Assembly (NCBI GenBank): GCA_963665095.1 | Contig: OY762069.1 | Location: 3,072,001-3,136,000, forward strand | Direction: 5' to 3' | DNA length: 64,000 nucleotides | Origin: an uncultured Desulfobacter sp. | Lineage (GTDB): Bacteria > Desulfobacterota > Desulfobacteria > Desulfobacterales > Desulfobacteraceae | Translations under genes and position numbers: made by a program | Shown: positions 1-64,000 of the stretch, in pieces | Numbering within the stretch: position 1 is the stretch's first letter | Layout: every line of letters begins with the position of its first letter | The notes under the pieces: model-generated | What the model saw: the letters and a program-made list of their open reading frames with translations, nothing else | The model's database searches: none | Told to the model about the DNA's origin: nothing

Positions 1-246
1 CACAAAAAATAATAGGGGACAGGGAGGAGTATACTTTGAATTTACAAACTGTACCTTAATATCATGCCGGATAATATATGCGAATACTCAGTGTATCTGA
101 AGTGAAGGCATTGACCCTGGTAAAAGACATGATAAAATCAAACCCGCCAGCAACCCTGAACCGGGAAAGGCGCTGAGACTTTAATGCAAAACATTTGCCC
201 GGAATATGAATATACCGCAAACATCCGGCCGAAACAGGACAACGTT

Positions 247-2567
247 ATGACTGATTCATTACAATATATTCAAAAGATGCTCCAGGAGCACTATGACATC
301 CATGCCAATCTCACCCGGCTGTCCGGGGAAAACGAAAACTACCTGGTCAGGGATGACAGGGAAAGATCCTGGGTCCTCAAGCTGTCGGACAGTGACACGC
401 CCTCAGGCATTGCCGAACTGGAGCATCTGGCAGTGGAATCTCTCATTGATGCCGGGCTTGACCTGGGTCTGCCCCGGGTGATTCCCACCAGGGAACAAAA
501 GATCCAGGCCACGTTCACCACGCCGGCAGGGACCGTATATAAAGGACGGCTTCTGGCCTTTGTAAAGGGCGTCCCCTGGTGTTCTTCTGTCCCGGCACCG
601 GACAGCCGCCTTGAGGACCTGGGCCGGGTGACCGGGAAACTCACAAAGGTCCTGTCGGCCCTTGTCCATCCGGCATCCGGCCGGACCCATGCCTGGGACC
701 TGGCCTGTGCCCACCAGCACCGTGCTTCCATTAACTCCATTGAAAATCCTGCCAGACAGGCCATGCTCGAACAGATTTTCCTCTGGTTTGAGGCCATTGT
801 CCAGCCGGCCCTGCACAGGCTTGACCACGGCCCCATTCACGGGGACCTTAACGATGACAATATCCTGATTTCAGACAATCGTGTGGCCGGTATCCTTGAT
901 TTTGGCGACTGCCTGGACAACCCCCTGGTATGCGATCTGGCCATCGCCCTTGCCTACCATACCCTGGATGAGCCTGATCCCCTGACAGCCGGGGCCAAAA
1001 TCGTCAGGGGATACCATCAGGTAAGACCCCTGACCACCCTGGAAACAGAGCTTCTTTTTCCTTTGATGTGCGCAAGGCTTGCCGTATCCGTACTGATTTC
1101 ATCCCGGCGCCGACAGATTGATCCGGGTCGGGAGGCCTGGTTTGTGTCGGAAGAACGGGCATGGAAAAAACTTGAATATTTCTCTGCATTCTCCCCAGTT
1201 GCAGCGGCCCGGACCCTGGCGTCAGAGGTCAGCCAGCCCCCCTGTCCCAAACCATACCCGCCCCGGGGTCTTGCCGGTGAGATCCTGGCAGAGAAACGAA
1301 AGACCTGTATCGCACCATCATTGTCGGTCTCCTATCACCGCCCCCTTAAAATTGATCGGGGCCGGGCCCAGTTTTTATACGATGAAGCAGGCAACCCCTT
1401 TCTGGATCTTTACAACAATGTCTGCCATGTGGGGCACTGCCATCCCCATGTGGTGGCAGCCGGACAAAAACAGATGGCCGGCTGAACACCAATACCCGGT
1501 ACCTGTATGACGGGCTTACCAGCTATGCCGCCAAGCTGACCGCCACCCTGCCCCCGCCTCTGGACACCTGCTTTTTTGTCAACTCCGGCAGTGAAGCCAA
1601 TGAGCTGGCACTGCGCATCGCAAAAACCATCACCGGCTGCAGGGATGTCCTGGTAACAGACAATGCCTATCATGGTCATACCCAGGCCATGATCCATATC
1701 AGCCCTTACAAATTTATGGGCAAAGGTGGTGCAGGCAAACCTGAGCCATGGGTCCATGTGCTTCCGGTACCTGACGGATACCGAGGTATATTTAAAGGCC
1801 AGGGCCCCTCCACAGGCAGGGCATACGCAGATCAGGTAAAAGAAATCCTGGATCGCCTGGGCCATCCGGTGGCGGCCTTTATCACTGAAACGCTTCTTTC
1901 CTGCGGGGGGCAGGTGATACCGCCAGCCACCTATCTCAAACAGGTATTTGCCCATGTGCGCGAAAAGGGCGGCCTTTGCATCTGTGATGAGGTGCAGACC
2001 GGGTTCGGGCGTACCGGAGAGTATTTCTGGGCCTTTGAAGGCCAGGATGCAGTGCCGGACATTGTTGTCATCGGCAAACCCATGGGAAACGGGCATCCCA
2101 TGGGTGGTGTGATAACGTCAAAAGCCATTGCCGAACAATTTGCCAACGGCATGGAATTTTTCTCCACCTTTGGCGGAAATCCGGTATCATGTGCCATTGG
2201 TACGGCAGTTTTAGAGGTGATTGAAAAAGAGAACCTGATGGATAGGGCAAAATCGGTGGGAGCACACATGCTCGACGCTCTGATGCCTTTAAAGCAGCGT
2301 CATCAACTGATTGGCGATATACGGGGCACTGGCCTGTTTGTGGGCATTGAACTGGTGTGGGACCGCAACACCCTGGCACCGGCCCCGGAGGCGGCCAAAC
2401 AGGTAGTCAATCAGCTAAGGGACCATGGCATTCTAACCGGGACAGACGGCCCTTTTGACAATGTGATTAAAATCAAGCCGCCCATGGTCATTACCCGGGA
2501 TGATGCAGATATGTTTGCCCGGGTTCTTGACCGGATTTTAGCCGGCATCAGCCCATCTGCTGCATGA
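247..2567 (+). pseudogene. Frameshifted fusion of an APH/hydroxylysine-kinase-like phosphotransferase and a class III PLP aminotransferase/phospho-lyase
   Basis: ORF 184-1485 has kinase motifs HGDLNDDN and DFGD, then the class III start YNNVCHVGH. Adding one C at GCC^GG (~1480) restores QMARLNTNTRYLY and joins it to ORF 1689-2567 (DEVQTGFGR, GKPMGNG). The frameshift may be a sequencing error. Confidence 0.8.
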
Positions 2568-2685
2568 CAATTATATCTGGCTAAACTTGACGAAACAGCT
2601 TCTGATACACACACTTTAAGATGATTATACAGGTATTTTTACCAGGCAGAAACCCATTTTCCCAATGCAAAAAAGGAGCGTTACC

Positions 2686-3033
2686 ATGGAAAAAACCGTA
2701 TTGTTCGCATTCCGCGGAGACCCGCTATGCTTCATCCACGTATTGCTTAACAGCCTTGATTTGAAAGAACGGGGCCGGGAGGGCCTGATCGTGCTGGAAG
2801 GAGAATCCGTAAAACTGGTGGGTCCCATGTCCGAACCGGGACATTTTCTGAATCCCCTTTATAAAAAAGCCAAAGCAGCCGGACTCATTTATGGCGCTTG
2901 TAAAGCATGTGCAACCAAGCTTGGGGCTTTGGAACCTATTGAAAAAGAAGGAATCCCCCTGGTGGGAGATATGGCCAACCATCCGGCCATGGGCGAATTC
3001 ATTGAAAAAGGCTATCAGGTGATCACCTTCTAA
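2686..3033 (+). CDS. DsrE-like small cytoplasmic protein
   Basis: AGGAG RBS before ATG 2686; CFIHVLLN, ACKAC and GYQVITF motifs typical of DsrE-like proteins. Confidence 0.7.
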   Translation: MEKTVLFAFRGDPLCFIHVLLNSLDLKERGREGLIVLEGESVKLVGPMSEPGHFLNPLYKKAKAAGLIYGACKACATKLGALEPIEKEGIPLVGDMANHPAMGEFIEKGYQVITF

Positions 3034-3170
3034 GCCCTGTTTTCGCCCGGATCTGTCCAGACCTGGATTCAATGAATGATGCCGTTCATCACAGAACCGG
3101 TAATATCTGTGCACTTATACGTCATCTGTAGCCTGAATCCCCGGACTGCATAAAACAATCAAACACTGAA

Positions 3171-3206
3171 AAAGCCCTGCGGACATGACAACATCCACAG
3201 GGCTTT
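3171..3206. terminator. Intrinsic terminator hairpin between convergent genes
   Basis: AAAGCCCTG...CAGGGCTTT inverted repeat between the DsrE-like gene and the etfA 3' end. Confidence 0.65.
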
Positions 3207-3258
3207 GTATACTTACCGCAAAATCTGAATACCAGCAGGGTATCAGATGATTGCTGGT

Positions 3259-4223
3259 TTAAAGTTCTTCAATGGCTTCCTGAAGCGCCGGCATAAACTC
3301 AAGGATATCTTCCACAATACCGACATCAGCCACCTGGAAAATAGGTGCTTTGGGGTTCTTATTCACGGCAACGATAAAGGGGTTACCCTTGATGCCGCCC
3401 ATGTGCTGGAAGGAACCGGAAATACCCATGGCCATATAAACTTTAGGTTTAACAGTCTGGCCGGAGGTGCCGACCTGACGGATTTTTCAAGCCATTTGGC
3501 GTCAACAATGGGACGGGAGCAGGAAACAACAGCGCCCATGGCGTCAGCCAGTTCCTGGGCGATTTCAATGTTGTCCTCATCTTCAATACCACGACCAATG
3601 GATACCAGAACGTCAGACTTGGTAATGTCCACATCACCCACTTCTGCTTCAACCACTTCCAGAAAGGTTCTCTTGGCAGCAAGATCACCGGCATCACCGG
3701 ATTTGTCAACCACGGAGCCACCGGCACTGGCGTCAACAGGCGCGAATGCACCCGGACGGATGGTGATGACAGCACCTGCAGCAACATCGCAGGTTACATG
3801 GGTGGAAACCGCACCGCCCAGTTCCTGACGAACCAGTTTCAAAGTGGTGCCGTCCATGCCTTCGAAATCAACCACGTCTGCAGCATAGGCGGACTCAAGT
3901 TTAATGGAAAGACCCGGGGCCAGGTCCATGCCGAATGTATCATGGGCAACCAGGACAATGGCGTCAGCCGGAATAATAGCGGCCAGGGCTTTTCTGACTA
4001 CTTCCGCATTGGGATATGCCATGGCGGCATTATCAATTTTGATAACTTCTGAATAGGTTTTGGTCAGTTCCTGGGCTACTTTATCGAGATCTGCGCCTGA
4101 GCCAGTGACAACAGCGGTGAGAGATGCGCCGGCATCAATCTTTTTTGCAGCATCCGGGAACTCAAGCGCCACATCTTCGGCCACCCCGTTTTTAAAAGGA
4201 ACATATGCAAAAATCTGTGTCAT
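3259..4223 (-). pseudogene. etfA: Electron transfer flavoprotein alpha subunit, frameshifted
   Basis: GRGI...CSRPIVD motif. Adding one C at TCC^GTC (~3480) restores SRQVGTSGQTVKPKVYMAMGISGSFQHMGG and runs to a stop at 3259. Probably a sequencing error. Confidence 0.88.
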
Positions 4224-4225
4224 GA

Positions 4226-5011
4226 TTAAAGTCCTCCTTTGGCTTTCAGCTTCTCAATCAGTTTTTCAATAATCTCGTCGGTGGAGCCTTCAAGCATTTC
4301 AGCGCCATCGCCCAGATCCGGTACAAAATAATCCACGCGTTTGGTCTTGGCACCGGCTTCACCCACAGCGCCTGCATCAACACCGAGATCTCCTGCACCC
4401 TTCACAGGAATCTCAACACTGGCCACCTTACGGATACCGCGGATACCCACGTAGCGGGGTTCGTTGATACCAGTCTGGATGGAAAGCACGCAGGGCAGCT
4501 CAATCTCGTTCATTTCCTGATTGCCGCCTTCAATTTCCCGGCCCACTTTGATCTTTCCGTCCGCCGGTTCAATCTTGTTCACCAGAGAGGCATAGGGGTA
4601 ATCCAGCATGGCTGCCAGCATACCGCCCACCTGGCCGGCGCCTTCATCGGCCTGGGCACCGGTGAGAATCAGGTCATACTTGCCTTTTTCAACTTCAGCT
4701 TTGAGGATGGTGGCAATACCCTTGCCGTCAGAGCCTTCAAATGCGTCATCGGACAGGAGCACGCCATTGTTGGCGCCCATGGCCATCTCGCGTCTCAGGA
4801 CCTCTTCAGCCTCATCATCACCCACAGTTACAACAGTCACATTGCCGCCCAGGTTGTCAACAATCTGGATAGCTTCTTCAACTGCATAATTGTCCCACTC
4901 ATTTACAGAATAGACCAGATCGTCACGGTCCAGATCATTTCCTGCAGAATTGAGTTCAAATTCGTTCTCAGCAGTATCTGGAACGCGTTTGACGCACACC
5001 AAAATTTCCAT
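4226..5011 (-). CDS. etfB: Electron transfer flavoprotein beta subunit
   Basis: VCVKRVPD, YAVEEA and NEPRY motifs; GGAGG RBS. Confidence 0.95.
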   Translation of the reverse strand: MEILVCVKRVPDTAENEFELNSAGNDLDRDDLVYSVNEWDNYAVEEAIQIVDNLGGNVTVVTVGDDEAEEVLRREMAMGANNGVLLSDDAFEGSDGKGIATILKAEVEKGKYDLILTGAQADEGAGQVGGMLAAMLDYPYASLVNKIEPADGKIKVGREIEGGNQEMNEIELPCVLSIQTGINEPRYVGIRGIRKVASVEIPVKGAGDLGVDAGAVGEAGAKTKRVDYFVPDLGDGAEMLEGSTDEIIEKLIEKLKAKGGL

Positions 5012-5194
5012 CATTGCCTCCTTAAACATTCAAGGTTATGACCTGCCGGATGTTTATGCAAAACAGTCCGGCAGATGTCTATAGTTAAGCGCCGGTTCTC
5101 ATTGAAAGCATCCGACAGTGTAGCGGAAGCTTTATATCTTTATATTGTGAACCGGTCCGTCATCATAAAAGAATCTGGACACGGTCCATAACCG

Positions 5195-7264
5195 TTATGC
5201 AAGATGATCTTCAATCAGTTCTGTAAAATCTAGAGCTTCCATCTCGCCTTCCTTTCCAGCCACTTTAATGGCATCCTGGATATTCACCAGACAGAAAGGA
5301 CAGGCAGTGACAATGACATTGGCCCCGGCTTCAGCGGCCATATTCACCCTTAAAACACCCATGCGGGTCTCTTCTTCGGGTTCATAAAACAGCATCAGAC
5401 CACCGCCGCCGCAGCAGAAGGAGCGGTCACGGCTCTTTTCAAGTTCCACACGGGTCAGGCCGTCAATGGCGTCCAAGGCCTGGCGGGGAGATTCGTAAAT
5501 GCTGTTGTGGCGGCCCAGGTAACAGGGATCATGGTATACATATACCTTGTCCGGATGTTTGCACGGTTTCATGGAAAGTGCGCCGGACTGGATCTTTTCT
5601 GCCACAATCTCGCTGATATGTTTGACCGGGGGAAGTCCCTTGTAATCATTTTTCAAGGCATTGAGGGCATGTGGGTCCGCGGTCACGATCTGCTTTACAC
5701 CCGATTCCAGGATGGCCTCGGTGTTCTGTCCTTTAAGATCCTGATACAGCATCTCCTCACCAAACCGGATGACTTCGTTGCCGCTGTCCTTTTCATCCTT
5801 TCCCAGGATACCGAAATCCACACCGGCTTTTTCCAGAATAATGGAGGTCCTGCGGGCAATCTCCTGAATATTGTCGTCATAGGAGGTAATACTGTCAACA
5901 AAGTAGAGGGTATCGGCACTCTCTTCACCAAGGTCTTTAACCTTATGGGCTTCGGCAAAGGTTTTTTCGCTGGCCCATTCCGCCCGTTTCTTTTCCATTT
6001 TACCGTAAGGATTACCGCGTTTTTCAAGGGCTTTAAGGGGTTTCTGCAGGGACTGGGGAACCATCCCCTCATCCACCATACCACGGCGCATGTCCACCAT
6101 CTTGTCGATATATTCGATACCCAGCGGACACTCCTGTTCACAGGCCCCGCAGGTGGTACAGGACCATATTTCATCCTCTGTATAGATGTCTTCTACCAGC
6201 AGTTTGTCGGATTTATAAATTACGCCGGATTTGATGGGATAATTCTTAAAAATAAGATCCCTTGCCTTGATGGTGATAAACCGCGGAGAAAGCGGGCGTC
6301 CTGCAGCATTGGCAGGGCACTGATCAGAACAGCGGCCGCAGTCGGCGCAGGAGTAGAAATCCAGCATGTGTTTCCAGGTAAAGTCCTCCAGCTTTTTAAC
6401 GCCAAAGGATTCCAGGCTGTCCAGCTCTTCGTCGGACACACCGTATTTCACCGGCTTGATATTGCCTTTTTTCACGCGCATGAAAAAAACGTTGAAAATG
6501 GAGGTAATAACGTGGAAATGCTTGCCCATGGGTAAAAAGCACAGAAAGAAGAAAAAGGTGATGTCATGCACATAGTACATAATGAGGTGCAGGGCCTGGA
6601 GCAGCCCCAACGGGGCAGCCCCCAGAAGTTTTGAAAAAATCCAAACCAGGGAGAGAGGCGCCAGGAAATGGGATTCGCCAAGCACCTGGTGGTTGTAGGC
6701 AATCTCTGAAGCTTCAAACATACTTTCTGAAATCATCAGGGTGGAAATGATACCAAGCACGAAAACCGCTTCTGCAGTATGGTCATGACCGTATTTGGCA
6801 GGCACGGCATAGCGGGCCGGCTTGATAATACCGCGGCGGATGGCGGCGATAATACAGGCGATAAGCACGGCGGTTGCGGCATAGTCTTTAATAAAATTGT
6901 AGACTGCGCCGACGGGCCCATCAAACCCGGGCAGAACAAATCCGTCAGACAGCCCGATGACCACAAGGCTGGTTGACCGGATGGACAGAATCAAAAAACC
7001 GGCAAAGATAACGATGTGTAATACACCTGCCAGCATGTATCTGGGCTGACGGATCTGCCCCAGCCATACCACGATCAGATTTTTTATCCGCGCAGGGATA
7101 TTGGAAAAGCGATAGTCCGGATTCGCCCGGACTAAGGGCGCAATTCTTCTTGCCATAATGTAGGCAAATGCACCCACACCAATGATCGGCAAAAGAAAGG
7201 AAAAAATCACCGTTGGAAAGAACCCGAACAACAAATAGCTTGCCGGACCAATAATCATAGACAT
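5195..7264 (-). CDS. Membrane Fe-S oxidoreductase (FadF / ETF:menaquinone oxidoreductase-like)
   Basis: N-terminal TM helices, two CxxCxxCxxxCP motifs and CCG domains (YHDPCYLGR, CCGGGGG); lies upstream of etfBA. Confidence 0.88.
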   Translation of the reverse strand: MSMIIGPASYLLFGFFPTVIFSFLLPIIGVGAFAYIMARRIAPLVRANPDYRFSNIPARIKNLIVVWLGQIRQPRYMLAGVLHIVIFAGFLILSIRSTSLVVIGLSDGFVLPGFDGPVGAVYNFIKDYAATAVLIACIIAAIRRGIIKPARYAVPAKYGHDHTAEAVFVLGIISTLMISESMFEASEIAYNHQVLGESHFLAPLSLVWIFSKLLGAAPLGLLQALHLIMYYVHDITFFFFLCFLPMGKHFHVITSIFNVFFMRVKKGNIKPVKYGVSDEELDSLESFGVKKLEDFTWKHMLDFYSCADCGRCSDQCPANAAGRPLSPRFITIKARDLIFKNYPIKSGVIYKSDKLLVEDIYTEDEIWSCTTCGACEQECPLGIEYIDKMVDMRRGMVDEGMVPQSLQKPLKALEKRGNPYGKMEKKRAEWASEKTFAEAHKVKDLGEESADTLYFVDSITSYDDNIQEIARRTSIILEKAGVDFGILGKDEKDSGNEVIRFGEEMLYQDLKGQNTEAILESGVKQIVTADPHALNALKNDYKGLPPVKHISEIVAEKIQSGALSMKPCKHPDKVYVYHDPCYLGRHNSIYESPRQALDAIDGLTRVELEKSRDRSFCCGGGGLMLFYEPEEETRMGVLRVNMAAEAGANVIVTACPFCLVNIQDAIKVAGKEGEMEALDFTELIEDHLA

Positions 7265-7421
7265 ACTGACTTACCTCCCATTATTTGAGTAATGAATTCA
7301 GGCTCACAGAGCTTTAGTAAACATCGTCGTTGCCGTCAAGCAAAAAGCCCACGTCACTAAATATTTACCGTTTAAAAACTGTATGGGATTTATTCCCTTT
7401 TGCCTTGCAGCCAACAAAGCG

Positions 7422-8006
7422 TCAGGATCCCCTGACTCCTGTCATATACAGATCCACCAAAGGGTCTGCCATGGTCACCAGATCATAGCGCCCATGGGCA
7501 TTCACCCAGGTAGAGATCACCCCTTCCACCGCTCCAAGGATAAACCGCTTGACCAGTCCCACGAAAAGATCCTGGCGCATGGTTCCCTCAATCTGACCCT
7601 GCTCTATAATATCGGATAAAAGATCAAGGTACATCTTTGAAATATCCTTGATCTGTGACTCAATATCCCTTAAATATCTTACTTCGGATTGAAAAATGAT
7701 GGCCATGTTTTTATCGCTTTGAAATTCTTCAAGGTGGCAGCGGATCAGATTTCTCAACTTGCTTTCCGCATCGGTTCCCTTAACCACGGCCGCGTTCATT
7801 TTTTTAAACACAACATCTGTTTTAAAGCTGATAAACTGATAAAGAATATCGTCCTTATTCTTAAAGTAGAGATACAAGGTGCCGTCTGCCACACCTGCCC
7901 TGGCAGCAATCTGCGAGATTGTGGCTTTATAGAACCCATGTTCGGCAAACACGGCTCCGGCGCTGTTTAAAATATTGTGGTATTTCTCGGACTTATTCTT
8001 TTGCAA
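7422..8006 (-). CDS. TetR-family regulator (Bacillus FadR/YsiA-like)
   Basis: HTH IAARAGVADGTLYLYFKNK; likely TTG start at 8006 after an AGGAG RBS. Confidence 0.88.
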   Translation of the reverse strand: MQKNKSEKYHNILNSAGAVFAEHGFYKATISQIAARAGVADGTLYLYFKNKDDILYQFISFKTDVVFKKMNAAVVKGTDAESKLRNLIRCHLEEFQSDKNMAIIFQSEVRYLRDIESQIKDISKMYLDLLSDIIEQGQIEGTMRQDLFVGLVKRFILGAVEGVISTWVNAHGRYDLVTMADPLVDLYMTGVRGS

Positions 8007-8029
8007 CCTGTTGATCCTTCTCCTGCTAA

Positions 8030-8045
8030 ATGAATAATGGTTCAT
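8030..8045. promoter_or_regulatory. Putative TetR operator ATGAA-N6-TTCAT (other copies at 8202-8217 and, degenerate, 7292-7307)
   Basis: Palindromes ATGAATAATGGTTCAT, ATGAACATCCATTCAT and ATGAATTCAGGCTCAC lie upstream of the tetR and oxidoreductase genes. Confidence 0.55.
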
Positions 8046-8536
8046 CCATCTAACATTAGATCCGCGCAAATGTCAAGCCCTGTAATAATTTTCAAAACAG
8101 AAGTAACCATGACAATATATTCAATACTTACAAGATATTAAAAAATATATATTATACCACATTCAAACCCGCCTGCCCGCATGTCCCTTCTTGACGGAGA
8201 CATGAACATCCATTCATTTCAACTTTTCCTGTACACCCTAAATATGCGCGCGGATATCTAGGTGATTCAACTAAATCCAGTTGCGCATTGTCCGGGATTT
8301 CTTCCTTTTAACTGCCCCCGAATTTACCTATACCATTTAATCAGCATGGAACAAGGTTAAATATGATTATTTTATAGCTATGAGTGCTGTCAAGAAAAAA
8401 ATTGCTCCTGTAAAAATAAAATAGAGGCTCATTTCTTTTATTGAACTTGATTTTAGGTTATTTTAATGTAAAAAAAATTAAGATTCCTAACCATTCTTAA
8501 AGAGCAATATCTTAATACATACGGGAGGATTTCATC

Positions 8537-9823
8537 ATGACCCATCTACAATCCGAAGAATACTGCAAACTATTAGATTATGGCAGACCCCCAAATATTA
8601 AAAAATGTTTTCCAAACTCCAAAGCGCTGATTGTCAGCGGTAAGTATGTTGACCGGGCCATGCTGGCCAAGGGCAGTTGCATGACCATTGCCGCAAACGG
8701 CAGAAATGCGTTTATCATTAAAGGTGCCCTGGCAGCAGCCCAGCGGGCCAATGCCGCCATTATCATTGAAATTGCCAGGTCCGAGGGTGGAACCGGTGCT
8801 TACTGCGCCACTTCCCTGTGGAATATTGCCCGCCAGACCGATGCATACATGAATGAAATGGGCATTACAGTTCCCGTAGCCATCCATGCCGACCATTTCG
8901 GCATCAAAAAACCCGAAGATGTCGAACCGGCCAAAACTGAAATCCGCTCTTTATTTGACGCCGGCATTACCTCCATTGCCATTGACGCCTCCCACATGCC
9001 TGATGACCAGAATCTTCTGGCCAATATTGAACTGTATCCCCAAGTGCCTGAATGGGCCGGCCTTGAAACCGAAGTGGGTGAAATCAAAGGTAAAGAAGGC
9101 CTTTCAACATCCGAAGAGGCCCTGTACCTCATCCAGGGACTTAACGCCCACGGCATTTTTCCGGACTGGATTGCGTTGAATAACGGAACCACCCACGGCA
9201 TTGAACAAAGTGACGCCGGTATTAATGTGGCACTTACCGCCCAGATTCATGATGCACTGACGCCCTACGGTGTATCAGGTGCCCAGCATGGCACTTCAGG
9301 AAACAATTCCGACCGGCTGCGCCAGATCGCCAAAGAGACCCGGACCACCAAGGCCAATGTGGCAACCGCCCTGCAGATGATCTCCTGGGGATTGCGGGTC
9401 AACGATTACGGCAACGCCATCATGGATGACCAGGGCAACTTCACCAAAGAACCCGGCAAAGGGGTAACCCGGACCACCTGGGAAAAAATGTGCGCTTACG
9501 CCAATGCCAATGGCTGGAAAAAAGGCAATTTCAAAAAGCTGAACCTTCCCTTCGAAAACATGCTGCAGGCCCAGGATGCCCCGATTCGGGAACGGATGGT
9601 CAAAGGAGTGGAAGAGTTTATCTTTACACTGCTGACAACGGTATTCAATGCCTCAGACACCGCTGATATTGTGAATGCGACTATTATGGAGACCCAGTCA
9701 CACTTTCCCGGATTCAAGGCAGAAAAAATTGAGGCGGAAAATGAATGGACTAAAGAAAAAATAATTTCAAAAGCTTCCAAGATAACTGCGGATAAAGGCC
9801 CCGAAGGAGATTTTGATGATTAA
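8537..9823 (+). CDS. fba: Class II fructose-bisphosphate aldolase
   Basis: IHADH, IDASH, ETEVGEI, GTTHG, AQHGTSG and KANVAT motifs. Confidence 0.85.
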   Translation: MTHLQSEEYCKLLDYGRPPNIKKCFPNSKALIVSGKYVDRAMLAKGSCMTIAANGRNAFIIKGALAAAQRANAAIIIEIARSEGGTGAYCATSLWNIARQTDAYMNEMGITVPVAIHADHFGIKKPEDVEPAKTEIRSLFDAGITSIAIDASHMPDDQNLLANIELYPQVPEWAGLETEVGEIKGKEGLSTSEEALYLIQGLNAHGIFPDWIALNNGTTHGIEQSDAGINVALTAQIHDALTPYGVSGAQHGTSGNNSDRLRQIAKETRTTKANVATALQMISWGLRVNDYGNAIMDDQGNFTKEPGKGVTRTTWEKMCAYANANGWKKGNFKKLNLPFENMLQAQDAPIRERMVKGVEEFIFTLLTTVFNASDTADIVNATIMETQSHFPGFKAEKIEAENEWTKEKIISKASKITADKGPEGDFDD

Positions 9824-9834
9824 GGAATTTTTTC

Positions 9835-9862
9835 TAAAGTTTTAATTTCACCAGGCCGATAT
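9835..9862 (+). promoter_or_regulatory. Sigma-28 (FliA) promoter
   Basis: TAAA-N16-GCCGATAT upstream of the DVU0524-like/flgM genes. Confidence 0.75.
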
Positions 9863-9884
9863 TGGTTTTAAGGAGAAAATTAAA

Positions 9885-10307
9885 ATGCAGATTCCTTCAT
9901 ATCAAATACAAAATGTCTTGAAAGTGTATTCAAGACAATTCAGCCAGGGCAAACTGCTGAGCAAAAATAAATTCAGCGATGCCAACAAGGTTTCTGCGGA
10001 CAGTGTCAGTATCTCATCAGAAGGAAAACGGCAGGCCATTATCGATAAAGTTGCCAGCAATATTGTCGATAAAATTATTACAGAAGGCCCCAAGGAACAG
10101 GATGAGGCACAGATAACCGACCAGATTGAAAAAGAACTGGGCAAAAAAATTGATTTCACCAAAGGCAGGAATCAATTTACATACACCTCAGTTGATGAAA
10201 ACAATAATAAGGTTGTCCAGACCCTTTCCGTGGAAGACTCTCAGTTTGTTGTCGAAAGGATGACTGAACTGGCCCGCCAGGTGGCTGATACAAACATGGA
10301 ATCTTGA
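9885..10307 (+). CDS. DVU0524-family FlgM-associated protein
   Basis: YQIQNVLKVYSRQ and DSVSISSEGKR motifs; directly upstream of flgM. Confidence 0.7.
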   Translation: MQIPSYQIQNVLKVYSRQFSQGKLLSKNKFSDANKVSADSVSISSEGKRQAIIDKVASNIVDKIITEGPKEQDEAQITDQIEKELGKKIDFTKGRNQFTYTSVDENNNKVVQTLSVEDSQFVVERMTELARQVADTNMES

Positions 10308-10322
10308 GGGGGAGTGTTTAAT

Positions 10323-10628
10323 ATGAAAATCACAAATAACACACAGCAGTATATCAATCAAAGCTACGCTGCCAATAACACCAACACGGCTGTAAATACA
10401 CCGACAGATCAGGAAAAACAGCCGGAAGAGACTCTTTCTGACAGCATCAACCTGTCTTCCACCACCCGGGATCTTCAAAAAATTTCTGCGGCCGCGGACA
10501 CTGAAACAGAAGACAGAGCCCAAAAAGTCGAAGCGCTTAAACAGCAGGTTCAGGCCAATCAGTACACCGTAAACGCGGAACAGGTAGCAGAAAAAATGAT
10601 CGGGTCCATTGTGGATGGAATCGGCTGA
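10323..10628 (+). CDS. flgM: Anti-sigma-28 factor FlgM
   Basis: DSINLS...RAQKVEALKQQVQANQYTVNAEQVAEKMI. Confidence 0.9.
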   Translation: MKITNNTQQYINQSYAANNTNTAVNTPTDQEKQPEETLSDSINLSSTTRDLQKISAAADTETEDRAQKVEALKQQVQANQYTVNAEQVAEKMIGSIVDGIG

Positions 10629-10763
10629 TCTGGCGGCAGTTTTTTCCCTGTTTTGCAAACCAGACACCCTATTTTACATGAAGCCGCTTTTAATCCTATT
10701 GTAACATATTTATTTTAAATGAATTTTATAACAAAAAATATCAGGCAAGCCGAAATACTAAAA

Positions 10764-10781
10764 TCGGCATACTTGTTGCAT
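10764..10781 (+). promoter_or_regulatory. Sigma-54 -24/-12 promoter
   Basis: CGGCATACTTGTTGCA (GG-N10-GC) upstream of ORF 10816. Confidence 0.6.
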
Positions 10782-10815
10782 TGTTTCTTCTTTAAGAAAA
10801 ATAAAGGAGGGCAAA

Positions 10816-11274
10816 ATGACAAACATAAATAACATTCAGGGTGTAACCCAGATACTTGACAGTCAGTCCAAGCAGGTATCCGGGACCAGTGGACAGGGCC
10901 AGGGTTTTGAATCAATTCTTAACTCGGCACTTGAGAGCACACAGAGCAGTGATGAGGCCGGCGAGGTAAGTGAACTTGGTGAAATCACGGCGCCTGAGTT
11001 TAACCTGGAAACCTCTTCTTCAATTGTTACAAATAAAACCGACAAACTGCTGACCATGCTGGAAAACTATGCATCTCAACTGGATGATACCAGTGTTTCT
11101 TTGAAAAATATCGAGCCTGTGCTTGAAGAGATCAATGCGGATGCGACATCCTTATTAGAAGAGACTTTATCTCTTGGAGAAGATGACCAGGGATTAATAG
11201 ATATTGCCACCAGCACCGCTGTCACAGCCAAGACAGAATATTTGAAATTTCAAAGGGGCGACTACCTCTCCTGA
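10816..11274 (+). CDS. Hypothetical acidic protein, probably flagellar-associated
   Basis: AGGAGG RBS; FESIL N-terminal motif and KFQRGDY C-terminus; next to flgM. Confidence 0.65.
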   Translation: MTNINNIQGVTQILDSQSKQVSGTSGQGQGFESILNSALESTQSSDEAGEVSELGEITAPEFNLETSSSIVTNKTDKLLTMLENYASQLDDTSVSLKNIEPVLEEINADATSLLEETLSLGEDDQGLIDIATSTAVTAKTEYLKFQRGDYLS

Positions 11275-11294
11275 ACTTTCTTTCAAACAATATT

Positions 11295-11338
11295 AAAAAG
11301 GCCCGTTGTTTTGGTATGAACCGGAATAACAGGCCTTT
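11295..11338. terminator. Bidirectional terminator hairpin
   Basis: AAAGGCC-GTTGTT...AATAAC-AGGCCTTT between convergent genes. Confidence 0.6.
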
Positions 11339-11363
11339 GAATTCTGACTCAGACTGTTACAGG

Positions 11364-12182
11364 CTACCCTTGTTTTTCTTCTTCATACACACCTTTTTTC
11401 ATACACACCTTTTTGGCTGCCTGCCAATGAACTTCTTTTTCTTCCGGCGACATCTGTTTTAAATCAAGCCCCTGCTTTTCAAGGTCTGCCTCCATGGTCC
11501 GGAACCGGTCCTCAAATTTGGCAGTAGACCGATACAGGGCGCTTTCCGGATGAAACCCGGCAAATCTTGCCACATTCACAAGAGAAAAAAGGATATCACC
11601 AAACTCAACCATGGCCTCATCTTTACTGGCAGAGGCAACGGCAGACTCAAACTCCCGGATCTCTGAAACAGCGGTTTCCAGTACCTGATCCATATTCTCC
11701 CAGTCAAATCCGGCCTTTACAGCAGCCTTGGACACCTTCAAAGCCCTGACCAGTCCAGGCATACCACCGGGCACACCGTCAAGAACAGACTTCCTTTGAA
11801 ACCGGCCGGAATGATTCTTCTCCCTGGATTTGATAGCCTCCCACTGTTTATTCAATCCATCTTCTGATGTTATCTCACTGTCACCATATACATGGGGATG
11901 ACGGCGGATCATTTTCTCTGCCACAGTATTGACTACCCGGTTAAAGGGAATTCTGCCGCTGTCTGCATATATCTCCATGATAAAAAGCACCTGAAACAGG
12001 ACATCGCCAAGTTCTTCTGTAATATTATCCGGATCATCTTTAACAATGGCCTCTTCCAGTTCGTACAGCTCTTCTGCCAGGCACTTCCACATGGTTACAG
12101 GCGTCTGTTTCCTATCCCATGAGCACCCGTTTTTTCCCCGAAGCCGTCGAATAATTTCAAGGATGGGGATTATTGTTTCCAC
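11364..12182 (-). CDS. mazG: Nucleoside triphosphate pyrophosphohydrolase
   Basis: GCSWDRKQT, EELGDVLFQ, KMIRRHPHV and GFDW motifs. Confidence 0.93.
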   Translation of the reverse strand: METIIPILEIIRRLRGKNGCSWDRKQTPVTMWKCLAEELYELEEAIVKDDPDNITEELGDVLFQVLFIMEIYADSGRIPFNRVVNTVAEKMIRRHPHVYGDSEITSEDGLNKQWEAIKSREKNHSGRFQRKSVLDGVPGGMPGLVRALKVSKAAVKAGFDWENMDQVLETAVSEIREFESAVASASKDEAMVEFGDILFSLVNVARFAGFHPESALYRSTAKFEDRFRTMEADLEKQGLDLKQMSPEEKEVHWQAAKKVCMKKGVYEEEKQG

Positions 12183-12691
12183 GTTTTTCTTAATCCTTCC
12201 AGTTTACTGCTGAAATCCGTTTTAATGTTCTGGGAAATAAACAGGGTCAGGGCATCAGCCACCTGGGCAAGATAGGGAGCGGTTCGGGAAGCCTCCATCT
12301 GGTTGGTACCGCCGGGCACAAAGGTTGTTGCCATGATAAAGATCACCGTTGCAATCAGCAAACCTTTGGCAGCCCCGAAAATAACCCCGAAGGTTCTGTC
12401 CACCCAGCCTAAAAATACGATGTGCAGCAGCTTTCGTATCAAAAATGCCAAAAGTCCCACAACGATTAAAATCAGACAAAACAGTGCAAAAAAACAAACC
12501 AGTTTTTGGATCTGAGCAGAAGTAATCCATGACTCAACATAGGGGATCAGACGGGGATAATAGGTATTGGCCCCATAAAAACCAGCCACCACCCCCACAA
12601 TGCCGGATACTTCCCGGACAAGCCCTTTAAAGCCTCCCCGTACAAGGCAGAACCCCACAATAACCAATACGCTGAGATCAAAAAAATTCAT
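12170..12691 (-). CDS. cvpA: CvpA-family membrane protein
   Basis: RGGFKGLVRE and DRTFGVIFGAAKG motifs; hydrophobic. Confidence 0.85.
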   Translation of the reverse strand: MNFFDLSVLVIVGFCLVRGGFKGLVREVSGIVGVVAGFYGANTYYPRLIPYVESWITSAQIQKLVCFFALFCLILIVVGLLAFLIRKLLHIVFLGWVDRTFGVIFGAAKGLLIATVIFIMATTFVPGGTNQMEASRTAPYLAQVADALTLFISQNIKTDFSSKLEGLRKTWKQ

Positions 12692-12810
12692 GTCTTCCCT
12701 CAATGGTTTATTAAGGTATAGCTGATAAAGTGTAAACAGATAACAGGACGACCCGTTCCCAGTCAAGATTTTTATTGACCTTTAACAACAGAAAATGCAC
12801 CCTATAGCCC

Positions 12811-13755
12811 ATGAAAAATCTGGAGTTTCAAAATTTGGCCCAGGCCCAGAAACTGTTCGGCACCCACAATGCCAACCTGGATAAAATTGCCAGGGCCTTT
12901 GATGTAAAAATCAATTCCCGGGGCAGTTCCCTTACCATCAGCGGTGCAGACAAAAAAACAGATAAGGTGTTAGACCTGATCAACCAGCTCTTCATGCTTT
13001 TGGAAGACAAATTCAGGCTCACCCCGCCGGTTCTTGACGCAGCCATTAATGCAGTAAAACAGGGCTGTCCTTTTCCCTTAAAACAAATTTTCGGCACCAT
13101 TTTACTGGTAACGTCAAAAAACAAGCCCATCACCCCCCGGACACCCACCCAGCTGGCATATGCCCGGGCAATAGAGAACAGCGACATTCTTTTCGGTATC
13201 GGCCCGGCCGGCACCGGCAAGACCTACCTTGCCATGGCCATGGCAGTGGCAGCCTTTAACAGAGGCGATGTAAAAAAAATTATTCTAACCCGTCCTGCCG
13301 TGGAAGCAGGTGAAGCCTTAGGCTTTCTTCCCGGAGATCTGGCGGAAAAAATCAACCCCTATCTGCGGCCTCTTTACGATGCCCTGTATGATATGCTTGA
13401 TTTTGAAAAGGCCAGGGCCTATATTGAACAGGATATCATTGAAATTGCACCCATTGCATTTATGAGGGGACGGACTCTGAATAACGCGTTCATTATTCTG
13501 GATGAAGCCCAGAATACAACCTCTGAGCAGATGAAAATGTTTCTGACCCGAATCGGATACGGATCAAAAGCTATTATCACCGGAGACATTACCCAAACGG
13601 ACCTCCCGGGGGGAAAACGTTCCGGGCTCGTGGAGGCCAGAAAACTGCTTGCCCGGATAAAGGGTATTTCATTTATAGAATTTTCCAAGGAAGATGTTGT
13701 CAGACACCGGCTGGTATCGAACATCATAGATGCCTATGAAAAAAGCAAGCAATGA
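12811..13755 (+). CDS. phoH: PhoH-family ATPase
   Basis: GPAGTGKT, RPAVEAGE, MRGRT and DEAQN motifs. Confidence 0.93.
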   Translation: MKNLEFQNLAQAQKLFGTHNANLDKIARAFDVKINSRGSSLTISGADKKTDKVLDLINQLFMLLEDKFRLTPPVLDAAINAVKQGCPFPLKQIFGTILLVTSKNKPITPRTPTQLAYARAIENSDILFGIGPAGTGKTYLAMAMAVAAFNRGDVKKIILTRPAVEAGEALGFLPGDLAEKINPYLRPLYDALYDMLDFEKARAYIEQDIIEIAPIAFMRGRTLNNAFIILDEAQNTTSEQMKMFLTRIGYGSKAIITGDITQTDLPGGKRSGLVEARKLLARIKGISFIEFSKEDVVRHRLVSNIIDAYEKSKQ

Positions 13756-16117
13756 AGGAGGGTTCAAAAAGACAGGACATTCCCTGTCCCCTGCCAGATA
13801 CCTTCCTGTGGTTATGTTCCTGCTGGTCGTGGTAATGTTTACCGCCGTCCAGGCCCTTGATGACCACACTGTTGAATCCTATGATTACAAAATCGGTGAT
13901 GTAGCCGGCCGGGATATCAAAGCCCCCAAAGATTTCTTCATCGAAGATAAAGCCACCAACCTTGCCAAGATGGATCAGGTCAAGGGCGCCATTAAAACCG
14001 TATACGATTTTGATGAAAACCTGCTTAAAAATATCACCGCCAGCATCACATCGGCCATGGATTTCGGCCGCCAGATGTTCCCTCCCCGGGACAACTCTTT
14101 AGGGATCAGCACCCCGGCCATTGAGGAACCCACCCTGGCCATGGCACTTACGTTCAAACCTGAATTTGAAAAAAAACTTGGCATAGAAATGTCAAAGGGC
14201 GCTTTTCAGATTCTGTTTAAAGAAAAATTTTCAGAAGAGGTCACTGAATATATCACAGCCATTGTCGGTGACATCCTCACCAACGGGGTAGTGGCCAACA
14301 AAGAGATACTTCTGGCTGAAGAGGAAAAGGGCGTAACGCTTCGAACCATCCAGTCCAACAAGGAACGTGTGATCACCAACCTCAAGGTGTTTTACGGCCC
14401 TGACCAGGCAAAAACCATGGTCAGGATTGTGGGCCAGCCCATCCTCAAAGATGTTAACTACAGCCTGTCCAATCTGGTTGTGGATATCTGTCAACGGCTT
14501 TTACGCCCCAATATCACCCTGAACAAAAATGAGACGGAGAAACGCATCCAGGAGGCCCAGGCCCAGATCAAACCCACCCTTTACCAGATCAAGGCTGGAG
14601 AAATGATCATTCGGGAAGGTGAACGGGTGGACAATCTCAAACTGATCAAACTCAACTCCCTGAACCAGCAGGTTGAAGAAAAAGACACCGTATTGACCAT
14701 TACCAGCATCTTCATCTTTACCAGTGTACTGCTGCTCGTGGTTTATTTTCTTTTTCTGAAGGACCACCCCAGGCTGGCCCGGGGTATGAACAAGCATATG
14801 CTGTTCCTGACCCTTGGACTTCTGCTGTATATCGGATTTACCGAACTTACCGTGTACATTGCCCACTCCTCAAATCCGGAAGTGTCGGAGCAGCTGGCCT
14901 CAAGGGCTGTTTACATGGTGGTGCCGCTGCCTGCAGCCGCCATGATCACCTGCCTTTTTCTGGGTTTTGATATTGCCCTGTATTTTTCCGTGGTTCTTTG
15001 CATATTATGCACCATCTCTTTTGGCGGTGGTTTTCAGGTGTTTTTATTCTTTTTCCTGTCCAGCATAACAGCCGCTTACTGGATTAAGGAACGCAACGAA
15101 CGCTACCATTTTATAGTAGCCGGATTCAAACTGGCACTGTTCAACGCCTGTCTGGCCATTGCGCTGGGCTTTATCCTGCCCATCCAGCTCCCCCCCATGC
15201 TCCTGCTCAAGCAGATTACCATGGCGGTGGGCGGCGGCGTGTTTGCCGCCATCCTTACGGTGGGATTTACCCCGCTGATTGAGGTACTGTTTAATTACAC
15301 CACGGCGGCCAAACTGCTGGAGTTCTCCAATCTGGACCAGCCGCTGATTAAAAAACTGATGATTGAAGCCCCCGGCACCTATAACCATAGCGTCATCGTG
15401 GCCACACTGTCTGAAGCAGCCGCATCTGCCATTAACGCAGACAGCCTTAAAGCCAAGGTCATGGGATATTACCATGATATCGGCAAGCTGGATAAGACCA
15501 TGTATTTTATTGAAAACCAGTCCGACGGGCGGAACCGGCACGATAAACTCTCCCCTTCCATGTCTGCGCTCATTCTCATTGGCCATGTCAAAAAAGGGGT
15601 GGAACTGGCCAGGAAACACAAACTTGGCAACGAAATTATCGAAGGCATTATCCAGCACCATGGCACGTCTCTGATCAAATATTTTTACAATAAGAGTCTG
15701 AAATCAGGGAATGAAAACGTGAATGAAGAAGACTTCAGATATCCCGGACCCAAACCCCAGACCCGGGAGGCCGGTATTGTGATGCTCGCTGATGTATCTG
15801 AAGCAGCGGTCAGGGCCCTTGAACGGCCGACATCAGCCAGGATCAAAGGCCGGGTAAAAGAGTTGATCAACGACATCTTTGCAGACGGCCAGCTCGAAGA
15901 GTGCGAGATGACATTAAAGGACCTCCATCAGATCGCCAAAAGCTTTAATAATATTCTAACGTCCATTTACCACAACCGTATTGAATATCCCGATAAAACC
16001 CAGGAAAAGAAAAATGGGAAACCTAAGGATACTGATAGACAACCGCCAAGAGGAGATACTCCCAACAGCTCCCCTTCACAAAAAGACCGAACAGATCTTA
16101 AACGCCTTGGGCTGTGA
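13730..16117 (+). CDS. 7TM-HDIG membrane phosphohydrolase (PgpH-like)
   Basis: Extracellular domain plus 7 TM segments; APGTYNHS, YHDIGK and QHHGT motifs; usual phoH-HD-ybeY context. Confidence 0.88.
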   Translation: MPMKKASNEGGFKKTGHSLSPARYLPVVMFLLVVVMFTAVQALDDHTVESYDYKIGDVAGRDIKAPKDFFIEDKATNLAKMDQVKGAIKTVYDFDENLLKNITASITSAMDFGRQMFPPRDNSLGISTPAIEEPTLAMALTFKPEFEKKLGIEMSKGAFQILFKEKFSEEVTEYITAIVGDILTNGVVANKEILLAEEEKGVTLRTIQSNKERVITNLKVFYGPDQAKTMVRIVGQPILKDVNYSLSNLVVDICQRLLRPNITLNKNETEKRIQEAQAQIKPTLYQIKAGEMIIREGERVDNLKLIKLNSLNQQVEEKDTVLTITSIFIFTSVLLLVVYFLFLKDHPRLARGMNKHMLFLTLGLLLYIGFTELTVYIAHSSNPEVSEQLASRAVYMVVPLPAAAMITCLFLGFDIALYFSVVLCILCTISFGGGFQVFLFFFLSSITAAYWIKERNERYHFIVAGFKLALFNACLAIALGFILPIQLPPMLLLKQITMAVGGGVFAAILTVGFTPLIEVLFNYTTAAKLLEFSNLDQPLIKKLMIEAPGTYNHSVIVATLSEAAASAINADSLKAKVMGYYHDIGKLDKTMYFIENQSDGRNRHDKLSPSMSALILIGHVKKGVELARKHKLGNEIIEGIIQHHGTSLIKYFYNKSLKSGNENVNEEDFRYPGPKPQTREAGIVMLADVSEAAVRALERPTSARIKGRVKELINDIFADGQLEECEMTLKDLHQIAKSFNNILTSIYHNRIEYPDKTQEKKNGKPKDTDRQPPRGDTPNSSPSQKDRTDLKRLGL

Positions 16118-16478
16118 TGACCATGAGATCTCCATTCTGATCACGGATGACGCCCAGGTCCGCGAACTGAACCGGACCTACCGGGGTAAAGACAAGGCCA
16201 CCAATGTGCTGTCATTTCCCATGCAGGAAGGCGAATTTTCAGACATTACGCCGGGCCTCTTAGGCGACGTTGTTATATCCCTTGAAACGGCCCGGTCAGA
16301 AGCGGTTCAGGCCGACATCTCGCTGGAGGAGCGCATGTCACAGCTGCTTATCCATGGCATCTTGCACCTGCTCGGCTTTGACCATGAAAGAGGTGAGGCC
16401 CAGGCCCGGCAGATGGAAGAAAAAAGCCTGGCACTGCTTCGTCTCATAGAACAGAATCCGGCTCTTGACGCATTTTAA
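16014..16478 (+). CDS. ybeY: Endoribonuclease YbeY
   Basis: TNVLSF and HGILHLLGFDH motifs. Confidence 0.93.
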   Translation: MGNLRILIDNRQEEILPTAPLHKKTEQILNALGCDDHEISILITDDAQVRELNRTYRGKDKATNVLSFPMQEGEFSDITPGLLGDVVISLETARSEAVQADISLEERMSQLLIHGILHLLGFDHERGEAQARQMEEKSLALLRLIEQNPALDAF

Positions 16479-16495
16479 TTTAGAAAGGATTTAAA

Positions 16496-17215
16496 ATGGC
16501 TGAATTGGCAGTAAATGTAGACCATGTGGCAACCCTGCGGCAGGCAAGGGGCGCCAAATATCCGGAACCGGTTCAGGCAGCTCTGGCCGCTGAAACCGCA
16601 GGGGCTGATGCCATTGTGGTACATCTCAGGGAGGACCGGCGGCATATTCAGGAACGGGATGTCCGTCTCCTTTCCCAAACCATTAAAACCAGATTGATCC
16701 TTGAAATGGCAGCCACCAGTGAGATGATAGGCATTGCTCTGGATATCAAGCCTGACACTGTCACCCTGGTACCGGAAAAACGGGAAGAACTGACCACTGA
16801 AGGCGGACTGGACGTGATCACCCATAAGGATCATATCCGTGAAGCGCTATCTACCTTAAAAAACGCCGGGATGAAGGTCTGCATTTTCATTGACCCGGAT
16901 CTGGACCAGATAAAGACAGCCCACAACATTGACGCGGACTCCATTGAAATTCATACCGGTGCGTTTTGTGATGCAACAACCGATTTTAACCGGGAAAGAG
17001 AATTCGCACGCATCGTGGATGCAGCAAAAATTGGTACCCGGCTTAATTTGGGGGTCCATGCAGGGCACGGTATCTGCTATCACACCATCAAGGCGTTTAA
17101 AGGCCTGTCTGAAATCAGGGAATACAGCATTGGACATGCCATTATATCAAAAGCAGTGATAACAGGGATGGACACAGCTGTCAGAGACATGGTGCAATTA
17201 ATTAAGGAGCTTTAG
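16496..17215 (+). CDS. pdxJ: Pyridoxine 5'-phosphate synthase
   Basis: VNVDHVATLRQAR and HLREDRRHI motifs. Confidence 0.96.
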   Translation: MAELAVNVDHVATLRQARGAKYPEPVQAALAAETAGADAIVVHLREDRRHIQERDVRLLSQTIKTRLILEMAATSEMIGIALDIKPDTVTLVPEKREELTTEGGLDVITHKDHIREALSTLKNAGMKVCIFIDPDLDQIKTAHNIDADSIEIHTGAFCDATTDFNREREFARIVDAAKIGTRLNLGVHAGHGICYHTIKAFKGLSEIREYSIGHAIISKAVITGMDTAVRDMVQLIKEL

Positions 17216-17383
17216 TTTTAATTATTGTCAAAGGTCTGGTATATTTCAGAAAGAGACGGGCTTTGACCCTCCGTATTCAGGTCATGGCCCGGACAGAAGA
17301 CTTAATTTATCCCAAGCATAAATGCAAGTCTTTCTTGATAAACATTCTTTATTTTAGCAGGTTAATTATTTCAAAAAATCGTT

Positions 17384-18373
17384 ATGCCTCAGGAAACGCT
17401 TCTAATCATAGATGATGAAGTCTCCATTCTGGAGAGTCTTTCCATCCTGTTTGAGGATAAGGGTTACAGGGTTTTCACCGCCGAAAACGGCAATATCGGC
17501 ATTGATCTGTTTTTCCGGGAACATATAGATGTGGTAATCACAGATTTAAAAATGCCGGTCATGGACGGCCTTGAAGTTATGCGCACCATTCAACGGGCAG
17601 CCCCGGATATACCGATGATCGTGGTCTCCGGAGCCGGTAAAAAGCAGGATATCATTCAGGCCCTTCAAATGGGGGCAAAGGACTATATTTCCAAGCCGAT
17701 CACCGACCTTGATATGATCCTGCATGTGGTGGAAAAAGTTTTTGAAAACAGACGGCTGATGCGTGAGAACCAGGCCTACAGAGAACGGCTGGAAAAAAGC
17801 GAAGAACAGTACAGAACCATTACCGAACAAATTGCTGAAGGCGTCTTCACGGTGGATGCCAAAGAGGATATCACCTTTGCCAATCCCGCCTTCTGCAGGA
17901 TGGTGGGATATCCTAAAGACCACCTTTTAACAATGAACCTCGAGCAGATTACTACCCGTGACAGCTTTGCCGCCATCCTCAAGGAGACCCAGGCCAGAGG
18001 AAAAGGGCTGACAAGCAGGTATGAAACCCAACTGGTTCACCAGGACGGTCACATCGTACATGCAGAGTTTGCCTGCAGTCCACCTGCCAGGCCATGGAGG
18101 GACAACAGATACGCCGGTGCCATTATCGTGGCCCGGGATATTTCCCAGCGGGTCAAACTGCAGCGTAAATATGAGCAGTTCGTCAATCAGGCCCCTGCCG
18201 AGCACACTATTGCCATCTGTGCGAACTGTAAGAAAATCAGGGGAGAGGACCACACCTGGCGGGATGTTGAAAGCGCGTTTAACCACCTTATTTTCTCCCA
18301 TGGAATCTGCCCCCAGTGCTGCGAAAAACTCTACCCGGGCATCTGTTTTGAAGATGACGATGACTACCATTGA
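17384..18373 (+). CDS. Response regulator: REC + PAS + C-terminal Cys-rich motif
   Basis: IDDE/TDLKMP receiver, PAS domain, then CANCKKIR...HGICPQC. Confidence 0.85.
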   Translation: MPQETLLIIDDEVSILESLSILFEDKGYRVFTAENGNIGIDLFFREHIDVVITDLKMPVMDGLEVMRTIQRAAPDIPMIVVSGAGKKQDIIQALQMGAKDYISKPITDLDMILHVVEKVFENRRLMRENQAYRERLEKSEEQYRTITEQIAEGVFTVDAKEDITFANPAFCRMVGYPKDHLLTMNLEQITTRDSFAAILKETQARGKGLTSRYETQLVHQDGHIVHAEFACSPPARPWRDNRYAGAIIVARDISQRVKLQRKYEQFVNQAPAEHTIAICANCKKIRGEDHTWRDVESAFNHLIFSHGICPQCCEKLYPGICFEDDDDYH

Positions 18374-18404
18374 ACCCGATTGCGACCTACGTTTCGTCCA
18401 AACA

Positions 18405-19241
18405 CTACTTTATCAGTCCTGCTATCTTTGCCGCCATGGTCACACCACAGGCATTGTTGGACCCGGCACAGGCAAATCTTTTTTTAAGCACATCCGGGCT
18501 GTTTTCCATTAAAAGCCCAAGGCCAGCCCACTCCAGCAGATCTTCATCATTGTAATCATTGCCTACAGCCACACATTTTTCAAAGGAACCCCCCAATTGG
18601 CGGGCCAGCCAGGCAGCAGATCCGCTTTTGGACACCTGGCCGGCAAACACTTCAATCCAGCAGGATCGGTGATCCAGTGGTGAGGTGGCAGGTATCACAG
18701 AGAACTCCCGCAGTTCCTCTCGAAGTGCATCAACCTGTTCAAAATTGAGCCCCCGGGGCACAATGGCCAACACCTCCGTAGCGCTTTCATACACCATGCC
18801 TGCCTGTCCAAGGGGGGTTCCGAACCCGGAATACATCTCCATGCGATGGGAAAAATCAGCATTATCACCTGAGGTAAATTTATATAGAAAATAAGATGTT
18901 TCAGGGACAGCTTTGTGGATCATATAATCAAATCCATGTTTGTCAAAACAGACAATAATCTGTTTGATCCCCTCCCTGGGGATGGCCTGGGAACGTATCA
19001 GTTTGTTCCCGGGCCAGGACAGGATACCGGCACCCGTTGAAAAAATCAGATAATCCAGGGGAAGGTCTGAAGGCTCAAGGCCCATGGTTTCAAGTGCCCG
19101 GTTAAAGGAATAGAGACTGCGACCTGTGGCTATCACCGTGGTTATGCCGGCTGCTTTCAGTTGTGCAAGGGTCTTAAGATCCCGGTCGCCTATCTCTTTG
19201 TCATCTGTGAGGAGGGTCCCGTCAAAATCCGTTATAAACAT
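18405..19241 (-). CDS. Cof-type HAD hydrolase
   Basis: DFDGTLL, ATGR and GNDYND motifs. Confidence 0.88.
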   Translation of the reverse strand: MFITDFDGTLLTDDKEIGDRDLKTLAQLKAAGITTVIATGRSLYSFNRALETMGLEPSDLPLDYLIFSTGAGILSWPGNKLIRSQAIPREGIKQIIVCFDKHGFDYMIHKAVPETSYFLYKFTSGDNADFSHRMEMYSGFGTPLGQAGMVYESATEVLAIVPRGLNFEQVDALREELREFSVIPATSPLDHRSCWIEVFAGQVSKSGSAAWLARQLGGSFEKCVAVGNDYNDEDLLEWAGLGLLMENSPDVLKKRFACAGSNNACGVTMAAKIAGLIK

Positions 19242-19264
19242 GAATGAGAACCACCTGCCCTAGT

Positions 19265-19648
19265 TCAGGCATTGCCCTGCCCGCCCAGAATCCGTGCCAC
19301 GATATCAGCCAGGTCTTCCATATTATATGGTTTTATCATCACCTTTTGAATCCCGTTGCCAACGTTTATCTCCTCCAGGAGACGGGTTCCTGAACACAAA
19401 ATGGCCGGCAGGCCGGGTCTTACAGCATGAATCTGCTCAACCAGCTCAATGCCGTTCATATCAGGCATGGTATAATCGACAATGGCCAGGGCATACCGGC
19501 CCGAGTCATTCTTAACCAGCTCCAGGGCCTCTTTGGGATGGGTGGCCACATCCACCCGGTGCCCGAAATCCTCAAGCATCTCCCTGCCGATTTCAGTCAG
19601 AAACGCCTCATCATCCACAAACAGGACAACGCCGTTGTTCTGGCTCAT
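19265..19648 (-). CDS. Single-domain response regulator
   Basis: FVDDE, DYTMPDMNG and KP motifs. Confidence 0.88.
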   Translation of the reverse strand: MSQNNGVVLFVDDEAFLTEIGREMLEDFGHRVDVATHPKEALELVKNDSGRYALAIVDYTMPDMNGIELVEQIHAVRPGLPAILCSGTRLLEEINVGNGIQKVMIKPYNMEDLADIVARILGGQGNA

Positions 19649-19682
19649 AACTTCCCCCCTTTAATTGCCCATTGAGGAGTGG

Positions 19683-21170
19683 TTACTTCTTTTTTTCCAG
19701 CGCTTTCCGCAGAATACTCTCCATGGAGCCAAAAGAAGAACCGCCTTTGTTTTTGGATGATTTTGCAAACTGTTTCCAGTTGTCCGGCTCTTTCTGATCC
19801 GGTGGCGCCAGGGTCATGCGCCGTTTATCCTCATCCACCTCCTGGATCATGACCGGCACAGACTCTCCGGGCTTAAGCGATTCAAGACGACCACTGTCTG
19901 TGGACTGACGCAGGTTGGACATGGGCATAAGCCCGGTAACTCCCGGTTCCAGGCGGATAAACAGACCGAATCCTTCTTTTTTCTCCAGGGTCCCTTCCAC
20001 CACACTGCCCACGGGATATTTAGCTGTGGCCCCGGTCCAGGGGTCTCCGGCCGCATCCTTTATACTAAGAGAAATTCGTTTGCTGTCCATATCAATGGCC
20101 TTGATCACCACCTGGACAGTATCGCCTTCACTGACCTCGTCCTCGGGTCGCAGCACCCGGCGTACATGGCTCATTTCAGAAACATGGACCAGCCCGTCAA
20201 TTCCCGGAGCAATCTCCACGAAGGCGCCAAAGGACGCCAGTCGCACCACCTTGCCGGTGACCTGGTCTCCCGTTGAAAAGGCTGTCCCCATATTATCCCA
20301 GGGATTACCCGAAGTCTGTTTAATGGAAAGGGATATCTTCGGGGAATCAGACTCAGGCTTTTCAATCTTTAAGATCTTCACCGCCATGATATCATCTACC
20401 CGGAGCACTTCTTCAGCCTTTTCCACCCGGGACCAGCTCAATTCGGAGATATGAGCCATGCCCTCCACCCCGGGAGCAAGCTCCATAAAGGCGCCGTAGG
20501 ACATCAGCTTGGTCACCTTGGCCTGAACGACATCACCCTGGGAGACGGAGGCCATAAACGCTTTTCGCTCTTCCCGGATCTGTTCATTCAGAAGCTCCCG
20601 ACGGGAGATGACAATATTTTTCCCGCTCTCCTCAAACCGGGTAATGATGAAGTGATGACTCTGGCCCACGTAATCCTCAGGCGTCTCCACATACTTTACA
20701 TCCATCTGGCTCACCGGGCAGAAGGCTCGTTTACCTAAAAGATCCACGGAAAATCCGCCTTTGATCACCCCGGTCACCCGGCCTTCCACCGGAGTTCTCC
20801 CGCGAAAGGCATCCTCAATCATGGCGGCCATACCGGCCCCGGACACGGCCTTGGACAGGATAATTTCACTCTCGTTCAAAGAAACCACATATAGTTTAAG
20901 GGTATCACCCAGTGAATAGAGGAACTCCCCATTATCATCCAGAAGCTGGATTTTTTCCACAACACCGTCGGACTTTGTGCCCGTGTCAATATATACCGAA
21001 TTCTCTCCGATGGAGATAATCTGCCCCTCCACCATATCCCCGGGTTTGAAATCCCGGCTGGTTTTAGAATCATAGGCATCAAGCATCTGCTCAAAGCTCA
21101 TTTCATCGGTGTTCTGGTCGATATTCGGATCGACGTCCCGGGTATTGTTTTCCTCAAACCTGTCGTTCAT
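19683..21170 (-). CDS. rpsA: 30S ribosomal protein S1 (five S1 repeats, possibly a paralog)
   Basis: Repeated S1 motifs (GAFVEI.PG.DGL.H.SE). Confidence 0.85.
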
Positions 21171-21340
21171 GTTTTTCTCCCGGCCTGTTCCAAAAGGCCG
21201 TTTTAATTAATGGATTGCGCCCAAAGGGCATGCCCTGTTTTTAGTTTCCATCTGTTAAAACTTTACTGTCTACTATACGTTCCGGATGCCCGTGTAAACC
21301 CCTGGCCGGCATTTTACAAAATTTTTCCCGTTCCGCCAAA

Positions 21341-23161
21341 TCACACAGACAGCGCATCAAGCAGATCCCGGGCCATTTTCAGGGTGATCCCGGGCAGGGC
21401 TGACAACGTTTCCGGTGTCTGGCCACGGATATTATCCACCCCTTTGAATGTGGTTAAAAGCAGTTTCTTTTTCTTCGGTCCGATACCGGGAATGCCGTCC
21501 AGGGCAGACAGCTTTGAGCGTTTTTCCCTGCGGCTGCGCTGGAAAGTGATGGCAGACCGGTGGGCCTCATCCCTGATTTGTTCAAGCAGAAACAAGGCCT
21601 TGGCCGACTGGGACGTATTCAGAGGATTGGACCGCCCGGGCAGATAGACCTTGTCTGCTTTCTCCCCTTTGTCTGCATCTTTTTTGGCCAGGCCCGCCAG
21701 GGTGAACCGGCCGTCAAGCCCCAGCTCTTTCACCACATTCACAGCCATGGACAACTGTCCCCTGCCGCCGTCCACCACCAGAAGATCAGGCAGGGGCATA
21801 TTTTCCCGGTCATGTTGAAATCTTCGGGAAAGCACATGGGTCATGTAGGCATAGTCATCCTGGTGCTCAATATCCTTTATAATAAACTTTCGATAGGCGC
21901 TTTTATCCGGCCGGCCGTCTGTAAACACCACCATGGCAGCCACAGGGTCCTTGCCCTGAAGATTGGAGTTATCAAAACACTCCATACGCTCCGGCGGCCG
22001 GTCCATACCTAAAAGATGCTGAAGCATTAACAGCCCGGCCCGGGCCTCTTCCTCCCGAAGTAAAATTTTATCAAGTTCGCCCCGGGCATTGAGCCGGGCC
22101 ATTTCAGCAAGCCGCCGCTTTTCTCCGCGCACGGGATAGTGAAACCGCACCCGGTGCCCTGCCATTTCATTCAGCGCCGCTTCCGAGCGTGCCATGTCCT
22201 CAGACGGCTGGCTGAGCAGCACTGAGCCGGGAATCTGGGCTGCCTTTTCATAATACTGCACCACAAAGGCGGCCAGCACCTCCTCAGCATCCTTGAAACC
22301 CAGTTCCAGAGGATAGTAGGCTGTATTAATCAGATAGCCTGAACGCACCTGCATCACGGTGACAACGGCCCGGTCCCGCTCACAGGCCAGGCCCACCACG
22401 TCCCGGTCCTGCCCGTCCGGACAGACCACCACCTGGCGCTCCATGATCCGCTCCACAGCAAAAATGGTGTCCCGCACCTGGGCCGCCTTTTCAAAGGCCT
22501 GGCTTCCGGCATACTCCGCCATTTCCTTTCGCAGTTTTTTCACCACCTCCCCGGTGCGGCCCCGCAGAAACAGCACTGCAGCCCTGACCCTGGACAGATA
22601 TTCCTCCGGATCCACCTCATTGCAGCAAAGGCCCAGGCACGCCTTGATCTGAAAGTTAAGGCAGGGTCGGGACCGGGTTTTAAACTGGGTATCCGTACAT
22701 TTCCTGAGTTTAAAAATTTTCTGGATCTGTTTCAGGGCCTGATTCACACTTTTGGAGGAGGAGTAAGGCCCGAAATAGAGGGCATGATCCTTTTCAATAC
22801 GCCGCACCCGCCGGATGGAGGGATAGGTTTCATTCATGTCAATACGCAGCAGCGGGTAGTTTTTACCATCCTTGAGCAGGACATTGTACTTGGGGGCATG
22901 CTCCTTGATGAGATTGGACTCCAGGATAAAGGCCTCCTGGTCCGACTGGGTTACCACCAGGTCAAAATCAGCTACTAAAGCCAGAAGTGCCGCTGTTTTG
23001 AGCTCGGGCTGGTCCTTTTTCACAAAATAGGAGGAGAGCCTTTTCTTCAGGTCCTTGGCCTTGCCCACATAAAGGATCTTTCCCTTTTTGTCCTTCATCA
23101 GATACACACCGGGATTATGGGGTGCCTGATCGTACTTTTCCTTAATTTTTGCGGTGAACAT
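21341..23161 (-). CDS. uvrC: Excinuclease ABC subunit C
   Basis: GIY-YIG (GVYLM, YVGKAK), ECFDNS, DGGRGQ and HhH motifs. Confidence 0.96.
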   Translation of the reverse strand: MFTAKIKEKYDQAPHNPGVYLMKDKKGKILYVGKAKDLKKRLSSYFVKKDQPELKTAALLALVADFDLVVTQSDQEAFILESNLIKEHAPKYNVLLKDGKNYPLLRIDMNETYPSIRRVRRIEKDHALYFGPYSSSKSVNQALKQIQKIFKLRKCTDTQFKTRSRPCLNFQIKACLGLCCNEVDPEEYLSRVRAAVLFLRGRTGEVVKKLRKEMAEYAGSQAFEKAAQVRDTIFAVERIMERQVVVCPDGQDRDVVGLACERDRAVVTVMQVRSGYLINTAYYPLELGFKDAEEVLAAFVVQYYEKAAQIPGSVLLSQPSEDMARSEAALNEMAGHRVRFHYPVRGEKRRLAEMARLNARGELDKILLREEEARAGLLMLQHLLGMDRPPERMECFDNSNLQGKDPVAAMVVFTDGRPDKSAYRKFIIKDIEHQDDYAYMTHVLSRRFQHDRENMPLPDLLVVDGGRGQLSMAVNVVKELGLDGRFTLAGLAKKDADKGEKADKVYLPGRSNPLNTSQSAKALFLLEQIRDEAHRSAITFQRSRREKRSKLSALDGIPGIGPKKKKLLLTTFKGVDNIRGQTPETLSALPGITLKMARDLLDALSV

Positions 23162-23166
23162 TTCGA

Positions 23167-25167
<2,001 letters not shown>

Positions 25168-25329
25168 ATCTTTTCCTGTACATTATCGATTTTTCGCTTA
25201 TCATTTAACTTAAATCTGTCCGGCACCATAATCAAGGCTGATCAGAAAATTTGAAACCCTTAGGAAAACGTGCAGCTGTTTTCAATGCAGCCCTTTTATA
25301 TCACCATTACACCAGGAGAGCCAAATTTC

Positions 25330-25707
25330 ATGGAACAAAAAAAAGAGACCGTGGCCGTGGTGGGCGCAAGTCCGTTGAAAGACAGATACAGCAACAAGGC
25401 AATGGTCATGCTGGAGGAATATGGGCACACCCCCGTTCCTGTGGCCCCGAAACATGAAACCATTGAAGGCAGATCTGTATTCCATGACCTGACCGATATT
25501 TCCGAACCTGTGGATACCGTGACCATGTACCTTGGCCCTGCCCGCCAGGATAAAGTGATTGATCAGGTGCTTGCGCTCAAACCCCAACGGGTAATTTTCA
25601 ACCCTGGCACTGAAAACCCGGCTGCCTATGAAAAGCTGAAAACAGCAGGTATTGCCATCCAGGAAGCCTGCACCCTGGTACTGCTGAAAACAGGCCAATA
25701 CATATAA
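25330..25707 (+). CDS. CoA-binding protein (YccU-like)
   Basis: VVGAS, DTVTMY, VIFNPG and ACTLV motifs. Confidence 0.85.
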   Translation: MEQKKETVAVVGASPLKDRYSNKAMVMLEEYGHTPVPVAPKHETIEGRSVFHDLTDISEPVDTVTMYLGPARQDKVIDQVLALKPQRVIFNPGTENPAAYEKLKTAGIAIQEACTLVLLKTGQYI

Positions 25708-25837
25708 AATCCGACATCAAACTATAATATTCAGCAAGCCCCCGGAGCAGATATCCTGGGTGGATTTTTACTGCGATTCTGATACAATTGCGCCTTAATT
25801 ATTCAATCATAATTTTTTAAATTAATGGGACTTCCAC

Positions 25838-26704
25838 ATGGACGCTTATTCAGATATTGTTAAAAAAGTGCTGACCCAGGGCCGGGTAAAGGAGAACCGC
25901 ACCGGCGTCAACACCATTGCCATTCCCGGCGCCATGTTTGAGCACGACATGGCCGAAGGGTTTCCCCTGCTGACCACCAAATTCGTACCCTTTGCCCTTG
26001 TGGCCAGTGAGCTGGAATTTTTCATCAAAGGCATCACAGATAAAACCTGGCTCCAGGAACGGAACAACCATATCTGGGACGAGTGGTGCTCCCCTGCCAA
26101 AGTGCCTTACGGCCATGATGAAGAGACCCAGAAAAGAATGATGGAGCAAAGGGAACTCGGCCCCATTTACGGATTCCAGTGGCGCCATTTCGGTGCTTCA
26201 TACAAGGCCTGGGATACCCCCCCGTCACCATCAGGCGTAGACCAGCTTTCCACCCTGGTAAAAACCCTGAAAACCCGTCCGGATGACCGGCGGATGATTG
26301 TCTCTGCCTGGAATCCCATGGATCTTGACAAGATGGCCCTGCCGCCCTGCCACTACGGTTTTCAGGTGACAGTCATTGACGACCGCCTGAATCTTTTATG
26401 GAACCAGAGGTCTGTGGACACCGCTTTAGGCCTTCCTTTCAACATTGCAAGCTACGGGCTGCTCTTGTGCCTGCTGGCCCTTGAATCCGGATTCAAACCG
26501 GGCAAACTGGTGGGATTTTTAGGAGATACCCATATTTATGAAAACCATGTGGCAGGACTTAAAACCCAGCTGGAAAGAGCGCCCTTCCCTTTGCCGGCCA
26601 TAGAAACAGAGGCTTTTACCTCCATATTTGACTGGCAGTACCAGGACACAAAGCTGAACCAGTACCGGCACCACCCGGCAATCCGGTTTGACATTGCCGT
26701 TTAA
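25838..26704 (+). CDS. thyA: Thymidylate synthase
   Basis: FPLLTTK, LGPIYGFQWR, LPPCH, QRSVD and HIYENH motifs. Confidence 0.95.
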   Translation: MDAYSDIVKKVLTQGRVKENRTGVNTIAIPGAMFEHDMAEGFPLLTTKFVPFALVASELEFFIKGITDKTWLQERNNHIWDEWCSPAKVPYGHDEETQKRMMEQRELGPIYGFQWRHFGASYKAWDTPPSPSGVDQLSTLVKTLKTRPDDRRMIVSAWNPMDLDKMALPPCHYGFQVTVIDDRLNLLWNQRSVDTALGLPFNIASYGLLLCLLALESGFKPGKLVGFLGDTHIYENHVAGLKTQLERAPFPLPAIETEAFTSIFDWQYQDTKLNQYRHHPAIRFDIAV

Positions 26705-26847
26705 CCGCTGCGAATTTCTCACAGCATGTCAAAATTGAGACAAGAGGTCTTCTGTCATGATCATCCCCGGTTTGTTAAGGGCCATATCCAGTCTCTGCTC
26801 CAGTCTCTGGCAGGCAGGCCCCTGAGAGTCCGTCCGGCAAATACCAT

Positions 26848-28050
26848 TCAGGCCATGTCCGGCTCAATCCCCCGGATGAACTCACGCACAAATGAATACG
26901 AGATACGCTCCTGCTCCAGCCTCAGATTCTGAGCGTATTTATTCCGACAAAGGGCATCATAGACCTTTGCCTCATCAGCTGTTAACATTGACAGGTCCCG
27001 GCTCGCGGGTGAGGGCTCTCTCCCCCAGAATACCTTATGGGCCAGGAGCGTGGCCTCGTCCATAAGAAAGGAACGGACCCCGGGGAAGTAATGACGGATC
27101 CGGTCCAGCATGGCAAATCCATGGGTGTCCAGATCCCCCCAGTACCAGACCACCGGTAGAGACTTGATCCAGGGCACATGGGCAAGAACAGAGAGTCCGT
27201 ATCCAAGGCCAATGATCACCACTGCCTTTGGAAAAGGGGGAAAAGCAAGCCCGGTGATTTCGTTCTCCACCACAAAAACAGTATCTGGTTTAAAATTCAG
27301 ATCCCGGAACTGGTCTTCAGGCACCTCCAGGTCGGTCAGGCCCGTGATGGCAAGGGCGGGATCCAAAATTCGGAAACGAATCCGGGCTGGCTTGGGGCTG
27401 AACCCAAAGCGATATTCAAATGCATTTTTTCCCCTGGCATCCTCATTGACGGCATCCGGTGGCAGCACTGCAGTCAACAGCCGGGTTAAGATATCCCTGT
27501 GAGTCTCCATGAATTTGGTGTCTACCCCCGGGATCTCCAGCTGTCGAAGATAAATTCCGGGCATCGGGTGGGCTTTAACCCAGGAGACAACCGCCAGAAG
27601 TTTCTCCCATTCCGGTCCGTGGGCAAGGACCAGCATGGGCCGTTTCAGCAAGGGGGCTTTAAGTTCCGGAAACCGCCCTGTAATCTTATGAAAGGATGTT
27701 TGAAACTGCTTTGCTTCCGCTTTTTTCCCAAGATAGGAAATCACATCCTCCAGGGTATTGAAAACCACAGCTTTGGGAATTCTATTTTTCCCCAGAACCC
27801 GGTGATTCATTTCCTGCCACTCAATGGTGAATCCCGGTTTATCTTCCCCGGCACCATGGCGGACCAGGTTGGCCACCCACTCCCGGGCCGCATCAAACAT
27901 AGAACTAAGTTCTCCGGCATTGGGCCGCTTCAGTGGTATACGAACCGGATCAAAGGGGCCGGAGTCAACTGTCCTGGCAAGGAACTCTCCTTTGTCCCAC
28001 TTTTTTTCAAGCTTCTGCTGAATATCTTTGTGACGGGTCCAGGGTTTCAT
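26848..28050 (-). CDS. jetD: Wadjet nuclease subunit JetD (DUF3322 + DUF2220 TOPRIM)
   Basis: YLRQLEIPGVDTKF, VVENE (TOPRIM Glu), YWGDLDTHG (DxD) and RLEQERI motifs. Confidence 0.9.
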   Translation of the reverse strand: MKPWTRHKDIQQKLEKKWDKGEFLARTVDSGPFDPVRIPLKRPNAGELSSMFDAAREWVANLVRHGAGEDKPGFTIEWQEMNHRVLGKNRIPKAVVFNTLEDVISYLGKKAEAKQFQTSFHKITGRFPELKAPLLKRPMLVLAHGPEWEKLLAVVSWVKAHPMPGIYLRQLEIPGVDTKFMETHRDILTRLLTAVLPPDAVNEDARGKNAFEYRFGFSPKPARIRFRILDPALAITGLTDLEVPEDQFRDLNFKPDTVFVVENEITGLAFPPFPKAVVIIGLGYGLSVLAHVPWIKSLPVVWYWGDLDTHGFAMLDRIRHYFPGVRSFLMDEATLLAHKVFWGREPSPASRDLSMLTADEAKVYDALCRNKYAQNLRLEQERISYSFVREFIRGIEPDMA

Positions 28051-28243
28051 GAATTTTTTGTTATTGCCTCTATTCCTGCTTATTCATCTGGGGCAGCCCT
28101 ACCTTCTGTCCGGACTGCAGGCCAGACAGGCCTGCACTTGACATAGCGTTCAATGATGTGTTTTTTTACGGCAGCGTAACGAAACTCACATACCTGTGGA
28201 GTACCGCATCGGCTGATCCGGACACCCGGGCGGAGATGCCGCT

Positions 28244-28897
28244 TTATTCACTCATTTTTTTCTGCCCATAGGTCTTGAACTTTTCAAGCACGGTTTCCAT
28301 CTCCTGGTCCGGCAGGATGACAGGATTTCCAATACTCTTGGTCTGATAATATATCCGCGCGACAAATTCGATCTCTTCGGCAGCCGCAAAGGCCGCATCC
28401 ATGTTTCGGCCAACAGTCACAAGCCCGTGGTTGGCAAGCAGCAGGGCGTTGTACTCTCCGATGTGTTCAGCCACAATGTCAGCCAGTTCCGGCGTACCAA
28501 ACGTGGCGTAGGGCGCCAGGGGTACTTTTTTCCCTGAAAAGCCCACAAGATAGTGAACGGCCGGTATCTCCCACCCCAGGCAGGCCATGGTGGTCGCATA
28601 GGGGGAGTGGGTGTGGACAACCGCCTGCACATCCTTGCGCTGCCGGTAAATAGCCAGATGAAACCCAAGCTCACTGGAGGGCCGGCACGAGCCATCCATA
28701 ATGTTTCCATCCATATCGGTGAGGACAACATCCCGGGGCTGCAATGCCGAGTACTCAATCCCGCTCGGGCTGACAGCCACTTTTCCCAGATTTCGGTCAA
28801 TGACGCTCAGATTCCCCCCGGTACCTGTAGTCAGACCGGATTCCACCATTTTAAGCCCAAAGCGCACAACAGTTTCTCTTTCATTTCCCAACTCCAT
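28244..28897 (-). CDS. Class II aldolase, L-fuculose-phosphate aldolase-like
   Basis: GGNLS, PSSE, HTHS and NHG motifs; GGAGGT RBS before ATG 28897. Confidence 0.85.
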   Translation of the reverse strand: MELGNERETVVRFGLKMVESGLTTGTGGNLSVIDRNLGKVAVSPSGIEYSALQPRDVVLTDMDGNIMDGSCRPSSELGFHLAIYRQRKDVQAVVHTHSPYATTMACLGWEIPAVHYLVGFSGKKVPLAPYATFGTPELADIVAEHIGEYNALLLANHGLVTVGRNMDAAFAAAEEIEFVARIYYQTKSIGNPVILPDQEMETVLEKFKTYGQKKMSE

Positions 28898-29319
28898 AAC
28901 CACCTCCATAAAAACGGGATTCTGTCCTTTTATATCGATATAATGGACATCATTTTGAGTCAAGCCAATACCCGGATAAAACAGGGTCTCCGCATTTATA
29001 ATCCGGCACGATTTTGGGGTACCGTTTGTAAATTCAATAAAGTATATGCCTTCTTTGACGGGATAGAGGCGGAGCACAAGATGTTGTGCCCGGTACAGCT
29101 TTTTGAAAAGCGAGCTTTTATAGACTTCTGTCGCTCATTACCTAAATCAAAAATCCGAAAAACCGAGTAGTACCAGGGCGTTTAATATTAATAATAGTCT
29201 GGGGGGTAAATTTTATTCTGAGAACATGTCGATATTGATATAGTCTTCGGTGAAAATTTAAAATTCACTCTATACGATGCTGTTTTTGAAAAAAACTGAG
29301 CGAGCATAGATACCGTAAA

Positions 29320-30855
29320 TCACCCCTTGGAGAGTTTTTGTTTCTGCATATGGGTCTTTCTGACAGATTCTGAAATATTAAGGATCTCTTTTGCGATAAA
29401 TTTTTGGGGTTTATCATGAAATTCTTCAGAAACAAGGGTTGTATAATTCCACTTCAATGATTCAGCCGTTGGAAGGCTGTTTCGATGCTTTGATATAATG
29501 CGTTTTAAATCTTCATAAAAATTGGATTGGGTTTGAATATTTTCTTTGTTATTCATTTTCAATGTAATCTCATCCAAAATCTGAACCTCTTCATCACATC
29601 CTATCTCAATTCGCCGGTCTACATATTTTAAAAACTCCCTGATATTCCCCGGCCAGCGGTATTTTTGAAACAGCGGCAGATTTTTTTTGAAGTAGTCTTC
29701 AACTTCATGGCGTTGTGAAATTGGATACTGATTTCCTAACAGGTCTGTTTTTTTGTAATTGTGGTTGTATACAATTGACATCATATCCCCTGTCATGTTC
29801 CTTAACGCAGGAATTTCCAGGCGAACCCCTTCTATTCGATACAGCAAATCCTTTCTTACATTTTTTTCTAATAATTCCGGCTGCCCTGCAGCGATGATTC
29901 TTATATCTGATTTCATCTTGATGGGCTCATCAGCCCCTAAAGGAAGAATCAGACCATCTTCCAGAAATCTGAGAAGCATGGCCTGGCCCTTTGGGGGCAT
30001 CTCAGGCAGTTCATCAAGAAAAAGGGTTCCTCCCCCAAGGTTTTTAATTCTGCCGTCCCTTTGTTTTTCGGCGCCTGTAAATGCGCCCCGGGCATGACCA
30101 AAAAGTTCCGATACCAGTGCGGATTCTGTAAACAGGGAGCAGTTAATTGCCATAAATTTTTTTTCTCTTCTATGGCTTAAATCGTGGATGAAAAAGGCGG
30201 CCCCTTCTTTGCCAGACCCTGTTTCGCCGCTTATAAGGACATTCAGCGTTGTCGGGGCAACCTGATGTATCCTTTTTTTCAATTTTTTCATCTCCCGGGA
30301 AAACCCTTCAATCCCAGGCCGTCGGCTCTTAAAATATTCAGGCACCTGGATCGGTCTGCGTTCATCCACACAGATTTTTATGGCCTTTTTTAACTGCCCT
30401 GCATCAAAGACGACATCTGTCTGGGTGTTCTTTCCGAAAAAAGCCCTGGCGATACAGTATTGAATTTGAATCCTTTTTTTTTCATCACTGTTATGCCTGG
30501 GTAAAAGGTGAAAATTTATGTTCAACAAAGATGATTTTCCCATGGCCTGCTGGAATTTTTGAGACTTGTGTCCGTCATCTGTTAAAAACCACGAAATTTT
30601 AAGGCCGTGAAATTTATTCCGCAAATTCTCCAGCGCTGTTTTTAACTCTTTATATTCGACTTCGTTAATATGAGGAACGCATATATTTAATGAACTTAAC
30701 TTGTCCTGGCGGCTGCATTTTTGAAGGTGCTCCAAAAGCATGCTTCTTCCAGACGCAAGGACTTCGCTCTTTTCCTCAATCAAGGTGTTCGCCTGTTCTG
30801 TTTGGGCTATCATCTCAATGTATGACACATCAGGCCAGAGAAGACTTATTTTCAT
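29320..30855 (-). CDS. Sigma-54 enhancer-binding protein with unrecognised N-terminal domain
   Basis: GETGSGKE, ELFGHARGAFTGA, LFLDE and WPGNIRE motifs; the ~170 aa N-terminus is not REC, GAF or PAS. Confidence 0.9.
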   Translation of the reverse strand: MKISLLWPDVSYIEMIAQTEQANTLIEEKSEVLASGRSMLLEHLQKCSRQDKLSSLNICVPHINEVEYKELKTALENLRNKFHGLKISWFLTDDGHKSQKFQQAMGKSSLLNINFHLLPRHNSDEKKRIQIQYCIARAFFGKNTQTDVVFDAGQLKKAIKICVDERRPIQVPEYFKSRRPGIEGFSREMKKLKKRIHQVAPTTLNVLISGETGSGKEGAAFFIHDLSHRREKKFMAINCSLFTESALVSELFGHARGAFTGAEKQRDGRIKNLGGGTLFLDELPEMPPKGQAMLLRFLEDGLILPLGADEPIKMKSDIRIIAAGQPELLEKNVRKDLLYRIEGVRLEIPALRNMTGDMMSIVYNHNYKKTDLLGNQYPISQRHEVEDYFKKNLPLFQKYRWPGNIREFLKYVDRRIEIGCDEEVQILDEITLKMNNKENIQTQSNFYEDLKRIISKHRNSLPTAESLKWNYTTLVSEEFHDKPQKFIAKEILNISESVRKTHMQKQKLSKG

Positions 30856-31002
30856 TTAGCTCTCAATTCATTTTCAATGATAAAATATTTTTATATTAGA
30901 TATAAATTATTTATACATCAAACTCTTTACTAAATTCAATCAAAAAACACGGCACCACAAATAAGCGCATTTAATTCAGCCTGTTAAACATCAAAATCAA
31001 AC

Positions 31003-31020
31003 CTGGCACTATTCTTGATA
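31003..31020 (+). promoter_or_regulatory. Sigma-54 -24/-12 promoter for the dnaB operon
   Basis: CTGGCACTATTCTTGATA = TGGCAC-N5-TTGA, one mismatch to TTGC. It lies ~50 bp before the dnaB ATG and is divergent from the bEBP gene. Confidence 0.7.
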
Positions 31021-31068
31021 TAAGTCTTTTCCAGTTTCCAACTAAACCAGAGCGACAGGAATAAGAAT

Positions 31069-32445
31069 ATGGCTAAATTGACCGAAAAAAATCCATTGTT
31101 TATCAAGACGCCTCCCCATGACACCGAAGCAGAAGCAGCCCTGCTTAGTGCCATCTTTATCAATAATGAGAATATTCTTGAAACCGCTGAAATACTTGGG
31201 GCTGATGACTTTTATAAAGGGGCGCACAAAAAAATTTTCAAAGCCATTATGGATCTTTTTGAAAAAGATGAACCCGCAGATCTTGTGACGGTGGCAAACC
31301 GCCTCAAAGAGATGGACGCACTGGACAGTTCAGGCGGGGCAGCATTTCTTGCGGCAATTTCAGATTCAGCGCCGGTGGCCGTCAATGCGGTTCATTATGC
31401 AGAAATTATTAAAGGGAAATCCATTTTAAGACAACTGATCAACACAACCTGCCAGATTATGGAAAAAAGTCTGAATGAATCCGGGAATTATAAAGAAGTC
31501 CTCGATTTTGCCCAGAGTTCCATTCTCAAAACGTGTGAAACCAAATCAAATCGTACATTTTCCAAGCTTGATAAACTGGTCGGCCTGAATATTGATACAC
31601 TGGAAGAGCAACAAGGCAAGGCCGGCAGCCTTATTGGCCTTACCACCGGATATCGTTTTATAAACAAGATCACATCCGGGTTACAAAAATCTGATTTAAT
31701 AATCATTGCAGCAAGGCCAAGCATGGGGAAAACAGCTTTTGCATTGAATATCGCAAGAAATGTTGCCCTTGAAGAAAACGTTCCTGTGGCAGTTTACTCC
31801 CTTGAGATGTCCAAAGAGCAGCTTTCCATGCGCCTGCTCACTTCCGAGGCTAGAATCAATTCATCCCGGCTCAGGACCGGTGTGATGTCACAGGACGAGT
31901 GGGTGAATATTTCTGATGCTGCCGGGGTTCTATGCGATCTGCCTATCTTTATAGACGATACCCCCAATATTTCCGCCATGGAAGTTAAATCAAAAACACG
32001 AAAGCTCAAAAACAAACATGGCCTTGGTCTGGTTATCATTGATTATCTTCAGCTGATGGCACCGTCTTCTCAAATAAAAAAAGCCAATCGCAGGGACCTT
32101 GAAATTGCGGAAATATCCAGTGCATTAAAAGGCCTTGCAAAGGAGTTGAACATTCCTGTCATTGCATTGTCCCAGCTTAACCGGATGCTTGAGCAGCGTT
32201 CGGATAAGCGCCCGATGCTTTCAGATCTTCGTGAATCCGGTTCCCTGGAACAGGACGCCGACATTGTGGCGTTTATTTATCGGGATGAGGTGTACAACAA
32301 AGAGCCGGACAATCCTAAAAAGGGGACAGCGGAGATCATCATCGCCAAAAACAGAAATGGCGCTACAGGGACAGCCCATATGAGTTTTTTAGGGCAATAT
32401 ACGCGATTTGAAGATCTGATTCAGCAGCCTGAAATATTTCAATAA
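31069..32445 (+). CDS. dnaB: Replicative DNA helicase DnaB, probably an extra island-borne copy
   Basis: PPHDTEAE N-domain; AARPSMGKT, IIDYLQL, SQLNR, DLRESGSLEQDAD and KNRNG all intact. Confidence 0.93.
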   Translation: MAKLTEKNPLFIKTPPHDTEAEAALLSAIFINNENILETAEILGADDFYKGAHKKIFKAIMDLFEKDEPADLVTVANRLKEMDALDSSGGAAFLAAISDSAPVAVNAVHYAEIIKGKSILRQLINTTCQIMEKSLNESGNYKEVLDFAQSSILKTCETKSNRTFSKLDKLVGLNIDTLEEQQGKAGSLIGLTTGYRFINKITSGLQKSDLIIIAARPSMGKTAFALNIARNVALEENVPVAVYSLEMSKEQLSMRLLTSEARINSSRLRTGVMSQDEWVNISDAAGVLCDLPIFIDDTPNISAMEVKSKTRKLKNKHGLGLVIIDYLQLMAPSSQIKKANRRDLEIAEISSALKGLAKELNIPVIALSQLNRMLEQRSDKRPMLSDLRESGSLEQDADIVAFIYRDEVYNKEPDNPKKGTAEIIIAKNRNGATGTAHMSFLGQYTRFEDLIQQPEIFQ

Positions 32446-32458
32446 AAAGGAGGATCAA

Positions 32459-33955
32459 TTGGAACAAGCCCCACAGAATTTCTTCCATCTTCATGTTCAT
32501 ACTGAATACTCGTTGCTGCAAAGCACCATTCGGTTAGATCTGCTTTTTGAAAAATGCAGGGACCATAAAATGCAGGCTGTGGCCATCACAGATCTTGGAA
32601 ACATGTTTGGAGCTGCAAAGTTTTATGAAAAAGCAAGAGAGGCATCCATAAAGCCCTTGATCGGCTGTGAGGTCTTTTTAGCCCCCGGCAGCATGAATGA
32701 CCGGGGACATATGAATGTCAAAGGGATAACTCATCTAGTGCTTTTGGCAAAAGATATGGATGGATATAAAAACCTTTGTAAGCTTGTTTCTTTTGCCCAT
32801 TTAAAAGGCTTCTATTATGAACCTATGATTGACAAATCGCTTCTGGCAAGCTGTTCAATGGGCCTGATCGGGCTTTCGGGCTGCCTGAAAGGGGAAATCC
32901 CCCAACACATTCTCAACAATGATATCAACGCGGCACAGGATTCAGCCATTTTTTTTCAAACTATTTTTGGAGAGAATAATTTTTTTCTGGAGATTCAGGA
33001 AACCGGATCAGGACACCGGCATGAGGTCAATGAAAAAATTATAGATATCGGCAACAGACTCTCAATACCCGTAGTGGCAACAAATAATTGTCGTTATCTG
33101 TCTAAAGACGATTACAGGACCTATGAGATTTTGCGCTGCATACAGACAGGGGATACCTGTAACAACCCGGGCAGAACAAAAATTGATTCAGGGCAATTCT
33201 ACTTTAAATCCACTCAGGAGATGGTACAGGCCTTTCGTTATTGTTCCCAGGCAATAAAAAACACAGAGGAGATCGCCAAAAGATGTAATCTGGAATTTGA
33301 TACCAGATACCGTTGTGCTTCAAATTTCATCCGGCCACAGCAAAAAGCCCGGGATGAATGCCTGCGCGCGGTTGACATCGGGCGCAGGAACCAGATGTAT
33401 AAAAATATGATGCGGCACTTGGGCCCGGAATATGTCAGCCAGGTTATTGCTTTTGATCAATTGGATGCAAAGGCTGTGATAAGAAAGATTGCCAAGGTAC
33501 TCGAGGTGCCGGAATCTGAACTGGATGAAACAATGACCATGCTTCCTGACGCTATGCTGCTATCAAGGATAGTCCATACCATACCCGAAATCCGGGAAAA
33601 AATTTCAAATCGAAATCCAACCTTGCTCGACATGGCATTGTCATTGGAAGGACTGCTCAAAAAAATTGCCACCCATCCCACTGTTGTCGCAATGGCTGAT
33701 AAACCGCTATATCATTATTTGCCCTTATGCCGGGGGAGTGATGGAGAAACAATCACCCAGTTTGATATAAACGATCTTGAAGAATCAGACGTGCACTTAC
33801 TTAATCTTCTCTGCGTAAATTTAGATGATCAATCCGTTAAAACACTTAATGAACTCTTTGCTGAAGATTTCCAAAAGACGGATCAGTGGGCCGCTGAAGA
33901 AAACAAGGATGCGAAGCGTGATTCAACAAACAAAAATATGGGAAACAATCAATGA
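32459..33955 (+). CDS. Truncated, catalytically degenerate DNA polymerase III alpha homolog (PHP + partial palm/thumb)
   Basis: HLHVHTEYSLL, IKPLIGCE and HLVLLA identify a DnaE PHP domain. It is 498 aa with no GRGS or PDxDxD motif. TTG start after AAGGAGG. Confidence 0.85.
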   Translation: MEQAPQNFFHLHVHTEYSLLQSTIRLDLLFEKCRDHKMQAVAITDLGNMFGAAKFYEKAREASIKPLIGCEVFLAPGSMNDRGHMNVKGITHLVLLAKDMDGYKNLCKLVSFAHLKGFYYEPMIDKSLLASCSMGLIGLSGCLKGEIPQHILNNDINAAQDSAIFFQTIFGENNFFLEIQETGSGHRHEVNEKIIDIGNRLSIPVVATNNCRYLSKDDYRTYEILRCIQTGDTCNNPGRTKIDSGQFYFKSTQEMVQAFRYCSQAIKNTEEIAKRCNLEFDTRYRCASNFIRPQQKARDECLRAVDIGRRNQMYKNMMRHLGPEYVSQVIAFDQLDAKAVIRKIAKVLEVPESELDETMTMLPDAMLLSRIVHTIPEIREKISNRNPTLLDMALSLEGLLKKIATHPTVVAMADKPLYHYLPLCRGSDGETITQFDINDLEESDVHLLNLLCVNLDDQSVKTLNELFAEDFQKTDQWAAEENKDAKRDSTNKNMGNNQ

Positions 33956-34557
33956 AAATATTAGTTACAGGTGACCTTCATTTTAAAAAGCAGCAGTTCC
34001 AGTGGATTGAAGCGCATCAAAACGACTATGACTGCCTGTGCCTGACCGGCGATTTTTTAGATAGTGCCCGGGATGACTTCTACGAGCAGGTAAAATGGGT
34101 TGCGTCATGGTTAAAAAATCTGAACCGGCAGATTTTTATATGTAGCGGCAATCATGACCTGGATGATTATGGCGAATGTGAATGGCTGGAAGCGCTTAAT
34201 GGCGGACATATTTGCACTGACGGTCATATCAAGGTCTTTAACGGTCTGAAGTTTGGCTGTATTCCTTATCTTGGCGCTGATTTACTGATGTTTTCCGACT
34301 GTGATATTCTACTGTCCCATGTCCCGCCATCAAATACGACAACATCCCGTGACTTAAAATCCGGCAGAGATTTTGGAGATGAACAGTTGAATCAAGCATT
34401 GAAAAGTGGATTAATTCAGCCTGGACACCTATTCAGCGGGCATGTCGAAAACCCTTTGAAAAAGCGAGATATGGTGTTAGGGTGTGTCATTATCAATCCA
34501 GGGTCAAAATGCGATAAAATAGCCCCTTTTCATGCAATTATCAGCGTTCCCGATTAA
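33952..34557 (+). CDS. Calcineurin-like metallophosphoesterase
   Basis: GDLH, TGD, GNHD, SHVPP and GHVE motifs; ATGA overlap with the upstream gene. Confidence 0.85.
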   Translation: MKILVTGDLHFKKQQFQWIEAHQNDYDCLCLTGDFLDSARDDFYEQVKWVASWLKNLNRQIFICSGNHDLDDYGECEWLEALNGGHICTDGHIKVFNGLKFGCIPYLGADLLMFSDCDILLSHVPPSNTTTSRDLKSGRDFGDEQLNQALKSGLIQPGHLFSGHVENPLKKRDMVLGCVIINPGSKCDKIAPFHAIISVPD

Positions 34558-34629
34558 GTCTGATTCTAACGTTGATATAAACGAAGTTTAGAACAACCCG
34601 CAAGAAGACAACAAAAAGGAGCGGCAAAT

Positions 34630-35610
34630 ATGCCAAACAAGAAAATAACACGTGGAATTTCCAAAGATTTCGCAGACGCATTTAAAGCATCTGAGCTTTA
34701 TACCCTTTATGAAGAACATAAAAATGAATTGCTTATCGGCATACGCAATAATTATTTAAATTTATATTATAACTGTGACAGTATTGCAAAAATTACATAC
34801 CCAAGGGGCACTATTCGTTGTGAAATAGACAAATACTATTTAACTGGCAAGTCCTATAAGAGTGGTGACAAAGAGAAACGATTTAAAGTCGAGCCAAGTC
34901 AAATTTGTGGTGACTATGAGAAGAAAATAAAAATCAACAGTGATAAAAAAGGAAAAATGGAAAAACAAGCCCAATCAAAGTTAGTTCTTTCCAATAATGC
35001 CAATAACACGTCTAACTGGTTTTGTATTGATATTGAATATGTAAAAGCCTTCCATAATGAAGAAGAAAAAAAAGAGGCCGGTTTCCAAGCTCGATTTGAT
35101 ATTATTGCAGTTTCAAAAAAAGCGCCGCATAGAATCGCCTTGATCGAACTTAAATATGGCCGGAACGCAATCGGTGGTAAAAGCGGAATTTACAAGCACG
35201 TTGAAGATTTTGTTAAATTTCGCGACAAAGATTTTTTTGAAGAGCATTTAAAAAGTGAAATTATCAAAATTATTCACAGCCAGAAAAATCTCAATATCCC
35301 CATCCCATTTGAGTTGCCCAAAGAAGAAAACTTCTTTCAACCCGAATTTTATTTTATAACTTTAAACAACAATGCAGAAGGAAGGACCTGCACACCAAAG
35401 CAGACAATGGCGGGCTACCTTTTCGAAAATAAACGCTGGGACTGCAAAAGATTATCAGGGGCATACTGCGTTGAAAAAGACTTTGGAGATATCACAAAAA
35501 AAGATAATAAATTTAATGCTACATTTTTATTTTCAAAGGCAACAATAAAAAATATGACAATAGACGATATCATTGATGGTGACTATGACGAAAGAATTGT
35601 TCCTGAATGA
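34630..35610 (+). CDS. Hypothetical protein, putative PD-(D/E)XK nuclease
   Basis: IDIEY...RFDIIAV...LIELKYG pattern; AGGAG RBS. Confidence 0.6.
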   Translation: MPNKKITRGISKDFADAFKASELYTLYEEHKNELLIGIRNNYLNLYYNCDSIAKITYPRGTIRCEIDKYYLTGKSYKSGDKEKRFKVEPSQICGDYEKKIKINSDKKGKMEKQAQSKLVLSNNANNTSNWFCIDIEYVKAFHNEEEKKEAGFQARFDIIAVSKKAPHRIALIELKYGRNAIGGKSGIYKHVEDFVKFRDKDFFEEHLKSEIIKIIHSQKNLNIPIPFELPKEENFFQPEFYFITLNNNAEGRTCTPKQTMAGYLFENKRWDCKRLSGAYCVEKDFGDITKKDNKFNATFLFSKATIKNMTIDDIIDGDYDERIVPE

Positions 35611-36908
35611 TAATTACAATCCATAGAGGTGCCCAAACCATTGGCGGCAGTTGTGTGGAAATCCAGTCAAAAGGCAGCAGGATTTTATTAGATGTTGGCA
35701 CCCCTTTAATGCAGCCTGGCGGAGGCGAACTCAACCCCACAGATCTGGAAAACCCCTCAATTGAAAATGGTATTTTACCCGACATAAAGGGGATATATAA
35801 AGACGCCTCCCCTGATGTTGAAGCCATATTAATATCCCATTCACATATGGATCATTGCGGCTTGCTGGACCACCTGCATCCTGACATCCCGGTGTATTTA
35901 AGTCAGGGTTCCCATGCAATGATCCAGATCGGCAACGTATTTTATCCCCCAAAAAACAGAATTCACTTTGATAATTTCAAAATAGTTGAACACTGGAAAC
36001 CCTTCCAGGTTGGCCCGTTTAAAATCACATCATACCTGATGGACCACTCGGGATTTGATGCCTGCGCATTTTTAATTGAAGCGGAAGGTAAGAAAATTTT
36101 TTATTCAGGTGATTTCAGGGGACATGGCCGTAAGTCAATCCTTCTGGATAAAATTGTTGCCAACCCCATAACGGATATTGACTGCCTTTTAATGGAAGGC
36201 ACAACCCTTGGCGGCAACCACCAGGTTGGATTTAACACGGAGGATGAGGTTGAACAGGCATTCAGTGACGCTTTCTGCGAACAAAAAGATGTCTGTTTTG
36301 TAGCTGCATCCGGCAGTAATATTGACAGACTCGTATCTTTATATAACGCGGCACGTAAAAATAAAAAAATTCTGGTACTGGACCTTTATGCCTTTTATGT
36401 ACTTTATCGTTTAAAGGAATTAGGGGCTAAATTGCCCCCGTTTGACGGGGATAATATCAGAATTTTCTATATTAGAGGCCATGCCCAAAGTATCGCTGAA
36501 CGACTTGATAAAACGCTTCTATACAAATTTAAACACAGAAAAATAGAGATCGATGAGATTTTGAAGCATCGTATTCAGATGGTTTTGAAGCTGCCCATAG
36601 GTGCCATGACAAAGATTTCCAATGCGCTTGTTAAAGACAAGTCCTTTCAGGATGTAAAACTGATATACTCAATGTGGCAGGGATATCTGGAAAAGGATGG
36701 CCGCTATGAAAATTTCTGTGCCCAATACAATGCCGAACTGACCCATATCCATGTAAGCGGACACGCATATCTGGATGATCTGAAGAGACTGGCACAGGCA
36801 TTGAATCCCACGCAATTGGTCCCCGTTCATACAATTTCAAAGGACATCTTTTCTTCCTGTTTTAACAATACCAGACTCTATGATGATTCCCAGCCTTTCG
36901 AAATATGA
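35607..36908 (+). CDS. MBL-fold beta-CASP (RNase J-like) hydrolase
   Basis: IGGSC, HSHMDH, DHS, SGDFR, HVSGH and PVH motifs; ATGA overlap with the upstream gene. Confidence 0.85.
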   Translation: MIITIHRGAQTIGGSCVEIQSKGSRILLDVGTPLMQPGGGELNPTDLENPSIENGILPDIKGIYKDASPDVEAILISHSHMDHCGLLDHLHPDIPVYLSQGSHAMIQIGNVFYPPKNRIHFDNFKIVEHWKPFQVGPFKITSYLMDHSGFDACAFLIEAEGKKIFYSGDFRGHGRKSILLDKIVANPITDIDCLLMEGTTLGGNHQVGFNTEDEVEQAFSDAFCEQKDVCFVAASGSNIDRLVSLYNAARKNKKILVLDLYAFYVLYRLKELGAKLPPFDGDNIRIFYIRGHAQSIAERLDKTLLYKFKHRKIEIDEILKHRIQMVLKLPIGAMTKISNALVKDKSFQDVKLIYSMWQGYLEKDGRYENFCAQYNAELTHIHVSGHAYLDDLKRLAQALNPTQLVPVHTISKDIFSSCFNNTRLYDDSQPFEI

Positions 36909-37252
36909 TTAGGTTCTACTGTGGGCTATATTTATTTAACAGGACCGACAAGATTTTGAATCAATCGATAAATTCCCCGAAAAAAAGAATTAGGTGATTG
37001 AACCCGATGTCAGCAAACACTATCACCCGTAACAATCTTTTTTTCACAATAATTTTTTCAGCTAAAAATATTTCCAAAAAACCAGACTACTCCACGACAA
37101 GGACCATTTCTCAACTGAAAACCGCCCCAGACTTTCCCTGTTATTCTATGCAGTTACAAAGTAAATATAATCTCATTCAGCCAATACAAGGATTGACAAT
37201 GATTGTATTTTGGCTATTATGATATGTAGTTTTTTTAATAAGGAGGGCAGAT

Positions 37253-37501
37253 ATGCATATTTCATTGACACCTGAGCTTGAAAGCAAAGTTAAGCAAAAA
37301 GTAGCATCAGGTTTTTACAACAATGCCAGTGAAGTTATTCGGGACGCTTTGCGGTTCTGGGAAAAAAACGAAGAATTGGTTCAGCATATGAAACTTGAGT
37401 TGTTAAAAGAACGTTTGGCGATTGGTGCGGATCAAGCTAAGCAGGGGAAATTTGTGGCGCAATCCGTAAGCGAAATTATTGCTGAGGCCAGGAATGCCTG
37501 A
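37253..37501 (+). CDS. parD: ParD-family (RHH) antitoxin
   Basis: MHISLTPELE...SGFYNNASEVIRDALR. Confidence 0.88.
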   Translation: MHISLTPELESKVKQKVASGFYNNASEVIRDALRFWEKNEELVQHMKLELLKERLAIGADQAKQGKFVAQSVSEIIAEARNA

Positions 37502-37787
37502 ATACCGACTTACGCCTTCAGCAAAATCAGATTTAATTGAAATTTGGCATTATACTGTTGAGACATGGGGGGAGCAACAAGCTGAAAGATATCTTCAAGA
37601 CATTGAGGATACGCTTAATGAACTTGCTGCCAATCCGGGACTTGGAAGACGGCGACCGGAAATTTCCCCAGGTTATTATTCCTTTCCAGCACGGAAACAC
37701 ATCATCTTCTATATTAACTCAGATCGTCACATTGATATTATTGGCATTTTACATGGAAAAATGGATATCGATAAAAATCTAATGTAA
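37494..37787 (+). CDS. parE: ParE-family toxin
   Basis: YRLTPSAKSDLIEIW.YT.ETWG.QQA.RY; overlaps parD. Confidence 0.88.
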   Translation: MPEYRLTPSAKSDLIEIWHYTVETWGEQQAERYLQDIEDTLNELAANPGLGRRRPEISPGYYSFPARKHIIFYINSDRHIDIIGILHGKMDIDKNLM

Positions 37788-37897
37788 GGGGGAAGACTAC
37801 CTGCCGGCGAGGCACCATTTATCGGTGGAACAACACGCCGGACTATCCCTGTCATTGAACACTTCTTTGAAATGGACATGGGGCAACAAGGAATCGA

Positions 37898-38929
37898 TCA
37901 GATACGCTCGGAATCTTTATGGCATACGATTTTATATTTTTTTCTGAATTTTAACACATTGGGGTCAAAATTTATCATAATATCATTATATTGAGTATCC
38001 AAAAATATTTTCGCCTTTTGTCTTTCACCATCAATTCTTTTAATAAATCCGGAATGATTTTCTTGCTCAACATCCTGACAATCCCGCATAAAAGTTTTGA
38101 GATGGATCTTTTTCAAAACCTCTTTATCGGTGAACACAAAATGCAGGCAAGGGTCGTCAAACATAATAAATTGAGATTCGGAAGGTTTGCTCTCATCAAA
38201 AATCAAAACCTGTTGCAACGATTCTTTATCAAATTCTTTTTCCAGCCGTTCCCAGGCATTTTTAAGATAATCCCAGAAACGATATTCGAGTTCCTTAAGC
38301 TGGGGTTCAAACCCTCCGGCATCAGGTTTATAATCCCACAAAAAGCCTTCTTTGTCAGGGACTCCGTGGTTTTTCCCCTGAACATATTCATGGGGTATGA
38401 GTTCTTCAATATAGTCCTGGCCGTATTCATCAAGTCTGGAATAAATATATCCGGAGGCCATGGTCAAGGTCGCATAATAAAACTGCTTTTTGATCATCAA
38501 ACGAGCCCAGGTTAAATAAAGAGACCCTCTGTAAGATTTTTTTTGGTAATCTTTAAAATCCTTTTCTTTGGCTTCCTGCTGGAACTGATGATCCTGGAAA
38601 TCATAATCATAAAGCGTTTCAAAAGAAAGGAGGGTTTTGGATTCCGGAAAGAACTCATTCAGCCAGAAATAATTTTCACCTATACCCTGAAGGGGGAGTA
38701 GCGTGGCATTTAATTTTGTTGACTGGGCATTCGTCAGATCGTCTTTTGCCTCATCCATCTGGTCTTTATCGGTTACAATGATATCGAAAAGTGCCTTGAG
38801 CAGAAACTGTTCGACCTTTAAGTAGTCTTGTTCAGGCATATTAACCCGGTATTGTTCCTGGCGGTCCTGATTCCAGCTAAAATAATCGGGGAGATGTTTT
38901 ATGATGGCCTGCTTTAGTTCCGGGAGCAT
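37898..38929 (-). CDS. Hypothetical protein (343 aa)
   Basis: Long ORF with no recognisable motif. Confidence 0.6.
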   Translation of the reverse strand: MLPELKQAIIKHLPDYFSWNQDRQEQYRVNMPEQDYLKVEQFLLKALFDIIVTDKDQMDEAKDDLTNAQSTKLNATLLPLQGIGENYFWLNEFFPESKTLLSFETLYDYDFQDHQFQQEAKEKDFKDYQKKSYRGSLYLTWARLMIKKQFYYATLTMASGYIYSRLDEYGQDYIEELIPHEYVQGKNHGVPDKEGFLWDYKPDAGGFEPQLKELEYRFWDYLKNAWERLEKEFDKESLQQVLIFDESKPSESQFIMFDDPCLHFVFTDKEVLKKIHLKTFMRDCQDVEQENHSGFIKRIDGERQKAKIFLDTQYNDIMINFDPNVLKFRKKYKIVCHKDSERI

Positions 38930-38973
38930 GTGTTATATTCTTATTTTAATCTTTTGTTGAAAACCAGGAACGG

Positions 38974-39315
38974 TCATGCGGCTTCCAGCACAAAATTCAC
39001 ATGGATAGCGTCAAAAGGAAATTCTATTTGACCGCTTTGCGTTTTTATCAAAATCCCGGCTTTTAAAAGCGCATGGACGTCACCATGGACGGCTTTAACA
39101 TCCCGGCCCAATCGTCTGGCGACCTCACGGATAGACAAAGATCCGGCCCCGGTCATTTTCTGAATAAGTTCCCACCGCTTGCCGGAAATAATTTTAAAAA
39201 GCAGAGCAGGGGTCTCAAAACTGATAAAAGCGCCTTGAGCCTCGCCGTCAAAAGCTGCCAGAAACCGATTCTCAATCTCTTTTCGTGATGATATTCCCAA
39301 TGTTACGGTTTTCAT
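38974..39315 (-). CDS. HTH antitoxin / DNA-binding protein (TumA-like, HVO_A0114-like)
   Basis: SIREVARRLGRDVKAVHGDV HTH; immediately downstream of the DUF6516-like gene. Confidence 0.7.
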   Translation of the reverse strand: MKTVTLGISSRKEIENRFLAAFDGEAQGAFISFETPALLFKIISGKRWELIQKMTGAGSLSIREVARRLGRDVKAVHGDVHALLKAGILIKTQSGQIEFPFDAIHVNFVLEAA

Positions 39316-39316
39316 T

Positions 39317-39598
39317 TTATCCTTTCCAATCGTCTACATCTTTCCAAAAATCCCGAATTAAAATTTTTGGAGATTTAAATTCATACGGCATTTCTTTATC
39401 GCCAATATGCTGCTGATCCCCTTTGCCTGCTTCATTGTCGTATCGATGAACACAGATGCTCTCTACTATGAACGCCAGGCGATATTTAAAACTATGTCTG
39501 CTCCCGGGCAGTGGTGTTGGCAGACGCCATACAATCAACTCCACAAAAGATGTTTCAGAGATTATATGACGGTCTTTTAATATCAATTCTGCCTTCAT
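39317..39598 (-). CDS. DUF6516 / TumE-like toxin
   Basis: H.FKYRL...RYDNE.GKGD..H motif. Confidence 0.7.
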   Translation of the reverse strand: MKAELILKDRHIISETSFVELIVWRLPTPLPGSRHSFKYRLAFIVESICVHRYDNEAGKGDQQHIGDKEMPYEFKSPKILIRDFWKDVDDWKG

Positions 39599-39645
39599 GT
39601 TGGATATAATACCAACGCACACAGTGTGTTGTCAATAACACCAAC
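39599..39645 (-). promoter_or_regulatory. Sigma-70 promoter with twin palindromic operators
   Basis: Minus strand TTGACA-N18-TATTAT-N7-ATG; GTTGG-N8-CCAAC (39599-39616) and GTTGT-N8-CCAAC (39628-39645). Confidence 0.65.
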
Positions 39646-40081
39646 ACAATATAGCAAAATAATTATCCTTGGCTTTGAAAAATTAGTTTGTTTCTGGGCC
39701 TGGAATTTAAATATGACAGATCAAACAGGGAGCACCAGGCAAAAATCTCAACCAATTGTTTTTAAAGCTTAAAATTTTCTATAGTTTACAGAAACCGCTC
39801 TTAGCGGCTCCATTTTGGTGCCGAATTAGGCCTTTTAAGAAAACCCAAGAAACAGGCTGCAGACGAACCCCATATGTTAAATGCTATAGTGTTGACTATG
39901 TCTATTTATGTAGCGAGTTTTTTTGTTGCATGTTCTACCCCGCCCGATCCAGCCGGACCATGCGGGTAACAACAATGCCTCTCTAAAATTTAAAGCGTTG
40001 TGTGTTGCGCAATAAATCTGAATTGGGTATAGGGGTAAATATTCCATTTATTTTGAACCAATTAGATCAGGAGTCTTTTTA

Positions 40082-41704
40082 ATGTCAGATAAGCCGACAT
40101 ATGAGCAACTGGAACAGCGTGTTAAAGACCTTGAACAAAAAGAGATTAAGCACCAAGCCATTGAAAAAGAATTAAAAATCAGCAAAAAACTGTTACGGGA
40201 CGTAATGGACATTGCACCTGTTTTCATCTGTGCAAAAAATCTAAATGGGGAATTCATTCTTGCAAATAAAAGGCTCGCTGACTTCTATCAAACCACAGTT
40301 GATGAAATGATGAATGCATCTCATGCAGATCTGTGCAAAGACGAAGCAGAACTCAAAGCCATGCTGGCGGATGATCTTGAAGTGATCAACAGCGGCAGAC
40401 CCAAACATATTCCTGAAGAGACAATGGAGAACCCTGACGGGAGCATTACCGTGCTTGAAACATACAAAATACCGTTTACGGCATATGATGATCCTGCGGT
40501 GCTGATGGTTGCCTCGGATATCACCTCCCGGAAACGCGACGAAGAGGAAAGAAAAAAACTGGAGGCCCAGTTTCAACAGGGCCAGAAGCTTGAATCCATA
40601 GGGCGCCTGGCCGGAGGTGTGGCCCATGACCTGAACAACCTGTTGTCACCTGTCCTTGGATATAGTGAAATGCTGCTTCAGGATTTCAAGGGAAATGATA
40701 CCCACAAAGAGTCTGTTGAACAGATTATTGAAGCAGCCAAGCGGGCAAGAGACATTGTGCGCAGGCTGCTTGCATTCAGCCGAAAGCAGCCGCTTGAGTT
40801 TAAGCCCTTTGATCTGAACCAGGTTGTATCCAAATTTGAGAAGCTGTTAAAACGGACCATAAGAGAGGATATCTGTATCATAAACAAGCAGGGCATGCAG
40901 CTTCCCCCGGTCTGCGGAGATGTCGGCCAGCTGGAACAGGTTATACTCAACCTGGCGATAAATGCCCAGGATGCCATGGACAACACAGGCACCTTGACCA
41001 TTGAAACGGCCCTGACAGAGCTGGATCACAATACCACTTCCTGCCAGGAAAAAGTCATTCCAGGGAAATACGTCATGTTGAGCATCACAGATACAGGATC
41101 CGGCATGGATGCTGAAACAGGTAAACATCTTTTTGAGCCTTTTTTTTCAACCAAAGGGGAATATGGCACCGGCCTGGGCCTTGCAACCGTATACGGTATT
41201 ATCAAACAGCATGGCGGCAATATATCGGTGCACAGCACACCAGGCCGGGGCACCACATTTACAGTCTATCTGCCTGCTTCCAGGACGACCGACCTTCCAA
41301 TAGAAACAGACACGGCAATGCCTTCTGATCTGCATGGCACGGAAACAATCCTGATTGTGGAAGACAATCCCCAGGTCAGAGCCATTGCACATGAAATGCT
41401 TAAACATCAAGGATATACGATTCTGCTCGCAGAAAACGGCAAACAGGCACTGGATATGCTTCAAAACCATAAAGGCCGGGTTCATCTGCTTCTTACGGAT
41501 GTTATTATGCCCATGATGGATGGCAGGGCTCTTGCAAAGAAGGCCACCACGTATCACCCAAAGATAAAGGTCCTTTATATGTCAGGATACACGGATGATG
41601 TGATTACGCCACGCGGTGTGCTTGATGAAGACGTAAACTTTATCCCGAAACCCTTTACCTTTAAGGCGCTTTCACTCAAAGTGCGCAGGCTTCTGGACAG
41701 CTGA
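40082..41704 (+). CDS. PAS hybrid histidine kinase / response regulator
   Basis: AHDLNN H-box, NAQDAM, DTGSGM and GTGLGL boxes, C-terminal REC domain. Confidence 0.92.
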   Translation: MSDKPTYEQLEQRVKDLEQKEIKHQAIEKELKISKKLLRDVMDIAPVFICAKNLNGEFILANKRLADFYQTTVDEMMNASHADLCKDEAELKAMLADDLEVINSGRPKHIPEETMENPDGSITVLETYKIPFTAYDDPAVLMVASDITSRKRDEEERKKLEAQFQQGQKLESIGRLAGGVAHDLNNLLSPVLGYSEMLLQDFKGNDTHKESVEQIIEAAKRARDIVRRLLAFSRKQPLEFKPFDLNQVVSKFEKLLKRTIREDICIINKQGMQLPPVCGDVGQLEQVILNLAINAQDAMDNTGTLTIETALTELDHNTTSCQEKVIPGKYVMLSITDTGSGMDAETGKHLFEPFFSTKGEYGTGLGLATVYGIIKQHGGNISVHSTPGRGTTFTVYLPASRTTDLPIETDTAMPSDLHGTETILIVEDNPQVRAIAHEMLKHQGYTILLAENGKQALDMLQNHKGRVHLLLTDVIMPMMDGRALAKKATTYHPKIKVLYMSGYTDDVITPRGVLDEDVNFIPKPFTFKALSLKVRRLLDS

Positions 41705-41744
41705 AATATACATTTCAACAAGCAGCTGCCAAAATCCCGGAGGG

Positions 41745-44700
41745 TTACGGAACGTCCCGTCTCCTGGACTGCCGATACTCTTCCACGCTCATGTTGCGCA
41801 GCCGTGCAGCCTGTCCGTCACGGCTGTAAACCAGGCCGACGCCGGACACATAGGGTTCAATGATGTGAATTTTCTGCAACGGGGTGACGATGAGCAGCTG
41901 CAGATTGAGCTTTTTGAACAGCTCCAGGCTGAACCGGGTGGATTCATCCGATCCCCTGCCGAATGCCTCGTCAATGGCCACAAACCTGAATGTCCTGGAA
42001 CGTACACTGTTCCACTCCAGGCCGAACTGGTAGGCCAGACTTGCCGCAAGTACGGTATAGGCAAGCTTCTCCTTCTGGCCCCCTGATTTCCCGCCGGAGT
42101 CGGCATAATGCTCATATTCGGTCTGGTCTTCGCACCAGCGCTCCGAGGCGGCAAATACGAACCAGTTGCGGACATCGGTGACCTTCCGGGTCCATCGCCG
42201 GTCCAGTTCGCTGGTGCCCTCCCGTCCCCGGAACCGCTGGATCAGGGTGCGCACCTGTAAAAATTTGCTTTCAGAGTAATGATCCGTGTCAGATCCGGTC
42301 AGTGCCCCTTCGGTACAGGCTTTCAGCTGCTGTTGGAAATCCCGGATATCCACATCCGGGTTGAGCTGGGCCTCCAGCAGGATATACCGGCCCGGGTTAT
42401 ATTCGATATCGGACAAAGAGTGGTTGATCCGGTCAATCCGCTCTTTGATGGTCTCCCGCTCCCTGGCAAGCTGGGACTGGAAATTGGCCACCTCCCGGAT
42501 GGTATTTTCGTTGAGCAGGGCCTTGAACCGGGACTCAAACCGGGGTAGGTTGTCGCTCTTGAGCTGGGCCAGCATGGTTTCATACTCAGGACCCGAGGCC
42601 ACGGCATCATCCATCTCCATGGTTTCCGACGGAAAATCCCGGCGAAATCCGTTCATGGTTTTGATGATTCTTTCTTCCAGCCGTCTGACCCGTTTATCCA
42701 GGTTATCGATCTGCCCCTGAATGATCTCCCGTAACTCCTTTTCCCGGTTGGCACAGGATTCCACCGTCAGCACATGGGAGCCAAACGCCGTATGCCGCAT
42801 GTCTTCCAGGGCTTTGAACAAAGACTGTCTCTTTTCAGGGTCCATATCCTGGGCCGTTGCCATATCTGATTCACAATTTTTTTTGCCGGCATGGGCCTGG
42901 TCCTGTTTTTCCCGGTTTCGGGAGAGCTCGTCCCTGGTCTCCCTCAGTTCTTTTTCTGTCTCTTTGATCCTTGTTTCCAGATCTTCCAGCTGGCGGTTCA
43001 GGGTGGAAAGGATATTGGAGGCAACCTCAAGCTCTTTTTTCTCCTGTTCCAGCCGGGAAATAGTCACGGCCACCGACTGCCAGTCCAGATCGGAAAAGGA
43101 TCTGTATTCCCCAAGCTTGTCCAAATTGGACAACTGCTCTCGTGCGTTGTTCTGAAAGGTATCAAGGGATGCAATTTTATCGGCAGCCGCCTGCATCTGT
43201 TTTTCCAGGGAGCGGGCCTGCTGTTTCAATGCCCGGATCTTGGCCTCGTTGGTCCAGCCCAGAATGTACTGGGAGCGGTCATTGATACGTTTTCGGTCAT
43301 CCTTTTCATGGCGGATGCCGCCTGTCTTGATCTGGCCGGCCCGGGTAACCGCCATGGGCTCTTTGCGGAACCGGATCATTTCGTCACAGCAGATATAGTT
43401 AAACCGCCGGGCAAGCTCACGCTCCACCCACAGATAGAAATCAGATTTACTTTGCAGTTCCAGCTTGTTTACCAGGGATTCGGGCACAAGCTGCATCTCC
43501 ATATCCCTGAGATCCGTCCTGACCAGGTAATAGACCAGCCGGCCGTTGAGTGCTGTGGCATCCACCCATGCCGCCACATCAGCATAATGGTCCTCTTTTA
43601 CCAGCAAAGAGAGCCCGAAATTGTGCAGCAACCGTTCCACAGCCCCTTCCCAGTCGCTTTGATCATCCCGGACCCGGATCAGCTCTCCGGCAAAGGGCAG
43701 CTCTTTTTCATCCACCCCCAGATGAGTACAAAGGCGGTTGCGGATCTCAATCTGCCGCACATGGATATTGCTCTTTCTGCCGGACAGCGACTCAAGCTCT
43801 TTTTCAAGGGCCTGATGGGCAGATGTCAGATCTCTGAATTCAACTTCTGTATCTGTACGCTCGTTTCTTAAATCCGCCTCTTTTTGTGCAAGCTTTTCCC
43901 GGCATGCTTTGATCTTCCGGGCATTGTCGTGGAAATCATCCCGGGTCTCAACCCGTGCCAGATCCAGATCCCGGGCCAGCCCGCCATATCGCAGGGCTTT
44001 ATCTTTTCTGTTTTTCTTCTCCAGGGCCAGGCGGTCCAGGTCCGCCCTGATCCGTTCCAGCCGGTCGCCCCCGTTTTCAGCAATGGCCTGTTTCAGCCCG
44101 TCCCGGTCGCCTAAAAGCGCCCGGTGGTCCAGGTCCTGTGCCTGGCTCTTATTTTCCAGACGCGCCTGCTCATCTGCCAGGTTTTTCAGCCGTTTCTGGA
44201 ACAGTCCCCATTTATGGGTGGCAAAAAACGGAACCAGGGCGTTGCGGCAGTCGCGCAGAAGCCCCTGCTCCGCCACCACCGCCTGGTGGGTCCGGCAGTC
44301 TTTGACCAGGGGGGTCAGCCGTTCAATCTGGTGCCTGGCCTTTAATACGGCTTCATGGGCCCGGTTCAGATCGTCAAAATGGTGAATCAGGGCATCAATG
44401 CGGGGGTCTGTGTCAAAGGGTTCGAGCATATGCTGCCGCACAAAATCGTTGAGGTTGCCCACGGATTTCATGGAGACGGTCTGGTGAAACAGGGTCAGGG
44501 CCACCTCCTGGGCATATCCCTGGTTTTTAAAGACACCCAGGATCACGGAGAAACTGTTGTGATCCCGCAAGGCCACTGATTTTGACGCATGGCCCATATC
44601 GCTGCGCTCGGACTTGTAATACCCCTGGACGTAGGAGCGCAGGCTGCGCTCTTTGGTGTCTGCGCCGGCCGCCTTGTTGTAGATGATCCGCTGGGCCGGG

Positions 44701-44912
44701 ACCAGCAGCGTGGTCACCGCATCCACCAGGGTGGATTTTCCAGAGCCGATATCCCCTGTGAGCAGGCCATTTCTGCCGTTAAGATCCAGGCGCCACACCT
44801 CTTTATGAAAGGTGCCCCAGTTGAAAACCTCCAGGGTGTCAAGGCGGAAACCGGCCAGGGCATCGTCCCGGACAAACTCCAGCATTCCCTGTTCCATATT
44901 GTCCGGTTTCAT
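41745..44912 (-). CDS. jetC: Wadjet SMC-like ATPase JetC
   Basis: GDIGSGKST, long coiled coils, KSGGQ and IDEAF; follows jetA and jetB. Confidence 0.9.
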
Positions 44913-45524
44913 TTATCCCCCATTGTCTTCTTCGCGTTCCTCTTCATTACCTGTCTGGTATTCCTTCAACCGCTCATCAAACTCATGGAGCCACTGGGCA
45001 TCCACAAAGGCCTTGATGATCCGGATCACCTCGATCTTGTCCTTGTGTCCCTTGAGGCGACGGATAAACCCGAGTTCGGCTATTTTGTTCAAATGGCTTT
45101 CAATGCGGTCCAGAAACTTTGCCTCATTACTGCCCGAAGTAAAAAAAATCCGGCCCATGTCCGCGATCTCTTCCACGGAGAGGATCAGCCGGGGGTCCTG
45201 GCCTGCGGCATCGTTTTCAGCCAGTTTCTTGCGCAGCAGCGCAATGATCAGACTCACGGGATAGGAGAGCTTTCTACGCCCCACAAGCCTTGGCAACGGC
45301 TCTTCACCTTCGACCGGCTCCAGGGTTTTCAGCCAGGCATACCCCTCGGATTCGTCCAGTACCAGTTCCAGGCCCAGCACCCGCACGTACTCGCGCACAG
45401 CCATCTGCCCCTCTTCAAGATCCTGCCACAGGGCCGGGTCTGTTTCCCGGAACACCACCCCCTTTATCAGGGCAATGAGCGGTCTGCTGATATTTACAGG
45501 ATACGCGTTGCTTTCTTCCATCAT
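44913..45524 (-). CDS. jetB: Wadjet JetB (DUF4194)
   Basis: LGLELVLDESEGYA and LPRLVGRRKLSYPVSL motifs; lies between jetA and jetC. Confidence 0.88.
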   Translation of the reverse strand: MMEESNAYPVNISRPLIALIKGVVFRETDPALWQDLEEGQMAVREYVRVLGLELVLDESEGYAWLKTLEPVEGEEPLPRLVGRRKLSYPVSLIIALLRKKLAENDAAGQDPRLILSVEEIADMGRIFFTSGSNEAKFLDRIESHLNKIAELGFIRRLKGHKDKIEVIRIIKAFVDAQWLHEFDERLKEYQTGNEEEREEDNGG

Positions 45525-45527
45525 TTC

Positions 45528-46970
45528 CTACCGGTTAAAAATCACTTTACTGAACTGCGCCCGCCGGCAGACGCCTGAACTGTCGGTCCAGACGGCCTGC
45601 TGGGTCTCTTTGTCATCAAAAACCGCTTTTTCATCCTCCCCGGCAATGCTCAGGTAGGCCACAAGCTCGGCCAACCCCTCTTCCAGGGGATGGTCCTCAA
45701 GGATATCGCTTAAGCTGATCTGGTCCTTTGCCTGGAGAAAGGCCCTGATCCGTCGTTTCAATTTGAGCCGGTCCACAAACACCCCTGAATAGAGGATATC
45801 CGAAGGGATATCTGATCCGTCCCCCAGCGCGACCGTTTCCCGGATCACGGGCTTAACGGGAAAGGTGTACATGGGCCGTTCCATGGGGAGCAGAACCGTG
45901 GGACAGGACGCATCAATGGTCATGAAATCATTGCCCGGCGGGTCATCCTTTATCTGGACACTTCGGGTCTCAATGGACTGGATCACCTGCATGATCCGCT
46001 TGTTTTCCAGGAATGCCTGGTCATCCAGGTACCGCCGGAGCTGTCCGGAGAGTTTGGCCACGGTGCGCTGGGTATGTTCCCCGGCGGAAAGCCAGTCGTA
46101 ATGGATCCGTTTCAGGCGCGGGTCCGGGGAGAGGGCCTTTACAGCATCGAGCTTAAACACGGCGGCAAGCAGGTCCGTGAGCTCCTCCTGCCGGGCCGGG
46201 GACATGAGAAGATCCCAGAAGGAGGTAAAACTTTTACCCTGGTCTGATTCAGCAATCATGTCCCGCTCCCCGAAAAAATCCGCCAGCAGCTCCCCTTTGC
46301 TGCCTTCCCACAGGGTGATGCGCTCCCGGATTTTCCGGTCCAGGTCCCGGAAGTTGTACTCCACCTCCCTGAAATCACTGAGCAGTTCCCGGGCGGTTTT
46401 ATTGACCTGGAGAAACCGGTCTTTCAGCGCCGTATCATCCAGCATATCCCAGTGTCCCTGCCGGGCCAGCTCAAGCTTTTCCTCAATCTGCGCCTTTTGC
46501 TTTTCAAGGCTCTTGATTCTTTCGGCCCCATCCGCCTGGGTGCCCCGGACCATCTGCGCCAGCAGTTCAAAAATGGTCATGAGCCGGGATTCCGTCCCGA
46601 CAAAGGCCCGGGAAACCAGACTCTCAAGCCAGGTCACGGCCTTTTCCACCCAGGGCATCAGGTCATAATGGACCTCATCCGAATCCTGGGGATAAAATTT
46701 CCTGAGCCATCCTTTATCATCTGCGGCCCAGTCATCCAGGTAGGCTTCGGCTGCCTTGGGAAACGCATCCTCGCCCTGGGTTTCCCTTAAAACAAACAGA
46801 TAGTCCTCCAGGGCTGAAGCCAGATCCGCCCGGCTCATGCTCCGGTGGTTTGGCAGGATAAAGGCCCTGTGAAGGAAAGAGACAATCAGCGGGGCATGGT
46901 CCGCTGCCAGCAGCCGCCAAGCCGGATGGTTCTTCCTTAACGATTTGAGGGTGTGATAATCAAACGCCAT
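45528..46970 (-). CDS. jetA: Wadjet JetA (DUF3375)
   Basis: HPAWRLL.ADHAPL, GTESRL, SDQGKSF and GLAELVAY motifs. Confidence 0.88.
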   Translation of the reverse strand: MAFDYHTLKSLRKNHPAWRLLAADHAPLIVSFLHRAFILPNHRSMSRADLASALEDYLFVLRETQGEDAFPKAAEAYLDDWAADDKGWLRKFYPQDSDEVHYDLMPWVEKAVTWLESLVSRAFVGTESRLMTIFELLAQMVRGTQADGAERIKSLEKQKAQIEEKLELARQGHWDMLDDTALKDRFLQVNKTARELLSDFREVEYNFRDLDRKIRERITLWEGSKGELLADFFGERDMIAESDQGKSFTSFWDLLMSPARQEELTDLLAAVFKLDAVKALSPDPRLKRIHYDWLSAGEHTQRTVAKLSGQLRRYLDDQAFLENKRIMQVIQSIETRSVQIKDDPPGNDFMTIDASCPTVLLPMERPMYTFPVKPVIRETVALGDGSDIPSDILYSGVFVDRLKLKRRIRAFLQAKDQISLSDILEDHPLEEGLAELVAYLSIAGEDEKAVFDDKETQQAVWTDSSGVCRRAQFSKVIFNR

Positions 46971-47133
46971 AAGTGTTATCTCTAACTGATCCTTTTTCCT
47001 ACCAGGCTCTTACCTATTTTACCGTTCAATTAAAAGCGGTTTTATCCTCTCATAATTCTTTCAGCATGAATTTGCCCTGTGCCGAATGTACTCTTGACTT
47101 TTGTTTTTTTTATTTGACCTTTATAATGCATGG

Positions 47134-47976
47134 ATGACGGATACACCGGCACATAAACCAGCACCTCTGGTATTCACTGATCTTGACGGAACCCTTCTGG
47201 ACCATGACACTTACGGATTTGAACCGGCGCTACCCGCGTTGCACAGGCTCCAGACAAAAAAAATTCCGGTGATCATTAATTCAAGCAAGACCCTGATCGA
47301 GATTGTTCAACTTCGCCGCGCCCTTAATAATGATCACCCGTTTATCGCGGAAAATGGTTCTGTGGTGGCTGTACCAGCAAACTATTTTCCTGACATAGAT
47401 CTTGTGGCGCAAGGTTTTCAACTTGTATCAGGCGTCCTTGTCAAGCGGCTTGGGGGCGACCGGGAAACCGTGCTTGAAATATTGAGCCGGTTAAGAAATA
47501 CTATATTTTCATTTGAAGGGTTTGCAGATATGTCTCCGGCCCGGCTTTCAAAAGTAACCGGACTGAATGAAAAACAGGCCATGCTTGCCGGACAGCGGCT
47601 GAGTACGGAACCCATACTCTGGCATGATACTGCAGAAAAGTGGAATGACTTCTGCGCACTGCTTGCCGAAAACGGGCTGGGGTGGGTGCAGGGAGGACGG
47701 TTCATCTCCATATCCCGACCCTTTGACAAAAAAGACGGGGTGGCATTCCTGCTCAATCTTTATTCGGCCAGTTCGAACATAAAAAGAGTATGCATCGGCT
47801 TAGGGGACAGCCCCAACGACCAGGCCATGCTGGACATGATGGATATTGCCGTGGTGATCTGTTCGGCCCGGTCCAGCAAGGTGGAGCCCAAAGGTGCGGG
47901 CACTGTTATCCGCACCACCCGGAAAGGCCCCCGGGGCTGGCAGGAGGCCATGGATACTATTTTTTCAACCCTTTAG
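47134..47976 (+). CDS. gpgP: Glucosyl/mannosyl-3-phosphoglycerate phosphatase (HAD IIB)
   Basis: DLDGTLLD, SSKT, GGRF and GDSPND motifs; upstream of the synthase. Confidence 0.8.
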   Translation: MTDTPAHKPAPLVFTDLDGTLLDHDTYGFEPALPALHRLQTKKIPVIINSSKTLIEIVQLRRALNNDHPFIAENGSVVAVPANYFPDIDLVAQGFQLVSGVLVKRLGGDRETVLEILSRLRNTIFSFEGFADMSPARLSKVTGLNEKQAMLAGQRLSTEPILWHDTAEKWNDFCALLAENGLGWVQGGRFISISRPFDKKDGVAFLLNLYSASSNIKRVCIGLGDSPNDQAMLDMMDIAVVICSARSSKVEPKGAGTVIRTTRKGPRGWQEAMDTIFSTL

Positions 47977-48000
47977 ACAGTTTTAAAGGAGGACATGATC

Positions 48001-49224
48001 ATGGGAGATTTTCACCAGAACGGCATTATCACCATATTGCACAACCTGTCCCGGCAGCCCGCAGAAGACCTGGAAGACCAGCTGGAATGGTTTTCAAAAA
48101 CACGGCCCCTGGGTCTGGTGCTGCCCTCTCTATACTCTGAACTTGAAGGCCCGGCTTTAGAGCATATCGTGGCGGAGCTGTCAAAGGTTTCCTATCTCAA
48201 CCAGATTGTTATCGGCCTGGACCGGGCCAACGAAGACCAGTACACCCGGGCGATTGATTTTTTTTCCCGGCTGCCCCAGCACCACCGCATTCTCTGGAAT
48301 GACGGCCCGCGCCTGAGAGCCATTGATAAGAAACTGGCCGATCTGAATCTTGCCCCCACCGAACCCGGCAAGGGCCGAAACGTCTGGTACTGCTTCGGTT
48401 ATGTTCTGGCATCAGGCATGGCGGATGCCGTGGCATTGCACGACTGCGACATTCTGACCTATGAACGCTCCCTGCTGGCCAGGCTGATCTACCCCGTTGC
48501 CCACCCTGATTTTTCCTACAAATTCTGCAAGGGATATTATGCAAGGTTTACGGAATCCAAGGTTAACGGAAGGGTGAGCCGCCTGCTGGTCTCCCCGCTG
48601 CTCTCCGCCTTGAAAAAAATTTACCCCGGCAATGAATCCCTGGATTACCTGGAAAGCTTCAGGTATCCGCTGGCCGGGGAGTTCTCCATGCGGACCAGCG
48701 TGCTGGAGGACTTGAGAATGCCCACGGACTGGGGTCTTGAGGTGGGCATCTTGTATGAAATGAAACGCAACTACAGCCTGGGTCGCATCTGCCAGGTGGA
48801 TATAGCCGACACCTATGACCACAAACACCAGCCCATGAGCTTTGATGATGCCGATGCAGGGCTTTCCAAGATGAGTATTGATATATCCAAGGCTATCTTT
48901 AAAAAACTGGCCACGGAGGGCGAAATTTTCACGGCGGAAAAATTCCGCACCATCAAGGCCACCTACTACCGGCAGGCCCTTGACTTTGTTGAAATCTACC
49001 GCAATGATGCCCTGATGAACGGACTGATCCTGGACCGCCACAAGGAGGAAAAGGCAGTGGAACTGTTTGCGGAAAATATACTGGAAGCAGGCCGGATTTA
49101 TCTTGAAGAGCCCCATTCGGTGCCGTTTATTCCGGCATGGAAGCGGGTAAAAAGTGCCCTTGGTGACATTATGGATGAGCTGAAAGACGCTGTTGAAAAA
49201 GATTATGAACAATACCGGCCCTAA
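48001..49224 (+). CDS. gpgS: Glucosyl-3-phosphoglycerate synthase
   Basis: MGDFHQNG, GKGRNVW, HDCDI, YPLAGEF and YDHKHQ motifs. Confidence 0.82.
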   Translation: MGDFHQNGIITILHNLSRQPAEDLEDQLEWFSKTRPLGLVLPSLYSELEGPALEHIVAELSKVSYLNQIVIGLDRANEDQYTRAIDFFSRLPQHHRILWNDGPRLRAIDKKLADLNLAPTEPGKGRNVWYCFGYVLASGMADAVALHDCDILTYERSLLARLIYPVAHPDFSYKFCKGYYARFTESKVNGRVSRLLVSPLLSALKKIYPGNESLDYLESFRYPLAGEFSMRTSVLEDLRMPTDWGLEVGILYEMKRNYSLGRICQVDIADTYDHKHQPMSFDDADAGLSKMSIDISKAIFKKLATEGEIFTAEKFRTIKATYYRQALDFVEIYRNDALMNGLILDRHKEEKAVELFAENILEAGRIYLEEPHSVPFIPAWKRVKSALGDIMDELKDAVEKDYEQYRP

Positions 49225-50974
49225 GGCTCCCGCCTGCCTGTTTGACGAGGTCCGTGCCTATCTTGAGTGCATTTACCCAGACAAAAAGATTAACGATCTG
49301 GCCCGACAGGCCATTGCTGTTTTTGAACCCATCCATGATTCCCTGGACGATGCCTGTGTCTCGGGCGTGCCGCTCTGGTCGGAAAAAGACATTGCCCTGA
49401 TCACCTACGGAAATTCCCTTGTAGAGGAAGGGACCCGCCCCCTGCGGACCCTGGACCGCTTCTTAAGGGACTATACCCATGACCGGTTCTCCATTGTCCA
49501 CATCCTGCCTTTTTTCCCCTATTCGTCAGATGACGGGTTTGCAGTCATGGACTATTACACGGTGAATCAAAGTCTTGGGGACTGGGATGACATCAGCAGA
49601 ATCGCAGGCCGCTGCAGGCTCATGGCCGATCTGGTGATCAATCACACTTCGTCCCGGGCCCGTTGGTTTGAAAACTTTAAAAAAGGGGTTCACCCTGGAA
49701 AAGACTATTACGTCACCGTTGACCCGGAAAGTGATCTGTCCAAAGTGATCCGCCCCCGAACCAGCCCGCTGCTGCGGGAGGTGGTCACCCCGGACGGCCC
49801 CCGGCATGTCTGGTGTACCTTCAGCCACGACCAGGTGGATCTGGATTTTAAAAACCCGGATGTCCTCATGGAATTTTTATCCATTATCCGCCACTACCTG
49901 GATAACGGGGTTCAGGTCTTCCGCCTGGATGCCGTGGCCTTTCTATGGAAAGACATCTGCACCACCTGCCTGCACCTGGTCCAGACCCATAAAATCGTTA
50001 AACTCATGCGCACCCTGATCCAGGCCCACAATCCCCGGGCCATGATCATCACGGAAACCAATGTACCGGCCAGGGAAAACCTCTCCTATTTCGGCATCGG
50101 GGATGAAGCCCAGGTGATTTATAATTTTCCGTTGCCACCCTTTCTGCTCAATACCATGGCCACGGGCAACAGCAAAGGGATCACCGACTGGCTGAAAAGC
50201 AATCCCGATATCATGATCAGCACCACCTGCCTGAACTTCATCGCCTCCCATGACGGCATTGGGCTTCGGCCGGTGGAGGACTATTTTTCCCAGCAGGAGA
50301 TGAAACGCCTTATTGAGCTGATGAAAGCCTTTGGCGGCAGAATCTCCACCCGGGCCCTCAACGACCAGAAAGACAACCCCTACGAGATCAACATCAGCCT
50401 TTGGGATGCCATGAAAGGGACCATGAACGGCGGCCAAAACCAGTTCGAGCCAGACCCGTTCCAGGCAGACCGGTTTATCTGTGCCCACGCTATCATGCTG
50501 GCCCTCAAGGGCATCCCGGCCATATATATCCACAGCCTTCTGGCCACGGAAAATGATTATGACCGCAGGGATAATCTGAGATCCAACCGGGCCGTTAACC
50601 GCCATATCTGGGACTACCCTGAACTTTGCAACAAGCTGGCTGATCCCCACGACCACCATCATCAGGTATTTTCACGTCTGTGCATACTCATGGATATCCG
50701 GAAAAAACAGAAAGCCTTCCACCCGGATGCCGGACAGACCGCCTTTAATATCAACCGAAAGGTTGTGGCGTTCCAGCGCCGGCCTGTTGACGACACCCCG
50801 GCCCCTGCCCTGTTGTGCATTCATAACATCTGTAATCAGACCATCACCATCCCCTCAAAGGATCTGCCGGAAAAATGGCGAAAGGATGGAATGGACCTGA
50901 TTTCAGGGGAGGTGTTGCCGCTTGATAATGCGCTGGATCTTGCCCCGTATCAGTCTGTGTGGATCACCGGGTGA
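49205..50974 (+). CDS. GH13_18 sugar phosphorylase, probably glucosylglycerate phosphorylase
   Basis: HILPFFP.SSDDGF, RLDAV, TETN, SHDG and YEIN motifs; clustered with gpgPS. Confidence 0.8.
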   Translation: MNNTGPKAPACLFDEVRAYLECIYPDKKINDLARQAIAVFEPIHDSLDDACVSGVPLWSEKDIALITYGNSLVEEGTRPLRTLDRFLRDYTHDRFSIVHILPFFPYSSDDGFAVMDYYTVNQSLGDWDDISRIAGRCRLMADLVINHTSSRARWFENFKKGVHPGKDYYVTVDPESDLSKVIRPRTSPLLREVVTPDGPRHVWCTFSHDQVDLDFKNPDVLMEFLSIIRHYLDNGVQVFRLDAVAFLWKDICTTCLHLVQTHKIVKLMRTLIQAHNPRAMIITETNVPARENLSYFGIGDEAQVIYNFPLPPFLLNTMATGNSKGITDWLKSNPDIMISTTCLNFIASHDGIGLRPVEDYFSQQEMKRLIELMKAFGGRISTRALNDQKDNPYEINISLWDAMKGTMNGGQNQFEPDPFQADRFICAHAIMLALKGIPAIYIHSLLATENDYDRRDNLRSNRAVNRHIWDYPELCNKLADPHDHHHQVFSRLCILMDIRKKQKAFHPDAGQTAFNINRKVVAFQRRPVDDTPAPALLCIHNICNQTITIPSKDLPEKWRKDGMDLISGEVLPLDNALDLAPYQSVWITG

Positions 50975-51779
50975 CGGAAACGAGTTCACCAATAATTGAT
51001 CCCACAAGCACCTTAGACTGAATGCGCACCGGCAGACGTCTTTCATCTGCTGTGATCCATAAACGCAACGTGGGTTTGTGGCTTTTTTTAAATACCCCGC
51101 CAAAATGGGTGAGTTCCGGCTCTACAACATAGGTGTCATACGCTGTATTAAAGCATGTGATGGTTTCACGGCCCACAACATGCGCCTTTCCCATAAAACA
51201 TTTTTTCCCGTCAGTGACAGGAAAGGTGATCTCACTATTTTGATCTAAATTGAGGCAACGCAATTTATAAAATGTTGAAAGCGGATCAAATGAGCCTGGA
51301 GGGATATTTACGGGCTTTCTTCCGCGGTTAAAATCTGAATATCTCACCGTCTGCTTCTCCCAGTCAAAGAGCGCCAGGACATCCCTTTTCTCGTGGCCCT
51401 TTCCTCTTTTTGAGTAACGCATTGAACGGGTAAAGCAGATATCTGTATAGGCATCAAATCTGTCCCGGACTTTGTAGAACACATCCACAAATGAAGACGT
51501 TTTCACTGTTAATAAAAAATGCCGGGAAGGCTGTTTGTCAAGCTGGGTGACAGGCAGAATTTCAAACACGGCTTCCCCGGCATCAACAGCGCCCCAGCGA
51601 ATATGATAGACCAGCCGCTCACCCGGCATAAAAGGGAACGATGCTGCCTGGGCTGTCTGCTCAGAAGCGATGACAGATGAAACGCTCCCTGCCCAAAAGG
51701 GCAGCACAATTACCAGAACAATCCAGGCAATAAAATTGCCAAGCAGAAACCCGGCTGGCCTTAAATGCTGCTTTTTCAT
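50964..51779 (-). CDS. DUF3108-family exported protein
   Basis: Signal/TM segment; GERLVY..WG, DPLS and WIT.D..RLPV motifs. Confidence 0.7.
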   Translation of the reverse strand: MKKQHLRPAGFLLGNFIAWIVLVIVLPFWAGSVSSVIASEQTAQAASFPFMPGERLVYHIRWGAVDAGEAVFEILPVTQLDKQPSRHFLLTVKTSSFVDVFYKVRDRFDAYTDICFTRSMRYSKRGKGHEKRDVLALFDWEKQTVRYSDFNRGRKPVNIPPGSFDPLSTFYKLRCLNLDQNSEITFPVTDGKKCFMGKAHVVGRETITCFNTAYDTYVVEPELTHFGGVFKKSHKPTLRLWITADERRLPVRIQSKVLVGSIIGELVSVTR

Positions 51780-52159
51780 TATATAGCTGCGGATTCCTTC
51801 TGAAGAACAGATACAAATGAAAGCCACAAAAAAGCAATCATTAAACAGGAGATTTGATCTCTCATCACTGGCCCCCTTTAATCCATCAATACCCAATCAG
51901 GGTGCAACCCTTTGAAAATCCCAAATGAGGTGCGGTTAAAATTTAATTTTAAAACACCCGGTGCAGGTTGACAAACAATATGTTAAACCCATTTTAAAAC
52001 AGCCCGGATAGTTTCTTTAAAAAACCCCGGGTCCTTTTGAAACAACCATGGCATCCGCCGGGAAATATCCGTATCAAAAGCAGTTTTTTTATTCAAACCG
52101 GATATTGGGCGAATGTCTTTTTCCAAAATGGAAACCCAGATAAAAAACAGGAAAATTCA

Positions 52160-54160
52160 ATGACCCCCAGTGACATCTCAGGCCTTTCAAGACTGGACCT
52201 TAACTTATGGAAGGAATACCTGGACATTGCCCAGGAGTTCTGGCTGCCACAGACGCTTAAAAGCCGGACACGGTTTATTCTGCTTTTGTGCCTGCTCATG
52301 GCCTTTGTGGCCTCTTTGCTCTTTTTTGTCGTTGCGGCCACCACAGGGCTGACCCACAGCCTGGTTCCGGAATTTGTCGCCAAAACAGCACCCGGGCTCA
52401 CAAACTGGATCAACGGCATTATCCACTCCCCGATGCTCTATTATCTTGTTGCAGGGTTTGTTGTGCCGGTTCTGGTATTTGGCATTTATTCCAAACGACT
52501 CAAAGGCTTTATGCTGCCCTGGGCCATCCTTGGGGTGCTGCTGCTGTTATCCTTTACCGTCAGCGGGCTGAATGTGGTGCTAAGTTACGTGGGCCGATTT
52601 TTCCAGACAGCGCTTGCCCAGAAAGACCAGCCTACCTTCTGGCGGTTTTTATATGTCTATGCCTCGGTATTTATCATAGGGACCCCCATTGTGGTTGTTT
52701 ACTCCTATATCCGCAAAAAACTGGGACTGTTCTGGCGGGAGTGGATCACCACAAACTTCATTGACAACTATCTTAAAAACCGGGCCTATTATGCCCTGAC
52801 CACCAGTCGGGAAATTGACAACCCGGACCAGCGTCTGGCCGAAGATTTAAGACAATTCACTGTCACCAGCTTGAGTTTTCTTCTCATTATCCTGGGCGCC
52901 ATTATTGACCTTGTAGCCTTTACCGGCATTCTGTGGTCCATCTCCCGGCTTTTATCCGGCATTCTTTTTGTCTATGCCTTTTGTGGCACCCTGATCACCA
53001 TATTCATCGGCAAACGCCTGGTGGGTCTCAATTACAACCAGCTACGCAAGGAGGCCGATTTCAGGTACGGCCTGATCCATATCCGGGACAATGCCGAATC
53101 CATTGCATTCTACCAGGGAGAAGAAGGTGAAAAAGCGCAGATCTTCAAACGGTTCAAAGAGGTATTAAAAAACTTTAACTTTCTCATCGGCTGGCAGCGG
53201 AACCTTGATTTTTTTACCACCGGCTACAATTACCTGGTGATTATCCTGCCGGCCATGATTGTGGCACCCATGTATTTTGCCGGCAAGGTGGAATTCGGTG
53301 AGATTTCCCAGGCCTCGTTTGCCTTTGGCCAGGTGCTGGGCGCCTTCTCCATTATTGTCCAGTATTTCGACAGCATCAGCGCCTTTGCTGCGGGCATCAA
53401 CCGTGTCTCCACTTTCAAGGAGCGCCTTTTCAGGGCATCCGGCTCAAAAGCTCCGGAAAACGGCTCCGGTCATACCCGCATCCAGCGAATCCAGAACGAG
53501 ACCATCCAGGTCCGGGATCTCACCCTGCAGACCCCTGATTACAAGCGCACCCTGATCCAGGACTTGACCCTTGACCTGGACAAGGGCGGCCGCATTCTGA
53601 TCATGGGCCACTCCGGCGCAGGGAAGAGCTCTTTACTGCGCGGAATTGCAGGACTGTGGGCCTCCGGCTCCGGCACCATTGAACATCCGCCGGCCAATAA
53701 AGTGATGTTTTTGCCCCAGAAACCCTATATGGTGCTGGGCAGCCTGCGGGAACAGCTCCAGTATCCCAGCGGCAGGCACCTGGACGACGACCAGATCAAA
53801 GAGGTCATGGATGCCGTCAACCTCACAGATCTCTACCGGAAAATGGAAAGTGCGGCCGGGGACAACTCATTCATAGACGCAGAAAACAACTGGGAAGAGA
53901 TGCTCTCCCAGGGAGAACAGCAGCGGCTGGCCTTTGCCAGACTTCTGGTCACAAAACCCGAGTTTGCCATCCTGGACGAAGCCACCTCAGCTTTGGACGT
54001 GGATAATGAAAAAGAATTATACAACACCCTGTCCAGGCTTGATATCACTTACATCAGTGTGGGTCACCGGCCCACATTAAAGGACTACCACGATAAAATC
54101 CTGTTCATACAGGAAGACGGCGGTTGGGAAATCCGGGACAGCTCTGGCAAATGTGATTAG
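52160..54160 (+). CDS. Fused ABC transporter (ABCD/YddA-like)
   Basis: DNPDQRL.ED, EADFR, GAGKSS, LSQGEQQR and LDEAT motifs. Confidence 0.88.
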   Translation: MTPSDISGLSRLDLNLWKEYLDIAQEFWLPQTLKSRTRFILLLCLLMAFVASLLFFVVAATTGLTHSLVPEFVAKTAPGLTNWINGIIHSPMLYYLVAGFVVPVLVFGIYSKRLKGFMLPWAILGVLLLLSFTVSGLNVVLSYVGRFFQTALAQKDQPTFWRFLYVYASVFIIGTPIVVVYSYIRKKLGLFWREWITTNFIDNYLKNRAYYALTTSREIDNPDQRLAEDLRQFTVTSLSFLLIILGAIIDLVAFTGILWSISRLLSGILFVYAFCGTLITIFIGKRLVGLNYNQLRKEADFRYGLIHIRDNAESIAFYQGEEGEKAQIFKRFKEVLKNFNFLIGWQRNLDFFTTGYNYLVIILPAMIVAPMYFAGKVEFGEISQASFAFGQVLGAFSIIVQYFDSISAFAAGINRVSTFKERLFRASGSKAPENGSGHTRIQRIQNETIQVRDLTLQTPDYKRTLIQDLTLDLDKGGRILIMGHSGAGKSSLLRGIAGLWASGSGTIEHPPANKVMFLPQKPYMVLGSLREQLQYPSGRHLDDDQIKEVMDAVNLTDLYRKMESAAGDNSFIDAENNWEEMLSQGEQQRLAFARLLVTKPEFAILDEATSALDVDNEKELYNTLSRLDITYISVGHRPTLKDYHDKILFIQEDGGWEIRDSSGKCD

Positions 54161-54197
54161 GATGGAGAATTACCAAAGTTTATTGTATAGATAGGTC

Positions 54198-54770
54198 ATG
54201 AACGATATTAAACGCTGCGGCTGGGTCACATCAGACCCTGTCTACATTCACTACCATGATACCGAATGGGGCGTTCCGGTGCATGATGACCGGAAAATTT
54301 TTGAATTCCTCATCCTGGAAGGGGCCCAGGCAGGGCTCTCCTGGCTCACCATTCTCAAACGCCGCCAGGGATATTGCAGGGCTTTCTGCGAATTTGATCC
54401 TGAAAAGGTGGCCCGGTTCACCGAAGCAGATATCCAGGAACGGCTTGGCGATCCGGGCATTATCAGGAACAAGCTCAAGGTGAGGGCTGCGGTCACCAAT
54501 GCCCGGGCTTTTTTAGATATCCAGGAGGAATTCGGATCCTTTGACGCCTATGCCTGGCGGTTTGTGGACGGAAGCCCTGTAATCAATCATTACACCACCC
54601 AGGACCAGGTACCGGCCACCTCCAGTCAGTCGGATGCATTCTCAAAGGATTTGAAGGGGCGCGGATTCAAATTTGCCGGATCCACAATTATTTACGCCCA
54701 CATGCAGGCCACGGGTATGGTCAATGACCATCTGGTCTCCTGTTTCAGATATCGGGAAGTCATGGTTTAA
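54198..54770 (+). CDS. tag: DNA-3-methyladenine glycosylase I
   Basis: RCGW, YHD.EWG, QAGLSW and NDHL..C motifs. Confidence 0.94.
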   Translation: MNDIKRCGWVTSDPVYIHYHDTEWGVPVHDDRKIFEFLILEGAQAGLSWLTILKRRQGYCRAFCEFDPEKVARFTEADIQERLGDPGIIRNKLKVRAAVTNARAFLDIQEEFGSFDAYAWRFVDGSPVINHYTTQDQVPATSSQSDAFSKDLKGRGFKFAGSTIIYAHMQATGMVNDHLVSCFRYREVMV

Positions 54771-54786
54771 AATAAGGGGAACTACA

Positions 54787-56355
54787 ATGATAATTGTCAC
54801 CACAAAACAGATGCAGCAGATGGATAAAAACACCATAGAGCAGTTCGGCATTCCGGGCCGGGTACTCATGGAAAATGCCGGCCGCGGCGCTCTTGAGATG
54901 ATCTGCGACCAGTTTGATCTTGAGGATGCCCGGGTGGCAGTGGTGGCAGGCAGGGGCAACAATGGCGGAGACGGATTTGTGATTGGCCGTTACCTTATGG
55001 AGATGGGTGTGCCTGTCAGCTTCTTTCTCTTGTCCGCCCAGGAGCGGGTTACGGGAGATGCCAGGGAGAATATGCTCCTGGTTCAGGCCCTTTTAGCTGA
55101 ACACCCAGACTCACAGTTTATCGAAATTATCGATCAGGAGTCACTCGAATCCGCCAGAAGCATCCTGGTCCATCACAACGTTTTTGTGGATGCAATTCTC
55201 GGCACAGGGCTCAATTCAGATGTGAAAGGGCTTTACCGTGACGTGATTGAACTGATCAATCACGCCGGAGCCGCAGGCAGCGCTGTATTCAGTGTGGACA
55301 TTGCCTCCGGGCTCAATGCAGACACCGGCAGGGTGTGCGGAACCGCCATCCAGGCAGATGCCACTGCCACCTTTGCCTTTGCCAAGGCCGGCCATATTCT
55401 TTATCCGGGCAACTTTCACACTGGCGCACTGGAGGTCATTGACATTGGAATCCCGGGACACATCGCAAAGGCGGAACACCCGGACATCTTTCTGCCGGAA
55501 CCTGAAGATATTGCCCGGCTGATCCCGGACCGGCAATACAATGACCATAAGGGATGTTTCGGCCACCTGCTGGTGCTGGCAGGATCCCCTGGAAAAACAG
55601 GTGCTGCCGCCCTTTGCGCCAACGCTGCCATGCGCACCGGCGCAGGACTTGTCACTTTGGGCTGCCCGAACAGGCTGATGCCGGTGCTGGAATCCATGGT
55701 GGTGGAACCCATGACAGCCGGACTGGCCGATAATAGTGATGGCAGCCTGGATACCTCAGGCCTGGACGATATCATCGCGCTCATGGAGGACAAATCCGCC
55801 CTGGCTGTGGGTCCCGGCATGGGCACCGCACTTGGCACCTGTGAACTGGTCAAAAGTCTTCTGGCCATTGACAGCCTCCCCATGGTCATTGATGCCGACG
55901 GCCTGAACTGTATTGCAAAGGATCCCGGAATTCTTGCCACAGCCCAGGCACCGGTGATCCTGACCCCCCACCCCGGTGAAATGGCAAGACTCACCGGCCT
56001 GAGCACCTCAGAAATTCAGAACAACCGATTGCAGACAGCCAGAAAATTTGCACAAAAGCACAAGATTATCTGTGTGCTGAAAGGGGCCCAGACCCTGGTG
56101 GCCTGTCCGGACGGCGTGGTTTTTATCTGCCCGACCGGCAATCCCGGCATGGCCAGCGGCGGCATGGGGGATGTGCTTACCGGCATGATCGCAGCCTTCC
56201 TGGCCCAGGGACTTGAGCCGGAATCCGCCGCCCTGGCCGGTGCATATATCCACGGTTTCTGCGCTGACCTGCTGGCCGAAGACCATACCTTTGGATTTCT
56301 GGCCACGGACATGGTCGCCCATATCCCGGATGCACTGACCGCACTTTTGTCATGA
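54787..56355 (+). CDS. nnr: Bifunctional NAD(P)HX epimerase/dehydratase
   Basis: LMENAG, GNNGGDG, TPHPGE and GGMGDVL motifs. Confidence 0.92.
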   Translation: MIIVTTKQMQQMDKNTIEQFGIPGRVLMENAGRGALEMICDQFDLEDARVAVVAGRGNNGGDGFVIGRYLMEMGVPVSFFLLSAQERVTGDARENMLLVQALLAEHPDSQFIEIIDQESLESARSILVHHNVFVDAILGTGLNSDVKGLYRDVIELINHAGAAGSAVFSVDIASGLNADTGRVCGTAIQADATATFAFAKAGHILYPGNFHTGALEVIDIGIPGHIAKAEHPDIFLPEPEDIARLIPDRQYNDHKGCFGHLLVLAGSPGKTGAAALCANAAMRTGAGLVTLGCPNRLMPVLESMVVEPMTAGLADNSDGSLDTSGLDDIIALMEDKSALAVGPGMGTALGTCELVKSLLAIDSLPMVIDADGLNCIAKDPGILATAQAPVILTPHPGEMARLTGLSTSEIQNNRLQTARKFAQKHKIICVLKGAQTLVACPDGVVFICPTGNPGMASGGMGDVLTGMIAAFLAQGLEPESAALAGAYIHGFCADLLAEDHTFGFLATDMVAHIPDALTALLS

Positions 56356-56825
56356 CCTCGATCATATCTTTTTCTCCGGAACAGACCCAGGCGCTGGGTC
56401 AACGCCTGGGAGACGGCATCCAGGCGTCAGGCAATGGTTTTTCCATATCCCTGACAGGGGATCTTGGCACCGGAAAAACCTGCTTTGTCCAGGGCCTTGC
56501 CAAAGGGCTGGGCGTGGAAGAAGGCTTTTACATCACCAGCCCCACCTTCACCATCATGAATGAATATCCGGCCGGCACCCTTCGGCTGTGCCATCTGGAC
56601 CTCTACCGGCTGGGTGATGCGGACGAGCTCGACTATATCGGCATCGAAGACCGGATAGGGTCTGATGCCGTGACAGTTGTGGAGTGGCCCGACCTGCTCA
56701 TTGACACAGGGTTTGAATTTGATCTGGATATACATTTTTCCTATGATGACGACTTTAACAGAAAAATAACATTTTCCCCATCTGGACAATCAGGTCTAAA
56801 TCTGCTAAGCAACATTTCTTTATAA
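56352..56825 (+). CDS. tsaE: tRNA t6A biosynthesis ATPase
   Basis: GDLGTGKT, SPTF, HLDLYRL and VEW motifs. Confidence 0.93.
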   Translation: MTSIISFSPEQTQALGQRLGDGIQASGNGFSISLTGDLGTGKTCFVQGLAKGLGVEEGFYITSPTFTIMNEYPAGTLRLCHLDLYRLGDADELDYIGIEDRIGSDAVTVVEWPDLLIDTGFEFDLDIHFSYDDDFNRKITFSPSGQSGLNLLSNISL

Positions 56826-56867
56826 TTATATTTTTATTAACAAAAGCTAAGATTCAGGAGCATATAT

Positions 56868-58085
56868 ATGCCGTTACGGGTACAAAAATACGGCGGCACA
56901 TCAGTGGCGGATCTGGAACGGATCTCCAAAGTGGCCGACCGGGTCCAGAAAGCCCATGACAAAGGAGACCAGATCGTGGTGGTCCTTTCTGCCATGGCCG
57001 GTGTGACCGACAAACTCATAGGTCTTGCCAAACAGGCCTCAAAACGTCCGGATAAACGGGAACTTGACGTACTGCTGGCCACAGGGGAGCAGACCACAGC
57101 CGCACTGCTTGCCATGATGCTCAAGGACAGAGGGTATAAAGCCAAATCTTTCCTGGGGTTCCAGGCCGGCATTCACACAGACCACATGTCCGGCAAAGCA
57201 AGAATCATGGACATTGACAACCATAATGTGCGTGACGCCATTGATGAAGGCAACATTGTTGTGGTGGCCGGATTCCAGGGTGCAGACGACCACGGGGACA
57301 TCACCACCCTTGGCCGGGGCGGATCCGACACCTCGGCTGTTGCCATTGCCGCATCCCTGAGTGCGGATGTCTGTGAAATATATACGGATGTGGACGGCGT
57401 TTACACCACAGACCCCCGGATCTGCCCGGATGCCAGGAAAATAGATATCATCTCATTTGAAGAGATGCTTGAAATGGCCGTTCTCGGGGCCAAAGTGCTT
57501 CAGATCAGGTCTGTGGAATTTGCAAAGAAATATAATGTACCCATCCATGTCCGGTCATCATTTAATGAGGAGGAAGGAACCTTGGTTGTCAACGAAGAAG
57601 CAAATATGGAAAGCCCGGTGGTGTCCGGCATCACCTGCGATATGAACGAAGCAAGAATCACGCTGAAACGCGTACCTGACCAGCCCGGGATCTCTGCTAA
57701 AATATTTGGTCCCCTGGCAGAAGCCGGCATCTCCGTGGACATGATCATCCAGAACACCCGGACCGGCGGCGAAACAGACCTGACCTTCACCGTCACCAAG
57801 GATGATTTTTTAAGGGCACGGGAAATTTCAGAAACAGTGGCAAAAGAGGTGGGGGCCGAAGAGATCAAAACTGCCGATGAAATTGCCAAGGTTTCTGTCA
57901 TCGGGCTTGGAATGAAAAGCCATTCCGGCGTGGCAGCGGTCATGTTCAAGGCCCTGGCAGAAGAAAATATCAATATCCGTCTGATTTCAACCTCTGAGAT
58001 CCGTATCTCCTGCGTGATTCTGGCCAAGTATGCGGAACTTGCAGTCCGGGCACTTCATAAAGCATTCGGATTAGACGGGAAATAA
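56868..58085 (+). CDS. lysC: Aspartate kinase
   Basis: KYGGTSV and TLGRGGSD motifs; two ACT domains. Confidence 0.95.
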
Positions 58086-58799
58086 CCCTTTTTCTATTTC
58101 TTGTGCGACCTTGTCAGCAGCTTTGGCCGGATCGTCGGCATCCCGGATGGGCCGGCCAATAACAATATAATCGGAACCAGCCGCCACTGCCTGAGCCGGT
58201 GTGGTTACCCGCTTCTGATCATCATTGGGCGACAGGTGCCACTCGGGGCGGATACCCGGGGTTACGGTCAGACAGCTTTTACCAAGATTTTCTTTGAGCA
58301 GGGCGGTCTCCCTGCCTGAACAGACCACACCCGCACACCCGGCAGCCATGGCCATGCGGGCCCGCAGCAGCACCAGGTCATCCGGGGCATCCACATATTC
58401 CTGCCTGAAGCCCTGGGCCTTTACCGCCTCCGCATCATTATCCGTGAGCAGGGTCACCCCAAGCACTTTGACGTTTCCGGCATTTTGAACCGCTGATTCA
58501 AGCATCTGCACCGAAGAAGCGCAGTGGACGGTAACCAGGTCCACCCCCAGCGCTGCCACCCGGGCCATGGCCCGGCCAACCGTGGCACTGATGTCATGCA
58601 GTTTCAAATCCAGAAAAATCCCGGCAGAGGAACGTTTCCTGACCATATCCACCACAGACGGCCCCTGCTCAATAAACAGTTCAAGTCCGATTTTAAACAT
58701 GCCCACATGACCGTCCAGCTGTTCTATGTGGGAAGCTGCCGCCTCCATGGAGGGGAAATCCAGAGGGAAAATAATATAATCACTTGCTCTTTTCTGCAT
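58071..58799 (-). CDS. pyrF: Orotidine-5'-phosphate decarboxylase
   Basis: DLKLHDI, TPGIR and IGRPI motifs. Confidence 0.95.
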
Positions 58800-58906
58800 G
58801 GTCTGCCTTTTATAACATGGTATACATCAAACACCGGTAACAGTTTTTACGAACATATCACAAACCAGCTTTGTTTTCCGTAAAAAGTTCTTGAAGGAGA
58901 TTAGGT

Positions 58907-59518
58907 ATGACCAATAACTACCACCGGCTCATAAAACAAAACCTTGCCACCCTTTTTGCATCCCTTCCCAACGATCTTGACCAGCGAATTTCCGCCTGCA
59001 GGGAGAATGACCGTTTTGCATTAAATGCCTTTGGCCGCAGATGTATTATCAGCCCTGACACCATCACTTTCATCCCTGAGCAGCCGGATACAGATGCCAT
59101 CACCGGCCTGCTGGTTTCCCTGTATGCCCTGAACGCCTCGGATGCACCTGTCTGTCTGACCCCGCTGAAAGCATTCAAGGAATTTCCCAACTCCATGCCA
59201 TATGCCGGGGCCTTTACCACTCACACGGAACAGCTTTTAGTGGAGCATGTTGCTGATATCAAGACCCGGATTCCTGCCATCATGGAGGTGCTGAACGGAC
59301 AGGCTGCACCAGCCGGTACTAACGGAGATTTCTCCTTTGTGGTCTATCCCCTGCCTAAAATCGCTTTATGCTATATTTTTTATGAGGCAGACCCGGACTT
59401 TCCTGCCGGTGTAACCAGCCTGTTTTCAGGCAATGCAGACCAGTTCATGCCCATTGACGGCCTGGCTGATGTGGGAGAATATACTTCCCGGCGCATCATT
59501 GATATTCTAATAAATTAG
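58907..59518 (+). CDS. DUF3786-family protein
   Basis: FKEFP...Y..AF and PLPK......EAD.DFP motifs. Confidence 0.7.
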   Translation: MTNNYHRLIKQNLATLFASLPNDLDQRISACRENDRFALNAFGRRCIISPDTITFIPEQPDTDAITGLLVSLYALNASDAPVCLTPLKAFKEFPNSMPYAGAFTTHTEQLLVEHVADIKTRIPAIMEVLNGQAAPAGTNGDFSFVVYPLPKIALCYIFYEADPDFPAGVTSLFSGNADQFMPIDGLADVGEYTSRRIIDILIN

Positions 59519-59907
59519 TGGACAGATAACCTGGTATCTTGGTGGCATTAAATTTTTGAATTGATTATTTATGCGTTTTTATGGTAACAAAATTGGTATC
59601 ATTGTCTCCCGGCAGCTTATTAATTTTTTAAGATGCATTCTTACAGGAATTATAAAAGTATATAATCAGGTCCGGATTCAATATGAAATCCGTTCCTGCC
59701 TGCTGGTGGTTCAGACTGAAGGATACCAGCTGTTTCGCGGATTCAAAAGAACCCGTGGACCAGGTTTTCCGGCTACAGGAAAGAAAAATGCCATGGGGAC
59801 GGAATATGTTAAAGCTGATTTATGTTTTTAAACTTCTTTGTTTTTGATGACTCCACTGGCACAGAAATCTGCACGGCAGGTGCCATTAAGAAACGGAAGG
59901 GAACTCA

Positions 59908-60960
59908 ATGTTAAAAAACTTATATCCTGATTCCCTGGAGACAACGGGAAGATACCTGCGGATGATCCTCAAGGAAATCGCGGAACTAAAACTTCCTTAC
60001 AATCCAATTGTGTATTCGGTCTGGTATGAATATATATCCGGCCGGAACCCGGAGCTGAATCAGGAAATCCAGGCAGCAAAGAATAAAAAGGAACTGATTG
60101 ACTTTCCCAAGGTGCTGGACTGGTTCAGACACCATGTATCTGATCGCCAGCTTTTAATCACCGAAGAAAAGACCATTAAGGCCGGCACCCTGCTTGACGG
60201 TGTGACCAGCCATCTGTCAAAAACAGGCAGCCAGATGAATGAACAGGGTGAATTGCTCAAAGCCCATACCTCCCGGCTTGAACACGCCTCATCTGAAGAT
60301 GACTTTAAAAATATTTCCCGGGACATAGTATCGGAAACCCAGCGAATCCTTGACGGTAATACCGCACTGAAAAATGACGTGCACAATACCATCAGTGAAC
60401 TGGACGCCCTGAAAAAGGAACTTAAAAATTTAAGGGAAGCGGCAAAAACAGATATGCTTACGGGTCTTTTAAACCGCAGAGGTTTTGAAGACACCATTGC
60501 AGAGCCCATGAAGACAGCCCAGGAAGAGACAGCTCCCCTGACCCTGATCATTGCGGACATTGACCTGTTTAAGCGGATAAACGACACCTATGGGCATCTC
60601 ACCGGTGACAATGTGCTTAAACTAATTGCCAAGCTCCTGCAAAAACATATCAAGGGCAAGGATGTTGCCGGCAGGTTCGGCGGGGAAGAATTTATCATGG
60701 TCCTGCCTGAAACCAAGCTGGACGGTGGCTTTGTCCTGGCCGAACAGATCCGCACAAGTCTTGAAAAAATGCGGTGGCAGTCAAAAAGCTCAGGCAAGGA
60801 CATCGGTACCATTACCATCTCCTTAGGCGTTGCCCAGTTTGCGCCGGGCGAAGACCTGAACGCCCTGATCCAGAGAGCGGATAAGGCCCTTTACGCGGCC
60901 AAGGAAAACGGCCGTAACCGTACCGGCACCCATAACGGCAAGGAGGTGGTTCTTCCGTGA
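59908..60960 (+). CDS. Diguanylate cyclase
   Basis: D.LTGLLNRR, DIDLFK.IND.YGH and GGEEF motifs. Confidence 0.92.
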   Translation: MLKNLYPDSLETTGRYLRMILKEIAELKLPYNPIVYSVWYEYISGRNPELNQEIQAAKNKKELIDFPKVLDWFRHHVSDRQLLITEEKTIKAGTLLDGVTSHLSKTGSQMNEQGELLKAHTSRLEHASSEDDFKNISRDIVSETQRILDGNTALKNDVHNTISELDALKKELKNLREAAKTDMLTGLLNRRGFEDTIAEPMKTAQEETAPLTLIIADIDLFKRINDTYGHLTGDNVLKLIAKLLQKHIKGKDVAGRFGGEEFIMVLPETKLDGGFVLAEQIRTSLEKMRWQSKSSGKDIGTITISLGVAQFAPGEDLNALIQRADKALYAAKENGRNRTGTHNGKEVVLP

Positions 60961-61442
60961 AAAAGGGTCGATACACCCTGACAATGCTGGTTGAAAACGA
61001 GCCCGGTGTGACCGCCAGAATCACCGGGCTTTTTGCCGGCAGGGGATACAATATTGAAACCATCTGCGGTGCGCCCACAGCCAATCCCAAAATGTCCAGG
61101 ATCACCATTACCACCCATACCAGCCCTGACATGCTGGAACAGTGTAAAAAGCAGATCAAACGCCTGGTCAATGTGATCAAGCTGCGGGACATGACAGGCG
61201 AAAAAGCCGTTAAACGGGAAATGGCCCTGGTCTGCGTCAAGGCATTGCCCGAGCATCAGGATGCTGTGAAAACCCTGATCCGGGAATTTAACGGCACCAT
61301 GCTGGATGACAGCACCAGCCATTTTATATTTGAAGTCTGCGGGGATGAAGACACTATAGATGTGCTTCTGGAAAAGCTGTCACCCTTTGGCATTAAAAAG
61401 CTTGCCCGGTCTGGTGTTCTGGCGCTCTACCGGGAATCATAG
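60957..61442 (+). CDS. ilvN: Acetolactate synthase small subunit
   Basis: VENEPGV.ARI.GLF..RGYNI motif; GTG start overlapping the cyclase stop. Confidence 0.88.
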   Translation: MKKGRYTLTMLVENEPGVTARITGLFAGRGYNIETICGAPTANPKMSRITITTHTSPDMLEQCKKQIKRLVNVIKLRDMTGEKAVKREMALVCVKALPEHQDAVKTLIREFNGTMLDDSTSHFIFEVCGDEDTIDVLLEKLSPFGIKKLARSGVLALYRES

Positions 61443-62848
61443 GCCCTCTTTTGCATCCAGCCTTTGTTTAAAAAGCCCCATTTAAGCTGCCGCCGCTGTC
61501 CAATGCGCTTTCCAGACTGAGTTTCCATATTTAGAATCTTACGAATTGCTTTCTGCATGTCACGAATCTGCTTTATCATCTCCTCCAGGGGATTTTCAAT
61601 GTCATCCACGAAGCCCAGCCAGTCCGACGCCTTTTCCACTGCTGAATCCGGCAGCGGGGCTGTCCCGGTGATGACACGCTCATTGAACAGGCCGGTCTCG
61701 GCATCTGGACCTTCTGTTTCTTCAATGGACCGGGCAGCCAGATCAATCTGCTGAATCATGCCCACATTGCCGTTCTCAAATAGAAATACCCCGGACTGCT
61801 GCACCTGGCCCTGAAGTGTATTGTCCGCCCCGGTCAACTCAAATCCGGTCTGGGCACTGCCAAGATAAATGGCCCCGATACCGGCATCAGCCAGTGTAGT
61901 GAGCACATCATTACCGGCCTCATCTTTTGTCCAGACAGAAAGTTTGGAAAACACATCATCATTTTCGTCAATCCAGCCATTGCCATCCAGGTCATAAACC
62001 CCGAGCTCCCCGAATCCGTTGCCTGTTCCCGGGCCAAATAACTCAGACCCGTCATTGATGACACCGTCACTGTTTTTATCAAAGCTTAAAAAGCCTGAAC
62101 CGGATGCGGCAAAGCTGATCTCTTCTGTGGTCCCGTCATTATCCAGATCAAACTCAAACCGGATGTCGCCCAGTTCAGGAACTGTGCCGTCCAGACTGAT
62201 CATTAGCGGATCAATCAGGGCCATCTGCTCCTGCCAGCTCTGAATCACGGCATGCTCGGCCGTGGTGGTCAGCGTGGACCTGTCCATGGCCAGATCCAGG
62301 GAAAAATCAATGATGCGTCCATCTTCGGTCATAACCTGACCGGCAGAAGAGAAGGTCATCTGCTCCTGTTCATAATGGCTGGTTGTCCGGTCCAGTGTAA
62401 TGGTGGAGATATTGGAATTTTTTTGGAAACCAGACACCGTAACCCCGGTATCTGCATCTGAAAAGCCCTGCCGGATCTCAGCATACTGATCCAGGATCCG
62501 GGCCGACACCCGGGTACCCGTCACCGAACTGACCAGCTTTTCCACCACCTCTTCCTGGGAAAACATTGAGATCGGCTCTCCGTCAACCGTGGATACCCGG
62601 GACTCTGATGAAATCCCGTGACTGTATTCACTGCGGGTTTCTGCCAGCGCTGTGGCTGAAATAGAGACCTGGTCGGCCCAGACCAGAGGAATGCCGCCGG
62701 AACTGTCAGCCAGGCCGGAACCGTTGTTTAAAGTTAACGCCGTACTGTTTTTTGACAGGGTTCTTGACGAGGTTTCCTCCTGGAGCAGATCCTTTTCCTC
62801 AAAATTATAGTACGATGACAAACTTACATAACTTTGTAATATTTTCAT
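61427..62848 (-). CDS. Conserved hypothetical acidic protein with DxDxDG Ca-binding-like motifs
   Basis: DPLMISLDG, FDLDNDG, DKNSDG.INDGSELFG and DLDGNGWIDE motifs; sigma-28 promoter upstream. Confidence 0.7.
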   Translation of the reverse strand: MKILQSYVSLSSYYNFEEKDLLQEETSSRTLSKNSTALTLNNGSGLADSSGGIPLVWADQVSISATALAETRSEYSHGISSESRVSTVDGEPISMFSQEEVVEKLVSSVTGTRVSARILDQYAEIRQGFSDADTGVTVSGFQKNSNISTITLDRTTSHYEQEQMTFSSAGQVMTEDGRIIDFSLDLAMDRSTLTTTAEHAVIQSWQEQMALIDPLMISLDGTVPELGDIRFEFDLDNDGTTEEISFAASGSGFLSFDKNSDGVINDGSELFGPGTGNGFGELGVYDLDGNGWIDENDDVFSKLSVWTKDEAGNDVLTTLADAGIGAIYLGSAQTGFELTGADNTLQGQVQQSGVFLFENGNVGMIQQIDLAARSIEETEGPDAETGLFNERVITGTAPLPDSAVEKASDWLGFVDDIENPLEEMIKQIRDMQKAIRKILNMETQSGKRIGQRRQLKWGFLNKGWMQKRAYDSR

Positions 62849-62904
62849 GACGCCCTCCCTGGCCTGCACGAATTATCAGAACTAATTCATCTGGATATAA
62901 TTAT

Positions 62905-62932
62905 CTATCGGCATTACCCTCCAGATTATTTA
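62905..62932 (-). promoter_or_regulatory. Sigma-28 promoter
   Basis: Minus strand TAAA-N16-GCCGATAG upstream of ORF 62848. Confidence 0.7.
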
Positions 62933-63076
62933 GTGTTTGAACGAAAAGGCACCCATCTGTGGCGTTGCAGAAAAATTGAAAATCCTCACAACCCACAGGT
63001 TGCTCCGGTTTTCAATTTTTCTGCGCCTTGCATATGGGCACCTTTTTGTTCAAACACGGGGTTTTCGTTCAGGCAC
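62933..63076. mobile_element. 144-bp MITE-like palindromic element
   Basis: Terminal inverted repeats GTGTTTGAACGAAAA / TTTTCGTTCAGGCAC (13/15 match); flanking TATTTA direct repeats (62927-62932, 63077-63082); long internal hairpin. Confidence 0.75.
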
Positions 63077-63164
63077 TATTTAATATCGCCTGATAAGGCT
63101 TGAATCCTTTAATGAATTAATGATAATTAAGACTATTTTAATAAAATCACTGCTTGCATAATTA

Positions 63165-64000
63165 ATGACCGATATACCTAAAGTGCACATCCCGGCAGGC
63201 CGGTTCACTGTTCAGACACAGGCCGGCACGATATTTCAGGCCTGTCTGGGCACCTGCCTGGGCGTGGCACTGTATGACCGGGTCAAAAAAGCCGGGGGGC
63301 TGATTCACATTCTTCTTCCCGAACCTCTGAATTCCTCCTGTGATACAGTAGCACCTGAAAAATATGCATCCACAGGTCTTCCCATGCTGATCAATACCCT
63401 GACACAGATGGGATGCACCCCCGGGAACATGGAGGCTACCATTGCCGGTGGTGCCCTTGTGGGACCATTTTCCCGCCTGGACATGGGTCTGGACATCGGG
63501 GGGAGGTCTGCAGACATTGCCCGACGCATTCTGGAAGACCAGGGGATCTCTATCATTCAGTCGGAAACCGGTGGTTTTTTTACCTGCACCCTTGAACTGA
63601 ACATGAAAACAGGCCAGGCTGAAATTTTTCCGTCTATAGAGGGCGTTTTTACAGATAAACCAGTGGATAGCAGTCCCATAAATCCCAGGGCAATCCTGTC
63701 GACCATGAAGAAGCTGAAGCCCATTCCCCAGACCGCCCTGAAAATATTAAGAATGTTCAACCAGGACCGGTGCAGTATAGAGGATATAACCCAGGAGCTG
63801 TCCAGGGACCAGGTACTTTCGGCCCAAACTTTAAAAATCTGTAACTCCGCTTTTTTTTCCGGTGCCTTAAAAATCGACACGCTTAAGGATGCCGTGCTGG
63901 TCATGGGCAAAGAGATGCTGGTCAAAACAGTAATTACAGCTGCTGTTGAAAAATACTTTGATCAGCTCAGCCCATCCGGCTATTCCCTGTGTAAAGGCGG
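63165..64000 (+). CDS. CheD-HDOD fusion protein (runs off the window)
   Basis: Frame read from ATG 63165: LGTCLGVALYD...GGLIHILLP and IAGGA (CheD), then LKPIPQTALKI...DQVLSA..LKICNS (HDOD). Confidence 0.82.
   Translation, partial: MTDIPKVHIPAGRFTVQTQAGTIFQACLGTCLGVALYDRVKKAGGLIHILLPEPLNSSCDTVAPEKYASTGLPMLINTLTQMGCTPGNMEATIAGGALVGPFSRLDMGLDIGGRSADIARRILEDQGISIIQSETGGFFTCTLELNMKTGQAEIFPSIEGVFTDKPVDSSPINPRAILSTMKKLKPIPQTALKILRMFNQDRCSIEDITQELSRDQVLSAQTLKICNSAFFSGALKIDTLKDAVLVMGKEMLVKTVITAAVEKYFDQLSPSGYSLCKG

Follow-up and report, generated by a model that had tools for sequence, protein, structure and literature searches.

Several described systems share features with the locus reported here. 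The imuA-imuB-dnaE2 cassette is an inducible mutagenesis operon with a polymerase paralogue that lacks PHP activity and an inactive polymerase that serves as a scaffold. In plants, integrated-decoy immune receptors carry, next to effectors, a copy of a host protein that has lost catalysis and kept its fold. Phage proteins that target the replisome include lambda P and P1 Ban. RtcR-like activators consist of a ligand-sensing N-terminal domain, an NtrC-like AAA+ domain and an HTH; the prediction is that they switch on defence genes located downstream by way of sigma-54, and RtcR-like proteins adjoin restriction-modification systems, as outlined in part of Makarova et al. 2014 (PMC4012209). A further group, the ARG-centred, WYL/Nudix-regulated systems, is described in section 3.8 of Iyer et al. 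2022 (PMC9503650) as off-by-default operons in which a ligand-sensing regulator is combined with calcineurin-like phosphatases, restriction-fold nucleases that evolve fast, variable modules and, in some cases, helicases. DnaE, DnaB and a beta-CASP protein go unmentioned in that section.

Organization of the locus

The window is a stretch of 64,000 nucleotides from an uncultured Desulfobacter sp. It contains a block of six open reading frames, found at the coordinates given by the initial annotation. A gene for a sigma-54 activator (bEBP; 511 aa, 29320..30855, minus strand) diverges from a candidate sigma-54 promoter, TGGCAC-N5-TTGA (31003..31019, plus strand), located 49 nt 5′ of dnaB. Five plus-strand genes follow: a second DnaB helicase, DnaB′ (31069..32445; DnaB and DnaB_C domains); a short Pol III alpha of 498 aa, DnaE′ (32459..33955; PHP and a partial DNA_pol3_alpha, profile positions 112-253 of 260); a calcineurin-like metallophosphoesterase (33952..34557; Metallophos); orf326, a predicted PD-(D/E)XK nuclease (34630..35610) that matches no family profile; and an RNase J-like beta-CASP metallo-beta-lactamase (MBL) nuclease (35607..36908; Lactamase_B_2 and RMMBL). 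From dnaB to MBL, the spacing is 13 bp, an ATGA overlap, 72 bp and an ATGA overlap. Coordinates confirmed the divergent activator and the co-oriented genes with the gaps initially proposed, and domain profiles and motifs supported the gene identities.

The block is also AT-richer than its flanks, as had been claimed. GC was 0.38-0.44 over 29-40 kb versus 0.47-0.57 in the flanking kilobases, and GC3 of the six genes was 0.32-0.45 versus 0.58-0.68 for jetD, aldolase, jetC and uvrB. The two neighbouring toxin-antitoxin (TA) pairs were recovered as a parDE unit (37161..37824, plus strand), a 98% identical copy of which, at G000:1540346-1541008, adjoins a transposase pair, and a TumE toxin with an HVO_A0114 antitoxin (38974..39622, minus strand). 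The block ends showed neither an integrase nor terminal repeats nor a target duplication.

All four Wadjet type I genes flank the block on the minus strand, with jetD (26848..28050) split from jetABC (41745..46970) by 13.7 kb. The proposed location between jetC and jetD was therefore correct, but the interval also holds aldolase, orf343 and histidine kinase genes, and Wadjet is damaged. An in-frame deletion at ~44492-44502 has removed 75 aa from JetC (1055 aa versus 1130 aa in G023), and a degenerate duplicate of the 3′ end of jetC (28058..28160, minus strand) precedes jetD. DNA identity to G023 was 77% for jetD versus 85% for jetABC; jetD apparently came from another Wadjet copy. The contiguous, intact jetABCD of a functional Wadjet type I is absent from the window. 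Given this split and the shortened JetC, the nesting looks incidental, and a functional link between block and Wadjet is not supported. That the block is an accessory part of this anti-plasmid system, as its position might suggest, is highly improbable: jetABCD is contiguous in G023 and G002, the more diverged jetD here lies behind the decayed remnant of a jetC end, and the other activator, orf326 or MBL loci showed no jet gene.

A short DnaE under selection

The dnaE′ gene starts with TTG behind AGGAGG, a strong ribosome-binding site. Compared with the host copy, the PHP metal-ligand positions are replaced (D21Q, H46L, D210N and H212R). There is an internal deletion of ~110 aa, the palm motifs PDIDVD and KFDFLG are lost, the thumb region is kept, and the protein ends at 498 aa, with the C-terminal half (fingers, HhH, OB and C-terminal regions) absent. 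Three palm aspartates, PHP ligands and C-terminal regions mark an active DnaE, and DnaE′ has none of these.

The same derived form was detected in two other sequences, P0141 (61% identity) and P0142 (98%). P0141 shares with DnaE′ the deletion junction, the TDHG>TDLG and DC>NC changes, the lost palm motifs and the tail. In the PHP domain, the two were identical in 80 of 91 conserved columns versus 37 of 75 variable columns (p 6e-8). In neutral simulations, both frames stayed open in 0/2000 runs at 60-63% identity and in 2/2000 at 66%. The part after the deletion no longer follows the housekeeping conservation profile (27/58 vs 21/56, p 0.35). Between two strains, dnaE′ had accumulated 11 changes versus ~22 expected by an indirect estimate. 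Judged from these comparisons, the PHP fold is under purifying selection after inactivation and DnaE′ is not a fresh pseudogene; conserved-column identity and the simulations point to constraint, in line with the view that the gene is not drifting.

This selection bears on whether the block is a decaying prophage or ICE replication module without present function. Second DnaB copies in the family give that reading some basis, as two of the three others are prophage genes (G307, G025), and the extra dnaE of G239 lies on an element with phage-like genes. However, no primase, loader, integrase or structural gene was present among the 24 ORFs scanned (25.8-56.4 kb), viral contigs had no DnaE′ relative, and the best phage matches were two-piece alignments of 36-39% to long DnaE. 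A shared derived form under selection largely refutes the decay scenario, which we regard as very unlikely.

In the tree, DnaE′ nests within replicative DnaE, together with its own family's housekeeping gene, and extra DnaE copies from other loci likewise group with the housekeeping gene of their respective families. Assignment to DnaE2/ImuC was ruled out by this placement, a score far below the cut-off of the DnaE2 profile NF004225, the lost palm, and the lack of lexA/imuB neighbours. No second short DnaE was among the matches listed for 120 family genomes, and a metagenome scan with a generic query returned ordinary DnaE, with the short form in 0 of the 80 loci listed. DnaB′ retains all helicase motifs (N-terminal domain, H1-H4 and R finger) and scored 538.8 bits against TIGR00665 (cut-off 385.25). 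It is 65% identical to the host's own DnaB and 71-72% identical to family relatives, and has a long branch. Duplication from the host genus was not rejected for either gene (dnaB p 0.31, dnaE′ p 0.09).

The sigma-54 activator and its candidate promoter

The AAA+ domain of the activator (Sigma54_activat) has intact Walker A, GAFTGA, Walker B and R finger, as in sigma-54 bEBPs, and is followed by a helical C-terminal tail. Its best NCBIfam and PADLOC match is RtcR, but the PADLOC RtcR/PspF models align only with residues 182-446 (the AAA+ part), not with their CARF part. The N-terminal domain is a rare alpha/beta domain of ~175 aa with a receiver/flavodoxin-like structure model, in which the phospho-acceptor Asp is absent at the end of strand 3. 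Fold searches returned receiver-like folds with Z of 9.5 or less; CARF was not among the listed matches in either search, and ESM Atlas gave no usable match.

The promoter box, CTGGCAC-TATTC-TTGAT, has a canonical -24 element and a non-canonical -12 element, with TTGA in place of TTGC. TGGCAC-N5-TTGA occurs 26 times genome-wide (~0.0008 per 213 bp), and the host genome has rpoN. The activator family is small, with five real matches among 1.84 billion representatives, and was seen in three contexts: the window, L081/L177 (one genus) and L033. TGGCA(C/T) is similarly placed before the first gene in L081 and L177, where the -12 is weak, and twice in L033, where the boxes are perfect and one precedes a crippled DnaE. 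An orf326-related nuclease lies within three genes of the activator in all three contexts and DnaE derivatives occur in two. In L081, activator, nuclease and MBL are present, but an unrelated 473-aa gene occupies the replisome slot.

The nuclease pair and the phosphoesterase

For orf326, an N-terminal MotA-CTD/DUF419-like domain (~1-105) and a PD-(D/E)XK nuclease domain were predicted. Residues E111, D157, E173 and K175 are invariant, as in the PD-(D/E)XK fold, and the top VIA fold rows for its model were nucleases with middling Z (Z 7.7, rmsd 3.5, 130 aligned; Z 7.2, 3.3, 105 for NucS), consistent with a predicted nuclease. ESM Atlas gave unnamed clusters, the nearest named one being REase-ARP at 0.89, a lead only. 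In MBL, HxHxDH, H147, D169, E197, H386 and H408 are invariant in 37 sequences, as in beta-CASP enzymes. The phosphoesterase has the motifs GDLH, GDFLD, GNHD and H123, with GHVE as the last motif; its PADLOC matches were weak (PDC-S10, 1e-10 over half of the model).

The first genome scan with orf326 alone and a search of plasmids had no orf326 match. The pair is widespread (597 orf326 relatives), with MBL within 3.1 kb of an orf326 homologue in 35 of 46 loci; WYL regulators occur in 6 of the 46, a phosphoesterase in at least 3 and dnaE in 1. A set of 27 MBL loci from 24 further genomes in the phylum, many of them on short contigs, included 3 (L077, L078 and L168) with an additional piece of dnaE or dnaB within ~5 kb. 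None of 69 orf326 family members matched a PADLOC 2.0 model, nor did MBL or DnaE′, in line with the initial expectation that the block is unassigned.

The genes of the block have mosaic origins: orf326 (GC 0.34, GC3 0.32) shares 65-70% identity with its closest named relatives, which are mostly from Bacteroidota, MBL shares 55-60% with relatives in the order, and dnaB and dnaE′ are of host-family origin. Such a mixture raises the idea that only orf326 and MBL, with the phosphoesterase, serve in defence, and that dnaB and dnaE′ are passengers from another mobile element, shuffled behind the promoter. A possible route for accidental capture is seen at L091, where guaB and the housekeeping dnaE flank the nuclease pair. 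The tight coupling of the genes, the strong dnaE′ ribosome-binding site, the constraint estimated between strains and the repetition of crippled copies in similar contexts speak against passengers, and we consider this explanation rather unlikely.

Recurrence in other genomes

Searches with the whole block in 60 relatives yielded nothing beyond matches to dnaB/dnaE at housekeeping level, aldolase, TA and orf343. Outside the window, the five-gene set was encountered in a single, near-identical strain, and there in partly swapped form: the activator has lost its C-terminal tail, and other sequence stands in place of the phosphoesterase end and of orf326. DnaB′ is the most conserved gene between these strains (5 changes in 458). 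With MBL in 17 of 250 order genomes and the activator domain in 1 of 400 phylum genomes, a fixed six-gene system is not supported. Of the expected co-occurrence elsewhere, the activator family, the -24 box, the nuclease and MBL end and replisome copies near nucleases were recovered; the six genes together were not. The papers screened by title and abstract gave no description of this architecture; the supplements of PMC9503650 and PMC4012209, or Burroughs and Aravind 2023 (lqad029), may cover related loci.

In other genomes, too, related nucleases or WYL/sigma-54 regulators are repeatedly accompanied by additional or crippled copies of DnaE and DnaB. For example, L222 has a copy of the DnaB C-terminal part in an operon that diverges from a WYL regulator gene, next to an OLD-like ATPase/UvrD pair; L033 contains REase-ARP, and L078 has an ARG-phosphatase fusion. 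Genome-level enrichment was only p 0.04, with lexA-dnaE2 cassettes (L190-L193) left out of the count of extra replicative DnaE, and the G163, G208 and G102 cases are not independent because they belong to one family. AU tests rejected a clade uniting DnaE′ with the other crippled DnaE copies (L168/L188 p 0.0008, L187 p 4e-7, L033 p 8e-44), implying that PHP ligands (L168, L188) and palm (L187, L033) were lost more than once.

L188 and L168 kept the palm aspartates and lost the PHP ligands and the C-terminal region. This is the layout of a mutator polymerase, DnaE2 being the one compared, and suggests a stress-induced DNA repair or damage-tolerance operon, similar to lexA-imuB-dnaE2 or RtcR-rtcBA, whose activator induces fork-repair tools. 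DnaE′ would be an ImuB-like inactive scaffold that passed through a proofreading-dead, truncated polymerase stage, DnaB′ would reload or unwind forks, and MBL and the phosphoesterase would clean DNA or RNA ends. The intact, highly conserved DnaB′, the beta-CASP relatives Apollo, SNM1A and Artemis, and the RtcR match of the activator agree with such a role. However, a lexA-imuB-dnaE2 cassette (gene names from sequences) is already present in the host genome, at 3.965-3.971 Mb. The occupant of the restriction-fold nuclease slot changes from strain to strain and from locus to locus, a pattern typical of conflict systems, and the distribution of the block is very patchy. We regard a repair operon as fairly improbable.

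Proposed function

We judge it about an even chance that the block is an inducible anti-phage nuclease cassette in which a variable slot is filled by captured replisome copies, the latter probably acting as induced decoys or fork-directed helpers. Its patchy distribution, low GC and TA neighbours would fit a defence island. In such a cassette, binding of a signal of infection or damage to the N-terminal domain would lead the activator to open the -24/-12 promoter. Orf326 may cut DNA, MBL may trim RNA or DNA ends, and the phosphoesterase may remove terminal phosphates, with destruction of phage DNA or growth arrest as the outcome. DnaE′ and DnaB′ would present host-like replisome surfaces and soak up phage proteins that commandeer or inhibit Pol III alpha and DnaB; alternatively, they might slow replication forks while the nucleases work. 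This decoy or fork-slowing role is the most speculative step and is at best tentative. The initial annotation had also considered replisome mimics as sensors; genes behind a sigma-54 promoter would be made only after the switch, which weakens that idea and makes decoys or effectors more likely than a trigger. Because the nuclease pair is mostly found without replisome genes, the core does not require these copies.

A general replisome-decoy strategy can also be envisaged: time and again, dnaE, dnaB and ftsZ-like genes of the same lineage would be captured by defence islands, deprived of catalysis with the fold preserved, and placed under sigma-54 or WYL control with the PD-(D/E)XK and beta-CASP pair. 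Phage replisome-targeting proteins would be trapped or would trigger the nucleases, and DnaE′ would be a conserved pseudo-enzyme form built for this purpose. At present we think this generalization unlikely. The repeated independent appearance of such copies beside nucleases does point to a selective reason. What is new here, on the evidence of the alignments, is that the short DnaE is a selected, shared derived form; if Pol III alpha exists in a conserved form stripped of catalysis, the most essential protein of replication would have a new pseudo-enzyme. The locus offers three handles: a nuclease pair without a PADLOC model, a sigma-54 activator whose sensor domain is unclassified, and copies of essential proteins as possible bait against phage hijacking.

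Comparison with known systems

Wadjet type I shares only its position with the block: all four jet genes flank it, split and with jetC deleted, and are not part of the cassette. Unlike the polymerase paralogue of imuA-imuB-dnaE2, DnaE′ descends from the host family's replicative DnaE, lacks the palm aspartates and has no LexA or ImuB neighbour. In contrast to integrated decoys, the copies here are separate genes behind a predicted inducible promoter, and binding of phage proteins is only proposed. The ARG-centred systems, as section 3.8 presents them, resemble the block in having a sensor-type regulator, a calcineurin-like phosphatase, a restriction-fold nuclease, a helicase and a variable slot. 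The block differs in lacking ARG, Macro, NADAR, rhodanese-phosphatase and WYL, and its regulator is a sigma-54 activator. In this respect it is similar to RtcR-like activators as outlined above, having an N-terminal domain and AAA+ and being predicted to drive a downstream operon. However, its N-terminal domain did not align with CARF and its model resembles receiver/flavodoxin folds. Moreover, in place of rtcA, rtcB or a restriction-modification target, its cargo consists of replisome copies and predicted nucleases.

Results

The six open reading frames of the block (29320-36908), their spacing, the low GC content and the jet and TA genes on either side all matched the initial annotation. Labels on the protein of a relative suggest a host of Desulfobacterales type. 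A candidate promoter in the spacer upstream of dnaB has a canonical -24 element and TTGA as its -12 element; the computed chance occurrence of such a box in the 213-bp spacer is low, and the host genome encodes rpoN. Because the host carries its own dnaB (65% identical to the island gene) and dnaE (56% identical to the island copy over the PHP domain) elsewhere, the dnaB and dnaE of the block are extra copies.

Compared with the host enzyme, the short DnaE (DnaE') retains the PHP domain and thumb region, lacks about 110 residues, the GPGRGS motif among them, has both palm aspartate motifs replaced and ends at 498 aa. A search with residues 255-498 screened 764 candidates and recovered two proteins, the cluster of DnaE' itself and the 507-aa P0141. 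P0141, 61% identical to DnaE', has the same deletion junction and tail, carries H46L and D210N, and likewise lacks D21 and the palm motifs; at the position corresponding to R212 of DnaE' it retains a histidine. Since these lesions are older than the split, later differences between the two proteins probe selection on the dead form. In the PHP domain, 80 of 91 conserved columns were identical, compared with 37 of the 75 variable ones (p 6e-8), as defined from 31 housekeeping DnaE sequences; the same pattern was absent after the deletion (27/58 versus 21/56, p 0.35). In neutral simulations at 60-63% identity, none of 2000 runs kept both frames open. The conserved-column bias and the open frames, despite the lost residues, argue that selection preserves the PHP fold although its catalytic chemistry is gone. 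That the replisome copies are passengers we consider unlikely.

A second strain, represented by a 190,006-bp contig, encodes an activator 96% identical to that of the window with its C-terminal tail gone, a DnaB identical at 453 of 458 positions, DnaE' (98%) and the RNase J-like metallo-beta-lactamase (MBL; 96%); the 90% clusters of the phosphoesterase and of the predicted nuclease orf326 had no member on this contig. An 8.4-kb contig of sequencing run X8 matches window positions 29438-34338 and 35619-37141, and because about 1340 different bases separate these parts, orf326 and the end of the phosphoesterase gene are replaced in it. Its alignment starts at the point where protein P0121 diverges. 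If this contig is the second strain, its 112 base changes would, without selection, correspond to about 22 amino-acid substitutions in each gene, and 11, 5 and 11 were observed in the activator, DnaB and DnaE', respectively, an indirect estimate that presumes even divergence and a common strain.

The jet genes do flank the block, as the initial annotation described; a functional meaning of this nesting was not borne out. jetABCD is contiguous in two other genomes (G023 and G002). Comparison with G023 revealed an in-frame 75-aa deletion in the head region of jetC (44492-44502), and a decayed jetC-tail copy precedes jetD of the window, which has 77% identity with its G023 counterpart versus 85% for jetABC. 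The window Wadjet is probably inactive. Deep contigs of X8 track jetD and an aldolase gene to 29199 and then depart from the window sequence, while the block is covered solely by a shallow contig, a pattern that repeats at this edge reduce to a weak hint. Most plausibly, the block came to lie among the jet genes by accident, at a site that is variable; an accessory role in Wadjet, to which gene order would point, is extremely improbable. On the other side, the parDE unit (37161-37824) has a 98% identical copy elsewhere in the host genome (C1:1540346-1541008), which adjoins a transposase pair. The neighboring orf343 (37898-38929) belongs to no Pfam family, has 92-95% identical copies in other genomes and often neighbors the TumE pair. 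In addition, thyA lies beside uvrB in the window (25838-26704) and 27-40 kb apart from it in relatives, a local rearrangement.

The AAA+ motifs of the activator are intact. Its N-terminal domain is rare: it had six matches among 1.84 billion representatives, the sixth being a repeat artefact, and occurred in 1 of 400 phylum genomes; a model (pLDDT 87, 8 sequences) was receiver/flavodoxin-like, with no standout fold match. Three contexts of this family were seen, all with TGGCA(C/T) upstream of the first gene. Besides the window, two loci of one genus (L081 and L177) have the activator divergent from a gene for a 473-aa protein, followed by an orf326-related nuclease and an MBL; this protein (L081:11702-13123) has no Pfam family and fills the slot held by dnaB and dnaE' in the window. 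In the third context (L033), a perfect -24/-12 box comes after the activator and precedes genes for a palm-dead DnaE of 607 aa, a REase-ARP nuclease, a C-terminal piece of FlhA type, a truncated DnaE of 807 aa and an FtsZ-like protein; an orf326 gene is divergent. Four housekeeping-derived pieces occur here in a single operon with perfect sigma-54 boxes (L033:519-9699).

Of 1406 candidates, 597 were relatives of orf326; the closest ones share 63-70% identity with it and, where a name is given, come mostly from Bacteroidota. In the predicted model of orf326 (pLDDT 89), an N-terminal part resembling MotA-CTD/DUF419 is joined to a restriction-endonuclease core in which E111, D157, E173 and K175 are invariant; top fold matches were nucleases, at middling structural scores. 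An MBL gene lay within 3.1 kb in 35 of 46 orf326 loci and directly downstream in 29 (two of the 11 remaining loci have less than 1 kb of downstream sequence). A WYL regulator was nearby in 6 of the 46, and a phosphoesterase adjoined the MBL or was two genes off in at least 3, two found by tblastn over all 46 loci and one by eye among 10. PADLOC models matched none of 69 orf326 family members, in line with the earlier view of the block as unassigned. The MBL, an RNase J-like beta-CASP protein with a complete motif set, was present in 17 of 250 genomes of the order and in 10 of 400 genomes of the phylum. Because its nearest relatives are from the same order (55-60% identity), whereas orf326 is AT-rich and Bacteroidota-like, the nuclease slot is exchangeable. 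In L091 (7351-9609), an MBL and orf326-like pair is sandwiched by guaB and housekeeping dnaE.

An extra dnaE or dnaB copy lay within about 5 kb of the MBL in 3 of 27 MBL loci (24 other genomes of the phylum), a recurrence that is a theme rather than a statistic because many of the genomes are kin. L077 has a split DnaB C-terminal half near the MBL, and L168 a DnaE of 794 aa whose PHP ligands are lost (13101-15485). L078 (5728-15320) contains two FtsZ-like GTPase pieces upstream, a Lar-type zinc ribbon, a nuclease, the MBL and, fused to a Lar domain, a full extra DnaE; an ARG-phosphatase lies 3 kb beyond. Five more loci came from tracing further second DnaE matches within the order: a 597-aa DnaE with the palm deleted and PHP ligands intact, overlapping a phosphoesterase gene (L187:8842-11377); an 814-aa DnaE with lost PHP ligands, adjoining an FtsZ-like gene and type III restriction genes (L188:8957-11401); a 912-aa copy with two phosphoesterases close by (L185); a copy on an element with phage-like genes (L189); and a match on a short contig (L184). 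Four further matches were lexA-dnaE2 cassettes and were dropped from the count. The truncated copies of L168 and L188 keep the palm aspartates, partly or wholly, and resemble newly made mutator polymerases. Such copies would fit a damage-tolerance operon, a reading that seems improbable for the block.

In a PHP tree of 42 rows (one excluded, lacking the anchor motif), every extra DnaE grouped with the housekeeping DnaE of its own family, and AU tests, with groups named after the first tree was inspected, rejected a common origin of the L168/L188, L187 and L033 copies with the window form. The palm-deleted DnaE of L187 arose independently. Second DnaB copies occurred in 3 of 120 family genomes, two of them in prophages; the third, a DnaB C-terminal copy (L222:9033-12716), is in an operon opposite a WYL regulator, near type I restriction and OLD-like ATPase/UvrD genes. 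Prophage decay, to which the phage-borne copies would point and the constrained PHP domain would not, is very unlikely for the block.

Discussion

The block is real and more than a one-off. It is not the fixed six-gene system proposed in the initial annotation; both the replisome slot and the nuclease slot vary among loci. Building on the established anatomy, motifs, selection and co-occurrence, we infer that sigma-54 would induce the operon in response to some ligand, that the nucleases would be effectors and that the phosphoesterase may help in end processing. In the most speculative step, the induced replisome copies might lure phage proteins that hijack or block the replisome, or might slow the fork. 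The local-lineage origin and fast evolution of the DnaE copies appear compatible with bait mimicking the local host, and would be equally compatible with local gene capture.

Comparators for a cassette with replisome copies include the imu cassette, plant decoys, lambda P and P1 Ban. In our literature searches, no paper contained all the terms sought. RtcR-like sigma-54 activators of restriction systems have been predicted (PMC4012209), and another study has described operons under regulation that combine phosphatases with fast-evolving restriction-fold nucleases and, in some cases, helicases (PMC9503650). Neither DnaE nor DnaB nor a beta-CASP protein is mentioned in Section 3.8 of the latter. 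We read the block as a nuclease cassette, predicted to be regulated, whose general kind is known and whose cargo is unusual and under selection.
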